Shown here: piece by piece, positions 1-58,087 of the stretch
Layout of the letters: every line of letters starts with the position of its first letter
Position numbering within the stretch: the first letter of the stretch is position 1
Origin: a virus
DNA: 58,087 bases
IMG/VR virus record: IMGVR_UViG_3300035128_000037
Location: 1 to 58,087 of that record
Strand: one strand, 5' to 3'
The notes under the pieces: model-generated
Seen by the model: only the letters and a program-made list of their open reading frames with translations
Told to the model about the DNA's origin: nothing
The model's database searches: none
Made by a program: the position numbers and the translations under genes

Positions 1-127
1 GCTGCTATTTTTGATAATAATATCTACGCATACCATGCCGATAATGCAGCGTTCGAGCCGGGAGCCGGAGATTGGTCCCTATCTGTAGTGTTCCGAGCAA
101 CATATTTGGTTGGATCTGATTTGGCTA
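1..127. repeat. Terminal direct repeat, exact copy of 57961..58087; most likely the assembly overlap of a circular or circularly permuted 57,960-bp genome
   Basis: Bases 1-127 read identically to 57961-58087. One reading frame continues without a stop across the junction. Confidence 0.95.
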
Positions 128-549
128 TAGTGGGGAAGTATGTGTGGGATGAGGGTCGAAGCGGGTTTTCTCTCAGAACGGAAGTGTCTGATTCAAGCGC
201 ATTGTATTTAGCTATACACACCAATGACTACAGTTCGACCGAAATTGACGTTGGCTGGTCGCCAACGATAGATACTCTTTACCATGTCGTCATATCAATT
301 AACGCCTCTGAACCAAATGAGGTTACGGTATGGATCTCATCAATTGGAGGAACGTTTGGAGATCAGGTTAATGGAACTCAATTCAATCTTGATGACGCAA
401 TTCCAGACAACACCGCACAGTTTATGATCGGTCGATCTGATGATGGCGTTGATGACTACCCGTTTTATGGTCAAATAGACGATTTCTATTGGTACAACGG
501 TACAGCGTTAACTTCTACTGTTGCTGAGGCGATTTATGACACATACTAA
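1..549 (+). CDS. LamG / concanavalin-A-like lectin domain secreted protein, 3' part (5' part is 57718..58087; one gene across the circular junction)
   Basis: Frame 1 is open from base 1 to stop TAA 547-549. Pattern GDWSLSVVFRA...LYHVVISI...FMIGRSDDG...YGQIDDFYWYNGTAL is typical of Laminin_G_3 domains. Confidence 0.8.
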   Translation, partial: AAIFDNNIYAYHADNAAFEPGAGDWSLSVVFRATYLVGSDLAIVGKYVWDEGRSGFSLRTEVSDSSALYLAIHTNDYSSTEIDVGWSPTIDTLYHVVISINASEPNEVTVWISSIGGTFGDQVNGTQFNLDDAIPDNTAQFMIGRSDDGVDDYPFYGQIDDFYWYNGTALTSTVAEAIYDTY

Positions 550-2005
550 AAAAAACCTTTTGGTTTTTATCGTTGCGGTGTTGTTTTTTCCGGTCGTTGT
601 GCTCGCTGAAATACTACCGTATAGCCAGGATTTCGATGGGGGTGGTGCGTCCGCGTGGATAGCATCAAATCACTACGTTGATAATGGTGCTTCAGCTTCA
701 CTTTCCGAGGGGGGGGGTTGGGGCGGAAGTGACGCGCTATTGCTACTTGGCCCGACAGTGTGCACCGGTGGAAATGGTCAAGACGCTAACATTACGGTAG
801 GATTCTCATCAACCGGTTATATACATTTTCGTTATCTTATAAAACTCGGTACGTCCTATTGGGCGAACTCTACGAGCAGCGGTTGTGCTGGGTTTGATCT
901 CAAACACATTGAGGCAACAGGTACGGCAACAAGATTTATTTCATCAGTAAAAACCGGAGATGGCGAGTATGGACTCTCTGTGTGCAACAACTCAACTTGC
1001 AAGTACGAAAATGGTGAGGGATCTGATCCCGATGACGGGAACTGGTGGCCGGAGGGAACCCAGACATTCAACTGGGGCGACTACGTTGGAGAATGGGTGT
1101 GTTTAGAGTACATAATTGATTCCGCGTCAACCGGGCTATCCAGCGTGTACGTTTGGACCAGGGATGGAGCAGTGTCGGGGTTGCTAAAACAGTATTATAT
1201 AGATATTGGTGGCGGGTACACGTCGATAGAACTCGGCAATTATTACAACCACAGGTTGTCGAGCCAAACAAATGCTGAGATGTGGGTTGATAATCTGATT
1301 ATCACAACGTCCGCGACCCTGATAGGCCCACCCACTGGATTCGTAACCGGAGAAGACACCACCGACCCAACGGCAACAATCACAACCCCTACCTCAAGCG
1401 CGACCTACGATAACGGGTACGACAGCACAATCACTCTTGGAGGTACGTCATCTGACAATGTGTCCGTGTCATCGGTAACGTGGGCCTGCCCAAAGTGCGA
1501 ACCGACCTCAGGGTCTGCCTCTGGTACCACCACCTGGACGATAAATGATATAGGCCTCTCAGACGGCGAGAACGTGATCACGGTGACGGCGACTGACCCA
1601 TCAAGCAACACCGGTACTGACCAGATAACGGTGAGCTACACGGAGGACTTAGACCCACCTGTAATTAGCTCCCCTCTGCCTTCGGGTTCTCAGGCCTGCG
1701 ATGAGGACCCGGACCCAAACACATTGCAGGTAACGACAGACGAGGCCGCAACTTGCCGATATAGCACTTCTGATGTAGATTATTCATCGATGGGAAGCAC
1801 CTTTTCTACAACCGGAGGAACTTCCCACAGCCAAAGCGTCAGTAACGCATGTGGTGACAGCTATACATACTATGTTCGATGCATCGACGGAGCTGTAAAC
1901 TCCAACAGCTTTTCTACAGAGATAGGGTATAGTGTAGCGGCATCAGCAACGCCTCGTCAGCAAAGAGGAACTGTCCGAATATTCGGAACAGCATTAATAA
2001 GATAG
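536..2005 (+). CDS. Secreted protein with Ig-like repeat domains (adhesin or fibre-associated)
   Basis: ATG 536 is in frame with the 521..2005 ORF. N-terminal signal peptide KKNLLVFIVAVLFFPVVVLA|E. Thr/Ser-rich Ig-like module ...TITLGGTSSDNVSVSSVTW...ENVITVTATDPSSNTGTDQITVSY. Second module has ATCRYS...YYVRCIDG. Confidence 0.75.
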   Translation: MTHTKKNLLVFIVAVLFFPVVVLAEILPYSQDFDGGGASAWIASNHYVDNGASASLSEGGGWGGSDALLLLGPTVCTGGNGQDANITVGFSSTGYIHFRYLIKLGTSYWANSTSSGCAGFDLKHIEATGTATRFISSVKTGDGEYGLSVCNNSTCKYENGEGSDPDDGNWWPEGTQTFNWGDYVGEWVCLEYIIDSASTGLSSVYVWTRDGAVSGLLKQYYIDIGGGYTSIELGNYYNHRLSSQTNAEMWVDNLIITTSATLIGPPTGFVTGEDTTDPTATITTPTSSATYDNGYDSTITLGGTSSDNVSVSSVTWACPKCEPTSGSASGTTTWTINDIGLSDGENVITVTATDPSSNTGTDQITVSYTEDLDPPVISSPLPSGSQACDEDPDPNTLQVTTDEAATCRYSTSDVDYSSMGSTFSTTGGTSHSQSVSNACGDSYTYYVRCIDGAVNSNSFSTEIGYSVAASATPRQQRGTVRIFGTALIR

Positions 2006-2014
2006 GGGGTATCA

Positions 2015-2395
2015 ATGAAGAAATTATTTATTTTTGCAGCAACAATTTTCTGTGTTTTTTCTTTAGTTTATATCGCAAGCGCATCGGAAGTAACGCTTGG
2101 TTGGGATGCTCCGGGAAACGCCGAGTGGGGAACAAGGCTCTATATCGGTACATCTCCTGGACAGTACAATTTCAGCTCAGACGCCGGATCAGGGACCGTT
2201 CAGTTCACCATTTCCAATCTTGTCCCGGGGGAGACCTATTATTTCGCGGCAAAACACTATTTCAACGGCATGGAAAGCGGGTTTTCAAACGAGGTTGAGT
2301 ATTTGGTGCCGAGCGAAATCACCGAACTTCCTCCACTTCCTGGAATAAACGATGAAGTTAGGCGATACGAGCTGATCATCAGAAAACTGCAATAA
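2015..2395 (+). CDS. Secreted fibronectin type III domain protein
   Basis: Signal peptide MKKLFIFAATIFCVFSLVYIASA|S. FN3-like LGWDAP...LVPGETYYFAAKHY...ESGFSNEV. Confidence 0.75.
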   Translation: MKKLFIFAATIFCVFSLVYIASASEVTLGWDAPGNAEWGTRLYIGTSPGQYNFSSDAGSGTVQFTISNLVPGETYYFAAKHYFNGMESGFSNEVEYLVPSEITELPPLPGINDEVRRYELIIRKLQ

Positions 2396-2416
2396 AAAAC
2401 GAAAGCGGTAACCAAG

Positions 2417-2677
2417 ATGGCAAACGGAGATATCTCAATCGAACAGGCCAGAAAGCTTCTTGTCGGGAAGCCAACAGACGAGCAGTTAGCCTTTATATAT
2501 CAAGCCATCATAAACCAGAATCAAACTTGCCGCAAACGTCCTACCGAAGTGTGCGACAAACGATATGTAGAAAAATCATGGCTGCGTGGAAAGATAATGT
2601 TTTTCAGCGGTGTCGGATCTGCGCTCACCTTTATCGGAGGCGTTACGGTCATGAAAATCCTTGGTCTTTTTGGATAA
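2417..2677 (+). CDS. Small C-terminally membrane-anchored protein (holin-like candidate by position)
   Basis: 86-aa ORF with a single C-terminal TM segment, IMFFSGVGSALTFIGGVTVMKILGLF. It lies upstream of the endolysin candidate. Confidence 0.5.
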   Translation: MANGDISIEQARKLLVGKPTDEQLAFIYQAIINQNQTCRKRPTEVCDKRYVEKSWLRGKIMFFSGVGSALTFIGGVTVMKILGLFG

Positions 2678-2728
2678 AATTGACTAATTAGGAGATAGTT
2701 TTACACATAGTTCGCAATAAGTGACGGT

Positions 2729-2896
2729 ATGAATAAGGAAAAACCACTCAGCAAAATATGTATCGGCTGCGGCTGTGTCAGCATAGATATTTGGTGCGAA
2801 GCGTGTGGCGACGCATATTTAAAACTATCTGTGATGGAGTTACGTAGAATAGCGGACATAAAAGAGGCAGAAATCAAGCATGGGGGAGAAACTTGA
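2729..2896 (+). CDS. Small zinc-ribbon protein (55 aa)
   Basis: Hand-translated ORF MNKEKPLSKICIGCGCVSIDIWCEACGDAY... with a CxxC...CxxC pattern. It is below the ORF-track length cut-off and has a weak SD. Confidence 0.35.
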   Translation: MNKEKPLSKICIGCGCVSIDIWCEACGDAYLKLSVMELRRIADIKEAEIKHGGET

Positions 2897-3125
2897 CGAG
2901 CTGATGAAAAAATTCCCGCCAGGGTACGACCAATCATGGAATTTCTGGCTATGTGAGCATGTGCCGCCCGGAAATGCTTGCAAGGGATGCCCCGTAATGA
3001 ACGAATCTTATTGTGAAGTTTTTGAAAAATTGACTACCGGAAAAAAATTAAAGGATTGCATTGATCAAATCAAGCCGTGCCTAACCAAGAAAGAGTTCAA
3101 GGATATTCACGATCCTAATAAATAG
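2880..3125 (+). CDS. Hypothetical Cys-rich protein
   Basis: 81-aa ORF on the same strand as its neighbours; no recognisable family. Confidence 0.5.
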   Translation: MGEKLDELMKKFPPGYDQSWNFWLCEHVPPGNACKGCPVMNESYCEVFEKLTTGKKLKDCIDQIKPCLTKKEFKDIHDPNK

Positions 3126-3137
3126 GGGGGCAAGTCA

Positions 3138-3719
3138 ATGATACCGAAATGGCCAAGTGTAGACGAATCAATAACCGGTATCGAGCGGTATAAAATCTAT
3201 CGTCGATACCTTCAAGACGGCGATATCCTCGAATGGGGATCCGACAAGATTATCGGTCGCATGATCAGAATGTTCACCAAAAAGGATGTCAATCATACCG
3301 GTGGCGTCATCCGGATGAAAGAGTTCGAGAACGAGCCTGGCGATCGAATCATGACAACCGAAGCTACCGAGAAGGGGTTTTGTATCAACTATCTTTCCAG
3401 GGCGCTGGAAGGGTATAAGGGCCGCGTTTACGTCCTCCCCCTAAAGTCACCCGGTCTCGATAATTATCGTCGATCAATCGTCCGTTGTGAGCTCGATATG
3501 GTAGGAATACCGTATGACTTCGGAGGCCTGTTTTCGAACATGTTTGGCCGGGTATCAATGAACGCCAGGCAGTTTTTCTGTTCAGAAGGAAAGGCGTTCT
3601 CTCTTGACAGCTCAGGCGTCATAACGTTACCACTCAATAAAAAGGGGAGAAAGATAGCCCCGCGGCCGGGAGATTTTTTTAAATTTGGCGTCACCCTTCC
3701 CCGGGTTAGAATCTATTAA
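3138..3719 (+). CDS. Permuted papain-fold (NlpC/P60, YiiX-like) peptidase; putative endolysin
   Basis: VNHTGGVI (His) followed by YDFGG...RQFFCSEG (Cys). This order is typical of permuted papain-like amidases. G-rich SD before the ATG. Lipoprotein and membrane genes follow. Confidence 0.55.
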   Translation: MIPKWPSVDESITGIERYKIYRRYLQDGDILEWGSDKIIGRMIRMFTKKDVNHTGGVIRMKEFENEPGDRIMTTEATEKGFCINYLSRALEGYKGRVYVLPLKSPGLDNYRRSIVRCELDMVGIPYDFGGLFSNMFGRVSMNARQFFCSEGKAFSLDSSGVITLPLNKKGRKIAPRPGDFFKFGVTLPRVRIY

Positions 3720-3732
3720 AAAGGAGGTTTCC

Positions 3733-4038
3733 ATGAAATTAGCGATCGCATCATTTTTGATTTTTTCGTTTTGTTTGGTTGGGTGTGTCAAGGAGGCCCT
3801 ATTGATTGGTGCGGTGACCGGATGGGCAGTTGTTGAAGTTATGACAGATGACGACATGGAAGAAGATCAAGTCGTTCACACTGGAAAAGTTGACGCTGTT
3901 CACTGCTACGATGAGGCGTGTTTCGTGAGTTTCGAAACAGGATCAATGTATCGTATCGATCAAGATGAATGGGGATTTGTCAAAGTGGGGGATGAAGCCA
4001 CAATAGTGCAAAATAACGGTAAACTTTCAGTTAAATAG
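3733..4038 (+). CDS. Lipoprotein (possible spanin-type lysis accessory)
   Basis: AAGGAGG at 3721-3727 then ATG 3733. Lipobox FCLVGC in MKLAIASFLIFSFCLVGC. Confidence 0.6.
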   Translation: MKLAIASFLIFSFCLVGCVKEALLIGAVTGWAVVEVMTDDDMEEDQVVHTGKVDAVHCYDEACFVSFETGSMYRIDQDEWGFVKVGDEATIVQNNGKLSVK

Positions 4039-4074
4039 ATACTTTAGTATCGCTGGGAAAGGGAGGTTTAGATC

Positions 4075-4683
4075 ATGGACTACATTATGGGGATCATCAA
4101 CGAGTATTGGCCACTGTTTATTGCTGCCGGCGTAGCGCTGGACTTCATTATCGGCAAAATTCCTGACAAGTACGTCCCGTACATAGGCGCACTGAGGCGG
4201 TTTTTCGGCGCGCTTAAGGGAAAAGGAAAGACCGGTGAAACCATCTGGGCTATACCCGCCGTTCTGGCCGCAACCCTTGGCGGTCTCGCGCTACTCGGAC
4301 TTTGCTTGGGCGGGTGCGCTACAAATCCGACAAAGGCCCAACACATTGTCGGCGCAAAGATCATAGCTCGGGAGGCAGGAAACCTCGTTGCCATGAATAA
4401 CCCTGAGATGGCCACAGCCGTCCGTGTTGGTTACAACATGATCAAAGATGAAGATGGCGATGAATTCAGGGCACTATTCGCAAATGGCCTTCAGCAGATG
4501 CTGGCCGCCGAGGGTGTGGCCGGATCGGAACGACTCGCAAAATCAGCAGCTGACCTGCTTGCCGTGTTCGGTTTGGATGTTCCCGACACTGGCATGATCG
4601 ATGCCGAGTACCTGGAAAAGTTTGCAGTGGGAGACATCAAAGAGATTGCCGTGGCTTTCATCGAGGGGATGGGTCCAGAATAA
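4075..4683 (+). CDS. Membrane protein (holin or spanin-like candidate)
   Basis: AAGGGAGG SD. Two hydrophobic segments, the second ending in the lipobox-like LGGC. It is the last gene before the convergent junction. Confidence 0.55.
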   Translation: MDYIMGIINEYWPLFIAAGVALDFIIGKIPDKYVPYIGALRRFFGALKGKGKTGETIWAIPAVLAATLGGLALLGLCLGGCATNPTKAQHIVGAKIIAREAGNLVAMNNPEMATAVRVGYNMIKDEDGDEFRALFANGLQQMLAAEGVAGSERLAKSAADLLAVFGLDVPDTGMIDAEYLEKFAVGDIKEIAVAFIEGMGPE

Positions 4684-4724
4684 GTAGAACACTAAGTTTG
4701 CCATCGTATATTTTCACGCTTCCC

Positions 4725-4738
4725 CCTATCCCTACGTT
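4725..4738 (-). repeat. Third, 14-nt core copy (CCTATCCCTACGTT) of the motif repeated at 13446 and 20049
   Basis: Direct reading; lies in the convergent intergenic gap 4684..4754. Confidence 0.7.
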
Positions 4739-4754
4739 TACGGCTGCGGTCAGC

Positions 4755-5453
4755 CTATTCCTCAATAGGGATAAGAAGCCGTTCAACCGAATCCCTATTC
4801 TTTGTAAAAATTACGTCGTCGTTAATCATCCACATTGCATCATAAAAAACGAACGTGCCGTTTTTCCATTTTGGTGCGAGGTCCGCCCAATTAACGCCTT
4901 TTTCGTAAAGCATTTCATGCATGTCTTTTGTATTTTTTTTGTGAAGCTGTTTATGCGAGTAGTAAGACTGAGAAAGCATATGGATTGAATTTCTTATCCA
5001 ATCCTGCTGTCGCCAAATAAAATAGTTGCAAACCTCATCCTTGGGAACATTGAACGCCCTGCTGTCAAATGTGGCGTACTTCGTTTGACAATAAAAAAAG
5101 CACTTTGAAAAGTAAGCAGAGGCAATACCGGCAGAAACGGAAACCATTTTTTGAAGGTTGTAATCAAACCAGGCATCGCTTGTTAGGCGTGCAAAATCAG
5201 TTACAAGAATTGATATTTCGTCTGACTGAATATAGGCACACTTCGCCCCCTGAATATTAGCGCATAACTCAACGGCGGTGTCTACCATGCTGTTTGCAAA
5301 CCAATCGTCAAACGGCTTCTCGCACCTTCTGGTCATGGTGTGAAACGCCTTGCCGTCAAGTCTGATTATTACCGGCATTCTGCGAGTAAGTTTTATCCTA
5401 TACCTGATTTCGTAGTTATCCTTCATACGATTTCCGATTGAATCTTTATTCAC
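4755..5453 (-). CDS. tRNA(His) guanylyltransferase (Thg1)-like 3'-5' nucleotidyltransferase
   Basis: IIRLDGKAFHTMT and YIQSDEISIL match the Thg1/TLP catalytic carboxylate motifs (RxDGxxFxxF, SDExS). Length 232 aa fits the family. Confidence 0.8.
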   Translation of the reverse strand: MNKDSIGNRMKDNYEIRYRIKLTRRMPVIIRLDGKAFHTMTRRCEKPFDDWFANSMVDTAVELCANIQGAKCAYIQSDEISILVTDFARLTSDAWFDYNLQKMVSVSAGIASAYFSKCFFYCQTKYATFDSRAFNVPKDEVCNYFIWRQQDWIRNSIHMLSQSYYSHKQLHKKNTKDMHEMLYEKGVNWADLAPKWKNGTFVFYDAMWMINDDVIFTKNRDSVERLLIPIEE

Positions 5454-5486
5454 GCCTCCCCCTCCCCGCTATGCGGTTAATGTTGG

Positions 5487-5903
5487 CTACTCCTCCGGCG
5501 CTGGTGGCGTTGGCTCGCCAAGCAACTTAACAGCGGCCTTATATATTTCTTTTATCGTTGTCCACGGTACAAAAACCATAGATTCTCCAAAGCGGAATTC
5601 AAATTCACACATAAACGCCGCCTTTGCTCCGTTTTCTGCCGTTAGTGTTTTTGGCATTACAACCCGCCTATCCTCCACCCTCACCGGATCGGATGGGCGG
5701 GTGTTATCGCACATCTCGTAGTTTTCTGCGATAAACTCAGGTTAAACATACCATTGGCTACCTTGCGCGTCCCTGGCGATCTTACCGCCTAATTTTGGTG
5801 TCTCTGTTTCAGCAACAGATATTCCGGTCAAGTCTTCTCCTGGTATATAATTGCGCATTTCTTGAAGTTTTGTTTTACGATACTTTTTCCATTGCTCTGT
5901 CAT
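5487..5903 (-). pseudogene. Hypothetical gene interrupted by a single in-frame TAA (5742..5744); two ORFs, 5742..5903 and 5487..5714, share one frame
   Basis: Hand translation gives MTEQWKKYRK...DAQGSQWYV*PEFIAENYEMCDNTRPS... The downstream ATG (5714) has no SD. Confidence 0.5.
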
Positions 5904-5914
5904 GGTCGGGCCTC

Positions 5915-6202
5915 CTATCTGTCATACCCCATTTCTGTGTCCATAGAGTTTAGCCAATAGTCAACCTCTGACTCTACAAACTCCATAATTTCTTTTTTAA
6001 GTTTCTTTCTATCACCAATCACACTAAGTCTTACTTTTACAGGAGTACAAAAAAGTTGGGAGATGCCATCAGCGCTTGGAGATGGGTTATCTATTGGATG
6101 CAGTGCCATACCAACATAGTTATCTTCAAGTTTTAGGCACGTGCTTCTATCCAAGCTGCTTTGTTGCTCCCTTGCCTGTAAATATAATTTGATTGCGGCC
6201 AC
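5915..6202 (-). CDS. Hypothetical protein
   Basis: 95-aa ORF with GTG start preceded by AGGAGG. Confidence 0.6.
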   Translation of the reverse strand: MAAIKLYLQAREQQSSLDRSTCLKLEDNYVGMALHPIDNPSPSADGISQLFCTPVKVRLSVIGDRKKLKKEIMEFVESEVDYWLNSMDTEMGYDR

Positions 6203-6208
6203 AACAAC

Positions 6209-6226
6209 CTCCTATTCCCACATATG
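6209..6226 (-). repeat. 18-nt junction repeat CTCCTATTCCCACATATG, copy 1
   Basis: Identical 18-mer at 6451..6468. It spans a stop codon plus the SD of the next gene. Confidence 0.8.
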
Positions 6227-6463
6227 TTTGTAGTTCCGTAGCTCCGCGACAGGGCACCCAATCTGTACCCAGGCCGTGAATCCCCACCATACAACATGCC
6301 TAACCAGCTTATAATCCTCCATATGGCGAAACTTATCATAAAACTTCTTGTCGAAATATTTTACAATATTGCCGCAGTACCAACACGCATGATCATAATT
6401 AACTCTCAAGTTAAAATGGCCACAGTGTTTGCAATAATAATTCACAACCTCTCCTATTCCCAC
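6212..6463 (-). CDS. Zinc-ribbon protein
   Basis: CKHCG...CWYCG. The likely true start is the in-frame GTG at 6445, preceded by AGGAG. Confidence 0.6.
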   Translation of the reverse strand: MGIGEVVNYYCKHCGHFNLRVNYDHACWYCGNIVKYFDKKFYDKFRHMEDYKLVRHVVWWGFTAWVQIGCPVAELRNYKHMWE

Positions 6464-6468
6464 ATATG
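6451..6468 (-). repeat. 18-nt junction repeat CTCCTATTCCCACATATG, copy 2
   Basis: Identical to 6209..6226. Confidence 0.8.
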
Positions 6469-6478
6469 ACGAAACATC

Positions 6479-6679
6479 TTATTTGCTTACTTCTTCAATA
6501 ACAATTCTCTCTGTTTTAGCTTCAATAATGCTTATGTCCTCGTTTCTAATAGTGTCTCTCAAATAAATAAGCGCCGATTCAATGGCTTGTTTTTTAACCT
6601 GGTCAAGTGAGCACCCTTTCTGCCATCCACCAGAGGAAAGTATTTCCAGCTTTACAGACACAAACGCTTTTGTTTTCAC
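6479..6679 (-). CDS. Hypothetical protein
   Basis: 66-aa ORF with GTG start preceded by AAAGGAGGGG. Confidence 0.55.
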   Translation of the reverse strand: MKTKAFVSVKLEILSSGGWQKGCSLDQVKKQAIESALIYLRDTIRNEDISIIEAKTERIVIEEVSK

Positions 6680-6704
6680 AACCCCTCCTTTGCGCGGTGC
6701 GCGG

Positions 6705-6896
6705 TTATATTAAGTCGGAAACATCTATGTTGTAAAATTTAATAAGCACCATCATTTTAATAAACGATGGATCTAAAATCTTTCCTGATTCCAATTGGCA
6801 CAGATATGAATTGGATATCCCTGTTTGTTTTTCAACATCTCTTAAAGAAAGCCCTAATACCTTTCGGGCGAATCTTAATTTTTCGTTCCATTCCAC
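6705..6896 (-). CDS. XRE-family helix-turn-helix transcriptional regulator
   Basis: LRFARKVLGLSLRDVEKQTGISNSYLCQLESGK is a classic HTH_3 pattern. Confidence 0.8.
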   Translation of the reverse strand: MEWNEKLRFARKVLGLSLRDVEKQTGISNSYLCQLESGKILDPSFIKMMVLIKFYNIDVSDLI

Positions 6897-6906
6897 TGTG
6901 GTGATT

Positions 6907-6927
6907 CCTTTGCGCGGTTGATGCGTG
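6907..6927 (-). repeat. 21-nt leader repeat CCTTTGCGCGGTTGATGCGTG, copy 1
   Basis: 19/21 identical to 7424..7444. A shorter copy, CCTTTGCGCGGT, lies at 6687..6698. All three sit immediately 5' of minus-strand gene starts. Confidence 0.75.
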
Positions 6928-6931
6928 TTAT

Positions 6932-7150
6932 TTATAAAGCATCAATTCCGGTCTGAATATCATCAACACTCATACCGTAATGTTTCCAAGCTCCAATGAT
7001 TAGCCAATGAAGCCTCTGTGACGCTGTTGTATCCGATCCATCATCATGTATTGATGGGACAATACAGTTGCCAAAACGATTTAGCGTATCAACCAGCTTA
7101 CGGGCTTCTCTGTAGATACTTTCCTTTGAGTACCCTTCTACGGTTTCCAT
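6932..7150 (-). CDS. Hypothetical protein
   Basis: 72-aa ORF with GGGAGG SD. Confidence 0.55.
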   Translation of the reverse strand: METVEGYSKESIYREARKLVDTLNRFGNCIVPSIHDDGSDTTASQRLHWLIIGAWKHYGMSVDDIQTGIDAL

Positions 7151-7180
7151 AATTTAGACCTCCCTCGCCCCTCATTTGAC

Positions 7181-7411
7181 CTAATCTTCGCATTTTTCGT
7201 GGTAAACGGGCTCCTCTTTCCACCTGAAAAGACGTTGCCTATTTTCTTCCATTATTTCGTCAACCGACTTTACATCCCCCTGTTTATTCCTGTTAAACGG
7301 GTTTTGTGTTTGAAAAAACTTGGCAGACCTTACTGCTCGCCTCCCACACTTCGGGCATATTCCGCTCTTTTTGCCGGTTACTCCGTATTCTTGAAAATTA
7401 ACCCTCGTCAT
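7181..7411 (-). CDS. Zinc-ribbon protein
   Basis: Internal ATG 7411 preceded by AAAGGAGA; CPKCGRR motif. Confidence 0.6.
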   Translation of the reverse strand: MTRVNFQEYGVTGKKSGICPKCGRRAVRSAKFFQTQNPFNRNKQGDVKSVDEIMEENRQRLFRWKEEPVYHEKCED

Positions 7412-7423
7412 TTTAAGTTGTCT

Positions 7424-7444
7424 CCTTTCAGCGGTTGATGCGTG
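7424..7444 (-). repeat. 21-nt leader repeat CCTTTCAGCGGTTGATGCGTG, copy 2
   Basis: 19/21 identical to 6907..6927. Confidence 0.75.
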
Positions 7445-7469
7445 ATGGTGGTTACTGACACTACGCTGG

Positions 7470-7694
7470 TTACAATCTACCCTCATAAGCCGCATTATTT
7501 ATGTTTTCTACACGCTCACGATCGAGAGCTTCTCTCTCGCTTGGTGAGTCTATTGTCATTGTGTATCCGCAACATTCTGGCCATCCGCTCCTAAAACACT
7601 CTGCCGAATTAACCCGTTGAGATCTTCCGCATATTGTGCACCATACAATTCCGCGCCTCAACTTCGGATGACAGTCAGCAAACCTTTCGTACAT
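7470..7694 (-). CDS. Cys-rich zinc-binding protein
   Basis: ATG 7694 preceded by GGGAGGTG; CTICG...ECCG. Confidence 0.55.
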   Translation of the reverse strand: MYERFADCHPKLRRGIVWCTICGRSQRVNSAECFRSGWPECCGYTMTIDSPSEREALDRERVENINNAAYEGRL

Positions 7695-7736
7695 TACACA
7701 CCTCCCTATCCCCACATTGCCACCGCATACGGGGAG

Positions 7737-8024
7737 TTAAGCCTTGCCCTTCTTCCGCTTCCCGGCAACCCCGAGAAAGCCTGATTTTGACGGCGGCTGC
7801 CGGCGCCAGTACCTGCCCGAGTAGGTGGCCACCAGTAAAGAGATGATCAGTCGATAGCGGTGTTCCATGAATGTTCTGTGGAGCTGGATGTCGTACAGTA
7901 AATAGGACCGAAAGAGCATGGCCTCGATAGCTTCGATATCGATAAAAACAGGATAATTCGAAACAACGTATAGGCAATCAGTAGTTCCGACCATAATTGT
8001 GGAATCGTCAAATAAGGCTATCAT
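7737..8024 (-). CDS. Hypothetical protein with basic C-terminus
   Basis: 95-aa ORF in the operon orientation. Confidence 0.5.
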   Translation of the reverse strand: MIALFDDSTIMVGTTDCLYVVSNYPVFIDIEAIEAMLFRSYLLYDIQLHRTFMEHRYRLIISLLVATYSGRYWRRQPPSKSGFLGVAGKRKKGKA

Positions 8025-8043
8025 CTGAACTTTCCTTTTTTAA

Positions 8044-8256
8044 TTAATCGATGTTCAAGAACCGATAGGCTTCATCGTAGGCTTCTTCGAATCCGTTTCC
8101 GAAGCTACGATATAGGGCGCGCTTCATGTCATTTGGAAGTCTACTATAGCAGTTGAAACAAAATGCGAACCTTGGCTTTTTGGGACGCTCGCAAATGCAC
8201 TCATCAGACTTGAATTGATCGATATAAAACTTGATGTCTTTTTGCTTTTGGTTCAT
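8044..8256 (-). CDS. Hypothetical Cys-rich protein
   Basis: ATG 8256 lies just after the stop of the upstream gene. CICE...CFNC motif. Confidence 0.55.
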   Translation of the reverse strand: MNQKQKDIKFYIDQFKSDECICERPKKPRFAFCFNCYSRLPNDMKRALYRSFGNGFEEAYDEAYRFLNID

Positions 8257-8264
8257 CGCTAAAC

Positions 8265-8921
8265 CTATCCATCTGTTGGGTAAATAAAGATTCGCCTTCC
8301 CTCTCGTCGAATTTCGACACCCGGGACAATGCCCTTGTCGATCCAATGTCGTAGGCACTGGCGCGCAGACGAATTATTTCCGTAATGATTCTTTGTTTTT
8401 TCAACAAGTTCTTTAAGGGTGATCCCACCCGGGTGGCGCCGCACCGTCCGCAGTACGCTTCGGCACGTAACCTTAAACGGCGTCCATTGCCCGCCGCCTG
8501 CGGTACCGGCCGCGCAGAATGTTTTATGGATTGGGCGCAGTTTTTCACGCAGTAGGCGCGACGTTTTACGGACCACCTGGGGGCGGAGCACTTCGTACAT
8601 TTCGTTGGATCGGTACCTTAATTGCAGCACGCCAATCCCAAGCATTTCGCATACCCGCTGAACCACGCGGCTTGCCTTCGGGACGGCAATACTGGCCATA
8701 TTGGCGTGTCCTTTCCATCGGTAGGCCTGGTCGATTACGCGCATGCTGGCACTTGCCTTGCACTCGACCACCCAGGCCACTGGTCCCTGAACGGCAACAA
8801 TATCGGCGCAGGCTGAACCGGAATATGGTTGGACCTCCTGATATACGTCCCATTGAAGATCGTTCAGATAAGCAATTGCTGATTTGGCGACATCTGTTTC
8901 TTTTATCCGTTTTGCAGCCAA
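8265..8921 (-). CDS. PD-(D/E)xK-type nuclease-like protein with C-terminal winged-helix-like domain
   Basis: ADIVAV...WVVECK resembles the D...ExK nuclease core. The C-terminus is basic. Confidence 0.45.
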   Translation of the reverse strand: MAAKRIKETDVAKSAIAYLNDLQWDVYQEVQPYSGSACADIVAVQGPVAWVVECKASASMRVIDQAYRWKGHANMASIAVPKASRVVQRVCEMLGIGVLQLRYRSNEMYEVLRPQVVRKTSRLLREKLRPIHKTFCAAGTAGGGQWTPFKVTCRSVLRTVRRHPGGITLKELVEKTKNHYGNNSSARQCLRHWIDKGIVPGVEIRREGRRIFIYPTDG

Positions 8922-9074
8922 TTAAACCTCCATCCCCATATCATTGAGGCGTTCAACGGTTTCTTGCCAATCGGCCGGGGGATCGTCGCTGTTGTTCATG
9001 TGGGCGATCTCCTGGGCGATGTAATTGGGGAACATTGGATCATAAAGAACCGAGTTCTCTGTTGCCCTTGAAAC

Positions 9075-9560
9075 TTATTCCGCAAAATGGTCAGATACGC
9101 CGTGATTCTCAAATTTTATAACAGGCCACCATTCCAATAATTCATAGTTTTTCAATTCGACCGGACCAACATGGTTAGGATCAAAGGCGTGTTTGCCATC
9201 CCAATAAAGGCAATGTGTTATGCCATCAAATAGCGATGATTCGACAAGTATTAGCGCTCTTAGCGAAAAGGGGACTTGGACATCGATGCGCTCGTATTTA
9301 TCGACAATATCTGCTTTCATTCCAGAAACATTAGCGCCGACAACGCCTAAAGTGTAATGGCGAGATGCGAGATATAAATTAATCTCATCCATGGTGAATC
9401 CACGATATTTATCGGGGTGTTTAGACCACTCAACTTTGGCACTCCCGTCGTGTCCCACGAATGAAATTACATCTTCAAGCGTTTCTCCTGTGATTGTAGC
9501 CGCCACACACGCATAACAAGACCAAACATCTTTTTGCCTAACGATCTCCACGGTTCGCAC
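9075..9560 (-). CDS. Papain-like (C39-like) cysteine peptidase
   Basis: QKDVWSCYACVAATI (Gln...Cys) and downstream THCLYWDG (His), as in C39-type peptidase domains. Confidence 0.45.
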   Translation of the reverse strand: MRTVEIVRQKDVWSCYACVAATITGETLEDVISFVGHDGSAKVEWSKHPDKYRGFTMDEINLYLASRHYTLGVVGANVSGMKADIVDKYERIDVQVPFSLRALILVESSLFDGITHCLYWDGKHAFDPNHVGPVELKNYELLEWWPVIKFENHGVSDHFAE

Positions 9561-9634
9561 CCCCTATCAATACTGTTTAATATCGTTTAGCCCCCCACCA
9601 AACCCCACCCCGTAGGATGGGGTTCAGTTGAACG

Positions 9635-9979
9635 CTAACCCACTTGCCTTTTACTGGACCACTGCACTCCATGGTCCCCCAAAATATGACAAGAATAACA
9701 CCCCCAAGTCAGATTCGACATATCGTCTGAACCACCGGACCCTCTTGATTTTAGGTGGACAACATGGCCGCACCGGAACACATCGAAAAGACCGTCCTCA
9801 TCATAAAGAGGGGAATAATTTCCGCACCGTTGACAGATACCTTTTTCTCTTTCAAACACCTGCCGGCGCAGGTCGGTCTTTGCCTTTCCTGATACCCGCT
9901 TGGGGATTATTTTCGGAAAAGGGGCTTCCGCATAATACTGTTTCAGGTGGCCCCTTCTCTCTCTGGATCGTCTGCTCAT
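9635..9979 (-). CDS. HNH endonuclease
   Basis: CQRCG...GHVVHLKSRGSGGSDDMSNLTWGCYSCH (CxxC, H...N...CxxCH). Confidence 0.75.
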   Translation of the reverse strand: MSRRSRERRGHLKQYYAEAPFPKIIPKRVSGKAKTDLRRQVFEREKGICQRCGNYSPLYDEDGLFDVFRCGHVVHLKSRGSGGSDDMSNLTWGCYSCHILGDHGVQWSSKRQVG

Positions 9980-9992
9980 GGATAAAGCCCTC

Positions 9993-10439
9993 CTAATGAA
10001 ACGACTTGAAATCTATTTTGTGCAGCTCAGGAGAATCGATATCGAACAATCCAAGCTGGCCGCGCCATGGGATAAAGTCAATCTTGCGAACCTGGTTGAT
10101 CAACAATCCGACCGGCCCGAAGAACCATGGAGATTCAGACCGCCTGACGGCGCCTGTCATATAACCCATCGCAACGACACCACCGGTTCCGAATCCGTTC
10201 ATTTTCAGAAAAAAATCCTGTTCGTCGGGAAATGACATTTCAGGAATGTCGAGTAAATTACAGTGTTCGGAGAGCCACACATAACCGTCTCTGTCAAATG
10301 TTTTCGATGCATGGATTAGAATAGGGCCTTTGTATTTCGGCAGATAACGCCATTCACGATTTTCAACATCTTTTCCGTGAAGAAAAGCCCATGCCCATGG
10401 TTGCTTGATGCTTAATGCTTTCATCACCCCACCATCCAT
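9993..10439 (-). CDS. ASCH (PUA-like) domain protein
   Basis: MKALSIKQPWAWAFLHGKDVENR matches the ASCH N-terminal signature. The start may be the ATG at 10424. Confidence 0.6.
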   Translation of the reverse strand: MDGGVMKALSIKQPWAWAFLHGKDVENREWRYLPKYKGPILIHASKTFDRDGYVWLSEHCNLLDIPEMSFPDEQDFFLKMNGFGTGGVVAMGYMTGAVRRSESPWFFGPVGLLINQVRKIDFIPWRGQLGLFDIDSPELHKIDFKSFH

Positions 10440-10458
10440 GTTGCCGGTATCTCTGGTT

Positions 10459-10929
10459 TCATTTCAAATCCCTCAAAAGCTGCAGGTAACGGTCAACTGA
10501 AGACTGACCTGTTTTAAAGTTCGGTTCGATTCCTACCAGCCCGGCATGGAATTCGAGTGCCTGGGTGATAAACCGGTGACTACGGTCCTGGTGGCAATTC
10601 TCATATTTCAAAGAGTCGGTAGGAAACTGAATGCCGCCGTCAGGTCTTACGATCGGATCACCGCGAAGGAAACCGAACTTGCACTTTGTCAACTCATCGA
10701 CCTTAATAGGGTGGTTCAGGTTATCATCTTCAAAGGCTTGACTGCTGATGTAGTCCACAGATCCCTTGTAGGCGCACAGCTCCCTGTAGGATCTCATCTT
10801 CTCGGCGCCGACACCAGTACCGCGGAAACGGACCACCTTTCCCTCCTGGTACTTGTAGCCCTCCATGCGGTCATATTCAGACCATGGTTGCCAGATGCCA
10901 CCTTTTCTTGTGAGTAGGATGTCGATCAT
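10459..10929 (-). CDS. Hypothetical protein
   Basis: 156-aa ORF whose start overlaps the stop of the upstream gene. Confidence 0.6.
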   Translation of the reverse strand: MIDILLTRKGGIWQPWSEYDRMEGYKYQEGKVVRFRGTGVGAEKMRSYRELCAYKGSVDYISSQAFEDDNLNHPIKVDELTKCKFGFLRGDPIVRPDGGIQFPTDSLKYENCHQDRSHRFITQALEFHAGLVGIEPNFKTGQSSVDRYLQLLRDLK

Positions 10930-11642
10930 CTATCAATGGCCCAATTCAGTGCTTCGATGATATCTCCCAGCTGCGCGCAGTCCTTGCACCCCTTCCCCTC
11001 GGGAGGGGGATTCTCGAGGGAGAGGATACCTTTCGCCCTGGACAGAACCTCGGCAAACTTACTTGGGTTGATTTCGATATCCAGCTGATGGGTTTTAAAC
11101 TCCATACTGAATCCCTCGGCCGACAACAGGTGTCCCCACACATCCGGCGATGTTTGAGGCTCACAGTACACCAGCGGAATTGCAACGACGCGATCGCCGA
11201 AACCCTGCTGTATCCAAGCAGAGGCGTTCTGTTGAACCTCGTACATGGGTAACAGCTTGTCCTGGTTCTTGGTCCATTTTGCCGTTTTGTAGTCCGGGAT
11301 GACTATTGAACCGTCCTTGTTTCGAATGATGTCATCGGCAACCGTGCGGACCGTGATTCCGGTGAGCGGATCTGTGCGAAAATATTTCTTCCAGTGAGGC
11401 GTCGGAAGATAATCAGCTGCGTTTTTCAGCGCCGGGATCCAGGGGGGAGGCTCCTTGAAGTGGTCGAACCATGCATGGACGGCCTTCTTTTGATAGCTGT
11501 CCAAGCTTGAGAAAATGCCCGGAAAAATCTGCCACGGCACCTTGAGCTTGTTCTTGATCCAAAAGCACCGTTCGCAGGCGTCCTCAAGCATCAGGGCCCC
11601 CAGGTTCTTTGCCGAAATGGTGATATCTAATGGTTTTGACAT
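10926..11642 (-). CDS. Cas4/RecB-like PD-(D/E)xK exonuclease with Cys cluster
   Basis: N-terminal CERC, C-terminal CKDC and central IPDYKTAK, as in Cas4-type nucleases. Confidence 0.55.
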   Translation of the reverse strand: MSKPLDITISAKNLGALMLEDACERCFWIKNKLKVPWQIFPGIFSSLDSYQKKAVHAWFDHFKEPPPWIPALKNAADYLPTPHWKKYFRTDPLTGITVRTVADDIIRNKDGSIVIPDYKTAKWTKNQDKLLPMYEVQQNASAWIQQGFGDRVVAIPLVYCEPQTSPDVWGHLLSAEGFSMEFKTHQLDIEINPSKFAEVLSRAKGILSLENPPPEGKGCKDCAQLGDIIEALNWAIDR

Positions 11643-11652
11643 GATTCCTCCT

Positions 11653-11901
11653 TTATGGTGTTGGTATTATAAAAAGATTTGCTTGGTGATGAAGTAGTTT
11701 TGATGTAACTCTGGCGAGAACTCCACCGCACAGTGATTGCTTGAGAGCACCGACTATTTTTTCAGCCTCTTTTTCGTATAGAGCAGCGGATTCTTTTAGG
11801 TCGTTGGATGACGGTATTTCTTCGGTTATGTCAATTACGACACCGTTGACTTTTACGGCACCTATTCCTTGGGCTTTGTATGCTTTTATTTTAGTATCCA
11901 C
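11653..11901 (-). CDS. Hypothetical protein
   Basis: 82-aa ORF in the operon orientation. Confidence 0.5.
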   Translation of the reverse strand: MDTKIKAYKAQGIGAVKVNGVVIDITEEIPSSNDLKESAALYEKEAEKIVGALKQSLCGGVLARVTSKLLHHQANLFIIPTP

Positions 11902-11911
11902 GCTATTCTCC

Positions 11912-12602
11912 TCAGTGCGCGTAAGTAGGTATCCCGGTTAATCTCTGGATCTCCTTGACGAACATATCGGGATCCCCGTTCGATTTTGATATGTGTATCA
12001 ACCTGATCTCCCTGCATCCTGACATATCGTTTGCCCTGATGAAGTCCTTCACGTTCTGCAGGGAAAAGTGAGAGCGCTGGATCCTCTTTTTCAGGTACGG
12101 CTTAATCCCTGGCATCCAGGTTTCGTCTGAATAGTTGCACTCAATGGCCAGGATGTTGATACCGGCGAAACGGTTCTTGATGTAGAAAGAGTCTGTAATA
12201 TAGAGAAGCTTTTCTCCTGATGGTCCAGTTATGAAAAACCCGAAAGGTTCTGCAGCGTCGTGCTGAGTATTGAATGGAACTGCTTTGAAATTTCCTACAC
12301 TGAATAGTTTCATGGCCTCTACCGGATGGGCTTTGTGCCCACTTACACCGAGACTTTTGAGGGTTCCTTTTGATGCATAAACATCGACCGACTTTTTCAT
12401 GATATCGTTGATTGCTTTACAATGATCCTTTCGGTCAGTGCTCATGAGAAACAAGACAGCCTTGCATCTCATGAACTTTAAAACCTCCTTTCTCAGATAT
12501 CTTTTTGATGGGTATTCCGCACTCGATCATCAGTTTATGTCCTGAGTCCTCTATGATGTAGCAGTTTCCCGAGCTGCCGCTAGCGAGTGACATCATTTTC
12601 AT
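11912..12602 (-). pseudogene. Metallo-beta-lactamase-fold hydrolase split by a frameshift inside the HxHxDH motif
   Basis: Frame A (12435..12602) reads MKMMSLASGSSGNCYIIEDSGHKLMIECG...CLVSHEH*. Frame B (11912..12472) continues ...TDRKDHCKAIN... The frames meet at about 12435-12445. Confidence 0.6.
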
Positions 12603-12724
12603 TTCGATTTCTTTCTATTCCAATAGGGGCTTTTGCATTTCGGGCATATCGTGATGACCTCTTTTCTTGGAGTCCATTTGTGTCCGCACCTTTTGCATTT
12701 AAGTTTTTGGAGTTTTAACTTCAT
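12599..12724 (-). CDS. Small zinc-ribbon protein (41 aa)
   Basis: Hand translation MKLKLQKLKCKRCGHKWTPRKEVITICPKCKSPYWNRKKSK. Its stop overlaps the MBL start (ATGA). Confidence 0.55.
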   Translation of the reverse strand: MKLKLQKLKCKRCGHKWTPRKEVITICPKCKSPYWNRKKSK

Positions 12725-12796
12725 TCCTTAAGGTACCCCCTATGAGTAAGTTTGTCAGCAGCTATAATAGCTTTTGAATTGCATGCGCACCCCTGG

Positions 12797-12940
12797 TCAC
12801 TGCGTTGCCAAAAATGCTTGCAATTGAGGCAGTTTTACGAAGATCAGATATCCAAACAGCAACCCATTTACGAACCACAGTGCGGCGTTCTGGAATGGGA
12901 GCGGAATGGATTCGATCTTGCCTTTAAGCTTGTTTAGCAT
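12797..12940 (-). CDS. Small membrane protein (47 aa)
   Basis: Hand translation MLNKLKGKIESIPLPFQNAALWFVNGLLFGYLIFVKL... AAGGGGG SD. Preferred over the opposite-strand ORF 12752..12937. Confidence 0.4.
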   Translation of the reverse strand: MLNKLKGKIESIPLPFQNAALWFVNGLLFGYLIFVKLPQLQAFLATQ

Positions 12941-12958
12941 GTTACCCCCTTACGTGCT

Positions 12959-13429
12959 TCACATATGCATGACAGCAGATAGCCCTTTGATTCGTTGGAA
13001 TTTTTCTTTAATGTCTATAATTGCGAGGACTTCATCCATGTTGCAGCAGATATAGTCCAACATTTTGACCATCAGTTCCGGCTCGCCGTTTTCAAGCAGT
13101 AGGATGGTGGTTTTACCCGCACCGGCACCCCACCCCATTTCAAGTGATGCACTGCGCCCGAACGGTTGAACGCCGACGAAAATGTCTGCCTGCTCCATAA
13201 CCTCGAAATCTGATTCGTAACCCGCCTCTGCAATAGGATGGCTCAAGCATTCCCTGTACTTTTTAGGTGTCCACTGCTTCCAGTTCGGTTCGATCTCCGA
13301 CCAGTGAAACCCCTGGTCACCCTCGCGCGGATTTTTGAAGTCGTAGACCTCATGCCCCGCTTCTCGCAGAGCGGTTATCACTTTCGGCTGGATCTCGTTT
13401 CGCCAGCTACTTGCGACATATATTTTCAA
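12959..13429 (-). CDS. Nucleoside 2-deoxyribosyltransferase-like protein
   Basis: TTG start after AAGGAGGG. MKIYVASSWRN...GHEVYDF...SASLEMGWGAGAGK resembles the deoxyribosyltransferase-like fold. Confidence 0.55.
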   Translation of the reverse strand: MKIYVASSWRNEIQPKVITALREAGHEVYDFKNPREGDQGFHWSEIEPNWKQWTPKKYRECLSHPIAEAGYESDFEVMEQADIFVGVQPFGRSASLEMGWGAGAGKTTILLLENGEPELMVKMLDYICCNMDEVLAIIDIKEKFQRIKGLSAVMHM

Positions 13430-13445
13430 AACACCCTCCTTGGTT

Positions 13446-13466
13446 CGAAAAACCTATCCCTACGTT
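13446..13466 (-). repeat. 21-nt perfect repeat CGAAAAACCTATCCCTACGTT, copy 1
   Basis: Identical to 20049..20069. Both lie 17-27 nt upstream of minus-strand gene starts. Confidence 0.9.
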
Positions 13467-13528
13467 GTTGGCCATGGGGTCCCACCCACCATTACCCGTC
13501 CGGCCGTGCATACCCACTCGGCTATTGT

Positions 13529-14527
13529 CTAAAATGAGGGCTTGGGCTTTCCCTGCCCTGTGTCCTTGCCGCTATCGTCCTCGTTCTGGTCCACCTGTTC
13601 ATCGTTTTCAGAGATCGCCCCATTTTCGGACTCTGCGGCGTTCTTCTGAATGCCCATATCTATCAGTTCACCCTGGTTCGCCTCCTTCTCGATCTCAGAT
13701 TTGTAATCGATCTCGTTATGGCCGGCATCCATGGCCGCGTACTCGTCGGCTTCGACCTGGGAAAACGAGGCGTTTATCTTCTTAGGATCAAGCACGATCT
13801 TTTTTACCGTCTGGTGCACAACCGTTTTGAGTTGCATGTCAGCCTCGTATGGCCCCCAAAACTTGGTGGTTCCGGATTTCGACTTGGCCCTGTTGAAGTC
13901 GGCAACGGTCAGGATGACCAGCTTGTTGAGTTCGCTGTTCTCGTACATGATGTATCCGAAGCCGCCGACAACTTTACCGCGGTCGAAAGGTTTTGGGATC
14001 TCAAATTCATAAGACTCAACCGCGTTGTCTATCGATTTTTTGATGACGGCGAACCTGTCGTTTTCGTGAACCAACTCATAGATGATGTCTACCGGAGGAT
14101 TCAGAGCCATTTTCCGGTAATAATAATCCTTTCCGGCGTACCCCACGCGCAGATCAACGTCATATTTTCCGGTTTTCCCGTTCAAATAGGGGATAGGATG
14201 GATATGATTCGGGATAAGCGCGTCGAGGCCGAGTTCAATTCGATGCATGGAATCGATAGCCAGCTTAGCAAGGTTGGCGTTTTCCCATGTGATGGGCAGG
14301 TTATTGGGGTTCTTCTTTGCCCTGTCGGTATCCAGGGCCCTCAATTGGAAGTCGATCTTCAGGAACATATGTTGTGCAAGCCGGCGCTGGTATCCGTCCA
14401 GGTTCACCTTGCCGCCGTCCTGGGCGTACTCTTTCATCACCATGTTGGTGAATCGTTCAGATTGATTCAGCTGGGTTTTTGTAAGGGCATTTTCCTCAAC
14501 CGGTGGTTTCTCGTTTTTGGTTGCCAT
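13529..14527 (-). CDS. recT: RecT-family single-strand annealing recombinase
   Basis: GGGAGGT SD then ATG 14527. RecT-like core (...GLDALIP...VGYAGKDYY...FWGPY...MQLKTVVHQ) with an acidic C-terminal tail. Confidence 0.7.
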   Translation of the reverse strand: MATKNEKPPVEENALTKTQLNQSERFTNMVMKEYAQDGGKVNLDGYQRRLAQHMFLKIDFQLRALDTDRAKKNPNNLPITWENANLAKLAIDSMHRIELGLDALIPNHIHPIPYLNGKTGKYDVDLRVGYAGKDYYYRKMALNPPVDIIYELVHENDRFAVIKKSIDNAVESYEFEIPKPFDRGKVVGGFGYIMYENSELNKLVILTVADFNRAKSKSGTTKFWGPYEADMQLKTVVHQTVKKIVLDPKKINASFSQVEADEYAAMDAGHNEIDYKSEIEKEANQGELIDMGIQKNAAESENGAISENDEQVDQNEDDSGKDTGQGKPKPSF

Positions 14528-14534
14528 CTCTGTT

Positions 14535-16571
14535 TTACCTCCCTTCAAATCTGAGTTCTTTATCTTTATCGCTGACAATAAGCCTGATGGTCTGGGAGCC
14601 AGACTCAAGCAGCTGGGTGACAGACTCGGCATTGTCGACGAACTTGACCATGCTGATGCCGTAGAAAGACGATAGTACGTTTTGGATATCGATTCCGACG
14701 TTCAGGCGCGAGGCGTTGTTCATCGTATTGTACTGTACGCCATCATGGGTGGCCACGCATACCGGCTCAATACCTCCGTTGATCTGCTTTTCGAACAGCT
14801 TGAACCTGGTGATAAGGAACTTGTCGTTGATTGAATCCTCGATCATGCGGGTCTTGGCCTGTTCGAACTCTCCAATCAGGTACAGCTCATGTTCCAGGCG
14901 CTCAAACTCCTTGGCGAGATTATTTTCCTCGTCGCGCAGTTCCTCTACGCGCTTTTCGGAAGTGGCCGCGGCCTCTATTTTCAGCTTTTCGGCCTTGAGA
15001 TCGTCGAGTGCCTTTTCGGCCTCGTCCACTTCGGCCTGTGCCTCTGTTGTGTCAGGCGAGTCGACCTCTTTTATGTGGTCGATCTTTCCCTTTATCGTTT
15101 CGACAGCGCGCTTCAGATCGTTGAGGGTCTTGTCGGGATGCTGTTTTGGTTCGACCGGGGCAACCTCTATGATTTCCGTGAGGGCTTTGGAAAGGTCCGA
15201 TTTCTGGCTTTCGAGGGAAACGAGTTTTTCGTTGATCTTCTCCAGTTCGTCGAGGCCCTTTTTAAGAGACGCCTGGCGCAATTCAAGGATGGCTTTTTTC
15301 TCTATTCCCTCCTCGTTTATTGCCTTGAATGTGTCGGCCTGGGCCTCGTTGAACTCGGCAAGCGCTTTTTCACTGGCTGCCTTTTGATCCTCCTCCGGTA
15401 TCGGTTGGCCGCAGCGTGAACATATGCCCTCAACGTCTGGAACGAACGTCTTTTCAGCTTCCGCATTAAACCGGGATCTCAGTTCAGCCAGATTCTTTTC
15501 TAATGAGGTTATGTCCTTTTCCAGCTCGGCGTTTTTGTCCTTTACCTCGCGCTGTTTGGCCTTCTGGTCCGATACCTTTTTAGAGGCGGTTTCGACATTT
15601 TTAGTTGCCTTGTCGATTTTCTCCTGACGCTCTTTGGCGATGGCATCCACCAGAATCTGGTGATCTTTTTTGAGTTGAGTCTCCCGGTCGATTACGGAGG
15701 CCTCGGCCTCGGCCAGCTTCTTTTTCAGGTCCGATATGGCGCCCGCGCTAAGGGCCTCTTTTTTCTTCCTGAGAACCTTGTCGGCCGACTTGATCTCCTC
15801 GAGGACCGTATCGTAATCCCTGAGAGAATCATCCTTGTCGCGGGTGCGCTCGTCGATCCTGGCCGGTATCTTGTCCAGCTCCTTGTTGATTTTGGTTTGG
15901 CGCTCCTTGGCTATTTTGCGATGATCGTCAAATGATCTCTTTTTGAGGATTTCGATCATGGCGGCATAGCCCGGGTCCAGTTCACCGTCAGGAAACATCC
16001 GGCGAATGACATCCTCGTCACTCAGATCAACTCCGCACACCTCGAAAAGGAGCTTTCTCCTGGCCTCTTGCTGGGTGCATTTCTTGCCGTTGTAGGTTGT
16101 CAGCACCTCGTTGAAAAATCTCGGGTTGGTCAGCAGCTTGAACGTCAATTCGGGGCAGATATCATCGACAACCCTTTTGAATTCCTTCTCCTGCAGCGGC
16201 ACCCCGTCAACGTAATAATCGTTTTTGTTGCCGGTGAAGGTGTCATGGGCATCACCGCGATGGCGCACCCATGTTTCGGTGTGGACCTTTTTGAGGGATT
16301 TTTCAACTCCATCGATAATCAGGACGGCCTCAACCATGTGCTCCTCGTCACCAGATACCACCTCCCCGTTTTCATCGACCGTTTTTATCTGAAAGTTCGC
16401 TTGGTCGAGAGAGTCCTTGTTGAAAAGGAGCCAGTAGAAAGCGTCGGCAAGGCGGGTCTTTCCACTCTTGTTATCACCAAAAACATCGGTGTCATGGCCG
16501 TCCGGTTCAATCGTCAGGCTGCCGCCCTTGAAATTTTTCAATGATAGTCTTTTTAGCCGAATTTCCTTCAT
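14535..16571 (-). CDS. SMC/Rad50/SbcC-like ATPase with coiled coil and CxxC hook
   Basis: Walker A GDNKSGKT. Long Glu/Lys-rich coiled coil interrupted by CSRCGQP. C-terminal ATPase lobe. Confidence 0.7.
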   Translation of the reverse strand: MKEIRLKRLSLKNFKGGSLTIEPDGHDTDVFGDNKSGKTRLADAFYWLLFNKDSLDQANFQIKTVDENGEVVSGDEEHMVEAVLIIDGVEKSLKKVHTETWVRHRGDAHDTFTGNKNDYYVDGVPLQEKEFKRVVDDICPELTFKLLTNPRFFNEVLTTYNGKKCTQQEARRKLLFEVCGVDLSDEDVIRRMFPDGELDPGYAAMIEILKKRSFDDHRKIAKERQTKINKELDKIPARIDERTRDKDDSLRDYDTVLEEIKSADKVLRKKKEALSAGAISDLKKKLAEAEASVIDRETQLKKDHQILVDAIAKERQEKIDKATKNVETASKKVSDQKAKQREVKDKNAELEKDITSLEKNLAELRSRFNAEAEKTFVPDVEGICSRCGQPIPEEDQKAASEKALAEFNEAQADTFKAINEEGIEKKAILELRQASLKKGLDELEKINEKLVSLESQKSDLSKALTEIIEVAPVEPKQHPDKTLNDLKRAVETIKGKIDHIKEVDSPDTTEAQAEVDEAEKALDDLKAEKLKIEAAATSEKRVEELRDEENNLAKEFERLEHELYLIGEFEQAKTRMIEDSINDKFLITRFKLFEKQINGGIEPVCVATHDGVQYNTMNNASRLNVGIDIQNVLSSFYGISMVKFVDNAESVTQLLESGSQTIRLIVSDKDKELRFEGR

Positions 16572-16604
16572 CCTGATGCCTCCTTTTTTTGTTGTTGATC
16601 AGTC

Positions 16605-16637
16605 CCATGGCCAGGTTTATCGGGCCGGAAAACCTGG
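16605..16637 (-). promoter_or_regulatory. Perfect 11-bp stem-loop between two leftward genes
   Basis: TGGCCAGGTTT (16605-16615) pairs with AAACCTGGCCA (16627-16637) around an 11-nt loop. No U-tract follows on the transcribed strand. Confidence 0.4.
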
Positions 16638-16649
16638 CCAAAGCATTGA

Positions 16650-17060
16650 TCAAGCAGCTTCCTGAAACCGACGCATATGGATTGAGCGGAAATACATCAC
16701 CTGATCGTATGTGGTTCGCAGCGTTTTGGCGAATGTCCGGAAATCCCTGAACAGGATCTCGTAATAGTCTTCCATTCCTTCCGGTGGCGCGAACTCAAGT
16801 TCTTTCTGCTCATGGTACGCGGGCCCGTCGAAAAGGGTGTATTTGTCCTTCTCGTTCACCTCGTCCAGCTTGAACTTTATGCCCACTTCAACGTCAATCG
16901 CGCCGGATCGATTGGACGGCTTGAACTTTACCGGAAGGCTGACAGGAAGATCACCCTCGCACTTCGTGTAAGCCTCGTCCATGGCGCGCCTGTTTTGCCT
17001 GAGTTTTCCGGATACCCTTTCGATCACCTGTTCTATAATCGCGTTGTTGATGCTTGCCAT
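16650..17060 (-). CDS. Hypothetical protein
   Basis: 136-aa ORF with SD. Confidence 0.6.
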   Translation of the reverse strand: MASINNAIIEQVIERVSGKLRQNRRAMDEAYTKCEGDLPVSLPVKFKPSNRSGAIDVEVGIKFKLDEVNEKDKYTLFDGPAYHEQKELEFAPPEGMEDYYEILFRDFRTFAKTLRTTYDQVMYFRSIHMRRFQEAA

Positions 17061-17097
17061 GATATATGGCCTCCTTTTCGGTTAATTTGTTTATAGG

Positions 17098-17481
17098 TCA
17101 ATAATCAATCGGGGTGATTAGCGGGGCCCACCCGTTGTAGGCCCCGCTCTCCGTAAAACCTTCGCTTTTGGCTAATCGCCCATCAGCATCACCCCCCATC
17201 GCCGCCAGCTTTGAATAGTCGCGCTCGGCCGGCAGCATCATGTTGGTTGGTACGAGCGCGAAAAATATTCCGGAGATAAAAAGAATTGCTATCAAAATAA
17301 GGTTCCACTTGTTGAAAGGCACAAATGCGTGGTTGGCGATCCAGGTGGCTTCCTTCTGCCTTTCGGATTTAACCCGCCTGATCTCTTCGTTGTCGTCCCT
17401 CAAAGACGATCTGAAAAACCAGGTCATGAGTGCAACAGCTATCCCGATACAAGCGATTGTGAAAAACGTTATCTCAATCAT
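17098..17481 (-). CDS. Membrane protein (2 TM)
   Basis: ATG 17481; TM segments IEITFFTIACIGIAVALMTWFF and LILIAILFISGIFFALV. Confidence 0.55.
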   Translation of the reverse strand: MIEITFFTIACIGIAVALMTWFFRSSLRDDNEEIRRVKSERQKEATWIANHAFVPFNKWNLILIAILFISGIFFALVPTNMMLPAERDYSKLAAMGGDADGRLAKSEGFTESGAYNGWAPLITPIDY

Positions 17482-17574
17482 GTCCTTTCTCCTTTTTCTG
17501 GTAACCCAAAAAACCCGCCCACTTCCACCCACTCGCCTACCTTGTGGGCGGGTTCGATTGACTACCAGCGCACC

Positions 17575-18009
17575 CTATTCTTCCTGCTCGCGCAGCTTCT
17601 TGGTTGGCTTAAGGTATTCATCCAAGACGCTCAGGATATGCTCCACCTGCTTCTGTTTCAATATCCCCGGGAAGGGGTGGGAATATATCCTCATCTGCCT
17701 GATACCGATGACAACGTTGGAGATTTCGTCGTCACGATCGTATATTTTGTGCCAGATGGTCTGCGCCTTTGGTAGGGCCAGCTTCAAATCACCCTTGTTG
17801 CGGACGACATCTGATTTTCTGATTGTCATGGGCTCCAGGGTGTTCACGATCATTTCGTTTCCCCTCACCATGTATTCGTACATCCCGCTCTTGGCCTGGG
17901 TGAAGCCTTCAGTGGCTATGGCCGGCGTCGATGCCACGACCAACATCAGCATGGCGGTCAAAAAGATGATTCCGGTCATAAATTTGATTCTGAAAAAAGT
18001 GTAGTTCAT
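17575..18009 (-). CDS. Secreted protein
   Basis: Signal peptide ...IIFLTAMLMLVVASTPAIA|TEG. Confidence 0.55.
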   Translation of the reverse strand: MNYTFFRIKFMTGIIFLTAMLMLVVASTPAIATEGFTQAKSGMYEYMVRGNEMIVNTLEPMTIRKSDVVRNKGDLKLALPKAQTIWHKIYDRDDEISNVVIGIRQMRIYSHPFPGILKQKQVEHILSVLDEYLKPTKKLREQEE

Positions 18010-18671
18010 TGGTGGTCTCCTTTGGTTAATAGTTGTTTTTCGTACAAAAATTCCCTCATGTCAGTGTAGTAGAACTTAGGTATAAACCGCATTGCGGCTT
18101 CCCTGAAAAGGCCTGCAGGAACATAAAGATATTCCTCCCCGATCGTTGTCAGTGGAAACTCGGAATCGGAAGGCACCACGTTAAAATAGTCGTTCAGTTT
18201 TAGATACGTCTTTTCTTCGCCGTCAATAATCATTGCTTGAACATGAAAACCAGTTACAGTGCTACCGCTTACCGCTACAAAGGCGTTTTCGATCTTCAGA
18301 TCTCGTTCGAGTATGGTAATGATGTTCAGTGCCTTATCTACGCAGTTCCCATGTGCTATGATTTCTTCATCATCTGAGTCTTCAAAGTAATAAATTACAT
18401 CACCTGTAGATGGAGGTGTGGTGTCGGTGTCGTCTGCCACGTTTGTGGCGCCTACGGCCAGCGGCTTCCAATTGCTATCTATCTGTGCAATTCTGAGCTC
18501 TCCGTAAAAATGAAGCATGAAGACGAATGAAATTACCAGCAAAACAACAGTTACAATGAAGGCTATACACCAGAAGGTTTGAAGCCTTTCTTCTTCCCGG
18601 ATTATCTCTTTTTGCTCGGCTATTCTGAGTCGAAACCTTCTGAATGCATTGGCGGTTTTTAAGTCAGCCAT
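18006..18671 (-). CDS. Single-pass membrane protein
   Basis: TM segment FWCIAFIVTVVLLVISFVFML after a charged N-terminus. Confidence 0.55.
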   Translation of the reverse strand: MADLKTANAFRRFRLRIAEQKEIIREEERLQTFWCIAFIVTVVLLVISFVFMLHFYGELRIAQIDSNWKPLAVGATNVADDTDTTPPSTGDVIYYFEDSDDEEIIAHGNCVDKALNIITILERDLKIENAFVAVSGSTVTGFHVQAMIIDGEEKTYLKLNDYFNVVPSDSEFPLTTIGEEYLYVPAGLFREAAMRFIPKFYYTDMREFLYEKQLLTKGDHQ

Positions 18672-18697
18672 TTTTTTACTCCCTGGTTTTAATTATC

Positions 18698-18925
18698 CTA
18701 ACTGGATTTCCTGGTAACGGTTACTCTGTGTATCCCGGCCAGGCGGTGCTTTGCATAAAAATAGTCATCCGGCTCTTTGCTCAAAGTAGGCCACGCAGGA
18801 ACATAGTCTGTACCGCGAAGTTCCAAAAACACCTTTTCGATTTCTTCCACTTCTACGGTGAGGCTGTACATCTGGTGGATGGAGGTCTCTATGGCATCAA
18901 TTACCTTTTTGGTGTCTGGGATCAA
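18698..18925 (-). CDS. Hypothetical protein
   Basis: 75-aa ORF. Confidence 0.5.
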   Translation of the reverse strand: MIPDTKKVIDAIETSIHQMYSLTVEVEEIEKVFLELRGTDYVPAWPTLSKEPDDYFYAKHRLAGIHRVTVTRKSS

Positions 18926-18985
18926 CTTACCCTCCTTACAAAGTTTGGGGTTAAAAGGGGCTATCTTCTTCTATGTATGGCTGTA

Positions 18986-19399
18986 TTAGTTTTTTGTTTC
19001 TCTTGTAACAATAGCACCATAGCTTGCAAACTCACTCATCATATCCGCCGAATCTTTATCGGATAAGGGTGTTTCTATTGTGCTTGGTACTGAGTCTACA
19101 ACATCTTTAGCTTCTTTGAGACCCAATTTTGTAATGTCCCGGATCAACTTTATGCATTCAATTTTATTGTTCCCGCAGTCGTGTAGTGTTAAATAATAGA
19201 GAACCTCGTTACATTTGTTGTGGGCTCTAACAAATGCGGCCGGGTTTGATTTCGCCATTTCTATTTCAACCGCGCTTAGGGATGATGTGTAACTTCCTAT
19301 TATTCCGATCACTTGCTTATAATAATTAGCGCTCATGTTTCCTCCTTGTTTGCCGCCCCCTGTGGTAGCGGGGCGGGGGTGTGTAATATTGGTCACCAT
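18986..19399 (-). CDS. Ribosomal protein bL12 (L7/L12) C-terminal-domain-like protein
   Basis: [31 protein letters not shown]...[16 protein letters not shown] parallels E. coli L7/L12 [27 protein letters not shown]...AEALKKALEEAGAEV. The likely start is Met22 (about 19336), after AAGGAGG. Confidence 0.7.
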   Translation of the reverse strand: [137 protein letters not shown]

Positions 19400-19404
19400 G
19401 GGCT

Positions 19405-20022
19405 CTATATGTCGTCGAAAACGACCGGCAGCAATCCGCGCAGTTCATCCAGCAGAGGAAGCATGAGCGCCCTCATCTGAGGATGAGCTGCTTTTGCTGT
19501 TCTTAGCTTGAAAATGTGCCGCCACTCACGAATATTGGCTTGTACAACGATCTCGGTTTTGAGGCTGTTGGGGAGCACTTCGCGTGCCTGTTCAGGACGC
19601 CATCCGAGTTGGCGCAGTCTTTTGTACTTTTCCTCGGCCTGCATCAAAGAGTCGGTGAATGCTGCCCACGCCCTTGATTCATCGGTGTTGCCGGAATATT
19701 GGTTTAAATCCCAAACTGGACGAATAAATTCCATTTCTGACTGATAATCGACATATCTGGTACTCTCCTGGGCGAACGAACAAAGCCGGTGCCGCACCAG
19801 TTCGTGTGTCACTCCCCGGTTGGTGACGAATTTCACGATGATTGATCCAAATTCGATCATGGCGTGGTGTCCGCGCTTTATGAGCATCTCAACAAACGCT
19901 CCCGCCGAGTTTACGTCAATACGATCCTCGGACTTGTAGCAGGTCCGCCCAGCTCTCTCCAAGGTCTGTAAAATACCGTCTGGTACGCTTAAAATCTCAT
20001 GTGATTGATCGATAATTTTCAT
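19405..20022 (-). CDS. thyX: FAD-dependent thymidylate synthase ThyX
   Basis: ThyX signature RHRLCSFAQESTRY (RHRxxSxxxxSxR), with HHAMIEF and IREWRHIF. Confidence 0.9.
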   Translation of the reverse strand: MKIIDQSHEILSVPDGILQTLERAGRTCYKSEDRIDVNSAGAFVEMLIKRGHHAMIEFGSIIVKFVTNRGVTHELVRHRLCSFAQESTRYVDYQSEMEFIRPVWDLNQYSGNTDESRAWAAFTDSLMQAEEKYKRLRQLGWRPEQAREVLPNSLKTEIVVQANIREWRHIFKLRTAKAAHPQMRALMLPLLDELRGLLPVVFDDI

Positions 20023-20048
20023 CTTTATTGCTCCTTTTTGTTTAGGCC

Positions 20049-20069
20049 CGAAAAACCTATCCCTACGTT
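20049..20069 (-). repeat. 21-nt perfect repeat CGAAAAACCTATCCCTACGTT, copy 2
   Basis: Identical to 13446..13466. Confidence 0.9.
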
Positions 20070-20153
20070 ATCGTTTAAATGCCGGAGTCAGGTTTATCCG
20101 GCTACCGGGATTCCCGCCAAGACTGTATACGCCTTGCGTCCCGTATTTTGTTG

Positions 20154-20353
20154 AGCTGGCTGGCGGGGATTCGAACCCCGCATGGTTTTGGGCGCTTCGC
20201 CAATCCGTGGTTACGGTGGGAGTCAAACCCACCGGCTCGTTAATGTGTTTTTTAGAGTTTTTCACCTCTCCTTGTTACCCTTTCTGGTCGCCCCACACTG
20301 GAAACTAAAACCTTAGCCCTGTTATCCGTCTACCCTTTCCGGCACAGCCAGCT
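20154..20353 (-). ncRNA. tRNA-like structured RNA candidate (T-arm plus acceptor-like helix; not a canonical tRNA)
   Basis: Minus strand: GCGGGG-TTCGAAT-CCCCGC (plus-strand 20163-20181) is followed directly by CAGCCAGCT. That string is complementary to AGCTGGCTG about 190 nt upstream (plus-strand 20345-20353). A D-arm-like TG-CCG-GAAAGGGTAGA-CGG-A follows the 5' strand. Confidence 0.45.
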
Positions 20354-20382
20354 ATCTACCGGCATCGGTTGGGATGCCGTTC

Positions 20383-20619
20383 TCAAACGCTATTATAGTT
20401 ATAGTACTCCACAATCCCTGTTATAATCGGAGATAAACAGTGCTCTTTGAAAAAAGTTGCGCTATAGCCGCTTTTATAAACAGAGGCCTTTTTGTAAGAA
20501 ACACAATCCATTCGGCACTCATCGCGCAATAGTGGACAAAAACCAAGTGGTTCGTTAATATGTTCGGAAAGCTTTTTTTCAGCATATGCTAATTGTTTTC
20601 CGTATGAATCTGTTTTCAT
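20383..20619 (-). CDS. Hypothetical Cys-rich protein
   Basis: 78-aa ORF with AAGGAAGGAG SD. Confidence 0.55.
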   Translation of the reverse strand: MKTDSYGKQLAYAEKKLSEHINEPLGFCPLLRDECRMDCVSYKKASVYKSGYSATFFKEHCLSPIITGIVEYYNYNSV

Positions 20620-20696
20620 GCCGCTCCTTCCTTAGTTGGTTATTAACTCCCGGCTGCCCACACGCATATATGGGCAGAAAGCAGGTAATGACCGGT

Positions 20697-20984
20697 TTAA
20701 ACGACGCCAAGCGATACGCATTTGTCTCTTATTTTAGCGAAGTCTCCAACCCCATCACGAATTTGTTCTCTCGTTGTTGTCCCTTCGAATACCATCCTCC
20801 AATCGTCGGGCATTTGGCTTTTGGCATGGTCTATCATACCAATAAACACTTCGGCCTCCTCCGCGCTTTCACAGTTTTTGATAGCCTCTATCGACTCCAC
20901 TATTGTTCTTAATAGCGGACGAACGATAGCAATCTCCGCCATTGCTCTCATAGTTTCATTATCCATATGGCCGTCGTCAAACAT
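20697..20984 (-). CDS. Hypothetical protein
   Basis: 95-aa ORF with GAGGAGG SD. Confidence 0.55.
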   Translation of the reverse strand: MFDDGHMDNETMRAMAEIAIVRPLLRTIVESIEAIKNCESAEEAEVFIGMIDHAKSQMPDDWRMVFEGTTTREQIRDGVGDFAKIRDKCVSLGVV

Positions 20985-20990
20985 TTCATA

Positions 20991-21021
20991 CCTCCTCGAT
21001 TGGTTTGAACTCGATGATGGT
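20991..21021 (-). repeat. 31-nt 5'-leader repeat, copy 1
   Basis: CCTCCTCGATTGGTTTGAACTCGATGATGGT is 27/31 identical to 21240..21270. Confidence 0.8.
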
Positions 21022-21043
21022 CATATCGGGGCAACAGAGTAGG

Positions 21044-21232
21044 TTATTCGACGGGTTCACAAACCCTTCCGCACCCGCACTGCGGGCATAGAAACACGGG
21101 TTTCTGCCCGAACTCATGAAAATATTCGTCGTCACTGACAACCCAATCTTCTTGAGTGTATCCGCAATAGCCACACTCGACTTGGAATTCCATATCTCCT
21201 CTTTGGAGATCGTTAAAATCTGTTGTTTTCAT
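21044..21232 (-). CDS. Zinc-ribbon protein; first gene of the leftward operon
   Basis: CGYCG...CPQCGCG. Confidence 0.6.
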   Translation of the reverse strand: MKTTDFNDLQRGDMEFQVECGYCGYTQEDWVVSDDEYFHEFGQKPVFLCPQCGCGRVCEPVE

Positions 21233-21239
21233 CTCTAAT

Positions 21240-21270
21240 CCTCCTTGGTTGGTTTAAACTCGATTATGGT
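21240..21270 (-). repeat. 31-nt 5'-leader repeat, copy 2
   Basis: CCTCCTTGGTTGGTTTAAACTCGATTATGGT. Confidence 0.8.
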
Positions 21271-21273
21271 TAG

Positions 21274-21420
21274 AATATTTCAAACATTTAATTTGATGTC
21301 AAGCGGCAAATTATAAAAAATAACGATTTGACATGTAAATTTTATCAAACCATTGTATTCACTGTATATAAATTTTTAAAAAATAATTATTGACATTGTG
21401 AATCAATTGGAATTAGTATT
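21274..21420. promoter_or_regulatory. AT-rich divergent promoter region between the leftward and rightward operons
   Basis: Leftward: -35 TTTACA (complement of 21334-21339), 18-nt spacer, -10 TATAAT (complement of 21310-21315). A second leftward TTGACA is the complement of 21297-21302. Rightward: TTGACA 21390-21395, 18-nt spacer, TAGTAT 21414-21419, only about 7 nt before ATG 21427. Confidence 0.55.
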
Positions 21421-21426
21421 GAAACC

Positions 21427-21621
21427 ATGAAAAATCCTACCTCTGAAATAATAAGAAAAAAGAGAAAGGCTGCTCGCCTCACTCAGCGCGAGCTGGCCGG
21501 CATTATTGGCAGGGCTCACGAAACCATTTGCCGATACGAGAAGGGTGTGATCGATCCACCTTCGTCGGTCCTATATCGTATTATCGAGATTTGCGACCGG
21601 TTGTCTGGGAACGGGTCATAG
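21427..21621 (+). CDS. XRE-family HTH regulator (repressor-like; near-leaderless)
   Basis: KKRKAARLTQRELAGIIGRAHETICRYEKG is an HTH_3 pattern. No SD. The -10 element lies directly upstream. Confidence 0.75.
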   Translation: MKNPTSEIIRKKRKAARLTQRELAGIIGRAHETICRYEKGVIDPPSSVLYRIIEICDRLSGNGS

Positions 21622-21644
21622 AACAACATAATCAAGGAGGGGGT

Positions 21645-21953
21645 ATGAGACAAGACTTACTTAAACGAATTGAGCCATTTTCAAAAGGTTGCTTTTCTGG
21701 CAATGTTGTTGATTGGCCTCAACTAAAGCCGCTTCTTAAAGACATTCATAATTATCTTTCAACCGCGATTGAATACGAAATCGAAAACGGCGGGGAAATA
21801 TCCGCTGGTCTACTACCATACTCTGAAACCGTTTGCGTTGTTGTGGAAAGCGGCGACCCAGGAGGAGATGATGGTGAATTCGCAGTTTTTATGCAGGATT
21901 GTTTAATGGAGTGGTTTGACGGATCTGCGGTTGAAATTATTACAAAATATTAA
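21645..21953 (+). CDS. Hypothetical protein
   Basis: AAGGAGGGGG SD then ATG 21645. Confidence 0.6.
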   Translation: MRQDLLKRIEPFSKGCFSGNVVDWPQLKPLLKDIHNYLSTAIEYEIENGGEISAGLLPYSETVCVVVESGDPGGDDGEFAVFMQDCLMEWFDGSAVEIITKY

Positions 21954-21992
21954 CCCACCGCCCAACCACACAACCAAGGAGGGGGCGCAGTA

Positions 21993-22136
21993 ATGGTAAC
22001 TATTCTTTTTGGGGTACTCGGCATACTAAATGGGATTTTAATGCTACTTTACCAGTTTGATGACCGCTACGAAAGGGCGACCTTTCACGCCGTTTTGTTA
22101 ATCGGTTTTATTTTGATGGCAAAATCGTTCGACTAA
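21993..22136 (+). CDS. Small membrane protein (47 aa)
   Basis: AAGGAGGGGG SD. Hand translation MVTILFGVLGILNGILMLLYQF...LLIGFILMAKSFD. Confidence 0.5.
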   Translation: MVTILFGVLGILNGILMLLYQFDDRYERATFHAVLLIGFILMAKSFD

Positions 22137-22361
22137 TACACCAATTAACCCCTTGACACCACCCAACCCTATAGGGTACGTAGGATTATGCCACGCTACA
22201 ATATTTCAAATATAGAAATCGGTTCATACATCGTTGACCCTGGGGGTTCTCCCTATTCCCTCCTTGGCGTGGCAGCAGGGCGCGGTGTGTGGGCCGATTT
22301 GTGTTTTTGAGGTGCGCCATGACAAAAGATAATTTCACACAGTTTCCAAGGAGTGTTGTGT

Positions 22362-23273
22362 ATGAGCTCAGATAGGCGTCCTTGGTTCTCATGGTATCCT
22401 AGAGATTATATTGCCGATGAAAAGGTAAAGGCTTTATCTGATGACGCAGAATTAGTGTATAGACGGGCGCTCGACGTTCTTTGGCAATCAAATGATCTAC
22501 AATTGCCCAACAATTGCTTGAAACTTGCTAACCAGTTGGCGCGTGGTTGGTCAGCAGAAAGATTCGAAAGTGCGTGGAATGAGATACAGACACCAGGCTT
22601 TGAGATACTAAAAACAACCGAAGATGGACTATGGGTTTACTCCAAGAGGTTGTGTAAAGAGGCAAAAAAGATTGAAAATATTAGCAAAAAAAGATCTGAA
22701 AGTGGGAAAAAAAGGGCTAAGCAAATGTTCAGCAATTGCTCAGCAAATGACAAACAAACGCTGAGCCATACAGATACAGATACAGATACAGATAATAATA
22801 CCCCCCCCATATCCCCCCTAAATGGGGGCGGTAGGGTGTCCTATAGTGAATCATTCGAACAGTGGTGGTCTCATTACCCAAAGAAGACCAACAAGAAGGC
22901 AGCCTTTAAAAAATGGAAAACGATCGGTAAAAACAAAGAGGCTACCGTATCGCAACTTGTGGACGCCATTAAGAATCAAGTTGAAAACGATCATTTCATT
23001 GGCAGAGATGGCAATGAATATATTCCAGCGCCTGACGTTTGGTTGAATAAAGGCAAGTGGATGGACGAGGTGGTCAAAAAGAGTTCTGGATCCGAAACTA
23101 ACACACCACACCCAACTACTTACGCCCAATGCCAGGACCTTGAGCGCAGGCAGATGGCCAGGGCCACGCTCGAGTACATGGAGGGATGTAACGATGGCGA
23201 AATTGACGGAGAAAATGGTTCAGGCAGAACTGAGTGCATTGAACATTGCCCTGACGGCCAGGAAGACACCTGA
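22362..23273 (+). CDS. Replication-associated protein with YdaU/DUF1376-like N-terminus
   Basis: RPWFSWYPRDYIADEKVKALSDDAELVYRRALDVLW resembles the DUF1376 signature; AAGGAG SD. Confidence 0.55.
   Translation: MSSDRRPWFSWYPRDYIADEKVKALSDDAELVYRRALDVLWQSNDLQLPNNCLKLANQLARGWSAERFESAWNEIQTPGFEILKTTEDGLWVYSKRLCKEAKKIENISKKRSESGKKRAKQMFSNCSANDKQTLSHTDTDTDTDNNTPPISPLNGGGRVSYSESFEQWWSHYPKKTNKKAAFKKWKTIGKNKEATVSQLVDAIKNQVENDHFIGRDGNEYIPAPDVWLNKGKWMDEVVKKSSGSETNTPHPTTYAQCQDLERRQMARATLEYMEGCNDGEIDGENGSGRTECIEHCPDGQEDT
22770..22793 (+). repeat. Tandem hexanucleotide repeat (ACAGAT)x4 inside the replication gene linker
   Basis: Direct reading. It encodes TDTDTDTD and is followed by an A/T run and C8/C6/G5 tracts. 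Confidence 0.9.
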
Positions 23274-23556
23274 CGAAATTCGGATACAGGCCAGGGTGTT
23301 TTTTGGAGATTGCTCTCATATGAGCCATGATCACTTCAAAGAAAGTATAAAGCGCTGCAGACAGGCATCTCCTTATTTTCCGACACCTCACGATGTAATT
23401 TCAAAGTATCGCCTCATAAAAAGCGAGTCGGCCGCAAAGGCAGCAGCCCAGCTTCCTATGCCCGACAATATTCCGGACGAACAATTGGAGATCAACCGAA
23501 AGGGCATCGAGTCTGTCAAGAAAAGGCTTGCCCGAAAATTTGATATGAACCGATGA
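23194..23556 (+). CDS. Possible helicase-loader-like (G39P-like) replication protein
   Basis: GGAGGG SD then ATG 23194. Layout MAKLTEKMVQAEL...HMSHDHFKESIKRC...YFPTPHDVI resembles G39P-type loaders (from memory). Overlaps the upstream gene by 80 nt. Confidence 0.4.
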   Translation: MAKLTEKMVQAELSALNIALTARKTPDEIRIQARVFFGDCSHMSHDHFKESIKRCRQASPYFPTPHDVISKYRLIKSESAAKAAAQLPMPDNIPDEQLEINRKGIESVKKRLARKFDMNR

Positions 23557-23563
23557 AAATGCA

Positions 23564-24676
23564 GTGATAGGTTTCAGTGGCTTGAATTATTACAACGACA
23601 ACGACAAATTTTCAGTAAAATGGCTAAGGTGTCTGATCGAGTCAAATCTAATACCGCACGGTGAAGTCGATGACAGAAGCATCACAGAAATCAAACCAGC
23701 AGAACTTAAAGGATTTAATCAATGTCACTTTTTCGCAGGCATTGGAGGATGGTCTTACGCACTTGCATTGGCTGATTGGCCCAGGAACAGACAAGTGTGG
23801 ACCGGAAGCTGCCCATGCCAGCCATTCAGTGTCGCGGGGAAAGGCGAAGGAATTAGAGACGATAGACACCTTTGGCCCGCTTTTCGGTGGCTTATCGCGC
23901 AATGCAGACCTGCAACAGTATTTGGAGAGCAGGTTGCGAGCCTCGATGGACGTGAATGGCTCGCTGGAGTACGTCTTGACCTGGAAGCGATGGGATATCG
24001 ATTCGGGGCCGCCGATCTGTGCGCTGCGGGCGTCGGCGCGCCGCACATACGGCAACGACTTTGGTGGGTGGCCGACTCCAACCAGCAAGGAAAAAGCTGG
24101 TGGGGAATACAAAGACCCGGAAAAAGCTTTGAAGCGTGCTCTGGGTCCGCATGCAAACGATCTTCGGGATTTTGCGCAAATGGCGGGGTGGCCCACACCA
24201 ACAGATTCAATGATGACAGAACAGGACATGGCACAGGCGATGACGGCCGGAAACAGTCTGAAACGAAAGGGCTATCAGGAGTCGAAGATTTTTTCGGGAT
24301 GGCAGACACCATCCGCAACGGACGGAAAGAGAGGAGGAATAGGGATCACGGATGGAATGACAGGGCAGAGTCTTACCCAAATGGCGAAAATGACCGGTTG
24401 GCCGACCCCAACAGCAACGGATTCATCAAAGAGAGGGAGCGTATCACCGAGACCTGGGATGATGGGTTTGTCGGAAACGGCCCCGCTTTCTGGGAAAATA
24501 GCAGAATCGTCATATGTAGGGACGGAAAAAATAGACGGATACCGGCTGAACCCCGCTTTTTCCCTTTGGCTGATGGGTTACCCACCGGAACTGTGGGCCT
24601 ACTGCGTGGTGCCGGAAATGCGATCAATCCATACGTTGGCGCAAAGTTTATAGAGGCGTTTTTATCAATTCAGTGA
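23564..24676 (+). CDS. DNA (cytosine-5)-methyltransferase (frame 2 reading)
   Basis: Motif I FFAGIGGWS, IV GSCPCQPFSVAGKG, VI VFGEQV, VIII GAPHIRQRLWWVA and X GAGNAINPYVGAKFI are all in this frame. Confidence 0.8.
   Translation: MIGFSGLNYYNDNDKFSVKWLRCLIESNLIPHGEVDDRSITEIKPAELKGFNQCHFFAGIGGWSYALALADWPRNRQVWTGSCPCQPFSVAGKGEGIRDDRHLWPAFRWLIAQCRPATVFGEQVASLDGREWLAGVRLDLEAMGYRFGAADLCAAGVGAPHIRQRLWWVADSNQQGKSWWGIQRPGKSFEACSGSACKRSSGFCANGGVAHTNRFNDDRTGHGTGDDGRKQSETKGLSGVEDFFGMADTIRNGRKERRNRDHGWNDRAESYPNGENDRLADPNSNGFIKERERITETWDDGFVGNGPAFWENSRIVICRDGKNRRIPAEPRFFPLADGLPTGTVGLLRGAGNAINPYVGAKFIEAFLSIQ
23661..24653 (+). CDS. Alternate-frame (frame 3) ORF inside the methyltransferase gene, with GW(P/Q)TP(T/S) repeats
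   Basis: 330 codons open. Four GWPTPT-type repeats differ mainly at frame-3 third codon positions. Ends with LNPAFSLWLMGYPPELW. Confidence 0.4.
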   Translation: MKSMTEASQKSNQQNLKDLINVTFSQALEDGLTHLHWLIGPGTDKCGPEAAHASHSVSRGKAKELETIDTFGPLFGGLSRNADLQQYLESRLRASMDVNGSLEYVLTWKRWDIDSGPPICALRASARRTYGNDFGGWPTPTSKEKAGGEYKDPEKALKRALGPHANDLRDFAQMAGWPTPTDSMMTEQDMAQAMTAGNSLKRKGYQESKIFSGWQTPSATDGKRGGIGITDGMTGQSLTQMAKMTGWPTPTATDSSKRGSVSPRPGMMGLSETAPLSGKIAESSYVGTEKIDGYRLNPAFSLWLMGYPPELWAYCVVPEMRSIHTLAQSL

Positions 24677-24709
24677 CCAAGGGTGCGAATTAAAAAAAGG
24701 GATTTATCC

Positions 24710-25063
24710 ATGAGATATCCAATAGCGAGAGGAAGGACCAGGCAGCCGAAAAACGGCCCCAACAAAACAGAGCAGGAATACGCCGATAGGCTTGAGCAGA
24801 TGCGAATGTGTGGTTTGGTTTTGTGGTACGGATACGAAAAGATAAAGCTGAAGCTGGCCAACAGAACATTCTTTACAGTAGACTTTTTTGTGATGAACAA
24901 GGATAGAGAGCTTGAGGCCCATGAGGTCAAGGGTGGATTCTGGGAAGACGACGCCAGGGTAAAAATAAAAGTGGCTGCTGAGCAGTTCCCGATCTTTAGG
25001 TTTATAGCTGCCCAAAAATTACCTAAGAGCAAAGGCGGTGGTTGGAAAATAGAGGAGTTCTGA
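24710..25063 (+). CDS. DUF1064-like PD-(D/E)xK nuclease (resolvase-like)
   Basis: NKTEQEYADRLE...FFTVDFFV...EAHEVKG layout is typical of DUF1064. Confidence 0.5.
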   Translation: MRYPIARGRTRQPKNGPNKTEQEYADRLEQMRMCGLVLWYGYEKIKLKLANRTFFTVDFFVMNKDRELEAHEVKGGFWEDDARVKIKVAAEQFPIFRFIAAQKLPKSKGGGWKIEEF

Positions 25064-25110
25064 TAGGACAAAACGGAGGTTAATTAATGAAACACCACAG
25101 GAGGAAAAAG

Positions 25111-25986
25111 ATGTTCAAATTAAATAACATCAAGAATACGATTATTTTTTTTACAGCAGCCTTGTCAATCAGCATTCTTTTTGCTTGCTCATCACCAGCT
25201 GAGGTCAATGTAGCTGACTATGGAAATGATGATGAGGCAATTTATGAGGCAATATCTATCGTCGCAGAGGGTGGTATTGTGAACCTTCCTCCAGTATCAT
25301 ACATAAACGAGCCGATACTTGTCGACAAGAGGGTAACGATTCGTGGAGAAGGTCACACAATGTCACTTTCCGGAGGTGCCGCAACCATTGCATATAAGAC
25401 AGAATACTGTTCAGGGCCGGCGTTCATCGTAGTTATTGACGGCGTTGTCGTTGAAAACTTTTATCTGAGGGGAGAAACAGGGAACATTGATTGCGGAATA
25501 AGGGTTAATGCATCAAGATTCACTGCTCGAAATATGACTATATCCCACATGGGAAAAGACGGCCTAAGAATCGGAGACGTTGAAAATAACTGTAATTATT
25601 GGAGATTAGACAATGTTTATACTGTCGCAAATCTCCAGCACGGGATTCATATTCACTCAGACTACAGAAATGCAAATTGTGGTGTCGCAACGCTGTTGAT
25701 ATCGAGAGATAACGCGGTTGACGGAGTTCGCCTCGGAATATGCACGGGTAATATATTCCAATCTGTAAATTCATCAGCAAACGGCGGATATGGTATCAGG
25801 TTCGGTGACGATGCCAGGGGAAACATAGTTATTGGTGGCAATATCGAAAGAAATGCAAATGATGCTCAGGTTAAATTCGATATCGGATCTTCCGGAAACG
25901 TCGTCAAGTATATGAGACTCGACAACGGAGCATGGTCAGACAATGGGAGCTTGAACGATATTGGTGTTGGTTTTGATTTGAGGTGA
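25111..25986 (+). CDS. Lipoprotein with right-handed beta-helix (pectate-lyase-like) domain
   Basis: AGGAGG SD then ATG 25111. Lipobox ILFAC. NVADYGNDDEAIYEAI...GGIVNLPP start and repetitive G-N/D-I/V coils. Confidence 0.6.
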   Translation: MFKLNNIKNTIIFFTAALSISILFACSSPAEVNVADYGNDDEAIYEAISIVAEGGIVNLPPVSYINEPILVDKRVTIRGEGHTMSLSGGAATIAYKTEYCSGPAFIVVIDGVVVENFYLRGETGNIDCGIRVNASRFTARNMTISHMGKDGLRIGDVENNCNYWRLDNVYTVANLQHGIHIHSDYRNANCGVATLLISRDNAVDGVRLGICTGNIFQSVNSSANGGYGIRFGDDARGNIVIGGNIERNANDAQVKFDIGSSGNVVKYMRLDNGAWSDNGSLNDIGVGFDLR

Positions 25987-26019
25987 TCTATGAACTGACA
26001 AAATATTGGAGGATTAACC

Positions 26020-26322
26020 ATGGAATTAATTATTATAATGTCATTATTTTTTGTGTTTATAGGGTTTTGCTTTTTTATGATCGCAAGGGCTCATTGGGTG
26101 TATGATCGTCAGATTGAGTGGAATCAAAAAGTTTACGATATGAGGAGTGCACTAATCGGCCGAAGAGATTACAAAACTCTTGTATTGTATGGATATGATG
26201 AACTTTTCGGTTCCATTATGTCATTTAATAAGATGATGTTGTATTTCTGGAGGTTCGATCTTAAAAAAATGGTTGTCGATTTGGATAAGTTTAACTTTGT
26301 TATCAATGGAGGTAGACCATGA
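26020..26322 (+). CDS. Membrane protein
   Basis: N-terminal TM segment LIIIMSLFFVFIGFCFFMI. Confidence 0.55.
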   Translation: MELIIIMSLFFVFIGFCFFMIARAHWVYDRQIEWNQKVYDMRSALIGRRDYKTLVLYGYDELFGSIMSFNKMMLYFWRFDLKKMVVDLDKFNFVINGGRP

Positions 26323-26699
26323 ACGAGCAATTACAACAAGCATTAGCGGATTTAATCAACAAGGGTGTTCAGAGCGCCGAAAAGGCGGGGGATTTTTTGC
26401 TGTCGGAGCTTCCTGGTGTGGTGCAACAGGTTATGGCGTGGAATTTCGTGTGGAGCTTGATTTGGTTTTGTTTGGGTGTTTTTTTAATTCCTGTTGTTAT
26501 CTGGGCAAACGTTAAAATTGTGAAAAAAATCGAAATAGAATATTGGGATGGGAGTGATTGGTTTCTCGTTTGTCTTGTTGATCTTGTTTTTCTTTTCCCA
26601 AGTGTATTATTAATATCGAAAAACTTTGATTGGCTAAAGATATGGCTTGCGCCAAAGGTATGGCTGATTGAATACGCCGCAAACCTTGTAAAGCAATAG
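26319..26699 (+). CDS. Membrane protein (about 3 TM)
   Basis: Hydrophobic segments VWSLIWFCLGVFLIPVVIW and FLVCLVDLVFLFPSVLLI. Confidence 0.55.
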   Translation: MNEQLQQALADLINKGVQSAEKAGDFLLSELPGVVQQVMAWNFVWSLIWFCLGVFLIPVVIWANVKIVKKIEIEYWDGSDWFLVCLVDLVFLFPSVLLISKNFDWLKIWLAPKVWLIEYAANLVKQ

Positions 26700-26712
26700 G
26701 GGGGGGTAGACC

Positions 26713-26961
26713 ATGACAGACAAAACAGACCAAGAATTTTACACAATGGAATATACTTGCTCCAACTGTGGGGCGTCTTTTCAGCGCCAAGTTCCAAAGG
26801 GCGAGGTGGCTTGGGGTAAAGGGGGCACTTGCCCTTATTGTGGATGTGTTGACAAAAGGATAAGTGTGGCTGATCGGTTCAGATACAAAAGGCCAGCGCT
26901 GGTGAGATGGACTAATATGTACGTGGTATTACCCCCAAATAAAAAATTTTTTGTGCGGTAA
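26713..26961 (+). CDS. Zinc-ribbon protein
   Basis: CSNCG...CPYCGC. Confidence 0.55.
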   Translation: MTDKTDQEFYTMEYTCSNCGASFQRQVPKGEVAWGKGGTCPYCGCVDKRISVADRFRYKRPALVRWTNMYVVLPPNKKFFVR

Positions 26962-26979
26962 AAAATGGAGGATTGGATA

Positions 26980-27570
26980 ATGACATACAAAACAGAAAAA
27001 CAAAGAGAAACAATCGAGATAGACGTCAAGCGGTATGAGGTGTTTTGTGGGTGTAATGATGAACAAAGGGCATACCTAACAAGGGGTGGCACAGCTAATT
27101 GGGAGGGATCGACAAAGTGCTCCAAATGCGGATTATGGAAGTGGTACTACCCCGACAAACCACTTACCGAAAAACCCTACGCAATGGTCCCGCTCGGTGA
27201 CGAAAGGAAAATGGCTCGTGTTAATTTCGGAGAAGTTTTAGAGGGTTACAATGAAAACGATATTAAGGTTGGTATAAAAACAAAATATACAGAATACACC
27301 GGAAGATTCTGTGGATTCGATCACGAAATTGGGTATTTTGTTTTAGATACATACAATTACGGTACTGTAAAGTGCAGATTCTGCCGGCGACTAAAACCAA
27401 TACCACCGAAAATCGATATGCTCACACCGGTATACATAAACTCAAGCCAACGAGGTCTATTCACCGGTTTTGATGATGATGGAAACCCGACTATTGCTCG
27501 GATTGAAACTGTACCACGCATCCAGCTTCCGGACGGAACTTGGTATACATCGTTAGAAAAAAACTCTTGA
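26980..27570 (+). CDS. Cys-rich protein immediately upstream of the late promoter-terminator unit (candidate late regulator)
   Basis: GGAGGA SD then ATG 26980. CGC...CSKCG cluster. Position is analogous to lambdoid Q. Confidence 0.5.
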   Translation: MTYKTEKQRETIEIDVKRYEVFCGCNDEQRAYLTRGGTANWEGSTKCSKCGLWKWYYPDKPLTEKPYAMVPLGDERKMARVNFGEVLEGYNENDIKVGIKTKYTEYTGRFCGFDHEIGYFVLDTYNYGTVKCRFCRRLKPIPPKIDMLTPVYINSSQRGLFTGFDDDGNPTIARIETVPRIQLPDGTWYTSLEKNS

Positions 27571-27576
27571 TATAAT
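27568..27576 (+). promoter_or_regulatory. Extended -10 promoter element TGATATAAT
   Basis: Perfect TGnTATAAT overlapping the stop codon at 27568-27570. Confidence 0.45.
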
Positions 27577-27622
27577 AAAAAATCGCATTTAAGATATAGG
27601 CTATTCCTTCATCCCTGGTTTC

Positions 27623-27660
27623 GGCCTCTCGGACCTACATAGGCCGGGAGGCCTTTTTTT
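27623..27660 (+). terminator. Rho-independent terminator upstream of terS
   Basis: GGCCTCTC (27623-27630) pairs with GGGAGGCC (27646-27653) with one G-U pair, followed by T7 (27654-27660). Confidence 0.7.
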
Positions 27661-27675
27661 AGGAGTTTAGATAGC

Positions 27676-28293
27676 ATGGTAAAGCGAGTCGATTGGGTCC
27701 CTATAGAACGCGAGATACGCGCCGGCCAACTATCCAACCGAGAAATTGCCCGTCAATACGACATTTCCGAAACAGCTATCCGAAAGAGAATAAAATCAAG
27801 AGGTATAAAGAGGGACTTGTCAAAGCGGGTGCGAGAGGAGGTTCGCACAAAACTGGTTCGCGGAGACGTTCGCACCGACAATGCGAACACAGATTCGGTA
27901 TCAGATGATCAGATTGTTGACGAGGCGTCTGACAGGGCATTAAGTATTGTTAGGTCACACCGTAAGTCGATCTTAAGCGGAAGGGTAATAGCAAACCAGC
28001 TTTCAGACCAATTGTCGCTCGTAGCCGACAACCGCGAGGCCATAGAGCAGGCCATAATTGACGACACTCCACCGGATGAAAACGGAAAGATCGATATCAA
28101 AAGGCGAAACGCCATGTTAAAGGCGGTCTCGCTTCCTGCCCATGCAGGCGTATTGAGGGATCTTTCTGTTGTTTTGAAAAACATCATACCCCTTGAGAGA
28201 CAGGCGTTCAATATAGACGAGACTGCAGACAGCGACGGTCCGGACGCCGTTTTGATTTCGTATCGAAAGAAAGACCAGGATGACGAAAAATAG
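27676..28293 (+). CDS. terS: Terminase small subunit
   Basis: N-terminal HTH (LSNREIARQYDISETAIRKRIK). 205 aa, directly upstream of and overlapping terL. Confidence 0.7.
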   Translation: MVKRVDWVPIEREIRAGQLSNREIARQYDISETAIRKRIKSRGIKRDLSKRVREEVRTKLVRGDVRTDNANTDSVSDDQIVDEASDRALSIVRSHRKSILSGRVIANQLSDQLSLVADNREAIEQAIIDDTPPDENGKIDIKRRNAMLKAVSLPAHAGVLRDLSVVLKNIIPLERQAFNIDETADSDGPDAVLISYRKKDQDDEK

Positions 28294-30805
28294 CATACCG
28301 AATTTCGATACCGAAATAGCAAAGTTTCAGCCTAAGCAGGTGTCTGCGCTTGATCACCTTGACTCAGGAATGATCAAGTTTTTGCTTTATGGTGGTGCAC
28401 TCGGGGGTGGGAAAAGCTATTTTCTCAGGTGGTACGCAGTTCGCAGGTTGATGATTTTGTTCTCATGGGGGTTCAAAGGGGCGGTAGGAATGATCGCCTG
28501 TGAGAATTATCCTTCACTGAAGGACAGGCAAATCTCTAAGATTGGCGTAGAGTTCCCATCTTGGCTCGGAAAATACTACGACAAGCACAAATTATACAGC
28601 AGCTGCTTCATTCTCGACAAAAGATGGGGGTCTGGTGTAATCTGTTTCAGAAACCTTGACGATCCAGCAAAGTACGCATCATCCGAGTTCGCATTCATCC
28701 TTGTCGATGAGCTCACCAAAAACAAAATTGAGGTATTCACGTTTTTAAGAACACGACTCAGGTGGCCAGGGCTTCCAGACGTTGAGTGCCAGTTTGTCGG
28801 GGCTTCCAACCCGGGATCGGTCGGCCATGGATGGGTAAAAGCGCTTTGGATGGATGGAGTATTCGGAAAAGAATGGATCGAGCCTATAGATTATCGAGGC
28901 ATGTTCGCATATGTTCCTTCGACCGCGGCCGACAACAAATATCTTGGGGATGATTATTGGGCTATGCTTTCGTCGTTGCCGGAAAATATCAGAGAGGCCT
29001 TCAAGGACGGCAATTGGAATGTGTTTGTTGGTCAGGCCTTCCCCCAATTCAATCGAGAAACCCACGTTATAAGGCCAACTAAGATACCGGAAAATGCCCC
29101 GATGTACACCACGTTCGATTGGGGGTACGGGAAACCGTTCTCCTGGGGCTGGTGGTGGGTCGACACAGACGGCAGGATATACCGTTTTGCTGAGTGGTAC
29201 GGGTGGTGCGACATTCCAAACGAGGGTTTGAGGCTTTCGGATAAAGATATTGCAATCGGAGTTCTTGAGCGTGAAAAGCAGCTTGGAATAAAGAGGTCAC
29301 AGATAACCGCAAGTCTTGCCGGACACGACTGCTGGAATAAGAAACCAGATTATAAAGGCGGCGGCCAGGGACCATCGACCGCAGATGTATTTGCGTCTTT
29401 CGGTATTTACATGACGCCAGGAGATTCTTCCAGGGCATTAAAGATCAGGCAATTCCGAGAGCGCCTACGGGTTCCAACTGACGGCAGTATGCCGATGATG
29501 ATGATCAGCAATACATGCAAGCAATTTATCAGAACCATAAGCGACCTCGTTGTCGACGAGAACAATATCGAGGACGTTGAAACAGATGGCGAAGATCACT
29601 GTATTGCGGGTGGGACGATGGTTTGCACACCATGGGGGTTGATCGCAATCAGAGATCTTGTCGGCACCCATGGTCTTGTCCTAACGGCAGGTGGGTATTG
29701 GACGGATTTCGACGGGTGCAGTCTCACGCGCCGCGATGCAGAAACGGTTAAAGTCTCTTTTTCAGATGGTAGGTCAATAACATGCACGCCTGACCATAAA
29801 TTTCTAACAAAAAAAGGATATTGGGTTTCTGCAAAATGGTTGCTTGACGAAGAATGCCATGATAGTATCGGCCTCAAAAAACACATCAAGGAAGCGCTAT
29901 CATGCGGGTCAAAATCATCAGCGATACAACGCAGGAGTTTGACGGCAAACGGTACTGGTTGTGCGGGTTCTATTATCAACGCAAAGGGTCGAGGCTACAT
30001 CGGGCAGTTTGGGAATACCACAACGGCCCTATCCCCAATGGAGCACACATTCACCACCGAGACAAAAACAGATCAAACAACCAGCCAGAGAACCTCGAAT
30101 GCAATCGGTCCACGCGACACATGTCGTTACATGCCAGGCAAAACGACCATTCGTCCTGGCAAGCCTCCATGCGTCAAGGCGCGGCGAAGTGGCATAGAAG
30201 CGATGCGGGCCGCGAATGGCACAAAGAACAGTACGAAAAACACTGCAAGAAGGCTCTTAACCAGGTGGTCCGAAAATCATGCGAATACTGTGGCACTGAA
30301 TTCGAAGGTAAAAAATACGCCCGGTTCTGTACTCGCCGTTGTCAGCAGAAGAATTGGTACGAATCGCAACGATCTGAACGGGAGTGCTCCGTTTGCGGTG
30401 TGGCGTTTATCGGAAGCGGACGCGCTTGTTCGAAATCTTGTGCTGCAAGACTCGCATGGGAGAAGCGCAAGGGTTGTTAGCGTAACCCCCTCTGGACGAC
30501 AAGACGTTTATTGCCTCAATGCCGCCATTACCCACGCATTTGCTGTGGAGGGCGGCATTGTTGTTCATAATTGCTACGACGAGGCGGCCCTCCTGTGCAT
30601 GTATCGGCCGCTTAGCCTCGAAATGCCGGAAGCGCCAAAAGCATCTCATGACAAACGAATCGAAAACCTTTACCGCGGCGACCAGGACGATTACGAGGAG
30701 AACGCTGCATACGAGCAGGAATGGGCCATGAGATACCTGGGGGCCGGAGAAAGCGACATAGACGCGGAGGAATACGACGATGGAGACCTTGTTAGGACAA
30801 TATAA
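28280..30805 (+). CDS. terL: Terminase large subunit containing an intein
   Basis: Walker A-like GGALGGGKS and Walker B ILVDE. Nuclease region ...ETDGEDH / CYDEAALLCMY is interrupted by a Hint-type insertion. Confidence 0.85.
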   Translation: MTKNSIPNFDTEIAKFQPKQVSALDHLDSGMIKFLLYGGALGGGKSYFLRWYAVRRLMILFSWGFKGAVGMIACENYPSLKDRQISKIGVEFPSWLGKYYDKHKLYSSCFILDKRWGSGVICFRNLDDPAKYASSEFAFILVDELTKNKIEVFTFLRTRLRWPGLPDVECQFVGASNPGSVGHGWVKALWMDGVFGKEWIEPIDYRGMFAYVPSTAADNKYLGDDYWAMLSSLPENIREAFKDGNWNVFVGQAFPQFNRETHVIRPTKIPENAPMYTTFDWGYGKPFSWGWWWVDTDGRIYRFAEWYGWCDIPNEGLRLSDKDIAIGVLEREKQLGIKRSQITASLAGHDCWNKKPDYKGGGQGPSTADVFASFGIYMTPGDSSRALKIRQFRERLRVPTDGSMPMMMISNTCKQFIRTISDLVVDENNIEDVETDGEDHCIAGGTMVCTPWGLIAIRDLVGTHGLVLTAGGYWTDFDGCSLTRRDAETVKVSFSDGRSITCTPDHKFLTKKGYWVSAKWLLDEECHDSIGLKKHIKEALSCGSKSSAIQRRSLTANGTGCAGSIINAKGRGYIGQFGNTTTALSPMEHTFTTETKTDQTTSQRTSNAIGPRDTCRYMPGKTTIRPGKPPCVKARRSGIEAMRAANGTKNSTKNTARRLLTRWSENHANTVALNSKVKNTPGSVLAVVSRRIGTNRNDLNGSAPFAVWRLSEADALVRNLVLQDSHGRSARVVSVTPSGRQDVYCLNAAITHAFAVEGGIVVHNCYDEAALLCMYRPLSLEMPEAPKASHDKRIENLYRGDQDDYEENAAYEQEWAMRYLGAGESDIDAEEYDDGDLVRTI
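29600..30571 (+). mobile_element. Intein in TerL (Cys1 ... VVHN / Cys+1)
   Basis: The N-terminal block begins CIAGGTMVC (TGT at 29600). The C-terminal blocks read DVYCLNAAITHAFAVEGGIVVHN then C (TGC 30572). Total 324 codons. Confidence 0.8.
29902..30480 (+). CDS. HNH (HNH_3-type) homing endonuclease nested in the intein in a different reading frame
   Basis: Frame 1 ORF with AAGGAAG SD. LHRAVWEYHNGPIPNGAHIHHRDKNRSNNQPENLE...H, plus CEYCG...CTRRC and CSVCG...CSKSC modules. Confidence 0.75.
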   Translation: MRVKIISDTTQEFDGKRYWLCGFYYQRKGSRLHRAVWEYHNGPIPNGAHIHHRDKNRSNNQPENLECNRSTRHMSLHARQNDHSSWQASMRQGAAKWHRSDAGREWHKEQYEKHCKKALNQVVRKSCEYCGTEFEGKKYARFCTRRCQQKNWYESQRSERECSVCGVAFIGSGRACSKSCAARLAWEKRKGC

Positions 30806-31022
30806 AGAAGCCATCCTGCTGCTTTTCCAGCTGGGGATCGTGACATTCTTCCTTCTGCTGGGGTATGTTCTCGGCAGAAACTCAGCAGACCGGCCAGTTG
30901 TTGCTGTTCGCCGGCCGCGGCCGATCATCGATGACCAGGTATATGACGATCTATCATTGAGTCCGTTCGATGAGGCCATGCTTGATGACGAGGAAGACGA
31001 GAAAAGGATTGCGACGGCATGA
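30780..31022 (+). CDS. Small membrane protein with acidic tail
   Basis: TM segment ILLLFQLGIVTFFLLLGYVL; overlaps the terL end. Confidence 0.5.
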   Translation: METLLGQYKEAILLLFQLGIVTFFLLLGYVLGRNSADRPVVAVRRPRPIIDDQVYDDLSLSPFDEAMLDDEEDEKRIATA

Positions 31023-31258
31023 GCAATATACTTAACGGGATGATCGGAAAGCTGGGGGATGAGCAAATCAGTTTTGTCGTAAATAGCGCTTGTGAGAAGG
31101 GAAATGCGTTTATAATCGACACGAACCAAATTTTTGGACACGGCCTTTCCGGTATCAACATCAGCAAGGCCATGGGCCGTCCTCGCTTCGTGTGCGTCGC
31201 CAACAACGAAAAAGAGCTGGAAATCGCTAGAAATAAAATCATGGAGGCCGATAAGTGA
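31019..31258 (+). CDS. Hypothetical protein
   Basis: 79-aa ORF with coupled start and stop codons. Confidence 0.55.
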   Translation: MSNILNGMIGKLGDEQISFVVNSACEKGNAFIIDTNQIFGHGLSGINISKAMGRPRFVCVANNEKELEIARNKIMEADK

Positions 31259-31785
31259 AAATCCATTGTGAGATATGCGCCATCAGGGATCCGGTAACAG
31301 ACTTCATGCGCCCGGGTGATCATTCGGTTATGGCCACCGCTAACGGGGTTTACCTTCCGCTCAAGGGGGCCATGTTCGGGTCTCCAAACCCAGAGAGAGG
31401 TGTGCCGGCGCCGTTTCCATCAGCACAGGACTGGAAGGATATGATTTGCCCACGATGCCGGCGCGTTCCGTTTATGTTTCTTCCGGAGGACCTGGATCGA
31501 TACAACAAGCAGGGTGGTCCCGACAAGATCTTCACCGACGAAGGCTGGAAACGCCTATATGTTCGAGCAGACTACCCCTCGGATGATGATACGGTCTGGT
31601 ACATTGCTCCTGATGATATTGATGAGGACGGCCAGAAAGAGATGGTCGTTGCCGAATCAGAGATGTCAGGTATTCCCGGTAAAGAGGTGGCAGATAAGTG
31701 TCCGAAGTGCGGAAAGCTTGAAACTGAATTCAAAAGCAAATCCGGTTTCGTCAACCACATAAGGTTTTGCAAGAAGGGCGAATGA
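31255..31785 (+). CDS. Zinc-finger protein
   Basis: CEIC, CPRC and CPKCG...HIRFC motifs. Confidence 0.55.
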   Translation: MKIHCEICAIRDPVTDFMRPGDHSVMATANGVYLPLKGAMFGSPNPERGVPAPFPSAQDWKDMICPRCRRVPFMFLPEDLDRYNKQGGPDKIFTDEGWKRLYVRADYPSDDDTVWYIAPDDIDEDGQKEMVVAESEMSGIPGKEVADKCPKCGKLETEFKSKSGFVNHIRFCKKGE

Positions 31786-34004
31786 TGGACGATAACGTAC
31801 CGACAATAAATCACCAGCAAATAGAGCTTATACCACCGGAGGGGCATGAAAACGTAGGCTACACTGTTTTCGACATCCTTGTCGAGATCCTTGAGGACAA
31901 AAACGAGCTGGGGCTTCCGGAAAAGTGGAATCGAGCATCAGAGCTCACGCGAAACAAGCACTGGAAGCAAAAAGCCGGAAAACCCGGGCTTGTCACTGCC
32001 AACCTGCTTTTCAGCCACCGCCAGCGAACCGTCAACATGCTGACCGACAACAACCCGACGTTCAATGTTACAAAGCTCGGGTCTGCTGATGGAAAAGAAG
32101 ACTCTTATGACGCAATTCTAAGAACTAGTGAACACTGGTGGAGAGACCAGGAGCAGCAAGACATTCTTGAGATATCTGTCGGTAATGCTGAGGAGCAAGG
32201 TGCTGTTGTCGAAAAATGCTCTTTCAACAACGACATAGAGTTGTTTGGTGAGGTAGAAACAGAGACCGTTCCTCTGTTCAACTTCGGATTATACCCTGTC
32301 AAGTGTACCAATGTTCGCAAAGCAGAGGCCGCACTCCATTACCACCCTATGTCTTTAAGGGCTGCAAGAAGGAAGTGGCCTGAAATGGCAGAGCACATTG
32401 TCGCCGACAGTGAGATCCTGAAAGAGATAGGGGATCTTAGGCGTGAGATATCCGCGAGCGCATCCGGAAAGGACAAAGGTTATCTGTCAACATTCGTTTC
32501 TGCCATCAAAAACATTGTTAACTCTGCCGGAGACGGAGGCGAGGAGGGTGACGAAGTTCTGGTTGTTGAGGCATGGGTAAAGGATTACACAAAGGTTCCG
32601 GGACCACCTAATCTCGACGCAAACGGAAATGTAGTTGAAGAAGTTATGGTTCCGAAATACACCGGCAACATCAGAAGGATTCAAACCTGTTGTGCCGGAA
32701 AGGTTGTTCTCAGCGACATGAGCAACCCATCAATAAATCCTAACCTCCCCATAGAAAAAGCGGTCAACTGTTACCTTTACGATAAATTTCCATTTTCTTT
32801 AACTCCAAGCATAAAAAACGATGTCAGCGCCTGGGGTATGTCGGACTACGAGCAGCTTGAGCAGCTGAACGTTGAGGTAAACAAGTCTCTTTCTCAGGTT
32901 ACCATGATGAAGGATAAGGCCAGCCGGCTTAAAATCATCAACCCGAAGGACTCTGGAGTTCCGAATACCGCCTTTACCAACCGACCGGGAATCCTCCGTC
33001 CCGCAAACGCTATAGTCGCCAATGCGATCAGGTATATGGACCTTCCTAAAATACCGGGAGAACTTATTACGGTGATGGATATCTATAAGGATTTTTTCTA
33101 CACCGTTTCAGGTTCTTTCGAGATAGAGCAGGCACAAAAGCAAGGCCATGAGGTTATCGCCTATAAGGCGATCGCTGCACTTCTCGAGCGCGCATCTACA
33201 ATGCTCAAGGGTAAGATCCGAAACTATTCTAAGATGATCAGGGAGCGAGGAAGGATGTTCGTAAGCCTCGCACAGAACTGGTACACAGAGGACAGATGGA
33301 TATCATACGAGGAGGATGGAACTGACCAGACAATGAAGATCGGTTCGTCTCTCCTTCTTGTTCCTGCAAAGCTAACGGTCGTGTCTGGTTCGACAATGCC
33401 CCGTGCGAAGATCCAGGAGCGCGAAGAAGCCATAGCGCTGTTCAAACTCGGTGCTATCGACGGAGAGGAGCTATTAAAGCGCCTTGAGTGGCCCGACAGA
33501 AAGAACCTTACCAAGAGATTGGCCATGGGCCCATTGGGAGATCTGCTTAAAAAGCTCGGCGCGCTGGGGGCGCCTCCGCAGTTCCTGCAGTACCTGAAGA
33601 TGGTGGCTGATGCCGACATGAAGGAGATCGAAAAGGCACTCAAAACCGGCAAGATGCCCACCATACCGATGATGCTCCAGGCCATGATGACCGGAAAGGA
33701 TTCGGCTGCCGAGATGGAGAACGCTCAAAAACAGATCGAACTTAACAAGCAACAGTCCGAAATAATGCTTAACATCGAAAGATCCAAGACCGAGAAGGTT
33801 AAGCAGATAGTTCAGATAGCAGGTATTCAGTTCGACGCCGAGACAGTCCAGCAGAACTGGACCAAGATAGACGCCATGATCACCGACAACAGAGAAAAAC
33901 AGCTTCTTGGGGGGTTCAATGCCGGGGTGAAGGCTGCACAGGGAGTCAAATCCGATAAGGGCCCGTACAACGAAAGCGGTATGGGATCGAACAACAAGGT
34001 GTAG
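31782..34004 (+). CDS. Portal protein (by size and position)
   Basis: 740 aa downstream of terL. ATG overlaps the upstream stop (ATGA). Confidence 0.6.
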   Translation: MMDDNVPTINHQQIELIPPEGHENVGYTVFDILVEILEDKNELGLPEKWNRASELTRNKHWKQKAGKPGLVTANLLFSHRQRTVNMLTDNNPTFNVTKLGSADGKEDSYDAILRTSEHWWRDQEQQDILEISVGNAEEQGAVVEKCSFNNDIELFGEVETETVPLFNFGLYPVKCTNVRKAEAALHYHPMSLRAARRKWPEMAEHIVADSEILKEIGDLRREISASASGKDKGYLSTFVSAIKNIVNSAGDGGEEGDEVLVVEAWVKDYTKVPGPPNLDANGNVVEEVMVPKYTGNIRRIQTCCAGKVVLSDMSNPSINPNLPIEKAVNCYLYDKFPFSLTPSIKNDVSAWGMSDYEQLEQLNVEVNKSLSQVTMMKDKASRLKIINPKDSGVPNTAFTNRPGILRPANAIVANAIRYMDLPKIPGELITVMDIYKDFFYTVSGSFEIEQAQKQGHEVIAYKAIAALLERASTMLKGKIRNYSKMIRERGRMFVSLAQNWYTEDRWISYEEDGTDQTMKIGSSLLLVPAKLTVVSGSTMPRAKIQEREEAIALFKLGAIDGEELLKRLEWPDRKNLTKRLAMGPLGDLLKKLGALGAPPQFLQYLKMVADADMKEIEKALKTGKMPTIPMMLQAMMTGKDSAAEMENAQKQIELNKQQSEIMLNIERSKTEKVKQIVQIAGIQFDAETVQQNWTKIDAMITDNREKQLLGGFNAGVKAAQGVKSDKGPYNESGMGSNNKV

Positions 34005-34018
34005 GGAGGCACCTTCAT

Positions 34019-34336
34019 ATGGATTCACTCGGAAGAATAAGCTCTGTTCTTATGTGTGATGCTGATTGCAAGCTAAGAAGCGGGGGGTTTTGCAACCTAA
34101 AAAGTGTTAAGGTTGGTAAGCATGGGGTGTGCGAATATTACACCCCAGAAAAAAAAGATGAAGGCGACTCCGTATTTCTTGCCGTAAACAATGGCGCCGT
34201 TGAAGGGTGGGAGCTCATTGAGGCAGACAGCCTTGAGGCTGCCATAGATCTTTTGAAGTCCGGGAGAAGCCACGGCCAAGAAGCAAAGATTGTGAAGGCT
34301 GTCGATATTTTTCCTGATTGTTCGAAGCAAGAATAA
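34019..34336 (+). CDS. Hypothetical protein with DUF1540-like Cys-rich N-terminus
   Basis: CDADCKLRSGGFCNLKSVKVGKHGVCEYY. Confidence 0.45.
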   Translation: MDSLGRISSVLMCDADCKLRSGGFCNLKSVKVGKHGVCEYYTPEKKDEGDSVFLAVNNGAVEGWELIEADSLEAAIDLLKSGRSHGQEAKIVKAVDIFPDCSKQE

Positions 34337-34340
34337 AGGC

Positions 34341-34640
34341 GTGAAAATGATTACGCTCCACAGATATTTAAAAACATGCAATCCTGTCAACGGTAAATAT
34401 GCCGTTATGCCTATAGGCCTTATGGATCTTGAGGGTAATTTTGTGGCATTTAAAACAGCAAAATATAAACTGGTCGCTATTTTAGAATCAGCCTACCCTC
34501 AATTTAAAGTCTATGTTTATCGCCTTGATGGTAGAACCGTCGCTGGTGTTGAAGGTTTAAAAATAATTGAGTCTGATGATTTCCGTCGCGAATTTGGATA
34601 TGGACGCAAGGAGGTCTCCATTGCCAATCTACGATCATGA
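34341..34640 (+). CDS. Hypothetical protein
   Basis: 99-aa ORF; start is GTG 34341 or ATG 34347. Confidence 0.5.
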   Translation: MKMITLHRYLKTCNPVNGKYAVMPIGLMDLEGNFVAFKTAKYKLVAILESAYPQFKVYVYRLDGRTVAGVEGLKIIESDDFRREFGYGRKEVSIANLRS

Positions 34641-34998
34641 ATGCCCAAAATGCGGCAAGATATTCGAGGCCATCGCCGGAATTGAGGCCACCTCCGTTCC
34701 TTGCGAGTGCGGCGCTCAGGCCAGCCGGATCATATCGTGCGGACGATGCTATACCGGCAATGAAGATGCTGATTGGCTGAAGTCCGTCCTGGAGGTGGTC
34801 GACAAGGAAAACCCGAGCCCTGCCACCCAGGAATTCATCAAGAACCCGAACAGATCAAATTACAGGGCCTGGATGAAGTCAGAAGGTATCCGGCCGCTTG
34901 AAAATAACGAACCAATGAGGCCTCAAGCTCCCGATATGTCGAGGGTGAACAAAGAGGTTTGGCGTAAATTTCAGGAAAGGCACAGGATAGAGATATGA
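34621..34998 (+). CDS. FmdB-type zinc-ribbon protein
   Basis: AAGGAGG then TTG 34621. (M)PIYDHECPKCGKIFEAI...CECG matches the CxxC_CxxC_SSSS pattern. Confidence 0.6.
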   Translation: MPIYDHECPKCGKIFEAIAGIEATSVPCECGAQASRIISCGRCYTGNEDADWLKSVLEVVDKENPSPATQEFIKNPNRSNYRAWMKSEGIRPLENNEPMRPQAPDMSRVNKEVWRKFQERHRIEI

Positions 34999-35366
34999 GA
35001 AAAATACAAATCAACGGGGATTTTCCCATCATCGAATCGGCAGTAGGGCGCGACCGGTTTCTTGCCCAGCAACATCTCAACAACACCGGGAGAGGATATT
35101 TCAGGGTAGTCGACACTCAGCGCAACGGCATGGGTATTGAGGCCACCGTGGATGGTGAAGTCCCCTCAACAGACAAGATCGTCCATGCCGCCGCTGCCGA
35201 GCGCCAGAAGCTTATCGACCAGATGATGGCCGACGATGACCTTTACGAAGAACCGGAGGTTCCGGCCGAAAAGTTCTCCAAGGCAAAGGATGAGGCCGCA
35301 CCGAAACCCAAATCCAAGAAGAAGGCCGCCAAAAAGAAGTCCGGGGGTAAGGCAAAAGCCAAGTGA
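34995..35366 (+). CDS. Hypothetical protein with Lys/Ala-rich basic tail
   Basis: C-terminus is KPKSKKKAAKKKSGGKAKAK. Confidence 0.55.
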   Translation: MRKIQINGDFPIIESAVGRDRFLAQQHLNNTGRGYFRVVDTQRNGMGIEATVDGEVPSTDKIVHAAAAERQKLIDQMMADDDLYEEPEVPAEKFSKAKDEAAPKPKSKKKAAKKKSGGKAKAK

Positions 35367-35503
35367 TGGATGTTAAGGGTAAACTGAAAGATTTGGTTGA
35401 CTTTATCCAGCGTGTTATTCTACAAAGAAAGACAGGCCGGATAGAGATCCATCTATCTCAAGGCGGCATAACCAGGGTGGACTTCAAGGAAAAGGTGATT
35501 TAA
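35366..35503 (+). CDS. Small hypothetical protein (45 aa)
   Basis: Hand translation MDVKGKLKDLVDFIQRVILQRKTGRIEIHLSQGGITRVDFKEKVI. Start overlaps the upstream stop (TGATG). Confidence 0.45.
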   Translation: MDVKGKLKDLVDFIQRVILQRKTGRIEIHLSQGGITRVDFKEKVI

Positions 35504-35507
35504 TGAT

Positions 35508-35695
35508 AGACAACCCTTGTGTTGCAATGAGCCCGGATTCGGAGAGCATATCTGTTGTTCCCTTGTGGGGTAAGGCTCCGACATTGCAACAGACACCGGC
35601 TAAGGGTAAGTGCGCCCCCCGCCCAATGCCCGACCAACGGGACGCCGGGGGCGGTTATAGCGGAGTCTAACGGGCTGCCGGGACAAGGGTTGTCT
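35508..35695 (+). ncRNA. Highly structured RNA/DNA element closed by a perfect 13-bp helix
   Basis: AGACAACCCTTGT (35508-35520) pairs with ACAAGGGTTGTCT (35683-35695). A stacked second helix pairs GTTGCAATG (35521-35529) with CATTGCAAC (35582-35590). A GC-rich inner helix pairs CGCCCCC with GGGGGCG. Confidence 0.45.
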
Positions 35696-35721
35696 TCCAT
35701 CAGGCTACCAAGAGGAGTAAC

Positions 35722-36102
35722 ATGATACTCGACCCGCACATAAGACAGGTTGTCAATGAAAGTGGCCGACGCGAGATTACAATCGACATGATCACCGAGG
35801 CTGAAAGACGGCGCGCCAATGGGGTGCCTGTTTTCTTTACATTCGCATCTCCGAGCGATTTTGTTTTGCAAGCTTTTGAGTATCTCAGGGAGATGGAAGA
35901 AGAAATTTATAAGTCGTTCGAAGTCAGTATGCGCGACATCGGATCAGGTCCGGCTCAGTTTGGACCTACCGAAGAATACCTCGTCCAAATTGAGGCCCAA
36001 AACAACCAGCTTAGAGAACGATGTTATGCGGTAGGATCTCTTGGCGGTGCAGTTGAGCCTGGATTAACTGAACAAATTTTCGGTTTCGATTTAGGGTTTT
36101 AG
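35722..36102 (+). CDS. Hypothetical protein, paralog A
   Basis: AGAGGAG SD. Shares GVPVFFTFASPSDFVLQAFEYLREMEE with the next gene. Confidence 0.6.
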   Translation: MILDPHIRQVVNESGRREITIDMITEAERRRANGVPVFFTFASPSDFVLQAFEYLREMEEEIYKSFEVSMRDIGSGPAQFGPTEEYLVQIEAQNNQLRERCYAVGSLGGAVEPGLTEQIFGFDLGF

Positions 36103-36103
36103 G

Positions 36104-36373
36104 ATGGATGACTATCGAGACATGGAGAGGGCATATAAGGCAGAAGAAACAGAAAGCCTTTCCAATATTGGAAACAATGGAGTGACGGTTTTCTTTATGG
36201 TTTCGACGCCAAGCGAGTACATTTTTAATATATTAGGACATCTCAATGAGTTACATGAGATTACATCTTTCGGTGACCCAAGTTGGTTCACAATAAACAA
36301 TGTTTTAGCAGAACAAGCACAGTGGGCGCCGCATCAAAAATTGTGGACAACGTTAATCGAAAAGGCAATATGA
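36104..36373 (+). CDS. Hypothetical protein, paralog B
   Basis: GVTVFFMVSTPSEYIFNILGHLNELHE aligns with paralog A. Confidence 0.6.
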   Translation: MDDYRDMERAYKAEETESLSNIGNNGVTVFFMVSTPSEYIFNILGHLNELHEITSFGDPSWFTINNVLAEQAQWAPHQKLWTTLIEKAI

Positions 36374-36561
36374 TGTCTGATATTGAACAAATATTCAAAA
36401 ACTACAAGACAATCGATAACATAGCAATATCAGCGTGGGTGCGTTCACACCTAAAAGGGCTTGAAAGTGATGATGACAGGATGAAGTTCTTAACGTCTCT
36501 CGGTGTGTGCCTTTTTTGCGGTAGCACATACTTGCCATGTCACTGTACAAGGTGTGATTAG
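36370..36561 (+). CDS. Hypothetical Cys-rich protein
   Basis: MMSDIEQ... ends in CLFCGSTYLPCHCTRCD. Confidence 0.5.
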   Translation: MMSDIEQIFKNYKTIDNIAISAWVRSHLKGLESDDDRMKFLTSLGVCLFCGSTYLPCHCTRCD

Positions 36562-36602
36562 AAAATAATATAGGGTCTTAACCCAACCTAACATAGGTCT
36601 TG

Positions 36603-36646
36603 GAAACCCGAATTGGAGATTAAATCTCTGGTTCGGGTTTTTTTAT
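36603..36646 (+). terminator. Rho-independent terminator (internal to the late operon)
   Basis: GAAACCCGAA pairs with TTCGGGTTT(T) around an inner GAGAT/ATCTC stem, followed by a T-run. Confidence 0.7.
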
Positions 36647-36703
36647 TGGTCGACGTAAGCCGGGATCGCATCCGGCACCAACCCAAACAAAAGGAATTTA
36701 AAG

Positions 36704-37639
36704 ATGGCAGAGCAAGATCAGGAAGCGACGTTAAACGATCCCGGAACCCCGTCAGTTCCGATGGAGTCAGGCGAGTTTCTCAGCACTGCAGAGTTTGAGG
36801 CGCCAATCCAAAGTGCTGAACCCGAGGGCCCCGCGAAAGAGGGTGAAACCGCAACCAAAACTGACAGCGCTGAACCAGGCAAAAGCAAAGAGGATGGCGA
36901 AGGAACCCCGAAAGAGGACGAGCACGGAGACATTCCGTACAGTCGATTCAAGGAAAAGATCGACCAGCACAAGTCTGAGGTAGATCAACTCAGACAGGGT
37001 TTCGAGACCAAAATCGCCAACCTTGAGGGCCAACTTGAGATCATCAAGGCCACAAAGCCGTCGACAGAATCAAATGACGGCGCAAAACCTAATTACAAGA
37101 ACATGGCCGCCATGTCGAAAGACCAGCTTCAGGATTGGTTCGATGACGATATGGTTGGATTCATGGGAAACCTCGCTGCACAAATCCAGCACGAAACGAT
37201 GGAGACCTATCGGGCAGAGCACGCAAAGGTTCAGCAGACCCAGCAGCAGGAAGGCATGAAAGAGAAGTTCAACAAGAACCTGGAGGCATTCAAGGAGGAT
37301 CACGAAGATTTCGAGCCGATGATCAAGGATGGTTCGCTAAAGAAATTCATTGATGAGAACCCGGGTCACAATGCCTTTTCTGCTTACCATGCACTGACCG
37401 AAGGAAAGCGCGAGGAGTCCGTCAAACAAAAAATAGAGGATGCCGTTAAGGAGGCAACCGAAAAACTCCGCAAGGAGTTTGAGCAAAACATTAAAGCCAA
37501 GCGCGATATCCGCAGCATAGACGCGGGACCGACACCGACAACGGTTAAAGACTCAGAGCTTTCCGACACCTCCAAGCGTGGTGGGCTTACGTCGGTACTC
37601 GCTGATCGATTAGCCGCGAGAAGGCGCAAGGCATCATAG
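36704..37639 (+). CDS. Scaffolding protein
   Basis: Acidic, coiled-coil-rich 311 aa directly upstream of the capsid gene. Confidence 0.6.
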   Translation: MAEQDQEATLNDPGTPSVPMESGEFLSTAEFEAPIQSAEPEGPAKEGETATKTDSAEPGKSKEDGEGTPKEDEHGDIPYSRFKEKIDQHKSEVDQLRQGFETKIANLEGQLEIIKATKPSTESNDGAKPNYKNMAAMSKDQLQDWFDDDMVGFMGNLAAQIQHETMETYRAEHAKVQQTQQQEGMKEKFNKNLEAFKEDHEDFEPMIKDGSLKKFIDENPGHNAFSAYHALTEGKREESVKQKIEDAVKEATEKLRKEFEQNIKAKRDIRSIDAGPTPTTVKDSELSDTSKRGGLTSVLADRLAARRRKAS

Positions 37640-37652
37640 GAGAAATTAAAAG

Positions 37653-38627
37653 ATGACACTCACTTTTGATGAACTCGAATCAGTCACCAACGACTATTTC
37701 GCTGCAGACGGCGGCAAGGCGGTCGATCTGTACTTTTACACCTCTTTTCTGCTCAACTATCTGTTGAAACAGAAAAAAGGTATCATGGAACGCCCACCGG
37801 GAGGCGAGAAGTTCCGCATCCCGCTCGAGTACGACGGCCAGGAAGCAGGATTCTACGGCCGTGGAGACACCATCAGTTCGGATTTCCGCGACAACATCAA
37901 CGCGGCCTACTTCGAGCCGAAGCATGCCTATGGTAACGCCACCATCCTGCGCATCGATGAGCTGAAAAACAATGGCGAGTACGCCGAGGTTCAGCTGGCT
38001 CAGTCAAAGGTTGCCGGTGCCCAGAAGTCCATTACCTCCCTGCTGGCGGGAAGCATCTATGACCTGCCTGGTGGAAGCTCCAAGCGTCTCACCGGTCTAC
38101 GGGCATTGTGCAACGAGACCGCAACGACAGCCTATGGCGGCATTGCCGAAAACGATCTTGCCGCGGCAGATGGAACAAAGCCGTGGGAGGGCAAGATGAC
38201 CTCCACTGCAACCACGATCCAACTCAATACCCTGAGAACAGGTCGAAGTGCGGCCAAGCTGCGCGACGGAATGTACGGAAAACCCAACCTGGTTGTCACC
38301 ACCGAGACCAATTACAACGTCGTTGCCGATATCCTTCAGGCTCAACAGCGATTCACGGACGGCAAGGAAACCGTCAAGGCCGGCTTTACCGGTTTGTGGT
38401 TCGAGGGGATGGAGATCTTCCCCGACGATTACTGCCCGGCATCCCATATGTTCTGGCTGAACTCCAAGCACATCGGATTCGCGGTTTACAAGACCGGCAT
38501 GTTCATGCGTTCCAAGTGGCGCGTCGTTCCCGACAGCCCCGATGACAAGACCATGAAGATCTATTTCGACGGGAACATGGTTTGCAACAACCGCAAGGCC
38601 CATCAGGGGTACAGCTCCATCAGTTAG
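37653..38627 (+). CDS. Major capsid protein
   Basis: 324 aa after the scaffold gene, with a strong SD. General resemblance to podovirus or P22-type coat proteins. Confidence 0.65.
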   Translation: MTLTFDELESVTNDYFAADGGKAVDLYFYTSFLLNYLLKQKKGIMERPPGGEKFRIPLEYDGQEAGFYGRGDTISSDFRDNINAAYFEPKHAYGNATILRIDELKNNGEYAEVQLAQSKVAGAQKSITSLLAGSIYDLPGGSSKRLTGLRALCNETATTAYGGIAENDLAAADGTKPWEGKMTSTATTIQLNTLRTGRSAAKLRDGMYGKPNLVVTTETNYNVVADILQAQQRFTDGKETVKAGFTGLWFEGMEIFPDDYCPASHMFWLNSKHIGFAVYKTGMFMRSKWRVVPDSPDDKTMKIYFDGNMVCNNRKAHQGYSSIS

Positions 38628-38717
38628 GCTATCGGTACCGGCCTTACATAGGGTATAATTGAAACCAGGGATAGATTACAAAATCAGCCAAGCAACACGA
38701 AAAAGGAGAGCAAAATC

Positions 38718-39491
38718 ATGGATTTCAAGCCTCTAAAAGCAACCCGATTCCTTCAAGGTCTGTATGCCGAATCTGCGACCCAGAAAGAGGAGTTGGGTAC
38801 CATTCGAAGAATGAGGGACGGCCGAGTTTTTGTATATTGCAAAAACGGAGCTGTTGCACTGGCCCCGGGGGCCGTATGTGCATCCGTCATCACCTCCGGA
38901 ATGAATGAGCAGACCGTTACCGTGGCTCATGCCATCGGCACCGAACAGGTCACGATTACCGACAGCGGATCTGGAACCGCCGCCAACGCATACGCTGGTG
39001 GTCGCCTGGTCGTAACCGCCGGCACCGGCATTGGTGAATCCTACGACATTGTGAGCAATACCGCCGCAACGGCAGGCGCGACATTCACCTGCCAGATCGA
39101 GCCGGGGCTTGCAACTGCCTGGAGCACTTCCGACACCGATGTCACGCTCTACAAAAACAAGTACAATGGCGTTGTCGTCAACCCGACTGACGGCCAGCAG
39201 CTCCCGGTATGCGTTCCCCAGCGAACGATCACCGCGAGCTATTATTTCTGGGGTCAGGTACTTGGTGATGGTGCCATGCTGATCGATGTCGCCGGCGCCG
39301 CAGCCGGTCTCGAGCTGGACGAAAAGATCATCAATCCTTCCTTGAACCACGCCGGTTACGGATACATCGACGGCACTCCGGATGCAGCTGCGGTACTTGC
39401 GGGCTATCGTCATATCCTCGGGTATATCATTGACGAGGCCGATATCACCGACAACGAGGCTGTCTTGGTGAACATCCGTATCGGATATTAA
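38718..39491 (+). CDS. Virion structural protein (possible capsid decoration or accessory)
   Basis: Gly/Ala/Thr-rich 257 aa following the capsid gene; AAGGAGAG SD. Confidence 0.4.
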   Translation: MDFKPLKATRFLQGLYAESATQKEELGTIRRMRDGRVFVYCKNGAVALAPGAVCASVITSGMNEQTVTVAHAIGTEQVTITDSGSGTAANAYAGGRLVVTAGTGIGESYDIVSNTAATAGATFTCQIEPGLATAWSTSDTDVTLYKNKYNGVVVNPTDGQQLPVCVPQRTITASYYFWGQVLGDGAMLIDVAGAAAGLELDEKIINPSLNHAGYGYIDGTPDAAAVLAGYRHILGYIIDEADITDNEAVLVNIRIGY

Positions 39492-39519
39492 TCCAACATA
39501 GCCGGCAGGAGAAAATATT

Positions 39520-39789
39520 ATGGCATTTGAATCAGCAATCACACAACGTCCAATAGCGGTTGGTAACAGGCGCTGGGCATGGGGAACCTACACAAACGGA
39601 AGTGGTGACACTGGTGGAAACATCGACACCGGCCTCCGGATGTGTGAGGCCATCTTCCTCCAGCCTGGCGGTTCTGCTGTTATCGCCACCGCACCGGTAG
39701 TCAACGAAACCCTTCCGATCGCCGGAAGTGCCATTACTGTGGTGACGGCCGACGATGAGGATGGCACCTGGTTGGCCATTGGTTACTGA
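39520..39789 (+). CDS. Small virion structural protein
   Basis: 89 aa in the structural block. Confidence 0.4.
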   Translation: MAFESAITQRPIAVGNRRWAWGTYTNGSGDTGGNIDTGLRMCEAIFLQPGGSAVIATAPVVNETLPIAGSAITVVTADDEDGTWLAIGY

Positions 39790-40622
39790 TGGACCAGGCG
39801 ACGATTACCGAACTTACAAGGAGGGGCCTTAGAAACCCTCGGTTCTCGTCTACAGATATTGAGGCGATGACCCTTCAGGGTGTTCTAACGCTCGGTAATG
39901 AGATCAAGACTTGTGCCCCCTCGTTCTTCAGGGGGCGCAAGATCCTTACCTCTTACACCAACGTTTTTAACTGGCCGGATGACTGTCAAACGGTCCTCAA
40001 CGTATTCGATTCCAGGACGAACTCCACTGCGATCACCGACGCTACCAACGCAAGCCCTATCAATATCGAGGCTGCAGACCATGGGCTTGTTGATGATGAC
40101 ATTGCATTCATCTGCGATGTTGGCGGCAACACGGCGGCCAACGGTCTTTTCAAGGTAACTAACGTCGACGATGACAACGTGACTTTGAACGGATCCACCG
40201 GGAACGCCGCATACACATCTGGCGGCTATATCATTAAGTGGGATCAAAACTCTTTCAGGAAGCTGGTCAAAAAGAACGCCGAGGCCCAATCATTGAGAGA
40301 TAGGGGCCGATGGTATCCGGAAGGAAAGACCGTCGTTGTCGATTACATCGACTTTTCCTATGACCTCATTGTCGATTATTCACAAAGACCTGATTCGATT
40401 ACAGATATTCCTTCTGAGTACCATATGGGGTTGGTCGGATGGAATGTGATGATGCTGTTGAAGGTCCCTATGCCGGATTCGCCGGACTATGCCGATCTGT
40501 CTCTTTCCTACAAGGTCCACCAGGCGCTTTTTGCGAGCTCGGTAGAATCCATACGGTCAACGCTTCTTGCATCGAACGAGGCCGACGAGATCACAGACCT
40601 GGAACATTGGGATATCATATGA
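39789..40622 (+). CDS. Virion structural protein (head-tail joining region by position)
   Basis: 277 aa with coupled start and stop codons. Confidence 0.4.
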   Translation: MDQATITELTRRGLRNPRFSSTDIEAMTLQGVLTLGNEIKTCAPSFFRGRKILTSYTNVFNWPDDCQTVLNVFDSRTNSTAITDATNASPINIEAADHGLVDDDIAFICDVGGNTAANGLFKVTNVDDDNVTLNGSTGNAAYTSGGYIIKWDQNSFRKLVKKNAEAQSLRDRGRWYPEGKTVVVDYIDFSYDLIVDYSQRPDSITDIPSEYHMGLVGWNVMMLLKVPMPDSPDYADLSLSYKVHQALFASSVESIRSTLLASNEADEITDLEHWDII

Positions 40623-41290
40623 AAAAATTACTCTTTGCCGTAATGGCAATCTTTGTGTCTGTTTCACTGGCCATTGCCGGCTCTCAGCAGACATCATCCA
40701 CCCTTGCATCGACAATCATATCCGATGTCCGTTCAGACTATGGTGACGCTACCCTGAACAACTTCTCGGCCGCCGAGATGCTCGAATACCTCAACGAGGG
40801 AATGGTAGACCTGGTAAACAAGTCTCATTGCCTTGAGGATACAGAATCGGTCAACCTTATTGCCGACACGATAGAATACACACTTTCGACAGCTTTCATT
40901 GAGGTTTTGGCGGTTCAGTACAACGACGCGAGCGGGGCCGTTTATGGGTTGAAAAAAGGTGATCCATCCATGGTCGGGCTGAAGTCTGACGAGGGGGATA
41001 TCGATGGTCCTCAGTTCTGGTACGAATTTGAAGGCAAGGTAGGTATTTATCCGGTGCTTTCGTCTGTTACGACAGAAACCTGTACCGTTTACCTTGTCAA
41101 AAGGCCGGTTGATATCGCGTCCAATGTGGCGATCACCATTCCCTCTATATACGAGACTGCTCTCAAGCTCTACATGCTCGGCAGGATGGCCCTTAAAGAC
41201 AGAAATGTTGAGATGTACCAAGCTGTAATGAGCCAGTACAGTTCAGAGCTCGGATTTTACCGTCAGGATCTTCAGGAAAAAACAAAATGA
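40619..41290 (+). CDS. Virion structural protein with hydrophobic signal-like N-terminus
   Basis: ATG 40619 overlaps the upstream stop. MKKLLFAVMAIFVSVSLAIA|GSQ. Confidence 0.45.
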   Translation: MKKLLFAVMAIFVSVSLAIAGSQQTSSTLASTIISDVRSDYGDATLNNFSAAEMLEYLNEGMVDLVNKSHCLEDTESVNLIADTIEYTLSTAFIEVLAVQYNDASGAVYGLKKGDPSMVGLKSDEGDIDGPQFWYEFEGKVGIYPVLSSVTTETCTVYLVKRPVDIASNVAITIPSIYETALKLYMLGRMALKDRNVEMYQAVMSQYSSELGFYRQDLQEKTK

Positions 41291-44200
41291 TAAGAAAGCT
41301 TTTCATAATTTTCATTGCAATTGCTCTGTCATTAGGTGGCTTTTTTGTTTTTTCGGGATTTGACAAGGCAGACCAGATATTCTCATTCAGGTTCGACGGA
41401 CGATGGATGCCCAGTGTAAACCCGTTCAGTGTTGGCGCAAAAAATTATGTAACCCTTAAAAATCTCAGATATGAAGATCAGGGACTTGAAACCGTTGACG
41501 GCTATTCTGAAATTAACAGCACTCAGATAGACACCCCGGTAAGCGGTTTTCATTTTTACAAGGAAGGCGAATCTCATGTAGTTGCAAAGGTAAACAATTC
41601 AGGGTCTTACTATCTTTATGAGAACACAACCGCCATACCTGGTACGGGTGACTTTTCCGGGTCGAGCCTTTACCAGGTATCTGACGCAGAAGGTTATTTC
41701 ACAGATGGCCCCGCAGGGACCATGTTCTATGTTGATGACCAAAACGCATTGGTGTGGGGTGGAGATGAAATACGCGCTGCAGTCGTTTTCACGAGCGAAG
41801 ATAGCGATGGAAATGACGCTATCGATTACTCATCTGAGCTTTCCAACGAAATCGAATCAGAAGCGTTAGAAGTCGACAACCTATTTTCAAGCGTTGTTCT
41901 TTTGCTTCACATGGAAGGCGTTGATGAAGCCAGTACATTCACGGATTCGAGCGGCAGCAGCCATACAATATCCGCTAATGGTGGTGTGAATACAAGCTCT
42001 GATTTTGTGAAATTCGGAACGACATCTGCAGAATTTGATGGCCTTGGAGGTGTTGGAAATTCGTCTTTGAGTTCTGCCGATAGCGCTGATTGGAATATGG
42101 GAAGTTCCAATTTTGCAATAGATTTGTGGTTTAGGAATTGGCAGGCTCTGTTTCCAACCGGTGGAGACAAGGTCGCCCTCTACGAGCAGTATGACGATTC
42201 AGATAATTATTATGGGATTTATCTAACTGCCGGAACGAACACAACCATAAGCTTTGAAGTCGTGTCTTCCGGGACAGAGCATGTATCCATATCCCATGAA
42301 ACAACAACAACCGGATGGAAACACATTGCCGCTACCAGGAGCGGCAATACATTTACGCTTTATCTAAACGGAACATCCGTGGGAACCGACACCTATGCAG
42401 GGGCTCTTCCAGATCTGTCTTCTATTATCACGATAGGGTATGGATCAGAAACGGCCTCCTATATGGATGGCTATATTGATGAGTTGAGGATCACAAAGGG
42501 ATCTTCTCGGTGGGCGGGTAACTTTTCAGTTCCGACAACACCAGATCAAGAGGCGGCTCAGACATACTTTTTTATAGGTTCGCCGCTCAGAATCAACAGC
42601 TTTACTCCGTATTTTTCAAGCACGAACATCGCATCAAGTTCGCTTACCGTATCTGAACTTTCAGGATCGGTTTGGTCTGACCTTACAGTCACAGACAGTA
42701 CAACCAACGGAGGCGTATCGTTCGCACAAAACGGAACGGTTTCATGGGATCTTTCCAACTATGCAAAGCAAAGGTACATTAACGGCAGGGTTTTATACTG
42801 GTATCGCGTTCTTCTGAGTTCCGGCACGGCCGGAATATATAAGCTCAACGTTGGAATACCAATACAGCCGGTAGGAGATGTTTGGAACGGGTCCGAGAGA
42901 AAATGCACGAAATTCATGGTTTTAATGGATACCGTTTACAAAGATTATACCTTCTTCGTCGAGTCTGTTGATAGCACGAAAAATGCTGTTTACGCTGCAG
43001 AAATAGGTGGCCTTGATGACGCCGGGGATGCCATTTTTCTGATGTTCGATGAAAAAATAATGGGCATCAACGTCACAATGACATCAGAAAATGTTAATTC
43101 TGCAACTGTTCAGATAGCAAGCATAAAGTATTGGAACGGAACCGAATATGTTAGTGTAGGAGAATTTTACGACGGCACATACGACGATGACGATGACTCC
43201 ACGTTTGCAAAATCTGGCGTTATTAGTTGGTCTCCCCCTGAATATCGCGCAGAGCAACCAATAGAAATTTTCGGAGTAAGGGGATATATTTACAAAATCA
43301 CAATAAACGGAACGCTGACGAGCGATGGAAACCCAGACGAAACAACTATCGATTATGTCGGCGGCATAACGTCTCCGAAAAACATAACCGGGTATGACTC
43401 GGTTGCATCATATGGTGGAAGGGTACTTTTGATCGACGGAAACAGGATCGACTACTCGCAGACCGACACGCCATGGGTGTTTAACGGAATAGACTCCTCC
43501 AGGGATGGAAAACTTTCGATCTATATCGGAGATGATAAAAAAATTACGGCAATCGGAACGCTTCACAACAGGTACGGATCAAATATTATCCAATCCCTTG
43601 CAGTTTGCAAACCAAACGAAACGTTCCTCTTGTCTGGGTCTCAACCCTATATTTCATACAACGATTATTTTGTAAAAAAAAAGGTGTCTTCTAACATCGG
43701 TTGTCCCGCTCCAATGACGATGAGAGAAACAAACCTGACGGTCGGAGAAGATGGCGGCATACTGAGAAACGCATTAATGTGGCTCGATTCTGCAGGTCCT
43801 GTAATATTCGAAGGAACAGTTCCTGTTCACCGGAAAGAAGGCATAGAAAACTATTTTGATCCGTCAGAATCAGAATGTGTAAACTACAGTTATATTTATA
43901 AAGCAACCGCGTATGTTGATACTATTAACAATGAATACAACCTATTATTTCCATCCGGAGCTTCAACGGTCAATAACGCATGGCTCGTTTATAATTATAA
44001 AATAGGAAAGTGGTATGAGAAAGTGCCGGCAGCCTATCCGGTTTCGACATTCCCGGTAAGGGACGCCAACGGAGGAGTCTATAATTATGGTCTGTTGAAT
44101 GACGGAACCATGGTTAGGCTCGACAATGGAACAACGTGGGACGGCACGGCCATTGCCCAGCAGGTAAGGACAGGAGAGTTCTCCCCTCCGTTCATTGACG

Positions 44201-44505
44201 AGATGGGAATATGGGGAGTAAGCCATATATCAAAAGTAAAGATCGTTTCAGAGTCGATAACAGAAGACCGCGATATTACCATAAGCGCCTATCCGAACGG
44301 ATCTGTTTCCGCAAAAACAATAACCGTGCCGCTCAATAGCGGTGGAAATATTTCAAGAAACAGCAGGGAAGATACGTCATCTGGAGGAACGTATCTACCC
44401 CTTGATGGATATACTCATCAGATAGACTTCAGCGCAACAACATCTTCAGAAAAATGGAACCTTATTTATTGGGGATTCCAGGGACACGCGATTAGGGAGG
44501 ACTGA
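41287..44505 (+). CDS. Large tail protein with internal LamG domain
   Basis: 1072 aa with N-terminal TM-like segment. SNFAIDLWFRNWQ...IAATRSGNTFTLYLNGTSVG...YMDGYIDELRITKGSSRW is a Laminin_G_3 pattern. Confidence 0.55.
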   Translation: MIRKLFIIFIAIALSLGGFFVFSGFDKADQIFSFRFDGRWMPSVNPFSVGAKNYVTLKNLRYEDQGLETVDGYSEINSTQIDTPVSGFHFYKEGESHVVAKVNNSGSYYLYENTTAIPGTGDFSGSSLYQVSDAEGYFTDGPAGTMFYVDDQNALVWGGDEIRAAVVFTSEDSDGNDAIDYSSELSNEIESEALEVDNLFSSVVLLLHMEGVDEASTFTDSSGSSHTISANGGVNTSSDFVKFGTTSAEFDGLGGVGNSSLSSADSADWNMGSSNFAIDLWFRNWQALFPTGGDKVALYEQYDDSDNYYGIYLTAGTNTTISFEVVSSGTEHVSISHETTTTGWKHIAATRSGNTFTLYLNGTSVGTDTYAGALPDLSSIITIGYGSETASYMDGYIDELRITKGSSRWAGNFSVPTTPDQEAAQTYFFIGSPLRINSFTPYFSSTNIASSSLTVSELSGSVWSDLTVTDSTTNGGVSFAQNGTVSWDLSNYAKQRYINGRVLYWYRVLLSSGTAGIYKLNVGIPIQPVGDVWNGSERKCTKFMVLMDTVYKDYTFFVESVDSTKNAVYAAEIGGLDDAGDAIFLMFDEKIMGINVTMTSENVNSATVQIASIKYWNGTEYVSVGEFYDGTYDDDDDSTFAKSGVISWSPPEYRAEQPIEIFGVRGYIYKITINGTLTSDGNPDETTIDYVGGITSPKNITGYDSVASYGGRVLLIDGNRIDYSQTDTPWVFNGIDSSRDGKLSIYIGDDKKITAIGTLHNRYGSNIIQSLAVCKPNETFLLSGSQPYISYNDYFVKKKVSSNIGCPAPMTMRETNLTVGEDGGILRNALMWLDSAGPVIFEGTVPVHRKEGIENYFDPSESECVNYSYIYKATAYVDTINNEYNLLFPSGASTVNNAWLVYNYKIGKWYEKVPAAYPVSTFPVRDANGGVYNYGLLNDGTMVRLDNGTTWDGTAIAQQVRTGEFSPPFIDEMGIWGVSHISKVKIVSESITEDRDITISAYPNGSVSAKTITVPLNSGGNISRNSREDTSSGGTYLPLDGYTHQIDFSATTSSEKWNLIYWGFQGHAIRED

Positions 44506-44507
44506 AA

Positions 44508-44945
44508 ATGCTGAGAAGAACGCCCAAGCTTACAGACGACATGATACTTGCCAACGCATCCCGTTCAAGAGAGAGCGGTCCTGCCGTGATCGATACGACT
44601 CCAGTTTTGGCAAGGCATGCCGCCCAACAGGCGGCAGACAGAACGGCTATGGAGGATGCCGGCCGAGGTTTGTCCCTTCAAAGAAAAAGGCTCTCCCAGA
44701 ATGCCGATCAGTTCGGTAAAACGATGCAGATGCAAAGAGACACCCTGAACACCAATAAAAAGCTTTCCGACATTTCGAATATTATATCCGGAGCAGGTCT
44801 CGGTTTGTCAGCAGTAAACTCTTACCAGAATCGCCAAAGATCTTTGCAAAGGCAAAACAAGATAAACGAAATGATAAAAAACACAAAGCGTTATGGTTAT
44901 GAAACAGATATGTTCATATCTGATTTCATATCCGCATTACAATAA
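44508..44945 (+). CDS. Internal virion or ejection protein candidate
   Basis: Called from its position between the tail gene and the giant virion protein. Confidence 0.35.
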   Translation: MLRRTPKLTDDMILANASRSRESGPAVIDTTPVLARHAAQQAADRTAMEDAGRGLSLQRKRLSQNADQFGKTMQMQRDTLNTNKKLSDISNIISGAGLGLSAVNSYQNRQRSLQRQNKINEMIKNTKRYGYETDMFISDFISALQ

Positions 44946-44956
44946 TAGGGGGACCC

Positions 44957-46336
44957 ATGAATACCCAACTTTCAGCATTGACAGGTAGACGGCCGACATT
45001 CAGCTATGCTGATATAGTTGCTGCCGAAGCACCGAGCGCGAAGCAGACGTATTTCAATAATTTGCAAAGAGAGCTTGAGGAAGAAGCGCTCAAAAAGCAA
45101 CAAGATCAGTTTCAAGAGCAGCTCGATCTTCAGCAACAGTACAATGATGACATGGCAGACCAGGGAAATATGTCCAACCTTTCCGCCGGGGCGTCGTTGG
45201 CTCTTGAAACATACCCCTATGTGAAAGATACGGGAAGCTCTCTTGCTGAAGGAGCTGGAAAGCTTTACAAGTCTTTGTTTCCGGCAACCGACCCAGCAGT
45301 TAGCGGGGCCATGGAGGGGGCCGAGATCACATCCGGTCTTGGAGATGCAGCGCCTGCGGTTTCCGATCTGATATATGCAGAGGGTGGGGCAGATATAGCG
45401 CCGATTGCCAGTGGTGGCGGTGGTGCTGTTGATATCGGTGGAGCGGCTTCAGGAGGAGAGTTCACGGCCGGACTGGACGCCGCCGACGCAGCTGGTGCGG
45501 CCGATGCCGCTGGAGGTGGGGCAGACCTTGCTGGATCATTCATGGATAACATGAGCGGGGTCGATTGGGTTTCTCTCGGAATTGCAATCCAGAGCCTTCT
45601 TGGTGAAAACACCGACACAACATTCGAAGGGCAACCAACATCCACAGTATTTGATTTCACCGGAGAGGGAGACATACCGTTTGAGCCGCGAGTTGGGAAT
45701 GACCCATGGCAGGGTTATTGGAGAGACCTTATCGGTATCGAACCATCTGCCGGCGAAAAGTGGGACGCATCAATATGGAACGCGATTCACAACGAGAACG
45801 GAAGCGAGGATTGGAAAAAAACTTTCGTCAGAACCCCTGACCTTGTAAGTCAGTGGATAGATCCAGCAGGGACGTTTGTTGGCGATACCCTTTCCGGGAT
45901 TCTTGGTAAAAACGGCGTCAATGAGGATTGGCAGGCGGCCTCAGAGGCCTTGATAAACCCGATCGGCGCTATTACTGACGAAGTTGCCGACATCGGTGAA
46001 GACTCCTACATTTGCGGAGCAACTGCAAATCACGTTGGAATGGACCGCAGAGACCTTGCCCTTCTCAACAGAATGTACGCATATGCCCTGGAAAAAGAGT
46101 CTCCGAGAGCCAAGTTCTACATGAAGCACGGCCAGGAGCTTGTCCGTATCATGACGGCCTCCGTAGAGGATCCAAAATCATTCTACGCCGAGATCAAAAA
46201 GAGCATGCTTATTCCGGTCGTAAACCACTTGAAGGACAAAATGCTTGATGAAGGTCTTGATCTATATATTGACCATTGCATCGCACTAACAAAAGAGTAT
46301 GCTCCTGAACTATACGAGCAAATTCCACAAGAATAG
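44957..46336 (+). CDS. Internal virion or ejection protein candidate with Gly/Ala-rich segment
   Basis: GGADIAPIASGGGGAVDIGGAASGGEF...AADAAGGGADLAG. Confidence 0.35.
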   Translation: MNTQLSALTGRRPTFSYADIVAAEAPSAKQTYFNNLQRELEEEALKKQQDQFQEQLDLQQQYNDDMADQGNMSNLSAGASLALETYPYVKDTGSSLAEGAGKLYKSLFPATDPAVSGAMEGAEITSGLGDAAPAVSDLIYAEGGADIAPIASGGGGAVDIGGAASGGEFTAGLDAADAAGAADAAGGGADLAGSFMDNMSGVDWVSLGIAIQSLLGENTDTTFEGQPTSTVFDFTGEGDIPFEPRVGNDPWQGYWRDLIGIEPSAGEKWDASIWNAIHNENGSEDWKKTFVRTPDLVSQWIDPAGTFVGDTLSGILGKNGVNEDWQAASEALINPIGAITDEVADIGEDSYICGATANHVGMDRRDLALLNRMYAYALEKESPRAKFYMKHGQELVRIMTASVEDPKSFYAEIKKSMLIPVVNHLKDKMLDEGLDLYIDHCIALTKEYAPELYEQIPQE

Positions 46337-46348
46337 AAGGGGGTTGCC

Positions 46349-47089
46349 ATGGCAGGCGGCTTGACACCAGATTACGGAATGACATCAAGAAGCATATTCC
46401 GCTTGGCAGACATGCTCAGACAGGGAACCAACGATAAATATCGCCACGATGAGGCAATGCCCGTACTCGACCTTCAGTCTGCCAAAGACGATGCTGATCG
46501 ACAAACCCTGGCAGGTCAACACAGGATTGCCCTTGAGCAGCAGAAGCGCCAGAAGTTTCTCGCCGAACCTGTTGACATTCAGACCGCCATTACTGAATCA
46601 AAGCTGAGTCCGGATACGAAACAGAAGCTGCTTCAGGGTCTCCCCAAGGAATTGCTTGGAACAGTGGCCCCCAGGGCTAAAATATTCGAGGCTTATGGAA
46701 AGGCCAAGCAGAACATGCTCAATCGAAGGAGCAACGAGAAAATCAACGCACAACGTGCAGCAACCTCAAAGGATAACCGGTCAACTATGGAAAAGGATGT
46801 CGACGCTATTTCCAGAATTTATAGGATAGACCGCAAGCAGGCCTATGAGCGCTATCAGAAAGACAAGAACCTTGGAGAGCGCATCAGGCTCTACAACAAT
46901 GCCGTCGAAAACCTCGACAAGTTCCTGAATGAAGATGAGAAAGAACAGAAACTTAAACACCTTCAGCAGGCATTCGGTATTGATGAGCTGATGAACAAAC
47001 CTCAGGAACAACAGGTTCAGACTCCACAGAAACCGACTGTCAATCTCGTTTGGGACAGCAAACAAATGAAACTGGTGCCGGCCAAATGA
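46349..47089 (+). CDS. Coiled-coil virion protein candidate
   Basis: Gln/Lys/Glu-rich 246 aa. Confidence 0.35.
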   Translation: MAGGLTPDYGMTSRSIFRLADMLRQGTNDKYRHDEAMPVLDLQSAKDDADRQTLAGQHRIALEQQKRQKFLAEPVDIQTAITESKLSPDTKQKLLQGLPKELLGTVAPRAKIFEAYGKAKQNMLNRRSNEKINAQRAATSKDNRSTMEKDVDAISRIYRIDRKQAYERYQKDKNLGERIRLYNNAVENLDKFLNEDEKEQKLKHLQQAFGIDELMNKPQEQQVQTPQKPTVNLVWDSKQMKLVPAK

Positions 47090-50000
47090 TCGTATCCATA
47101 CCCGATAAAGGTCTTACCGTAGAATTTCCTGATGATATGGATCAGGAAGAAATATCGAGCATTATTCGTCGTGATATTTACGGAGAGACGCCCGAGCCGG
47201 CTCGTCTTGATCAACCCGCCTATGACCGCAGTTCGGTGAGGCCAAACCCTGTAAGCGACCGATCGGTTTCAGCCGCGTCCATCCCCGGAATGATGGAGCA
47301 GCAAACAAGCCTTGCAACCAATCCGAACAGAATACGACCGATGAACGCCCTGGTTGAAGGCGGCAAGGATGTTGTCAGGGGGTCACTGAACTTCCTTAAT
47401 GCAGCCAATGAGGCCAAGGCAAGGAATATAGAGGCATCCGGCAACAAGGATCTTGCTAACGAGATCCGCAGGCAGGGCGCGACAGATGTTCTTTACCGTC
47501 AGCTTGACGAGAAATGGCTCAAACCGGACGGTACATTCAAGAGACCGGAAGGCTTTAAGGGCTACGTCTACGATGTTGTTCGGATGACGCCACAGGTTGC
47601 GTCTCAAATTGGCGTTTCGATCGCCGGGGGGCCGGTGGCCGGTGGCATGTTCATGGGAACGCAGATAGCCGGCCAAACAGTTGATAACCTCGAAAAACAG
47701 GGCGTCGATCCAGAAAGGGCATGGAAGGCCGCCCTTGCGAATGCGTTCTCCCAAGCACCCATGGAGCAGCTCGGTATCGGAAAGGCTCTCAAGTTCTGGA
47801 AGCCTGGAAAGACCGCTTCAAAGGCGTTACGCGCCATGGTCGAATCTGGCGGCACAGAATTCTTGACAGAGTGGGCCCAGCAATACCCTGAACTTGCTGC
47901 AAGAATATGGGCGGCCGGCGAAGGAAAAGACAAGTGGGATCTTCTTAACGAGTTCACGGAAGGATGGTGGGAGGCCACGAAAGAGGGAATGTACCAGGGC
48001 CTTGTCGCCGCTCCTCTTGGTGCGGCTGCCGGTGGCGCAGGTGCTGTTTCTCAAATTCAAGAGACTGCAGAACCATCCATTGAGTCCCCGGAAATAAAAA
48101 CCAAAGCTCCGGTTGTTGACGAGATCCGCGAAAAGACACTAAATGACCTCGTTAAGGGCGAATACACGGTCGAAAACATTCTCGAAGGCCTTGATCAGGT
48201 CCCTGATGAATATCGATCATCTATCGAGGCCGCGGTAAACGATTTCGAATCCGGCAGGATAAACAAGCCCGATATCGAAACCAACAAGCCGTTTGAGTTT
48301 CCAGAGCATACAGACGCAGAACGGTCGGACATGGAATCAGAGATTGAACGTCAGCGCAATGCACCCCAAACATACTCCATGAATGATCGTATCCAGGCGA
48401 ATCGTGAGGATACCCAGGCCGCGTTTGACGCAGAAGACATGGCTTACCTTGACAAACTCAGAAAAGAAGCTGGAATGGGCGCCACAGGAGATGTCCCCGG
48501 AGCTTCTTTAGATGAGGCTCAGCAGTATCGGGAGATGGCGGCAAGACTTGGCTTGACCGAACCAGCAACACAGACCGCGCTTCCACCGGGTCAGGGTTTC
48601 GAACTCGTTGACCGTCCTCGCGGAATGGATGTCGTTCCATCCAAAACAACACAGATGCCTTACACTCCCGAGCCGCAGCCACCAGCGGGCAACCTCCCTC
48701 GGGAAGTGCCGGGAGAGCCTGCCCAAGGTTTCCCAGGGCCTGGGCAGGCTCGACCCACCCCTGCCGCCACAGAGCAGGTCGCGGAGACTGTTAAGCCTAC
48801 CGCCGAAACAACGCCGAAAGGTACGCAGAAGTCTGTTAAGTTATATCACGTTGGGCATAAGTTGGCACAAGGCGAGGACATGAAAGCTGACCATCGTGGA
48901 TTGGTGTGGTTTAGCCCAGGTAGCAAATACGGTGCAGGCAAAGAAAACGTTCCGACAACAGAAATTATTGTGCCCAGGGATAAGATTCTTGTCATAGAAG
49001 ATGAAAATGGGGTGGCCGTCGATAATGAAGGCCAAGATGTTATTTCTGCAACCAAAAATGGCTCAAAGTCTGAAATATTTAACGAAGCAAAAAAACGGGG
49101 TTATGTTGCAGTACAGCGCGGATATGACGTTTCTATGGAACCGTCTACGGCAAGTAAGTATCTTGCCGCAAAAGCGGAGTCTCCACAATCAGCCGCCACC
49201 CAATTCAACGAATCAACCCCCGGAAACGACCTGAAGTTCGACGGAGAACAGGACAGATCTGCGATAAACAAGCCACCTCTTTACGGGTTCACGCCCCAAT
49301 CCGGTCCTATGCGCGGCAGATCGTTCAGTGTTGAGACACCTACCGCCGAAGCTGTGACCTCTAAATTTAATGAGATGGTGGCCAAACAGTCCGAGTTTGA
49401 TAAGGAGCGCCCCTTCAGAAAACGAGCGCCGGAACGAAATCCAATCCAAGAGTCATCTGTTGAGCGCGCTGAAGCGGTGGGACAAACACGACCCCAAGAA
49501 ACACCTGGATCGGCTTGGATAGGGGATCAGCGCAGACCATTCATTAATCCACGCCAGATAAAGCGAGGTAAAAACAAGGGTAAATATTACGTTCAATTGA
49601 CGGCTGGTCGTGACGCTGACGGGAATATCAATCCCGGAAAACGCCGGATAGTTTATGAAAAGGATATCGTTTCTTGGCCTGAAGAAGCGGCCACCAAACC
49701 AGTCACCGAAAATATTGAATCAAAAGAAAAACAGGAAGATAAATCGGCCACCGAAGAGAAGCCCGATACCACCAAAAAAAAGAAGCTCTCCACCAAAACC
49801 GAATCAGATTATGTTTTTCATAGGGGCAGCGATCCAAAAACAGCTACAAACATAGTACTTGCGGCAGACGACAGGGAATCTGTTTCCCAATATGGAGATA
49901 ACGAATATGCGATACCAAAATCAAGTTTAAAGGATGTTCCTGGGTGGGTCCAAAAATTTGCCGAGAAATACTATAAAAAACAATATGGAAGCGAATACGA

Positions 50001-53000
50001 CGAATATCTTGGGCCGAATACAAATCCCGATGACATAGTTAATTCAGCAGACGTTTGGGATGATATGGATTTTGTGGCCTCACTTTGGGATGAAAACGAG
50101 ACAAAACTTGAAAAATTAATAGATAGCGGTATCGTTGGATTCAAAACGAACGACGGGGCTGTAATTTTACCAGGTGATCACGTTGGTTATATTGTGAACG
50201 CAGGCAACTTCGACACCACCAAAACAGAAGTCTCCGGGGCACCCACCGATAAGGTCAAATCCATACTAAAGAACGAAACCGGATCATCACAGATCGCAAC
50301 CGACATTCTGAATTATGGGATAGAGCTAAAGAACAGTGGCGTTGAAACTCTCTCAAAATTTAGAAGGGAAATGAGAGAGCGCTTTAAAGATATATGGGAA
50401 AAAATTAAATCAATAATCAATGACTTGTGGCGTGTTATCAATAATGAACGCGGCGAGATAAAATTAGAAAAAGCACCCGATACGCCCATCAACCCGTTCC
50501 TTGAAAAGTTCAAGAATAATATTGATGCCAAGAAGGAAAGTCCGTCTGACGATCCGTCATTAAAGGAATCTCCTGAACCCGAAACTTCAAAAAGGATATG
50601 GGACGAATTCATATACCAGGCCCAGGACAAGTTCAACTATTTGAACAAGGCGCAGATGAGAGCGGCCAGGAAAAAAGGGTCGGACCTTCCCGAATACATG
50701 GACGCCATCCTTGCAGAGATCAGATACCACGGCATGGTTGGCGCAGAGATAGACGATTCTGAAAATGATCATGTAGTTCCGCTTCTTGACCTGATGAGCA
50801 AGAACGGAATCGATTCGGAAATGGCCGGCGAATACCTCGTCGCTCGTCATGCGAAAGAGGCCAACGCCCAGCTTAAGAAAATAAACCTCACCAAGGACGA
50901 GGTTGAGGAACAAAGATCAGAGTTGACCGACAGGCTTGATAGGATCAAGTCAGAGCGCTCCAATATCAGAAAGGCCAAACCAGACAAGTACCCAATCGAT
51001 AAGCGATACAAGCAGACCGAAAAGGCCATGATGGCCACTCACGCAGCTATCGCACGACTCGACAATTACACACCCGTAGAGGATAACACGGCCTTGTCAG
51101 GCATGACCGACGAACGAGCCGACGAAATCCTTGCAGAGGCATCCAAGTCGAAAAAAGCGAGAGTTCTTGACGAGATCGGCCGGCGAGTGGACGCCATTAC
51201 CCAGGCCCAAAGAGACCTTTTGAGACAGTCCGGTCTCGAGAAGGACGAAACAATCGACGCCTGGGAAGCTGTCTATCGCCACTACGTTCCGCTTTTCAGG
51301 GAGGGGAAAGACGCCTCTTTACCGAAAAAAGGTCGTGGATTCGACACAAGGGGAGGTCAGAAAAGGCGCGCCGGGTCTACGAGGGAAATAGATTTCGGCA
51401 GAATCCTTCCACAAATTGTAAGCCAGTACCAGACAACCATCGTGAGGTCCGAAAAGGCTAAGGTTGGGAGGGCATTTCTTGAATTCGCAAAAGCCAATGA
51501 GGGCCCATGGAAGGTTGATCAGGTAGAATACGCGCCGAGTTTTAATTCTGATGGTCTCGTTGTTTATCGCCCAGATCCCCAATATCGCCTTATGGACAAC
51601 GTGATGGCTGTTCGAATCAACGGCGAGGAGCATCATATCACGTTCGACGAAGGCGACCATGAAGCGATGAGGATCGTTTCGGCACTTAAGAACCTGGATG
51701 CAGAAACGAATGGAATATTGGTTAAGTCCCTTTCCAAAGTAACAAGATGGCTTGCCATGGTCAATACCGGTCTCAACCCGGAGTTTATCATCACAAACTT
51801 TGGCAGGGATATTCAGACCGCCATTTACAATATGAACGATTCAGAGGCTCACGATATCAAGATGAAGGCCCTGAAGGACGTTCCTGCAGCGCTGAAGGGA
51901 ATATACCAGGGGCGCCGGAAAGGCATCAAGGATACCGAGTGGGGATCATGGTACGAACGTTTTAGGAAGGCAGGCGGCCAGACCGGATGGGTCGAAAGCT
52001 ATTCCGATATCAACGCCAGGAGAAGAAGCCTTGAGCGTCAGATAAGGCGCATGAAACCCGATAATTTCCACACCACCTTGAGGGGAATGAAAGCTGTTGG
52101 GGATTGGGTCAACGACATGAATACGGTCGTTGAAAATGGAATCAGGCTTTCAGTTTTCAAAAACCTGGTCGAAAAAGGCGCTACGGAAGCCAAGGCCGCC
52201 CGGGTGGCCAAAGAGCTTACCGTCAACTTCAACCGCAAGGGAAACATGGGCCCAGCAATAAACGCATGGAAGCTTTTCTATAATGCGTCCATCCAGGGAA
52301 CCGCCCGTGTGCTGATGGCCACCAAGAACCAGAAGGTTAGAAGGCGTTTCATATATCCGACAATCGCCTTCGCCTGGGCCCTTGACGCCATAAACCGGTC
52401 AGTCGGCGGGGATGATGAGGATGGTGAACCCTATTACGATAAAATACCGGATTGGGTTAAGGACAGAAAATTGATCGTGATGCTCCCAAAACAGATCGGC
52501 GGCGGTGAAGGAGAATACTTTTCGCTTCCGTTGCCGTGGGGGTACAACGTGCTTCATGTGATTGGGCAAACCCTTGGAGAACTTACCACGAAAAAGAACT
52601 TCAAGCCGGTCGACGGAGGATTGAGGCTTGCCCGGGCGACGATCGACGCTTTCAATCCTGTTGGAAACGATATCAGTTTCCTTCAAACGCTGGCGCCGGC
52701 ACCCCTAATTCCAATTGTTCAGGTGGTTGAAAATAAGGATTGGACCGGAAAAAGAATCCATCCGGAGAACGATATCTATAACCCGAAACCGATGTCAGAG
52801 CTTTACTGGTCGTCAGTAAGGGAACCGTCAAGGGATGTCGCCAGATTATTGAATCAGATCGGCGGTGGCAATGAGGCCAAGGTAGGCGTTGAATGGCTCG
52901 ATATCAGCCCAGAATCGATCGACCATGTTGTTGACGCCGTTGGTGGTGGTATGGCCAAGTTCTTTGCAAGGAGCGCATCGGCGGCCAGGAAATACTCAAA

Positions 53001-53370
53001 GGGCGAGGATATTGAGTCGTATGAGATCCCATTCGTTCGTCAAGTATTCGGAAAGCCGGGGGCGTCTACCCTATCAAGTGATTTTTATGAGAACATCGAC
53101 ACGGTAAGGGTCGCTGAAAGACAGTATAAGCACTATGAAGACGACAAGGAAATGATCAAAAAGATCATCAAGGACAACAAGTCCGAGTTAAGACTCGGAG
53201 AGCTTGCCCGGGACGCATCGAAAGAGGTATCGGAACTCAGGCGGCAAAGATCAGAACTTGAAAGGCGCGGCGAGACTCCGAAATCATCTGATAGGATAAG
53301 GAGAATCGACAACAGGATCGAACGCATTATGAGGCGTTTCAACAAAAAGTTCAACGCCAGAGATAAATAG
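47086..53370 (+). CDS. Giant (2094 aa) virion-associated multidomain (polyvalent or ejection-type) protein
   Basis: ATG 47086 overlaps the upstream stop. N-terminus is MIVSIPDKGLTVEFPDDMDQEEISSII. Two YHxG-type modules. The C-terminal half has YLVARHAKEANAQ and NPEFIITNFGRD (PLxRFG-like) segments. Confidence 0.55.
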   Translation: MIVSIPDKGLTVEFPDDMDQEEISSIIRRDIYGETPEPARLDQPAYDRSSVRPNPVSDRSVSAASIPGMMEQQTSLATNPNRIRPMNALVEGGKDVVRGSLNFLNAANEAKARNIEASGNKDLANEIRRQGATDVLYRQLDEKWLKPDGTFKRPEGFKGYVYDVVRMTPQVASQIGVSIAGGPVAGGMFMGTQIAGQTVDNLEKQGVDPERAWKAALANAFSQAPMEQLGIGKALKFWKPGKTASKALRAMVESGGTEFLTEWAQQYPELAARIWAAGEGKDKWDLLNEFTEGWWEATKEGMYQGLVAAPLGAAAGGAGAVSQIQETAEPSIESPEIKTKAPVVDEIREKTLNDLVKGEYTVENILEGLDQVPDEYRSSIEAAVNDFESGRINKPDIETNKPFEFPEHTDAERSDMESEIERQRNAPQTYSMNDRIQANREDTQAAFDAEDMAYLDKLRKEAGMGATGDVPGASLDEAQQYREMAARLGLTEPATQTALPPGQGFELVDRPRGMDVVPSKTTQMPYTPEPQPPAGNLPREVPGEPAQGFPGPGQARPTPAATEQVAETVKPTAETTPKGTQKSVKLYHVGHKLAQGEDMKADHRGLVWFSPGSKYGAGKENVPTTEIIVPRDKILVIEDENGVAVDNEGQDVISATKNGSKSEIFNEAKKRGYVAVQRGYDVSMEPSTASKYLAAKAESPQSAATQFNESTPGNDLKFDGEQDRSAINKPPLYGFTPQSGPMRGRSFSVETPTAEAVTSKFNEMVAKQSEFDKERPFRKRAPERNPIQESSVERAEAVGQTRPQETPGSAWIGDQRRPFINPRQIKRGKNKGKYYVQLTAGRDADGNINPGKRRIVYEKDIVSWPEEAATKPVTENIESKEKQEDKSATEEKPDTTKKKKLSTKTESDYVFHRGSDPKTATNIVLAADDRESVSQYGDNEYAIPKSSLKDVPGWVQKFAEKYYKKQYGSEYDEYLGPNTNPDDIVNSADVWDDMDFVASLWDENETKLEKLIDSGIVGFKTNDGAVILPGDHVGYIVNAGNFDTTKTEVSGAPTDKVKSILKNETGSSQIATDILNYGIELKNSGVETLSKFRREMRERFKDIWEKIKSIINDLWRVINNERGEIKLEKAPDTPINPFLEKFKNNIDAKKESPSDDPSLKESPEPETSKRIWDEFIYQAQDKFNYLNKAQMRAARKKGSDLPEYMDAILAEIRYHGMVGAEIDDSENDHVVPLLDLMSKNGIDSEMAGEYLVARHAKEANAQLKKINLTKDEVEEQRSELTDRLDRIKSERSNIRKAKPDKYPIDKRYKQTEKAMMATHAAIARLDNYTPVEDNTALSGMTDERADEILAEASKSKKARVLDEIGRRVDAITQAQRDLLRQSGLEKDETIDAWEAVYRHYVPLFREGKDASLPKKGRGFDTRGGQKRRAGSTREIDFGRILPQIVSQYQTTIVRSEKAKVGRAFLEFAKANEGPWKVDQVEYAPSFNSDGLVVYRPDPQYRLMDNVMAVRINGEEHHITFDEGDHEAMRIVSALKNLDAETNGILVKSLSKVTRWLAMVNTGLNPEFIITNFGRDIQTAIYNMNDSEAHDIKMKALKDVPAALKGIYQGRRKGIKDTEWGSWYERFRKAGGQTGWVESYSDINARRRSLERQIRRMKPDNFHTTLRGMKAVGDWVNDMNTVVENGIRLSVFKNLVEKGATEAKAARVAKELTVNFNRKGNMGPAINAWKLFYNASIQGTARVLMATKNQKVRRRFIYPTIAFAWALDAINRSVGGDDEDGEPYYDKIPDWVKDRKLIVMLPKQIGGGEGEYFSLPLPWGYNVLHVIGQTLGELTTKKNFKPVDGGLRLARATIDAFNPVGNDISFLQTLAPAPLIPIVQVVENKDWTGKRIHPENDIYNPKPMSELYWSSVREPSRDVARLLNQIGGGNEAKVGVEWLDISPESIDHVVDAVGGGMAKFFARSASAARKYSKGEDIESYEIPFVRQVFGKPGASTLSSDFYENIDTVRVAERQYKHYEDDKEMIKKIIKDNKSELRLGELARDASKEVSELRRQRSELERRGETPKSSDRIRRIDNRIERIMRRFNKKFNARDK

Positions 53371-53456
53371 TGTTTACACAATAGTTTGATTTGATATAAA
53401 TTATAGGCAACAAATAAGGGCCTTGCCCGACCATCGACGAAATGATGGACTCTCGC

Positions 53457-53494
53457 AACCCGCTTACGGTTTAAGCCGTTGGCGGGTTTTTTTT
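53457..53494 (+). terminator. Rho-independent terminator after the giant gene
   Basis: AACCCGCTTACGG pairs with CCGTTGGCGGGTT, followed by T8. Confidence 0.7.
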
Positions 53495-53523
53495 GTTGCC
53501 TCCACAGAACGGAGGAAAATCAA

Positions 53524-53886
53524 ATGACCGTCGATAGCAACACTTTCAGCACACCCATTTCAAGGCAACACGCCGTTGTTCAAACAATCGTATTCAGCGG
53601 AGATGAGGCGGCATATGAACTGGATGAACGCCTTGTCGGTTACTGGTTGGCACAGGCAGAGGTCATATCTTCGGCTGATACATCCGTTGCGGTAGCGCTC
53701 AACACCGGTCTTGGAGGTGAGATTGGGGCCCTTGCAAGTGATGATTATACCGGAGGATCATTTATCCCGCTTGCTGCAGGGGGGGCGGAAAACAGATACT
53801 GCGCCAGGGTTCCGACCATTACGGTGTCCGGTATCGGGAGCGGAACATTCACGGTTGAAATCGTAGCCGAGAAGACGCCTTTCTAA
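53524..53886 (+). CDS. Hypothetical virion protein
   Basis: GGAGGAAAA SD then ATG 53524. Confidence 0.5.
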   Translation: MTVDSNTFSTPISRQHAVVQTIVFSGDEAAYELDERLVGYWLAQAEVISSADTSVAVALNTGLGGEIGALASDDYTGGSFIPLAAGGAENRYCARVPTITVSGIGSGTFTVEIVAEKTPF

Positions 53887-54341
53887 TGATTACGTCAAAC
53901 GAAATACGGAAGCAGTTGAGACAGTTTGATTCTCCATATCCGTGGGGCCTTAAAATATCAAAGACCCCTCAGCTTCTTGACCCTAAATACCATCTCCTGA
54001 CGCTGTCAGAGCTCAGGTGGCTTGTTCGTGAAGCGATCATGGGGATAGCAAACTACATGGGTGTTTCAGAAGAAAGTCTTCCAGGCCTATGGGTTCAGTT
54101 CAAGCACGATTGTGACGACTTCGCTGGCCAGATGGTGTCGTTTTCCAACATGGCATGGGCGAAAAAAGAAGGCACAACGCTTCCACCGGCAGTTTTCAGG
54201 ATCATAGCAGAGCTTTCGTCAACAATACACGCCTACAATATGGCATTCACAGACAATGGGATATGGTTTGCCGATCTAACCGTTGGCGTGAATATATGGT
54301 CTATCGATTCAAACAAACCCAAGATCATAGGATTCGGATAA
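53886..54341 (+). CDS. Possible transglutaminase-like cysteine peptidase
   Basis: KHDCDDFAGQ (Cys) then IHAYNMAFTDNGIWFAD (His, Asp) resembles the BTLCP-type triad order. Confidence 0.35.
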   Translation: MITSNEIRKQLRQFDSPYPWGLKISKTPQLLDPKYHLLTLSELRWLVREAIMGIANYMGVSEESLPGLWVQFKHDCDDFAGQMVSFSNMAWAKKEGTTLPPAVFRIIAELSSTIHAYNMAFTDNGIWFADLTVGVNIWSIDSNKPKIIGFG

Positions 54342-57300
54342 TGAAAAAAATTACTATACTGGCACTTGCGATCATCTTACTTGCTGGGTGTTCCACATTC
54401 AGGGACATCGAACGGGCTGGTGCACCACCTGCACTTCCAATGCCCCAGCAGATGACGGCCGCCCAGAAGGCAAGTCCGAGCGGAGACACAACGAGAGTTA
54501 TCGTGACTCCTGATGATGTCTATGACATTGCGGTAGCCAATGCCGGCGCCGGATCGGTAGAGGTCCAGGACGAGGCATTTACGGCCGGCAACTTCAACGC
54601 CGACGCTACTCATGCCGTATCCCAGGATGATTTCTATGACCGTATGCACCTGTTCGATACCGACGATGATGGATCGTTTGCCGACGAAGCTTGGTTGACG
54701 GCTTACCTTACGCCAGCAGAGCTCACCACTGCGCTTGGTGCGGCATACGACACAGAGGCAGAGCTTGACGCCCTGTTCGCGGCCAAGCAGGATGCCTCAA
54801 CAGCGGCCACCGACGCCGAGATTGCCGCCCTTGAGATCGATGACATTCAAACCGCATTGGGCATTTCAACGGGAGCGACTCATCTCGGTGAGTTCACAGG
54901 GTCAACGATTACCGACAACCAAACGGTCAAGGCCGCTATCCAGGAGCTTGAGACCGCTATCGAGGCGGGTGGTGCCGATGCCTTCACGGTAAAGGTGGAT
55001 GCCGGCGCGACCGCAGGTTATCTCGGGGCAGCGAACAGCGACGGTGTTTTGAGAACCGATGGAACCATTGTCACCTATGCAGATGGCGGTGATTACGTCA
55101 CCATTGGGGTTCATGCCTATCTGGTAGACATCGCCGGAATAACGGCCGCCCAAGGCGATATTATCTATTTTGATGGGACCGATTGGGTAAACCTCGGACC
55201 TGGGCTTGCCGGACAATACCTTAAGACCGGAGGGGCGGCGGCCAACCCGTCATGGGATGACCCTGCCGGATCTGGTGATATCACGGCGGTCGGGGATGCT
55301 GCATCAGGCTCGGCATTCACCGCAGATGGTGGTGGAAATTCCCTTTACTTTGAGGGAACCACAGCGAACGCCTTCGAAATCCAGCTCACAGGCGCAAACC
55401 CGGATGCTGATTACGTTGTCACGATACCGGCAGCCACAGGGACCATCCTCCTAACAGATGGCGTAGGAACCGCTCTGACAGCTCTGAACGGCGAGAACAT
55501 CCAGGACGATACGATCGATGACGATTCCATAGATTGGTCCGATGTCACGGCGGCCGATATTACGATGACAGACGCCACTATCATCACCGCCAGCGGCCTC
55601 ATTACCGCAAATGCGGGTCTTACCATAGCCACCGGCCAGGCCCTCACTGTGGGCGTCGTACAGTGGGATAACGGGTCTGATTACATCGACGGGGAGAATA
55701 TTGCAGATGATACCATCGACGATGACTCGATAGATTTCGCCGATGTTACCCTGAACGACCTAACGTTCGATGTCGGATCAGTGAGCAAGACTGAATTTGG
55801 ATACCTTGACGGTGTTACCTCTGCAATTCAAACCCAGATAGACGGAAAAGAGGCCACCGACGCCGAGATTGCACGTTTTGACACCGCGGATACGGTTGGA
55901 GCCGATTGGGAGTGGCAAGACGGAATAGCCATGTCTTTCGGTAACGATAATGATTGGGAGTTGGCCTATGACGAAACCACTGACGACAGATTGGAGTACA
56001 CGCATACCGCAGGAGCCGGTGCAGACGTATATTGGGATTTGAACGACAACGCGGCAAACTCTGTTTTCACGGTAACAAATTCGGATGGAACCTATGACGC
56101 TGTATTAACCGCAGATCAGCTTTCAGTCGGTGGCGGCGGTATGACCGTTGACGGTGACGGCGACACGGTTGTCAAAACGCTGCAAATTTCTGGAGCCTCA
56201 GGAACTACCGGAGCGGTTAGGATTTACGAAGATCCAGCCTATCAAACAGAATACCGGGGATGGCTTGCCCAGGACAACTTCACAGCATCGCTCGACTTCC
56301 GATTCCCGAACGCGGTCCCGACAGCTGCAAATCAGTTCATGGTGTTCGGGGTGCCGTCATCTGATATCTCTGATATAACGTTTGCCGGGCTTGACACGAC
56401 ATATTTCGATGTGACCTCAATCACTTCAATTGATACTCAATTCAAGGGCGTTGCTGCTGGAACTGTTCACACGAGCCTCGCTGCCTCGCAGGTGATGGTT
56501 GACACGGACGGTATTACAGACCTGGCGCATGATCTTTTGGTCTACTCTGATGGTACAACGGATTACATCGTTTTATCGCTGGCCGAGGCCGACATTCCCT
56601 CTACCGGAGAGGATGATTATGTTGTCTCCTACGACGCAGACGCCAATAAGTTTTACATGGCAGCCGGCGGTGGTGGTGGCTCAGTTGCCTGGGACGATAT
56701 AACCAATCCTGATGCAAACGACGAGATTGATTTTGGTGCATACGTTACCGAGCTGAATGTCGATGACCTTAGAATCGGAGACGGCGGTTCGAACTATGCT
56801 AAGTTTTCCGGTTCTGCCTTAACTTTCGCTGGAACCTATTCGATAACCCTACCTGCCGATTCGGTGGATTCGTCTCAGTATGTTGACGCCTCTATTGACG
56901 ATGCACATCTAAACAAAGGGTCCGGCGCTGGCCAAATAGACTACTCCGACTTTACCACGGGAAACATCTCCACCTCTGGCACCGCAGCCACTGGCGTTTT
57001 GACCGTTACCGGCGTTATTAACACCTCCGTAGGATTGGACGGGGTCGGTGCGGTCGACATGGACTATGGAAGCGCTGATATAACAGATCACACCTTTGTT
57101 TCAGATGGTGGTACGTTCGTTGTAGATGGCGGATTTACCGCTGGTGCTAATTCCGATATGGCCGACTACGACATCACATCGGTTGATAAGCTTGAGGGTG
57201 TTGATTCGGCGGTATTTATCGACATTGGGGCTGACGGCATAGTACAAGTTGCCGCGGATACCGCAATTCACCTTGACCTTTCCGATGAAACGATAACCCT

Positions 57301-57718
57301 CGCAGACGGAGGGGCTAACCAGATAGATATATCAACCGACACGGGTGTTGATACGATATACGCAAGCGGTATATCCATAGCTGCAAGAGCGCTCACCCCT
57401 ACGGTTGCCGATCCTGATACGTGGACAATGAGCGGAAAAAATATGTACGGCGGCACATGGATAGCAAACGCTGCCGGAACAGGTGGTCTTCCGGCTGTAA
57501 CCGCAGGTATGCACTTCACTGTTATAGTTGAGGGTGCGAATACGGTCATTATTGATCCGAATGCTGCCGATACGATTTACCTTGACGGCGCAGCGGAAAC
57601 CCAAGACGAAAACATTACCACGGACGGAACCAGTGGTGCCGTTATCGCCTGTCAATATCGAAGCGCTAATGCTTGGTCTTGCACTGGTGACGGCCTTTGG
57701 GATGGAGCAACAGACTAA
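54341..57718 (+). CDS. Tail-fibre-like protein with lipoprotein signal
   Basis: ATG 54341 overlaps the upstream stop (TAATG). MKKITILALAIILLAGC lipobox. 1125 aa, Ala/Thr/Gly/Asp-rich with internal repeats. Confidence 0.55.
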   Translation: MKKITILALAIILLAGCSTFRDIERAGAPPALPMPQQMTAAQKASPSGDTTRVIVTPDDVYDIAVANAGAGSVEVQDEAFTAGNFNADATHAVSQDDFYDRMHLFDTDDDGSFADEAWLTAYLTPAELTTALGAAYDTEAELDALFAAKQDASTAATDAEIAALEIDDIQTALGISTGATHLGEFTGSTITDNQTVKAAIQELETAIEAGGADAFTVKVDAGATAGYLGAANSDGVLRTDGTIVTYADGGDYVTIGVHAYLVDIAGITAAQGDIIYFDGTDWVNLGPGLAGQYLKTGGAAANPSWDDPAGSGDITAVGDAASGSAFTADGGGNSLYFEGTTANAFEIQLTGANPDADYVVTIPAATGTILLTDGVGTALTALNGENIQDDTIDDDSIDWSDVTAADITMTDATIITASGLITANAGLTIATGQALTVGVVQWDNGSDYIDGENIADDTIDDDSIDFADVTLNDLTFDVGSVSKTEFGYLDGVTSAIQTQIDGKEATDAEIARFDTADTVGADWEWQDGIAMSFGNDNDWELAYDETTDDRLEYTHTAGAGADVYWDLNDNAANSVFTVTNSDGTYDAVLTADQLSVGGGGMTVDGDGDTVVKTLQISGASGTTGAVRIYEDPAYQTEYRGWLAQDNFTASLDFRFPNAVPTAANQFMVFGVPSSDISDITFAGLDTTYFDVTSITSIDTQFKGVAAGTVHTSLAASQVMVDTDGITDLAHDLLVYSDGTTDYIVLSLAEADIPSTGEDDYVVSYDADANKFYMAAGGGGGSVAWDDITNPDANDEIDFGAYVTELNVDDLRIGDGGSNYAKFSGSALTFAGTYSITLPADSVDSSQYVDASIDDAHLNKGSGAGQIDYSDFTTGNISTSGTAATGVLTVTGVINTSVGLDGVGAVDMDYGSADITDHTFVSDGGTFVVDGGFTAGANSDMADYDITSVDKLEGVDSAVFIDIGADGIVQVAADTAIHLDLSDETITLADGGANQIDISTDTGVDTIYASGISIAARALTPTVADPDTWTMSGKNMYGGTWIANAAGTGGLPAVTAGMHFTVIVEGANTVIIDPNAADTIYLDGAAETQDENITTDGTSGAVIACQYRSANAWSCTGDGLWDGATD
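55493..55549 (+). repeat. Internal coding repeat ENIQDDTIDDDSIDWSDVT, copy 1
   Basis: Matches ENIADDTIDDDSIDFADVT at 55694..55750. Confidence 0.75.
55694..55750 (+). repeat. Internal coding repeat, copy 2
   Basis: See 55493..55549. Confidence 0.75.
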
Positions 57719-58087
57719 TGAAAAAGCTGATATTCTTTCTACTTTTAATCCCGTTTGTTGTTTGCGCAAGCCCTCTACAGCAGTCTTATTTAAGGGTTAT
57801 AGCGTCTAAAATAGCTAATTCTGGCGGAGGTACAGAAATACCTACCCCAACCGCACGGTGGCAGTTTAATAACAATCTCAACGATACTGGATCAACCTAT
57901 AATCTGACAAACTCAGGTACAGTGACCTATGATGCCACGAACAAAGCGGAGGGGTCACACGCTGCTATTTTTGATAATAATATCTACGCATACCATGCCG
58001 ATAATGCAGCGTTCGAGCCGGGAGCCGGAGATTGGTCCCTATCTGTAGTGTTCCGAGCAACATATTTGGTTGGATCTGATTTGGCTA
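57718..58087 (+). CDS. LamG-domain secreted protein, 5' part (continues at base 128 of the circular map, i.e. 1..549 here)
   Basis: ATG 57718 overlaps the upstream stop (TAATG). Signal peptide MKKLIFFLLLIPFVVCASP. Frame is continuous into 1..549. Confidence 0.8.
   Translation, partial: MKKLIFFLLLIPFVVCASPLQQSYLRVIASKIANSGGGTEIPTPTARWQFNNNLNDTGSTYNLTNSGTVTYDATNKAEGSHAAIFDNNIYAYHADNAAFEPGAGDWSLSVVFRATYLVGSDLA
57961..58087. repeat. Terminal direct repeat, second copy of 1..127
   Basis: Identical 127-nt string at both window ends. Confidence 0.95.

What the first reader, a model, noticed from the sequence alone, without database searches (positions are those of the whole stretch)
20023..20382. 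tRNA-like structured RNA candidate in the largest non-coding gap of the early operon
The 360-nt gap between thyX and the upstream gene contains, on the minus strand, a textbook T-arm GCGGGG-TTCGAAT-CCCCGC (plus-strand 20163-20181). It is followed directly by CAGCCAGCT. That 9-mer is perfectly complementary to a sequence ~190 nt upstream (plus-strand 20345-20353). The result is an acceptor-like helix stacked on the T-arm. Just 3' of the upstream strand is a D-arm-like segment TG-CCG-GAAAGGGTAGA-CGG-A. Further hairpins follow, CGGTGGG-TTTGACT-CCCACCG and TTGGCG...CGCCCAA. I could not draw a canonical 73-90-nt cloverleaf. About 110 nt separate the D-like and anticodon-like arms. The acceptor plus T stack is 13 bp rather than 12. 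There is no G3:U70 pair and no obvious tag ORF. It is therefore neither a normal tRNA nor an obvious tmRNA. Candidates are a Y-RNA-like (YrlA-type) tRNA mimic, an interrupted tRNA, or a decoy or substrate for tRNA-directed enzymes. The same operon encodes a Thg1-like tRNA 5'-end repair enzyme (4755..5453).
Basis: seen in the sequence. Interest (0 to 1): 0.65.

Follow-up and report, generated by a model that had tools for sequence, protein, structure and literature searches.

The report
Anticodon-less tRNA-Leu mimic in phage
The gap upstream of thyX encodes a real, conserved RNA that keeps the core of a leucine tRNA but has no anticodon arm, and it belongs to a widespread phage RNA family that I could not find described anywhere and whose function is unknown.

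Summary
Window 20156-20351 (minus strand, 196 nt) has a 7-bp acceptor-like helix, U8-G9, a 3-bp D stem with the loop GAAAGGGUAGA, a 144-nt insert, a 6-bp T stem with loop UUCGAAU, and the 3' acceptor strand.

A covariance model built from 14 related phage sequences, without the window, matches it end to end (73.5 bits, E=1.5e-19). Across 96 distinct family members, 99% of helix positions pair and 14 of 16 pairs show compensatory changes.

The D arm is that of phage tRNA-Leu. The anticodon arm is missing. It is replaced by a linker and a helix (S2) that ends exactly two bases (AU) before the T stem and carries a variable domain of 8-214 nt. The acceptor/T stack is 13 bp (7+6), against 12 bp in genuine phage tRNA-Leu genes with the same D arm.

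Members occur in Listeria, Enterococcus, Bacillus (SPbeta-like), Lactobacillaceae and Geobacillus phages and in many IMG/VR contigs, often beside tRNA genes. ARAGORN and Rfam 15 do not recognise it. It is not a tRNA, tmRNA, YrlA or intron-split tRNA.

The most likely reading is a processed, non-decoding tRNA-Leu mimic or scaffold. Its target is not known.

The parts
20156..20351 (-). Whole conserved RNA core (196 nt), from the first base of the acceptor 5' strand to the last base of the acceptor 3' strand
   Evidence: Full-length match to model R2, which was built without the window: 73.5 bits, E=1.5e-19.
20345..20351 (-). Acceptor-like helix, 5' strand CUGGCUG. In this phage it is extendable by AG at 20352-20353.
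   Evidence: Pairs with 20156-20162. All 7 family pairs show compensatory changes.
20343..20344 (-). U8-G9 linker
   Evidence: Invariant in the seed alignments.
20326..20342 (-). D arm: CCG / GAAAGGGUAGA / CGG (3-bp stem, 11-nt loop with G13, A14, A15, G18 G19, A21/A22). It is the tRNA-Leu type.
   Evidence: It is the same D arm as canonical phage tRNA-Leu genes. The 23-mer is shared exactly with L082.
20313..20325 (-). Linker AUAACAGGGCUAA between the D stem and helix S2. It takes the place of the anticodon-arm 5' side.
   Evidence: Relatives have linkers of about 6-21 nt (S2 5' strand found at insert positions 7-19) that usually end in A (often ..UAA) before a G-initiated S2.
20307..20312 (-). 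Helix S2, 5' strand GGUUUU
   Evidence: Pairs with AAAACC at 20184-20189. 27/500 shuffles do as well for the window alone. At family level, 39/86 inserts have an anchored helix of at least 6 bp, against 4.2±2.0 in shuffles.
20190..20306 (-). Variable domain enclosed by S2 (117 nt). It contains the hairpins CGGUGGG-UUUGACU-CCCACCG (20214-20234) and GGCG-AAG-CGCC (20191-20201), and an SD-like AAGGAGAGGUG (20263-20273).
   Evidence: Hairpins are predicted by folding. They are not conserved in relatives. This phage has no close relatives, so they cannot be tested by covariation.
20184..20189 (-). Helix S2, 3' strand AAAACC
   Evidence: Ends exactly 2 nt before the T stem, as in the family.
20182..20183 (-). 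A-U dinucleotide before the T stem. The U is equivalent to U48.
   Evidence: The last three insert bases are CAU or UAU in 84 of 92 IMG/VR members.
20163..20181 (-). T arm: 6-bp stem GCGGGG/CCCCGC with the canonical T loop UUCGAAU
   Evidence: Five of the six T-stem pairs covary, and the stem is 99.8% paired.
20156..20162 (-). Acceptor-like helix, 3' strand CAGCCAG. The next base (20155, C) is the discriminator position. No CCA is encoded.
20360..20379 (-). 7-bp hairpin CGGCAUC-CCAACC-GAUGCCG directly after the stop codon of the upstream ORF. It lies outside the family model, and whether it belongs to the element is uncertain.
   Evidence: Predicted. It has no U tract, and no terminator was called on this strand.

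Best explanation
This is the gene for a non-decoding, tRNA-Leu-derived RNA. It belongs to a phage-borne family that I could not find described.

Shown:
- It keeps the class-II tRNA-Leu core: a 7-bp acceptor helix, U8-G9, the tRNA-Leu D arm, U48, and the T arm.
- It has no anticodon arm. That arm is replaced by a linker plus one helix (S2) that carries a variable domain.
- Its acceptor/T stack is 13 bp (7+6).
- It lies inside the leftward early operon, with no promoter-like or terminator-like site of its own.

Inferred:
- D-loop G18-G19 dock on T-loop U55-C56 to form a tRNA elbow.
- RNase P and the 3' tRNA-processing nucleases cut the RNA out of the operon transcript at the ends of the acceptor helix. 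This gives a stable RNA of about 200 nt and also separates the upstream cistron from the thyX message.
- The mature RNA then acts in trans as a tRNA-Leu mimic or natural 'tRNA scaffold'. The conserved core would engage a factor that reads the tRNA-Leu core or elbow. LeuRS is the most specific candidate. A tRNA-directed toxin or defence nuclease is the alternative.
- The missing anticodon arm and the extra base pair would keep it out of decoding.
For: Homology: R2, built without the window, gives 73.5 bits and E=1.5e-19 over the full length.

Score controls:
- chance D-arm matches score 30 bits or less;
- genuine tRNA-Leu genes score 28-37 bits;
- family members score 42-118 bits.

Covariation: across 96 distinct sequences, 99.0% of cells are paired and 14/16 pairs change on both sides. 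The covariation score is 0.774, against 0.176 in shuffles (0/500) and 0.13 or less in slid registers. The independent small set gives the same picture.

The tRNA-Leu D arm is shared with canonical phage tRNA-Leu genes (7/5 stack, A73, often with CCA).

13-bp stack: 92 of the anticodon-less elements are 7/6, whereas all 39 canonical tRNA-Leu genes are 7/5.

S2 helix: 39/86 inserts have it, against 4.2±2.0 in shuffles, and it is register-specific. The window has it.

Minimal members have inserts of 8-31 nt, so no anticodon arm can exist.

Genomic behaviour is that of tRNA genes. 26/84 elements lie within 500 nt of tRNA genes, all on the same strand.

Processing is suggested by the flanks. No conserved promoter or terminator flanks the elements, and conservation stops at the ends of the helix. 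The window has no flanking promoter or terminator on the minus strand.

LeuRS: it needs A73 plus U8-A14, G18-U55 and G19-C56. Deleting the anticodon arm costs only 2.5-fold in affinity (PMC2377443).
Against: - There are no expression or processing data for this or any member.
- The discriminator is not conserved (A in about 46-49% of members, and C in the window). An A73C change lowers leucylation about 48-fold in Aquifex.
- No CCA is encoded.
- Many Firmicutes members have G instead of U at T-loop position 55. This should weaken the G18-U55 contact that LeuRS needs.
- No conserved protein partner was found nearby.
- A 13-bp stack, and in the window a 9-bp acceptor helix, may hinder RNase P.
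- The variable domain of the window cannot be tested by covariation, because the phage has no close relatives.
Confidence: 0.5

Rival explanations
1. Cis-acting 'punctuation' element. The tRNA-like fold exists only to recruit RNase P and RNase Z/E so that the polycistronic transcript is cut between the upstream ORF and thyX. In Firmicutes phages the cut would lie at the head of the late operon. The released RNA has no job of its own.
For: - The element is embedded in an operon without its own promoter or terminator.
- In temperate Firmicutes phages it lies between the late activator gene (RinA/ArpU type) and HNH/terS.
- tRNA-like processing handles are known elsewhere from my own knowledge (MALAT1 mascRNA, MHV68 tRNA-miRNA transcripts).
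Against: - RNase P needs only the acceptor/T stack and the elbow. It does not explain a near-invariant tRNA-Leu D arm across phages of different phyla, the strict 13-bp stack, or the conserved S2 helix and structured inserts.
- Some phages carry two copies.
- Members also sit inside tRNA arrays, where ordinary tRNAs already supply cleavage sites.
Confidence: 0.2
2. Anti-defence decoy. The RNA is an uncleavable tRNA look-alike. It binds and blocks a tRNA-targeting defence nuclease or toxin that recognises the tRNA core. It lacks the anticodon arm, which is where such enzymes cut. (This is a specific sub-case of the trans-acting mimic idea.)
For: - Defence nucleases that cut tRNA anticodon arms or variable loops are documented, and phage tRNAs counter them (P2-OLD, PtuAB, AriB: PMC12445682; abstract of PMC13096335).
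- In EH-TP1 and L125 the element sits next to a tRNA-Lys(UUU) gene.
- The insert is hypervariable, as expected in an arms race.
Against: - No known defence system is reported to target tRNA-Leu through its core.
- The known counter-measures are functional replacement tRNAs, not decoys.
- No association with any defence system was tested here.
Confidence: 0.12
3. An intron-interrupted tRNA-Leu gene that is spliced to give a decoding tRNA.
For: - At lowered thresholds ARAGORN forces a 'tRNA-Arg(gcg) with a 123-nt intron'.
- Annotators called related Erwinia and Pectobacterium elements tRNA-Cys(aca) and tRNA-Val(gac).
- The L082 phage has two real tRNAs with inserts of about 60 nt in the anticodon loop.
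Against: - Rfam finds no group I or group II intron, even at E≤10.
- Inserts range down to 8, 23 and 31 nt, leaving no room for an anticodon arm.
- No anticodon stem or 7-nt loop is conserved.
- The isotypes assigned by software are mutually inconsistent.
- The 13-bp stack differs from every canonical tRNA-Leu with the same D arm.
Confidence: 0.04
4. A small tmRNA-like rescue RNA, or a YrlA-type Y RNA.
For: - The ends are open in the acceptor helix and a large domain replaces the anticodon arm, as in tmRNA.
- Some Firmicutes members have pseudoknot-like inserts.
- Phages are known to carry YrlA (PMC4201824, listed).
Against: - ARAGORN finds no tmRNA, even at a lowered threshold.
- No tmRNA or YrlA hit is found in the region at E≤10.
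- Position 3:70 is G:C, not G:U.
- No conserved reading frame exists, and inserts can be as short as 8 nt.
- YrlA is circularly permuted relative to this RNA (consensus shown).
- No TROVE/Ro domain was found in the ORFs tested.
Confidence: 0.03
5. A decaying tRNA-Leu pseudogene, or a protein-coding region (ORF 20068-20265, 65 aa).
For: - The element derives from tRNA-Leu.
- An SD-like AAGGAG lies just upstream of the GUG of the 65-aa ORF.
Against: - Ninety-six distinct sequences keep every helix through compensatory changes. That is incompatible with decay.
- The ORF has no Pfam hit and no homologue among 5.8 billion proteins, and it was not even called as a gene on the source contigs.
- The SD-to-GUG spacing is only 2 nt.
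- The ORF runs through the T arm and the acceptor strand, whose conservation is explained by RNA pairing.
Confidence: 0.02

Closest known systems
Canonical bacterial/phage tRNA-Leu (class II tRNA)
   Same: - The D arm is essentially identical (UG-GCG/CCG-GAA(N)(N)GGUAGA-CGC/CGG).
- It shares U8, A14, A15, G18 G19, U48, the T loop and a 7-bp acceptor helix.
- It occupies the same genomic niches as phage tRNA genes.
   Different: - It has no anticodon arm and no anticodon.
- It has a single helix (S2) with a variable domain of 8-214 nt instead of the anticodon and variable arms.
- The T stem is 6 bp, which gives a 13-bp stack rather than 12 bp.
- The discriminator is not fixed as A, and no CCA is encoded.
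- ARAGORN and Rfam tRNA do not detect it.
tmRNA tRNA-like domain
   Same: The 5' and 3' ends pair in an acceptor helix next to a T arm. A large structured domain replaces the anticodon arm. A helix closes that domain next to the T arm, like P2 of tmRNA.
   Different: - It has a true D stem-loop of tRNA-Leu type.
- It has no G3:U70 pair and no tag reading frame.
- The stack is 13 bp.
- The tmRNA models do not match it.
YrlA (bacterial/phage Y RNA-like tRNA mimic, Rfam RF02553)
   Same: It is a non-decoding tRNA mimic with D and T arms, and such RNAs are sometimes carried by phages.
   Different: YrlA is permuted: its ends lie in the Ro-binding stem and its acceptor-like stem is capped by a loop. 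Here the ends lie in the acceptor helix. There is no RF02553 match and no Ro gene was found.
Phage T4 stable RNAs species 1 and 2 (rnaC, rnaD)
   Same: They are stable RNAs of unknown function, encoded in a phage tRNA cluster, with a tRNA-like T arm and paired ends.
   Different: They are not homologous. R2 matches only the 17-nt T hairpin of rnaC (12.3 bits), and they have no tRNA-Leu D arm.
Engineered minimal tRNA-Leu and tRNA scaffolds; viral tRNA-like processing handles (MHV68 vtRNAs, mascRNA)
   Same: - The anticodon arm is dispensable for bacterial LeuRS.
- Foreign RNA modules can be carried in a tRNA body. A Spinach aptamer fused to a tRNA is the example listed (PMC5397188, abstract only); that the fusion is a tRNA-Leu with the aptamer in its variable arm is from my own knowledge.
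- tRNA-like folds are used as RNase P/Z handles (my own knowledge).
   Different: Those are laboratory constructs or eukaryotic-virus elements. This is a natural bacteriophage family with its own conserved 13-bp geometry.

Membership tests
Canonical tRNA (Rfam RF00005 / ARAGORN) | Cloverleaf with a 5-bp anticodon stem and a 7-nt anticodon loop; detected by tRNA models | tested here: not met
   ARAGORN finds 0 genes in the window. Rfam finds none at gathering score, and no tRNA hit at E≤10 in 19900-20500. Only a forced 'tRNA-Arg + 123-nt intron' appears at an 80% threshold.
Canonical tRNA (Rfam RF00005 / ARAGORN) | 12-bp acceptor/T coaxial stack (7+5) | tested here: not met
   The window has 7+6 = 13 bp. 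Canonical phage tRNA-Leu genes with the same D arm are all 7+5.
Canonical tRNA (Rfam RF00005 / ARAGORN) | Core tertiary nucleotides (U8, A14, G18 G19, U54, U55, C56, A58) | tested here: met
   All are present in the window sequence and conserved in the family.
tmRNA | Detected by tmRNA models; G3:U70 alanine identity pair; internal tag reading frame | tested here: not met
   ARAGORN -m is negative, also at a lowered threshold. There is no tmRNA hit in the region. Pair 3:70 is G:C. No conserved frame exists, and family inserts go down to 8 nt.
YrlA / Y RNA-like | RF02553 match; permuted topology with the ends in a Ro-binding stem; Ro (TROVE) protein partner | tested here: not met
   No RF02553 hit in the region at E≤10. 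The ends lie in the acceptor helix. No TROVE domain was found in the 29 window ORFs scanned, which is not every ORF.
Group I intron-interrupted tRNA | Intron core recognisable; exons reconstitute an anticodon arm | tested here: not met
   No intron family is hit. The window's 144-nt insert contains no conserved anticodon arm. Relatives have inserts of 8-31 nt.
New family: phage 7/6 anticodon-less tRNA-Leu-like RNA (defined here) | Full-length match to a covariance model built from other members | tested here: met
   73.5 bits, E=1.5e-19, model positions 1-130 of 130. This lies within the family range of 42-118 bits and above genuine tRNA-Leu at 28-37 bits.
New family: phage 7/6 anticodon-less tRNA-Leu-like RNA (defined here) | 7-bp acceptor + UG + tRNA-Leu D arm + 6-bp T stem | tested here: met
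   Covariation of all three helices is shown.
New family: phage 7/6 anticodon-less tRNA-Leu-like RNA (defined here) | Helix S2 closing the insert and ending 2 nt (AU) before the T stem | tested here: met
   GGUUUU (20307-20312) pairs with AAAACC (20184-20189), followed by AU.
LeuRS substrate (functional tRNA-Leu identity) | A73 discriminator plus the U8-A14, G18-U55 and G19-C56 core (PMC2377443) | tested here: inconclusive
   The core is present, but the window's discriminator is C and the stack is 13 bp. Aminoacylation cannot be tested with these tools.
T4 rnaC/rnaD stable RNAs | Sequence and structure homology | tested here: not met
   R2 matches only the T hairpin of rnaC (12.3 bits).

The most novel reading that the evidence does not exclude
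Phages of many bacterial phyla carry a dedicated class of 'anticodon-less tRNA-Leu' RNAs. These would be recognised, and perhaps leucylated, by host LeuRS, or captured by a tRNA-directed immune nuclease or toxin. The extra 13th base pair and the missing anticodon arm would bar them from the ribosome. That would make them a new kind of RNA-based host-manipulation or anti-defence device built on a tRNA chassis, with a fast-evolving cargo domain carried on helix S2.
Probability: 0.2. Interest if true: 0.85.

Novelty: new variant of a known kind. Interest (0 to 1): 0.7.

Why it matters
tRNA mimics such as tmRNA, YrlA and the viral tRNA-like structures have each revealed new biology.

This family appears to be abundant. 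It is also present in well-studied isolates, including Listeria phages LP-101 and B054, SPbeta-like Bacillus phages, and Enterococcus, Lacticaseibacillus and Geobacillus phages.

Yet tRNA finders and Rfam 15 do not see it, it is unannotated in the GenBank family-member records I inspected, and related elements in Erwinia and Pectobacterium phages are annotated as tRNAs of arbitrary isotypes.

It offers three things:
- a natural test of what a tRNA core can do without an anticodon;
- a natural 'tRNA scaffold';
- a possible new layer in the tRNA-centred arms race between phages and bacterial defences.

For genome annotation, a covariance model such as R2 would remove false tRNA calls and fill 'empty' intergenic gaps.

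Tried and rejected
Searches that found nothing useful:
- ARAGORN at default settings, Rfam at gathering score and Rfam at E≤10 gave nothing beyond a weak mascRNA T-arm hit.
- BLAST of the region and of a 20-kb stretch (window 10000-30000) against GenBank phages found no relatives.
- 80 IMG/VR loci with related ThyX genes were checked. By BLAST and nhmmer the RNA is not linked to thyX. The CM later found three unrelated copies there by chance of sampling: L011, L015 and L018.
- Exact T-arm/acceptor patterns in IMG/VR gave 0 matches or an unrelated hit (L081).
- The single metagenome scan, using the 17-mer D-arm string, returned only chance matches. None had a T arm, and all scored 30 bits or less with R2.
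- The single genome-contig scan was equally unproductive.
- The flanking 78-aa ORF and the L12-like protein have no homologues, so they could not lead to relatives. The only other contig (Logan SRR11696381) is identical to the window.

Technical dead end:
- The first CM (R1, with a placeholder hairpin) could not span the 144-nt insert and found the two halves separately. I replaced it with R2.

Hypotheses considered and rejected:
- attP or a tRNA 3' fragment: the acceptor and T stems covary, and the 5' D arm is the most conserved part.
- tmRNA, YrlA, intron-split tRNA, pseudogene, and the 65-aa ORF.

Other negative or weakened results:
- A link to T4 rnaC/rnaD was tested and not found.
- Erwinia Fifi287 and Pectobacterium CBB first looked like '8/5' 13-bp variants. 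On reflection they can equally be read as 7/5 with A73. They score like genuine tRNA-Leu (33-36 bits). I treat them as a related but separate class with a 22-nt 'anticodon' loop.
- Nine literature searches found no description of the family.
Full report
**1. The observation**

I read the minus strand of 19800-20600. The gap 20023-20382 lies between thyX (19405-20022; Pfam Thy1, E=8e-44) and a 78-aa ORF (20383-20619).

- the T arm GCGGGG-UUCGAAU-CCCCGC (20163-20181);
- the strand CAGCCAGCU (20154-20162), which pairs with AGCUGGCUG (20345-20353);
- the segment UG-CCG-GAAAGGGUAGA-CGG (20326-20344);
- two further hairpins (coordinates computed).

Standard detectors see nothing. ARAGORN finds no tRNA or tmRNA in the whole window. 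Rfam 15 finds no family at gathering score. At E≤10 the region gives only a weak mascRNA-type hit on the T arm. At lowered thresholds ARAGORN forces a 'tRNA-Arg with a 123-nt intron'. I regard that as an artefact.

**2. Finding relatives**

The phage has no close relatives in GenBank. The flanking small proteins have no homologues. The only other contig that carries the locus is identical to the window. ThyX-linked loci from IMG/VR did not carry the RNA at the same place.

The break came from the D-arm string. An exact 18-mer found L082, an 80-kb IMG/VR contig. There the same 23-mer, UGCCGGAAAGGGUAGACGGAUAA, sits in a tRNA gene cluster, and the acceptor and T stems have completely different but still complementary sequences.

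Degenerate patterns and short-query BLAST then found members in these sources:
- L125;
- Enterococcus phages EH-TP1 and EG-TP1;
- the deep-sea/Geobacillus phage D6E;
- Listeria phages LP-101, B054 and vB_LmoS_188;
- Lacticaseibacillus and Lactiplantibacillus phages;
- Bacillus phage KLEB27-1;
- SPbeta-like phages BUCT082, SPbetaL1 and phi3T.

The metagenome and genome scans with the D-arm string gave only chance matches.

**3. Test of membership and chance**

I built covariance model R2 from 14 members, leaving the window out. The specified structure contained only the acceptor helix, the D stem and the 6-bp T stem.

R2 matches window 20156-20351(-) over its full length at 73.5 bits, E=1.5e-19. 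The next best hit in the 58 kb scores 6.5 bits.

The controls behave as they should:
- loci that merely contain the D-arm 17-mer score 30 bits or less;
- genuine tRNA-Leu genes score 28-37 bits;
- family members score 42-118 bits.

Among their 187 D-arm sites:
- 92 are elements of the same build, 84 of them distinct;
- 39 are ordinary phage tRNA-Leu genes (7+5 stack, A73, normal anticodon and variable arms, often with CCA) that carry the very same D arm.

An R2-guided alignment of 104 hits (96 distinct, including the window) has 99.0% of helix cells paired. Fourteen of 16 pairs change on both sides, in 470 compensatory cells. The covariation score is 0.774, against 0.176 in shuffles (0/500) and 0.13 or less in slid registers. 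A smaller hand-made set gave the same result.

Two caveats apply. Members were partly chosen by a pairing filter, and the large alignment is fitted to the model. However, the variety of pair types (four to six per acceptor position) cannot arise from selection alone.

**4. Anatomy**

The family plan, from 5' to 3', is:
- a 7-bp acceptor helix;
- U8-G9;
- a 3-bp D stem with an 11-nt loop, GAA(N)(N)GGUAGA;
- a linker of about 6-21 nt (S2 5' strand found at insert positions 7-19), usually ending in A;
- a helix S2 that usually starts with G;
- a variable interior;
- the S2 3' strand;
- exactly two bases, nearly always AU;
- a 6-bp T stem with a 7-nt T loop;
- the acceptor 3' strand.

S2 is statistically solid. 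Thirty-nine of 86 distinct inserts have a helix of at least 6 bp anchored at that exact register, against 4.2±2.0 in shuffled inserts. The signal falls off when the anchor is moved.

The window has S2: GGUUUU (20307-20312) pairs with AAAACC (20184-20189), followed by AU.

Inserts range from 8 to 214 nt. The smallest members are just a linker, or a linker plus one hairpin. So the anticodon arm is truly absent, and what varies is the loop of S2.

In the Listeria, Enterococcus and D6E members the linker appears to pair into that loop, forming a pseudoknot, with some compensatory changes. I could not verify an equivalent pairing in the window. The 117-nt interior of the window folds into several hairpins. 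These cannot be tested for lack of close relatives.

The acceptor/T stack is 7+6 = 13 bp in the anticodon-less elements and 7+5 = 12 bp in all canonical tRNA-Leu genes with the same D arm.

T-loop position 2 is G in most members whose D loop reads ..AGG.., and U in those that read ..GGG.. (64 and 22 cases, against 6 mixed). That is an association which may reflect a tertiary contact.

The Erwinia (Fifi287) and Pectobacterium (CBB) elements are annotated as tRNA-Cys(aca) and tRNA-Val(gac). They share the D arm, but they keep an anticodon-like stem with a 22-nt loop and a variable arm. They can be read as 7/5 with A73, and they score like tRNA-Leu. I treat them as a related, separate class.

**5. 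Context**

In the window the RNA lies about 1 kb downstream of the leftward promoters in the divergent control region (promoter-like sites between about 21270 and 21380). It has no promoter-like or terminator-like site of its own on the minus strand.

Across 81 IMG/VR members, no flanking position is conserved, no promoter sits at a fixed distance, and only 10 have a terminator-like hairpin downstream. Conservation stops at the ends of the acceptor helix. That is what one expects of an RNA released by processing, as tRNAs are.

None of 84 elements is called a tRNA by ARAGORN. Twenty-six have tRNA genes within 500 nt, all on the same strand. Two phages carry two copies.

In temperate Firmicutes phages the element sits between the late activator gene (RinA/ArpU/sigma-like) and HNH-terS-terL. 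In Listeria LP-101 it lies between the Rfam motifs rli62/rliG and mcrA. No protein family accompanies it generally: the best cluster is present in 12 of 101 loci.

The window phage has a P22-like portal, an intein-containing large terminase, RecT and a Thg1-like protein, but no canonical tRNA gene.

Thg1-like genes occur in 164 phage records. These are mostly large Bacillus and other phages, not the small temperate carriers of this RNA. So the Thg1 link is not a property of the family.

**6. What it is and how it probably works**

*Shown.* This is a conserved, structured RNA derived from phage tRNA-Leu. It retains the class-II core, lacks an anticodon arm, has a 13-bp stack, and behaves in genomes like a tRNA gene.

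*Inferred.*
- It folds into an L-shape with a normal elbow.
- It is cut out of the operon transcript by RNase P and 3' nucleases.
- It cannot decode.

*Speculative.* Its conserved tRNA-Leu core is kept because something reads it.
- LeuRS is the most specific candidate. Bacterial LeuRS uses A73 plus U8-A14, G18-U55 and G19-C56, and it tolerates deletion of the anticodon arm with only a 2.5-fold loss of affinity (PMC2377443).
- Against this, the discriminator is A in only about half of the members and is C in the window. An A73C change costs about 48-fold in the Aquifex system. Many members also have G55.
- An alternative is a tRNA-directed toxin or defence nuclease. Several such enzymes cut anticodon arms or variable loops and are countered by phage tRNAs (PMC12445682; abstract of PMC13096335). 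An arm-less look-alike could act as an uncleavable decoy.
- A purely cis role as an RNase P 'punctuation mark' is possible. It does not explain the invariant D arm, the 13-bp rule or the conserved S2.

**7. Comparison with known families**

- It is not a canonical tRNA (no anticodon arm, 13 bp, not detected).
- It is not a tmRNA (no G3:U70, no tag frame, no model match).
- It is not YrlA (permuted topology, no RF02553 match, no Ro gene found).
- It is not an intron-split tRNA (no intron core, and inserts as short as 8 nt).
- It is not related to T4 rnaC/rnaD.
- The 65-aa ORF across its 3' half has no homologue and was not called as a gene on the source contigs.
- Nine full-text literature searches found no description. 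Much of the subscription literature is not in that library, so prior description cannot be excluded.

**8. Verdict**

The element is a member of an apparently undescribed, widespread phage family of anticodon-less tRNA-Leu mimics.
- Identity and structure: high confidence.
- Processing: moderate confidence.
- Molecular target and biological role: unknown.

Noticed in passing
window 18986-19399 (-): The gene directly downstream of thyX encodes a 137-aa protein with a ribosomal L7/L12 C-terminal domain (Pfam E=1.9e-16). Among 5.8 billion proteins it has no homologue other than itself. A phage-encoded L12-like factor next to a tRNA mimic is a curious pairing.
   Followed up: partly
window 4755-5453 (-): A Thg1-like (tRNA-His guanylyltransferase family) protein (Pfam E=1.5e-25) is encoded in a phage with no canonical tRNA gene. 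Homologues occur in 164 phage records, mostly large phages.
   Followed up: partly
window 28280-30805 (+): The large terminase subunit (Terminase_3) appears to be interrupted by an intein; an Intein_splicing domain covers residues 486-764.
   Followed up: no
window 47050-53370 (+): A 2106-aa ORF carries an LPD38 'large polyvalent protein' domain (E=2.4e-38). It is probably an ejected or polyvalent virion protein.
   Followed up: no
window 11912-16571 (-): A recombination-type module lies in the same operon: a metallo-beta-lactamase-fold protein (11912-12472), RecT (13529-14632) and an SMC/RecF-like ATPase (14535-16571). The MBL fold is also that of RNase Z/J-type nucleases (from my own knowledge). 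Its substrate here is unknown.
   Followed up: no
L082:1055-1182(-) and L082:1357-1479(-): The IMG/VR phage that carries the closest relative of the window RNA also has two bona fide tRNAs (Rfam tRNA 49.5 and 45.8 bits). Each has an insertion of about 60 nt in the anticodon loop. That is too short for a group I intron, and how or whether it is removed is unclear.
   Followed up: partly
L166:1493-1607 (Erwinia phage Fifi287) and L178:699-808 (Pectobacterium phage CBB): Elements annotated as tRNA-Cys(aca) and tRNA-Val(gac) are homologous to each other. They have a tRNA-Leu D arm, a 22-nt 'anticodon' loop and a covarying variable arm with the conserved loop AGCCGYGAG. The isotype calls look like software artefacts.
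   Followed up: partly
L169:982-1437 (Listeria phage LP-101): The family member (1195-1324) is flanked by three known Rfam motifs: rliG and rli62 upstream and the mcrA RNA motif downstream. All lie between the RinA-like gene and the HNH/terminase genes, which makes an unusually RNA-dense leader of the late operon.
   Followed up: no
L253:2252-2380 and 3005-3146; L237:7279-7405 and 8180-8321: Two IMG/VR phages each carry two copies of the family element, about 600-800 nt apart.
   Followed up: no
window 20360-20379 (-): A 7-bp hairpin (CGGCAUC-CCAACC-GAUGCCG) lies immediately after the stop codon of the upstream ORF and 6 nt before the extended acceptor helix. It has no U tract and may be a processing or stability element.
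   Followed up: no
window 20263-20273 (-): An SD-like AAGGAGAG followed by GUG lies inside the variable domain and opens the 65-aa ORF 20068-20265. The ORF has no homologue, and the spacing is too short for a typical start. A purine-rich, SD-like stretch also occurs near the 5' side of the insert in several relatives.
   Followed up: partly

What the first reader, a model, noticed from the sequence alone, without database searches (positions are those of the whole stretch)
29600..30571. TerL intein carries an HNH homing-endonuclease gene in a different reading frame while the TerL frame stays open
The TerL ORF (frame 2) is interrupted inside its C-terminal nuclease motif. It reads ...ETDGEDH|CIAGGTMVC... 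and resumes ...GGIVVHN|CYDEAALLCMY. Cys1, the terminal HN and the +1 Cys are the hallmarks of a class-1 intein. About 100 N-terminal and 32 C-terminal codons look like Hint splicing blocks. The central ~190 codons in the TerL frame are low-complexity (SCGSKSSAIQRRSLTANGTG...). Frame 1 over exactly that stretch (29902..30480) encodes a well-formed HNH_3-type endonuclease. Its motif is LHRAVWEYHNGPIPNGAHIHHRDKNRSNNQPENLE...H, it has two Cys4-like modules, and it has its own ATG and an AAGGAAG SD. Canonical inteins carry their endonuclease in frame. So-called fractured genes place a free-standing endonuclease gene between split intein halves. Here the host frame stays contiguous and stop-free over 579 nt of out-of-frame endonuclease gene. 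Under a uniform-codon null, (61/64)^193 is roughly 1e-4, which suggests selection for dual coding. This could be an intermediate state between contiguous and split inteins.
Basis: partly seen in the sequence, partly recalled or inferred. Interest (0 to 1): 0.85.

Follow-up and report, generated by a model that had tools for sequence, protein, structure and literature searches.

The report
Out-of-frame HNH gene inside terminase intein
The phage's essential DNA-packaging gene carries a self-splicing intein, and a separate homing-endonuclease gene sits in another reading frame of the intein's spacer; this is real and widespread, but similar cases were described in 2025-2026 preprints.

Summary
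TerL (28280..30805, 841 aa) carries a class-1 intein (29600..30571: Cys1, TPDH, HN|Cys+1) at the motif that intein-less homologs read as EDH|xYDE. A 192-aa HNH_3 (I-HmuI-like) gene with its own SD and ATG (29902..30480) lies one base out of frame over the intein's spacer.

- **Which frame codes:** The HNH frame is under purifying selection. Its third codon position varies most, and amino-acid identity is 58% against 30% for the TerL frame over the same bases. Its AlphaFold2 pLDDT is 92.6, against about 30 for the TerL-frame spacer. The TerL frame is only kept free of stops.
- **How common it is:** Among 88 unique relatives, 56 are nested with the host frame at +1 and 11 at +2. Fifteen sit between split intein halves, 6 have no intein detected, and none is fused in frame. 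Split relatives carry 3-30 stops in those frames.
- **Independent decay:** A variant that is otherwise 100% identical lost 241 + 161 nt of the HNH gene, and together the two deletions restore the TerL frame.

This is a new member with a different endonuclease family. Splicing, separate translation and homing are inferred, not shown.

The parts
28280..30805 (+). TerL (terminase large subunit) precursor ORF, 841 aa, frame 2, including the stop codon
   Evidence: ORF list. Pfam Terminase_3 and PHROG terminase large subunit. 2295 homologs.
28280..29599 (+). N-extein, TerL residues 1-440, ending ...TDGEDH
   Evidence: Alignment A1 with intein-less homologs, which read EDH|(I/V/C)YDEACH. AlphaFold2 pLDDT is mostly 70-95.
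29600..30571 (+). Class-1 intein, 324 aa (TerL residues 441-764), from Cys1 to the terminal His-Asn
   Evidence: Sequence. TIGR01445 above its cutoff. Pfam Intein_splicing at 33 bits. The whole segment is absent from intein-less homologs.
29600..29899 (+). N-terminal splicing region (blocks A and B, including CIAGGT and TPDH)
   Evidence: TIGR01445 covers intein residues 1-70. A custom N-intein HMM scores 148 bits. AlphaFold2 pLDDT 66-81 with beta strands.
29900..30463 (+). Spacer in the TerL frame (TerL residues 541-728): stop-free, with no predicted structure. It is the out-of-frame reading of the HNH gene.
   Evidence: No Pfam hit. pLDDT 24-37. 30% amino-acid identity to L001 against 58% for the HNH frame. 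Zero stops in this frame, against 6 in the third frame.
30464..30571 (+). C-terminal splicing region (blocks F and G, ...ARVVSVTPSGRQDVYC...GGIVVHN)
   Evidence: A custom C-intein HMM scores 80 bits. pLDDT about 79. The terminal Asn is conserved in 52 of 52 relatives.
30572..30805 (+). C-extein, starting with Cys+1 (CYDEAALLCMY...), plus the stop codon
   Evidence: The spliced product would be 517 aa and read ...GEDH-CYDEAA...
29902..30480 (+). Free-standing HNH_3 (I-HmuI-like) homing-endonuclease gene, 192 aa, frame 1 (-1 relative to TerL), with TAG stop at 30478..30480 inside block F of the intein
   Evidence: Pfam HNH_3 E = 1.2e-15. PHROG 15471 E = 8e-36. PDB profile hit to I-HmuI, 1U3E. 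AlphaFold2 pLDDT 92.6. Codon position 3 varies most.
29992..30132 (+). HNH catalytic core (RLHRAVWEYHNGPIP...HIHHRDKNRSNNQPENLE...H73...H77)
   Evidence: H33, R34, H51, H52, N60, N64 and H73 are invariant in a 32-sequence alignment. Coordinates.
30280..30441 (+). Two CxxC...C...C zinc-ribbon-like modules of the HNH protein (C127/130/143/147 and C162/165/176/180), presumed to bind DNA
   Evidence: C127, C130 and C143 are invariant and C147 nearly so. Weak Foldseek similarity to the YacG zinc finger. Coordinates.
29888..29894 (+). Shine-Dalgarno-like AAGGAAG, 7 nt upstream of the HNH ATG
   Evidence: Sequence. GGAG, GAGG or AGGA lies upstream of 35 of 69 nested relatives, and 61 of 69 start with ATG.
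29858..29904 (+). Predicted RNA hairpin: CAUGAUAGU pairs with GCUAUCAUG and buries the HNH start codon
   Evidence: RNA fold, z = -1.95. Across 61 relatives the start region has mean z = -1.05 against -0.23 for an internal control, and 15 against 2 loci have z < -2. This is suggestive only.

Best explanation
A mini-intein sits in the nuclease motif of the essential terminase large subunit. Its spacer, at the position where canonical inteins carry their endonuclease domain, holds a free-standing HNH homing-endonuclease gene read one base out of frame.

1. **TerL route.** Ribosomes reading TerL make an 841-aa precursor. The roughly 100-aa N-terminal and 36-aa C-terminal Hint segments are joined by a roughly 190-aa unstructured spacer. 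They fold together and splice by the class-1 route (Cys1, TxxH, terminal HN, Cys+1). This releases a 517-aa TerL with the restored motif ...GEDH-CYDE...
2. **HNH route.** Ribosomes that start at the internal SD and ATG (29902) make a 192-aa I-HmuI-like HNH enzyme with two zinc-ribbon DNA-binding modules. This enzyme presumably nicks or cuts TerL alleles that lack the element in co-infecting relatives. Repair would then copy the endonuclease gene, and usually the intein with it, into the cut allele (homing).
3. **Why the frame stays open.** TerL is essential, so any stop codon in the TerL frame across the HNH gene is lethal unless the intein halves can splice in trans. Selection therefore keeps that frame open by limiting codon choice in the HNH gene. 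The amino-acid sequence of the spacer itself is free to drift.

**Shown here:** the gene arrangement, conservation of both frames, which frame is under amino-acid selection, conservation of the splicing residues, and independent decay of the HNH gene.

**Inferred, not shown:** protein splicing, separate translation of the HNH protein, its cleavage target, and homing.
For: - **Anatomy and profile hits:**
- **Precise insertion:** intein-less homologs read EDH|xYDEACH at the insertion point.
- **Which frame is selected:** HNH codon position 3 varies most (0.65 against 0.48 and 0.45). HNH-frame amino-acid identity is 58% against 30% for the TerL frame over the same bases.
- **Structure prediction:** the HNH product has AlphaFold2 pLDDT 92.6. 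The TerL-frame spacer scores 24-37, while the flanking Hint segments score 66-81.
- **Survey:** among 88 unique relatives, 56 are nested at +1, 11 are nested at +2, 15 lie between split halves and none is fused in frame. Every nested copy has zero stops in the host frame, against 3-30 in split relatives.
- **Splicing residues:** in 52 unique nested inteins, Cys1 is present in 52, TxxH in 49, the terminal Asn in 52 and a Cys or Ser at +1 in 52.
- **Independent decay of the HNH gene:** L020 and L021/L022 are 100% identical except for deletions of 241 and 161 nt. These remove the HNH motif, and together (402 nt) they keep TerL in frame. L023 and L024 differ by an in-frame indel of 516 nt.
- **Own translation signals:** SD and ATG are common in relatives.
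- **Catalytic residues:** all invariant HNH residues are intact in the window copy.
- **Precedent for the model:** bioRxiv 10.1101/2025.01.02.630785.
Against: - There is no experimental evidence for splicing, for a separate HNH protein, or for cleavage.
- Pfam Intein_splicing is just under its gathering score (33 against 35.8 bits).
- The Foldseek match of the HNH model to I-HmuI is weak (E = 0.24).
- For this locus alone, stop avoidance is only modestly significant (P = 0.013-0.047).
- Only about half of the relatives show a clear SD.
- No sigma-70-like promoter was found inside the intein, so HNH expression depends on the TerL transcript.
- The survey loci share ancestry, so the counts are not independent events.
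- The neighbour-joining tree has no support values.
Confidence: 0.82

Rival explanations
1. Assembly or sequencing artefact. Two compensating indels displace an ordinary in-frame HNH intein domain into another frame.
For: This is a single metagenomic assembly, and no reads are available here.
Against: - The HNH ORF has its own ATG and SD, with an in-frame stop 36 nt upstream and its own TAG stop.
- The same offset arrangement appears in 67 unique, divergent loci from independent assemblies. These include the cultured phages phiCDHM19 and TJE1 and isolate genomes.
- No relative has the endonuclease in the intein frame.
- The identical TerL product is recorded on two contigs.
Confidence: 0.01
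2. The HNH ORF is a silent relic. The intein still splices and the TerL frame is open only because TerL is essential, but the endonuclease is no longer made or active in this phage.
For: - HNH genes in this family do decay (L021/L022, L024, P0011).
- The SD is only moderate (AAGGAAG), and the start codon is predicted to be buried in a hairpin.
- No expression data exist.
Against: - Codon-position pattern and amino-acid conservation show purifying selection on the HNH frame across the family.
- All invariant residues are intact in the window copy.
- The ORF is full length, and its model has pLDDT 92.6.
- A relic would be expected to accumulate stops in its own frame, since only the TerL frame is protected.
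Confidence: 0.1
3. The endonuclease is made by programmed -1 ribosomal frameshifting from the TerL frame, for example at the A6 run 29876..29881. The product would be a TerL-N/intein-N/HNH fusion rather than an independently initiated protein.
For: - The A6 run lies in the 36-nt window where both frames are open, just upstream of the HNH ATG.
- The HNH frame is -1 relative to TerL.
Against: - The A-run is not conserved in relatives, whereas SD plus ATG is.
- In most relatives the HNH frame has a stop only 0-12 codons upstream of its ATG.
- In split relatives the same gene is plainly free-standing.
Confidence: 0.03
4. The insertion does not splice. It is tolerated as a surface loop, as proposed for the ShiLan HNH insertion in a phage methylase, or this TerL is non-functional.
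For: Out-of-frame HNH insertions without any intein exist (PMC11855218).
Against: - The insertion sits inside the conserved EDH|xYDE nuclease motif.
- Cys1, TxxH, HN and Cys+1 are conserved across 52 relatives.
- The Hint profiles match.
- The contig is a complete phage genome with a 127-nt terminal repeat and only one TerL.
Confidence: 0.03

Closest known systems
[quoted passage not shown]
   Same: - The endonuclease gene is on the same strand, lies between the splicing blocks, and is read in another frame ('frame 3' relative to the intein, the same -1/+2 offset as here).
- The host frame stays open and its translation is unstructured.
- Hosts include the terminase large subunit.
- The proposed origin is invasion of an intein by a free-standing endonuclease gene.
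   Different: - The endonuclease family here is HNH_3 (I-HmuI-like) with zinc ribbons, not endonuclease VII-like. In that survey HNH occurred only in frame.
- Here the lineage is found in phages and prophages of many bacterial phyla, and both frame offsets occur.
- Here the same endonuclease family is also found between split intein halves.
Cyanobacterial dnaX intein with an out-of-frame LAGLIDADG endonuclease (Gorbalenya 1998 as cited; bioRxiv 10.64898/2026.09.14.751524)
   Same: - An overlapping ORF inside the intein encodes the endonuclease.
- Selection acts on the endonuclease frame, while the intein frame is relaxed over the overlap.
- Mini-intein alleles coexist with full ones.
   Different: It is a cellular gene (dnaX) with a LAGLIDADG enzyme. 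No split relatives carrying the same endonuclease are reported.
Fractured genes: split inteins with a free-standing endonuclease gene between the halves (Dassa et al. 2009, PMC2677866)
   Same: - A free-standing endonuclease gene lies at the endonuclease position of an intein.
- Its 3' end overlaps the downstream intein part.
- Relatives of the window's HNH gene show exactly this layout in TerL. The C-half has its own SD and ATG or GTG, overlapping the HNH stop by 4-20 nt.
   Different: - In the window the host ORF is contiguous, not split.
- Dassa's endonucleases were GIY-YIG and Vsr-like. HNH was only predicted there to be able to fracture genes.
ShiLan-type hidden HNH insertion in phage DNA methylases (Arsenault et al. 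2025, PMC11855218)
   Same: An out-of-frame HNH gene sits inside a host ORF that stays stop-free.
   Different: That element has no intein, so the insertion is thought to remain in the protein as a loop. Here a Hint domain flanks the insertion and should remove it.
I-HmuI (PDB 1U3E), intron-encoded HNH nicking endonuclease of Bacillus phage SPO1
   Same: It is the closest solved relative of the nested ORF by sequence profile (E = 3e-4) and the top Foldseek hit. Both have a modular HNH plus DNA-binding layout.
   Different: I-HmuI is encoded in a group I intron. Its C-terminal DNA-binding part is helical rather than zinc-ribbon. Similarity is remote (19% identity, Foldseek E = 0.24).

Membership tests
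Class-1 intein (Hint domain) | Nucleophile (Cys, Ser or Thr) as first residue | tested here: met
   Cys441 at 29600..29602. Cys1 is present in 52 of 52 unique nested relatives.
Class-1 intein (Hint domain) | Block B TxxH motif | tested here: met
   TPDH in ...SITCTPDHKF. TxxH is present in 49 of 52 relatives.
Class-1 intein (Hint domain) | Terminal (His-)Asn followed by Cys, Ser or Thr at +1 | tested here: met
   HN764|C765. The terminal Asn is present in 52 of 52 relatives, and +1 is Cys in 49 and Ser in 3.
Class-1 intein (Hint domain) | Match to curated Hint or intein profiles above threshold | tested here: met
   NCBIfam TIGR01445 intein_Nterm scores 29.8-32.9 bits against a 24.5-bit cutoff. 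Pfam Intein_splicing, at 33 bits, is just below its 35.8-bit gathering score, so the two libraries disagree slightly.
Class-1 intein (Hint domain) | Precise in-frame insertion at a conserved site, absent from close homologs | tested here: met
   Intein-less TerL homologs read EDH|(I/V/C)YDEACH (alignment A1).
Class-1 intein (Hint domain) | Autocatalytic protein splicing | not testable with these tools
   Needs expression followed by western blot or mass spectrometry.
HNH_3 / I-HmuI-like homing endonuclease | HNH_3 profile match above threshold | tested here: met
   Pfam PF13392 scores 57.3 bits against a 24.8-bit cutoff. PHROG 15471 'HNH endonuclease' E = 7.8e-36.
HNH_3 / I-HmuI-like homing endonuclease | Conserved catalytic His and Asn residues of the beta-beta-alpha-metal motif | tested here: met
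   H51, H52, N60, N64 and H73 are invariant across 32 homologs and present in the window copy. They align with the I-HmuI core.
HNH_3 / I-HmuI-like homing endonuclease | Fold similarity to a solved HNH homing endonuclease | tested here: inconclusive
   The model has pLDDT 92.6. The best Foldseek hit is I-HmuI, but at E = 0.24 and TM 0.27. The model is extended and multi-domain (pTM 0.47).
HNH_3 / I-HmuI-like homing endonuclease | Mobility: presence/absence polymorphism at a fixed site, site-specific cleavage | tested here: inconclusive
   Alleles with and without the HNH gene occur in otherwise identical or 90%-identical TerL inteins. These look like deletions rather than proven invasions. Cleavage is not testable here.
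Intein with homing endonuclease encoded in a separate reading frame (Gosselin et al. 2025; dnaX intein) | Endonuclease ORF lies between the splicing blocks in a frame other than the intein frame, and the intein frame stays open across it | tested here: met
Intein with homing endonuclease encoded in a separate reading frame (Gosselin et al. 2025; dnaX intein) | The intein-frame reading of that stretch has no recognisable structure, while the alternative frame folds as a nuclease | tested here: met
   pLDDT 24-37 for the intein frame against 92.6 for the HNH frame. The spacer has no Pfam hit.
Intein with homing endonuclease encoded in a separate reading frame (Gosselin et al. 2025; dnaX intein) | Endonuclease type as described (endonuclease VII-like, LAGLIDADG or VSR-like) | tested here: not met
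   The enzyme here is HNH_3. This places the element in the same architectural class but in a different endonuclease family.
Fractured gene / naturally split intein (Dassa et al. 2009) | N- and C-intein halves in separate ORFs flanking the endonuclease gene | tested here: not met
   In the window both halves lie in one 841-codon ORF. The feature is met in 15 unique relatives such as L010, L052 and L084.

The most novel reading that the evidence does not exclude
This HNH_3/TerL-intein lineage may be a natural evolutionary series in which one endonuclease family occurs in several states. It is nested out of frame in contiguous inteins at both frame offsets, and it is free-standing between naturally split intein halves. 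Changes between these states appear to have happened several times. If so, it would be the clearest available system for testing two models: the 'endonuclease invades a mini-intein' model and the 'gene-breaking' model for the origin of bifunctional and split inteins. Cultured examples exist (phiCDHM19, TJE1, an Ideonella sakaiensis prophage, and a split version in Staphylococcus intermedius). In addition, a start-codon hairpin may couple HNH translation to passage of ribosomes translating TerL.
Probability: 0.4. Interest if true: 0.65.

Novelty: new member of a known kind. Interest (0 to 1): 0.5.

Why it matters
- **An unannotated gene inside a well-known one.** Gene callers report only TerL at these loci, in metagenomes and in GenBank phages such as phiCDHM19 and TJE1. 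A conserved endonuclease gene is therefore hidden inside one of the most-used phage marker genes.
- **Not a rarity.** Out-of-frame endonuclease genes in inteins have been described as rare. Here the arrangement is the main state of a large HNH lineage spread over many bacterial phyla.
- **A link to split inteins.** The same endonuclease family occurs in contiguous and in naturally split TerL inteins. This gives a concrete, testable series for how inteins acquire endonucleases and how split inteins arise. It is also a source of new natural split inteins for protein engineering.
- **A clean case of overlap under asymmetric selection.** One frame needs only to stay free of stops, while the other is selected for its protein sequence.

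Tried and rejected
- **DNA search of GenBank phages.** blastn with the TerL gene found nothing. A tblastn search with the HNH protein was needed to find cultured examples.
- **Wide alignment as a metagenome query.** I replaced it with the 8-sequence alignment A3.
- **First shuffle script.** It timed out and was rewritten.
- **Uniform-codon null.** I rejected it as too generous and used synonymous shuffles, phage codon usage and non-nested relatives instead.
- **Foldseek on the HNH model.** It gave only weak hits, so the family assignment rests on sequence profiles.
- **Promoter scan.** No sigma-70-like promoter lies inside the intein, and the overall count is no higher than in shuffled sequence.
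- **Programmed -1 frameshifting at the A6 run.** I considered this and set it aside because the run is not conserved.
- **In-frame HNH fusions.** I looked for them in 101 loci from the viral and metagenome collections and found none.
- **Other copies in the window.** A search for a second intein or a second HNH copy found none.
- **RNA genes.** tRNA and Rfam scans of the window were empty.


Full report

Yes. The window holds an 841-codon ORF at 28280..30805 (+, frame 2). A 192-codon ORF at 29902..30480 (+, frame 1) is nested inside it.

Pfam places Terminase_3 and Intein_splicing on the long ORF and HNH_3 (E = 1.2e-15) on the nested one. PHROGs agrees: terminase large subunit, and HNH endonuclease at E = 8e-36.

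The junctions read ...TDGEDH|CIAGGT... at 29600 and ...GGIVVHN|CYDEAA... at 30571/30572. In a 23-sequence alignment, intein-less TerL homologs read EDH|(I/V/C)YDEACH. The 324-aa segment is therefore a precise insertion in a conserved nuclease motif.

NCBIfam's intein N-terminal model passes its cutoff (29.8 against 24.5 bits). Pfam Intein_splicing is just under its own (33 against 35.8 bits). AAGGAAG lies at 29888..29894, seven bases before the ATG. The two Cys4 modules are at C127/130/143/147 and C162/165/176/180.

The HNH frame is closed 36 nt upstream of its ATG and ends with its own TAG, which falls inside block F of the intein.

**2. Is the open TerL frame more than chance?**

Better nulls for this one locus give weaker values:
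- Shuffling synonymous codons within the HNH gene gives a mean of 2.25 stops in the TerL frame and P(0) = 0.047.
- Back-translating the HNH protein with the phage's own codon usage gives a mean of 3.55 stops and P(0) = 0.013.
- Other genes of the window carry 4.5 stops per 100 codons in the +1 frame.

The single locus is therefore suggestive. The comparative data are decisive. I used the HNH protein to fetch 19 viral loci, 80 metagenome loci out of 235 confirmed matches and 80 loci from species-representative genomes.

After removing duplicates, the viral and metagenome sets plus two further loci and the window gave 88 unique HNH sequences:

| State | Unique sequences |
|---|---|
| Nested, host frame at +1 as in the window | 56 |
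| Nested, host frame at +2 | 11 |
| Between intein halves in separate ORFs (split) | 15 |
| No intein detected | 6 |
| Sharing a frame with the intein without an intervening stop | 0 |

All 67 nested copies, at 28-58% HNH identity to the window, have no stop in the host frame. The remaining frame typically has 6-26 stops. Split relatives carry 3-13 stops at +1 and 5-30 at +2. In the genome collection, 28 of 48 loci are nested and 9 are split.

**3. Which frame codes for a protein in the overlap?**

In a codon alignment of 14 nested HNH genes, the third position of HNH codons differs most (0.65 against 0.48 and 0.45). That position is the second position of the TerL frame. Between the window and L001, the HNH frame is 58% identical and the TerL frame 30% identical over the same bases.

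With a 32-sequence alignment, AlphaFold2 gives the HNH product a mean pLDDT of 92.6. In a model of the whole TerL precursor:
- the extein scores mostly 70-95;
- the N-terminal Hint part scores 66-81;
- the C-terminal strands score about 79;
- residues 524-729 score 24-37.

The spacer alone matches no Pfam family. The HNH frame therefore carries the protein-level constraint, and the TerL frame is only kept open.

The closest solved relative of the HNH protein is I-HmuI (profile E = 3e-4). I-HmuI is also the top Foldseek hit, though weakly. All invariant residues of the family are present in the window copy.

**4. Is the intein likely to work?**

In 52 unique nested inteins whose junctions could be located automatically:
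- Cys1 is present in 52;
- TxxH is present in 49;
- the terminal Asn is present in 52;
- the +1 residue is Cys in 49 and Ser in 3.

TerL is the only terminase large subunit in what appears to be a complete genome. The first 127 nt recur at 57961..58087, and there is no second intein or second HNH copy. Splicing is inferred from this, not shown.

**5. Independent fate of the endonuclease gene.**

L020 carries a full nested HNH gene. L021 (an NCBI MAG contig) and L022 are identical to L020 over all 2073 (L021) or 2072 of 2073 (L022) aligned bases, apart from two deletions of 241 and 161 nt. Each deletion alone would shift the TerL frame. Together (402 nt) they restore it while removing the HNH catalytic core. 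This is direct evidence that the TerL frame is what selection protects when the endonuclease decays.

L023 and L024 (90% identical) differ by an in-frame indel of 516 nt that covers the HNH gene. Mini-inteins of about 135 aa at the same site also exist (P0017, P0039).

**6. Relation to split inteins.**

L010, L011 and L018 carry the same HNH family between a TerL-N plus N-intein ORF and a C-intein plus TerL-C ORF. The other split loci show the same layout. The N-half ends up to 41 nt (104 nt in L100) inside, or shortly before, the HNH gene. The C-half starts with its own ATG, GTG or TTG and usually an SD, overlapping the HNH stop by 4-20 nt in most loci.

This is the fractured-gene layout of Dassa et al. 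2009 (PMC2677866), here with an HNH enzyme. In a neighbour-joining tree of the HNH proteins, the split and +2 states each appear in at least three places. The tree has no support values, so repeated switching is a hypothesis, not a result.

**7. Expression of the HNH gene.**

Of 69 unique nested copies, 61 start with ATG and 35 have GGAG, GAGG or AGGA 5-20 nt upstream. No sigma-70-like promoter was found inside the intein.

The start codon of the window copy is predicted to pair with an upstream inverted repeat, CAUGAUAGU with GCUAUCAUG (z = -1.95). Across 61 relatives, the start region is more structured than an internal control. Mean z is -1.05 against -0.23, and 15 against 2 loci fall below z = -2. 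This recalls the hairpins reported at free-standing endonuclease genes, but it is only suggestive.

An A6 run at 29876..29881 could in principle allow -1 frameshifting into the HNH frame. It is not conserved in relatives.

**8. What is known.**

- Gosselin, Arsenault and Gogarten (bioRxiv 10.1101/2025.01.02.630785) describe actinophage inteins, including TerL inteins, whose endonuclease is encoded in a different frame or on the opposite strand. Their same-strand case is an endonuclease VII-like enzyme in 'frame 3', and HNH occurred only in frame. They propose invasion of an intein by a free-standing endonuclease gene.
- The cyanobacterial dnaX intein has an out-of-frame LAGLIDADG gene. This was noted by Gorbalenya in 1998 and re-analysed in bioRxiv 10.64898/2026.09.14.751524.
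- An out-of-frame HNH gene without any intein sits in a phage methylase (PMC11855218).

The architecture is therefore known. What is new here is the endonuclease family, the breadth of the lineage, the occurrence of both frame offsets, and the direct link to split inteins that carry the same endonuclease.

Cultured phages have the arrangement with the HNH gene unannotated:
- Clostridium phage phiCDHM19: TerL 443..2842, HNH frame 2056..2721;
- Tetrasphaera phage TJE1.

Isolate genomes have it as well. Piscinibacter (Ideonella) sakaiensis 201-F6 carries the nested form, and Staphylococcus intermedius NCTC 11048 carries the split form.

**9. Verdict.**

It is a new member of a recently described kind, not a new kind. 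Interest is moderate at 0.5. A specialist would not be astonished, but the lineage offers an unusually complete and experimentally accessible series for questions about how inteins gain endonucleases and how they become split.

Noticed in passing
window 23564..24676 (+), overlapping ORF 23661..24653 (+): This looks like a second two-frame region in the same phage.
- Frame A is a C5 cytosine methyltransferase (motifs I-VIII, with motif X at the C-terminus).
- Frame B (+1) carries four GWPTPT repeats and a motif-IX-like RLNPxFSxWLMGYP. It is the gene JGI called, and it has 3393 homologs with no Pfam domain.
- Two divergent homolog loci (L188, L189) also keep both frames open, while the third frame is closed.
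- In a three-sequence codon alignment, selection switches from A to B and back to A along the gene. This fits a large catalytic domain in frame A and a small, target-recognition part in frame B of its linker.
- Only three sequences were compared, and one literature search found no description.
   Followed up: partly
window 1..127 and 57961..58087: The first 127 nt recur exactly at the end of the window. The contig is therefore a complete, circularly assembled or terminally redundant phage genome of about 57.96 kb. It has no tRNA genes and no Rfam hits.
   Followed up: yes
L185 (Clostridium phage phiCDHM19, NC_028996, 443..2842) and L186 (Tetrasphaera phage TJE1, NC_019930, terL 13379..15565): The published genomes of these cultured phages annotate a single long TerL. 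Each contains an unannotated nested HNH ORF of this family, with the TerL frame at +1 relative to it. phi CD119, Acinetobacter phage Highwayman and Rhodobacteraceae phage LS06-2018-MD07 also have HNH matches, lying under an annotated terminase large subunit (or, for phi CD119, a hypothetical protein).
   Followed up: partly
L150 (Piscinibacter/Ideonella sakaiensis 201-F6, NZ_BBYR01000045.1); L120 (Staphylococcus intermedius NCTC 11048): Isolate genomes carry the nested form (L150, an 867-codon host ORF) and the split form (L120) of the same element. These are possible experimental systems.
   Followed up: no
L016 3893..4348, between ORFs 2131..3693 and 4481..5083: A more distant HNH gene lies between two ORFs. 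By eye these look like the N- and C-terminal parts of a T7-like RNA polymerase (the second ends ...YAFA). This may be a gene fractured by an endonuclease without any intein.
   Followed up: no
P0088 (815-aa TerL homolog): A different intein (Pfam Hint_2) is inserted six residues upstream (EDVD|CFVAGT...GVLSAN|TDGEDH). Its spacer contains ...YTGLYGKMSKAQF..., which resembles the out-of-frame reading of the HNH WEYHNGPIP motif. The same kind of nested gene may therefore occur in a second intein at a neighbouring site.
   Followed up: no
P0044, P0036, P0008, P0011 (TerL homologs): The same TerL family also hosts canonical in-frame LAGLIDADG inteins at the Walker A motif (GGGK|...HN|S). Some alleles carry two inteins: a LAGLIDADG intein plus the intein at the EDH|C site. 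P0011 has a shortened spacer.
   Followed up: partly
window 29858..29904: The inverted repeat CATGATAGT / GCTATCATG is predicted to bury the HNH start codon in a hairpin. Start regions of 61 relatives are on average more structured than internal controls.
   Followed up: partly
window 17240..18004 (+) and 37653..38627 (+): These two other ORFs have unusually long open runs in their +2 frame (178 and 161 codons) compared with the rest of the genome. I did not examine them.
   Followed up: no
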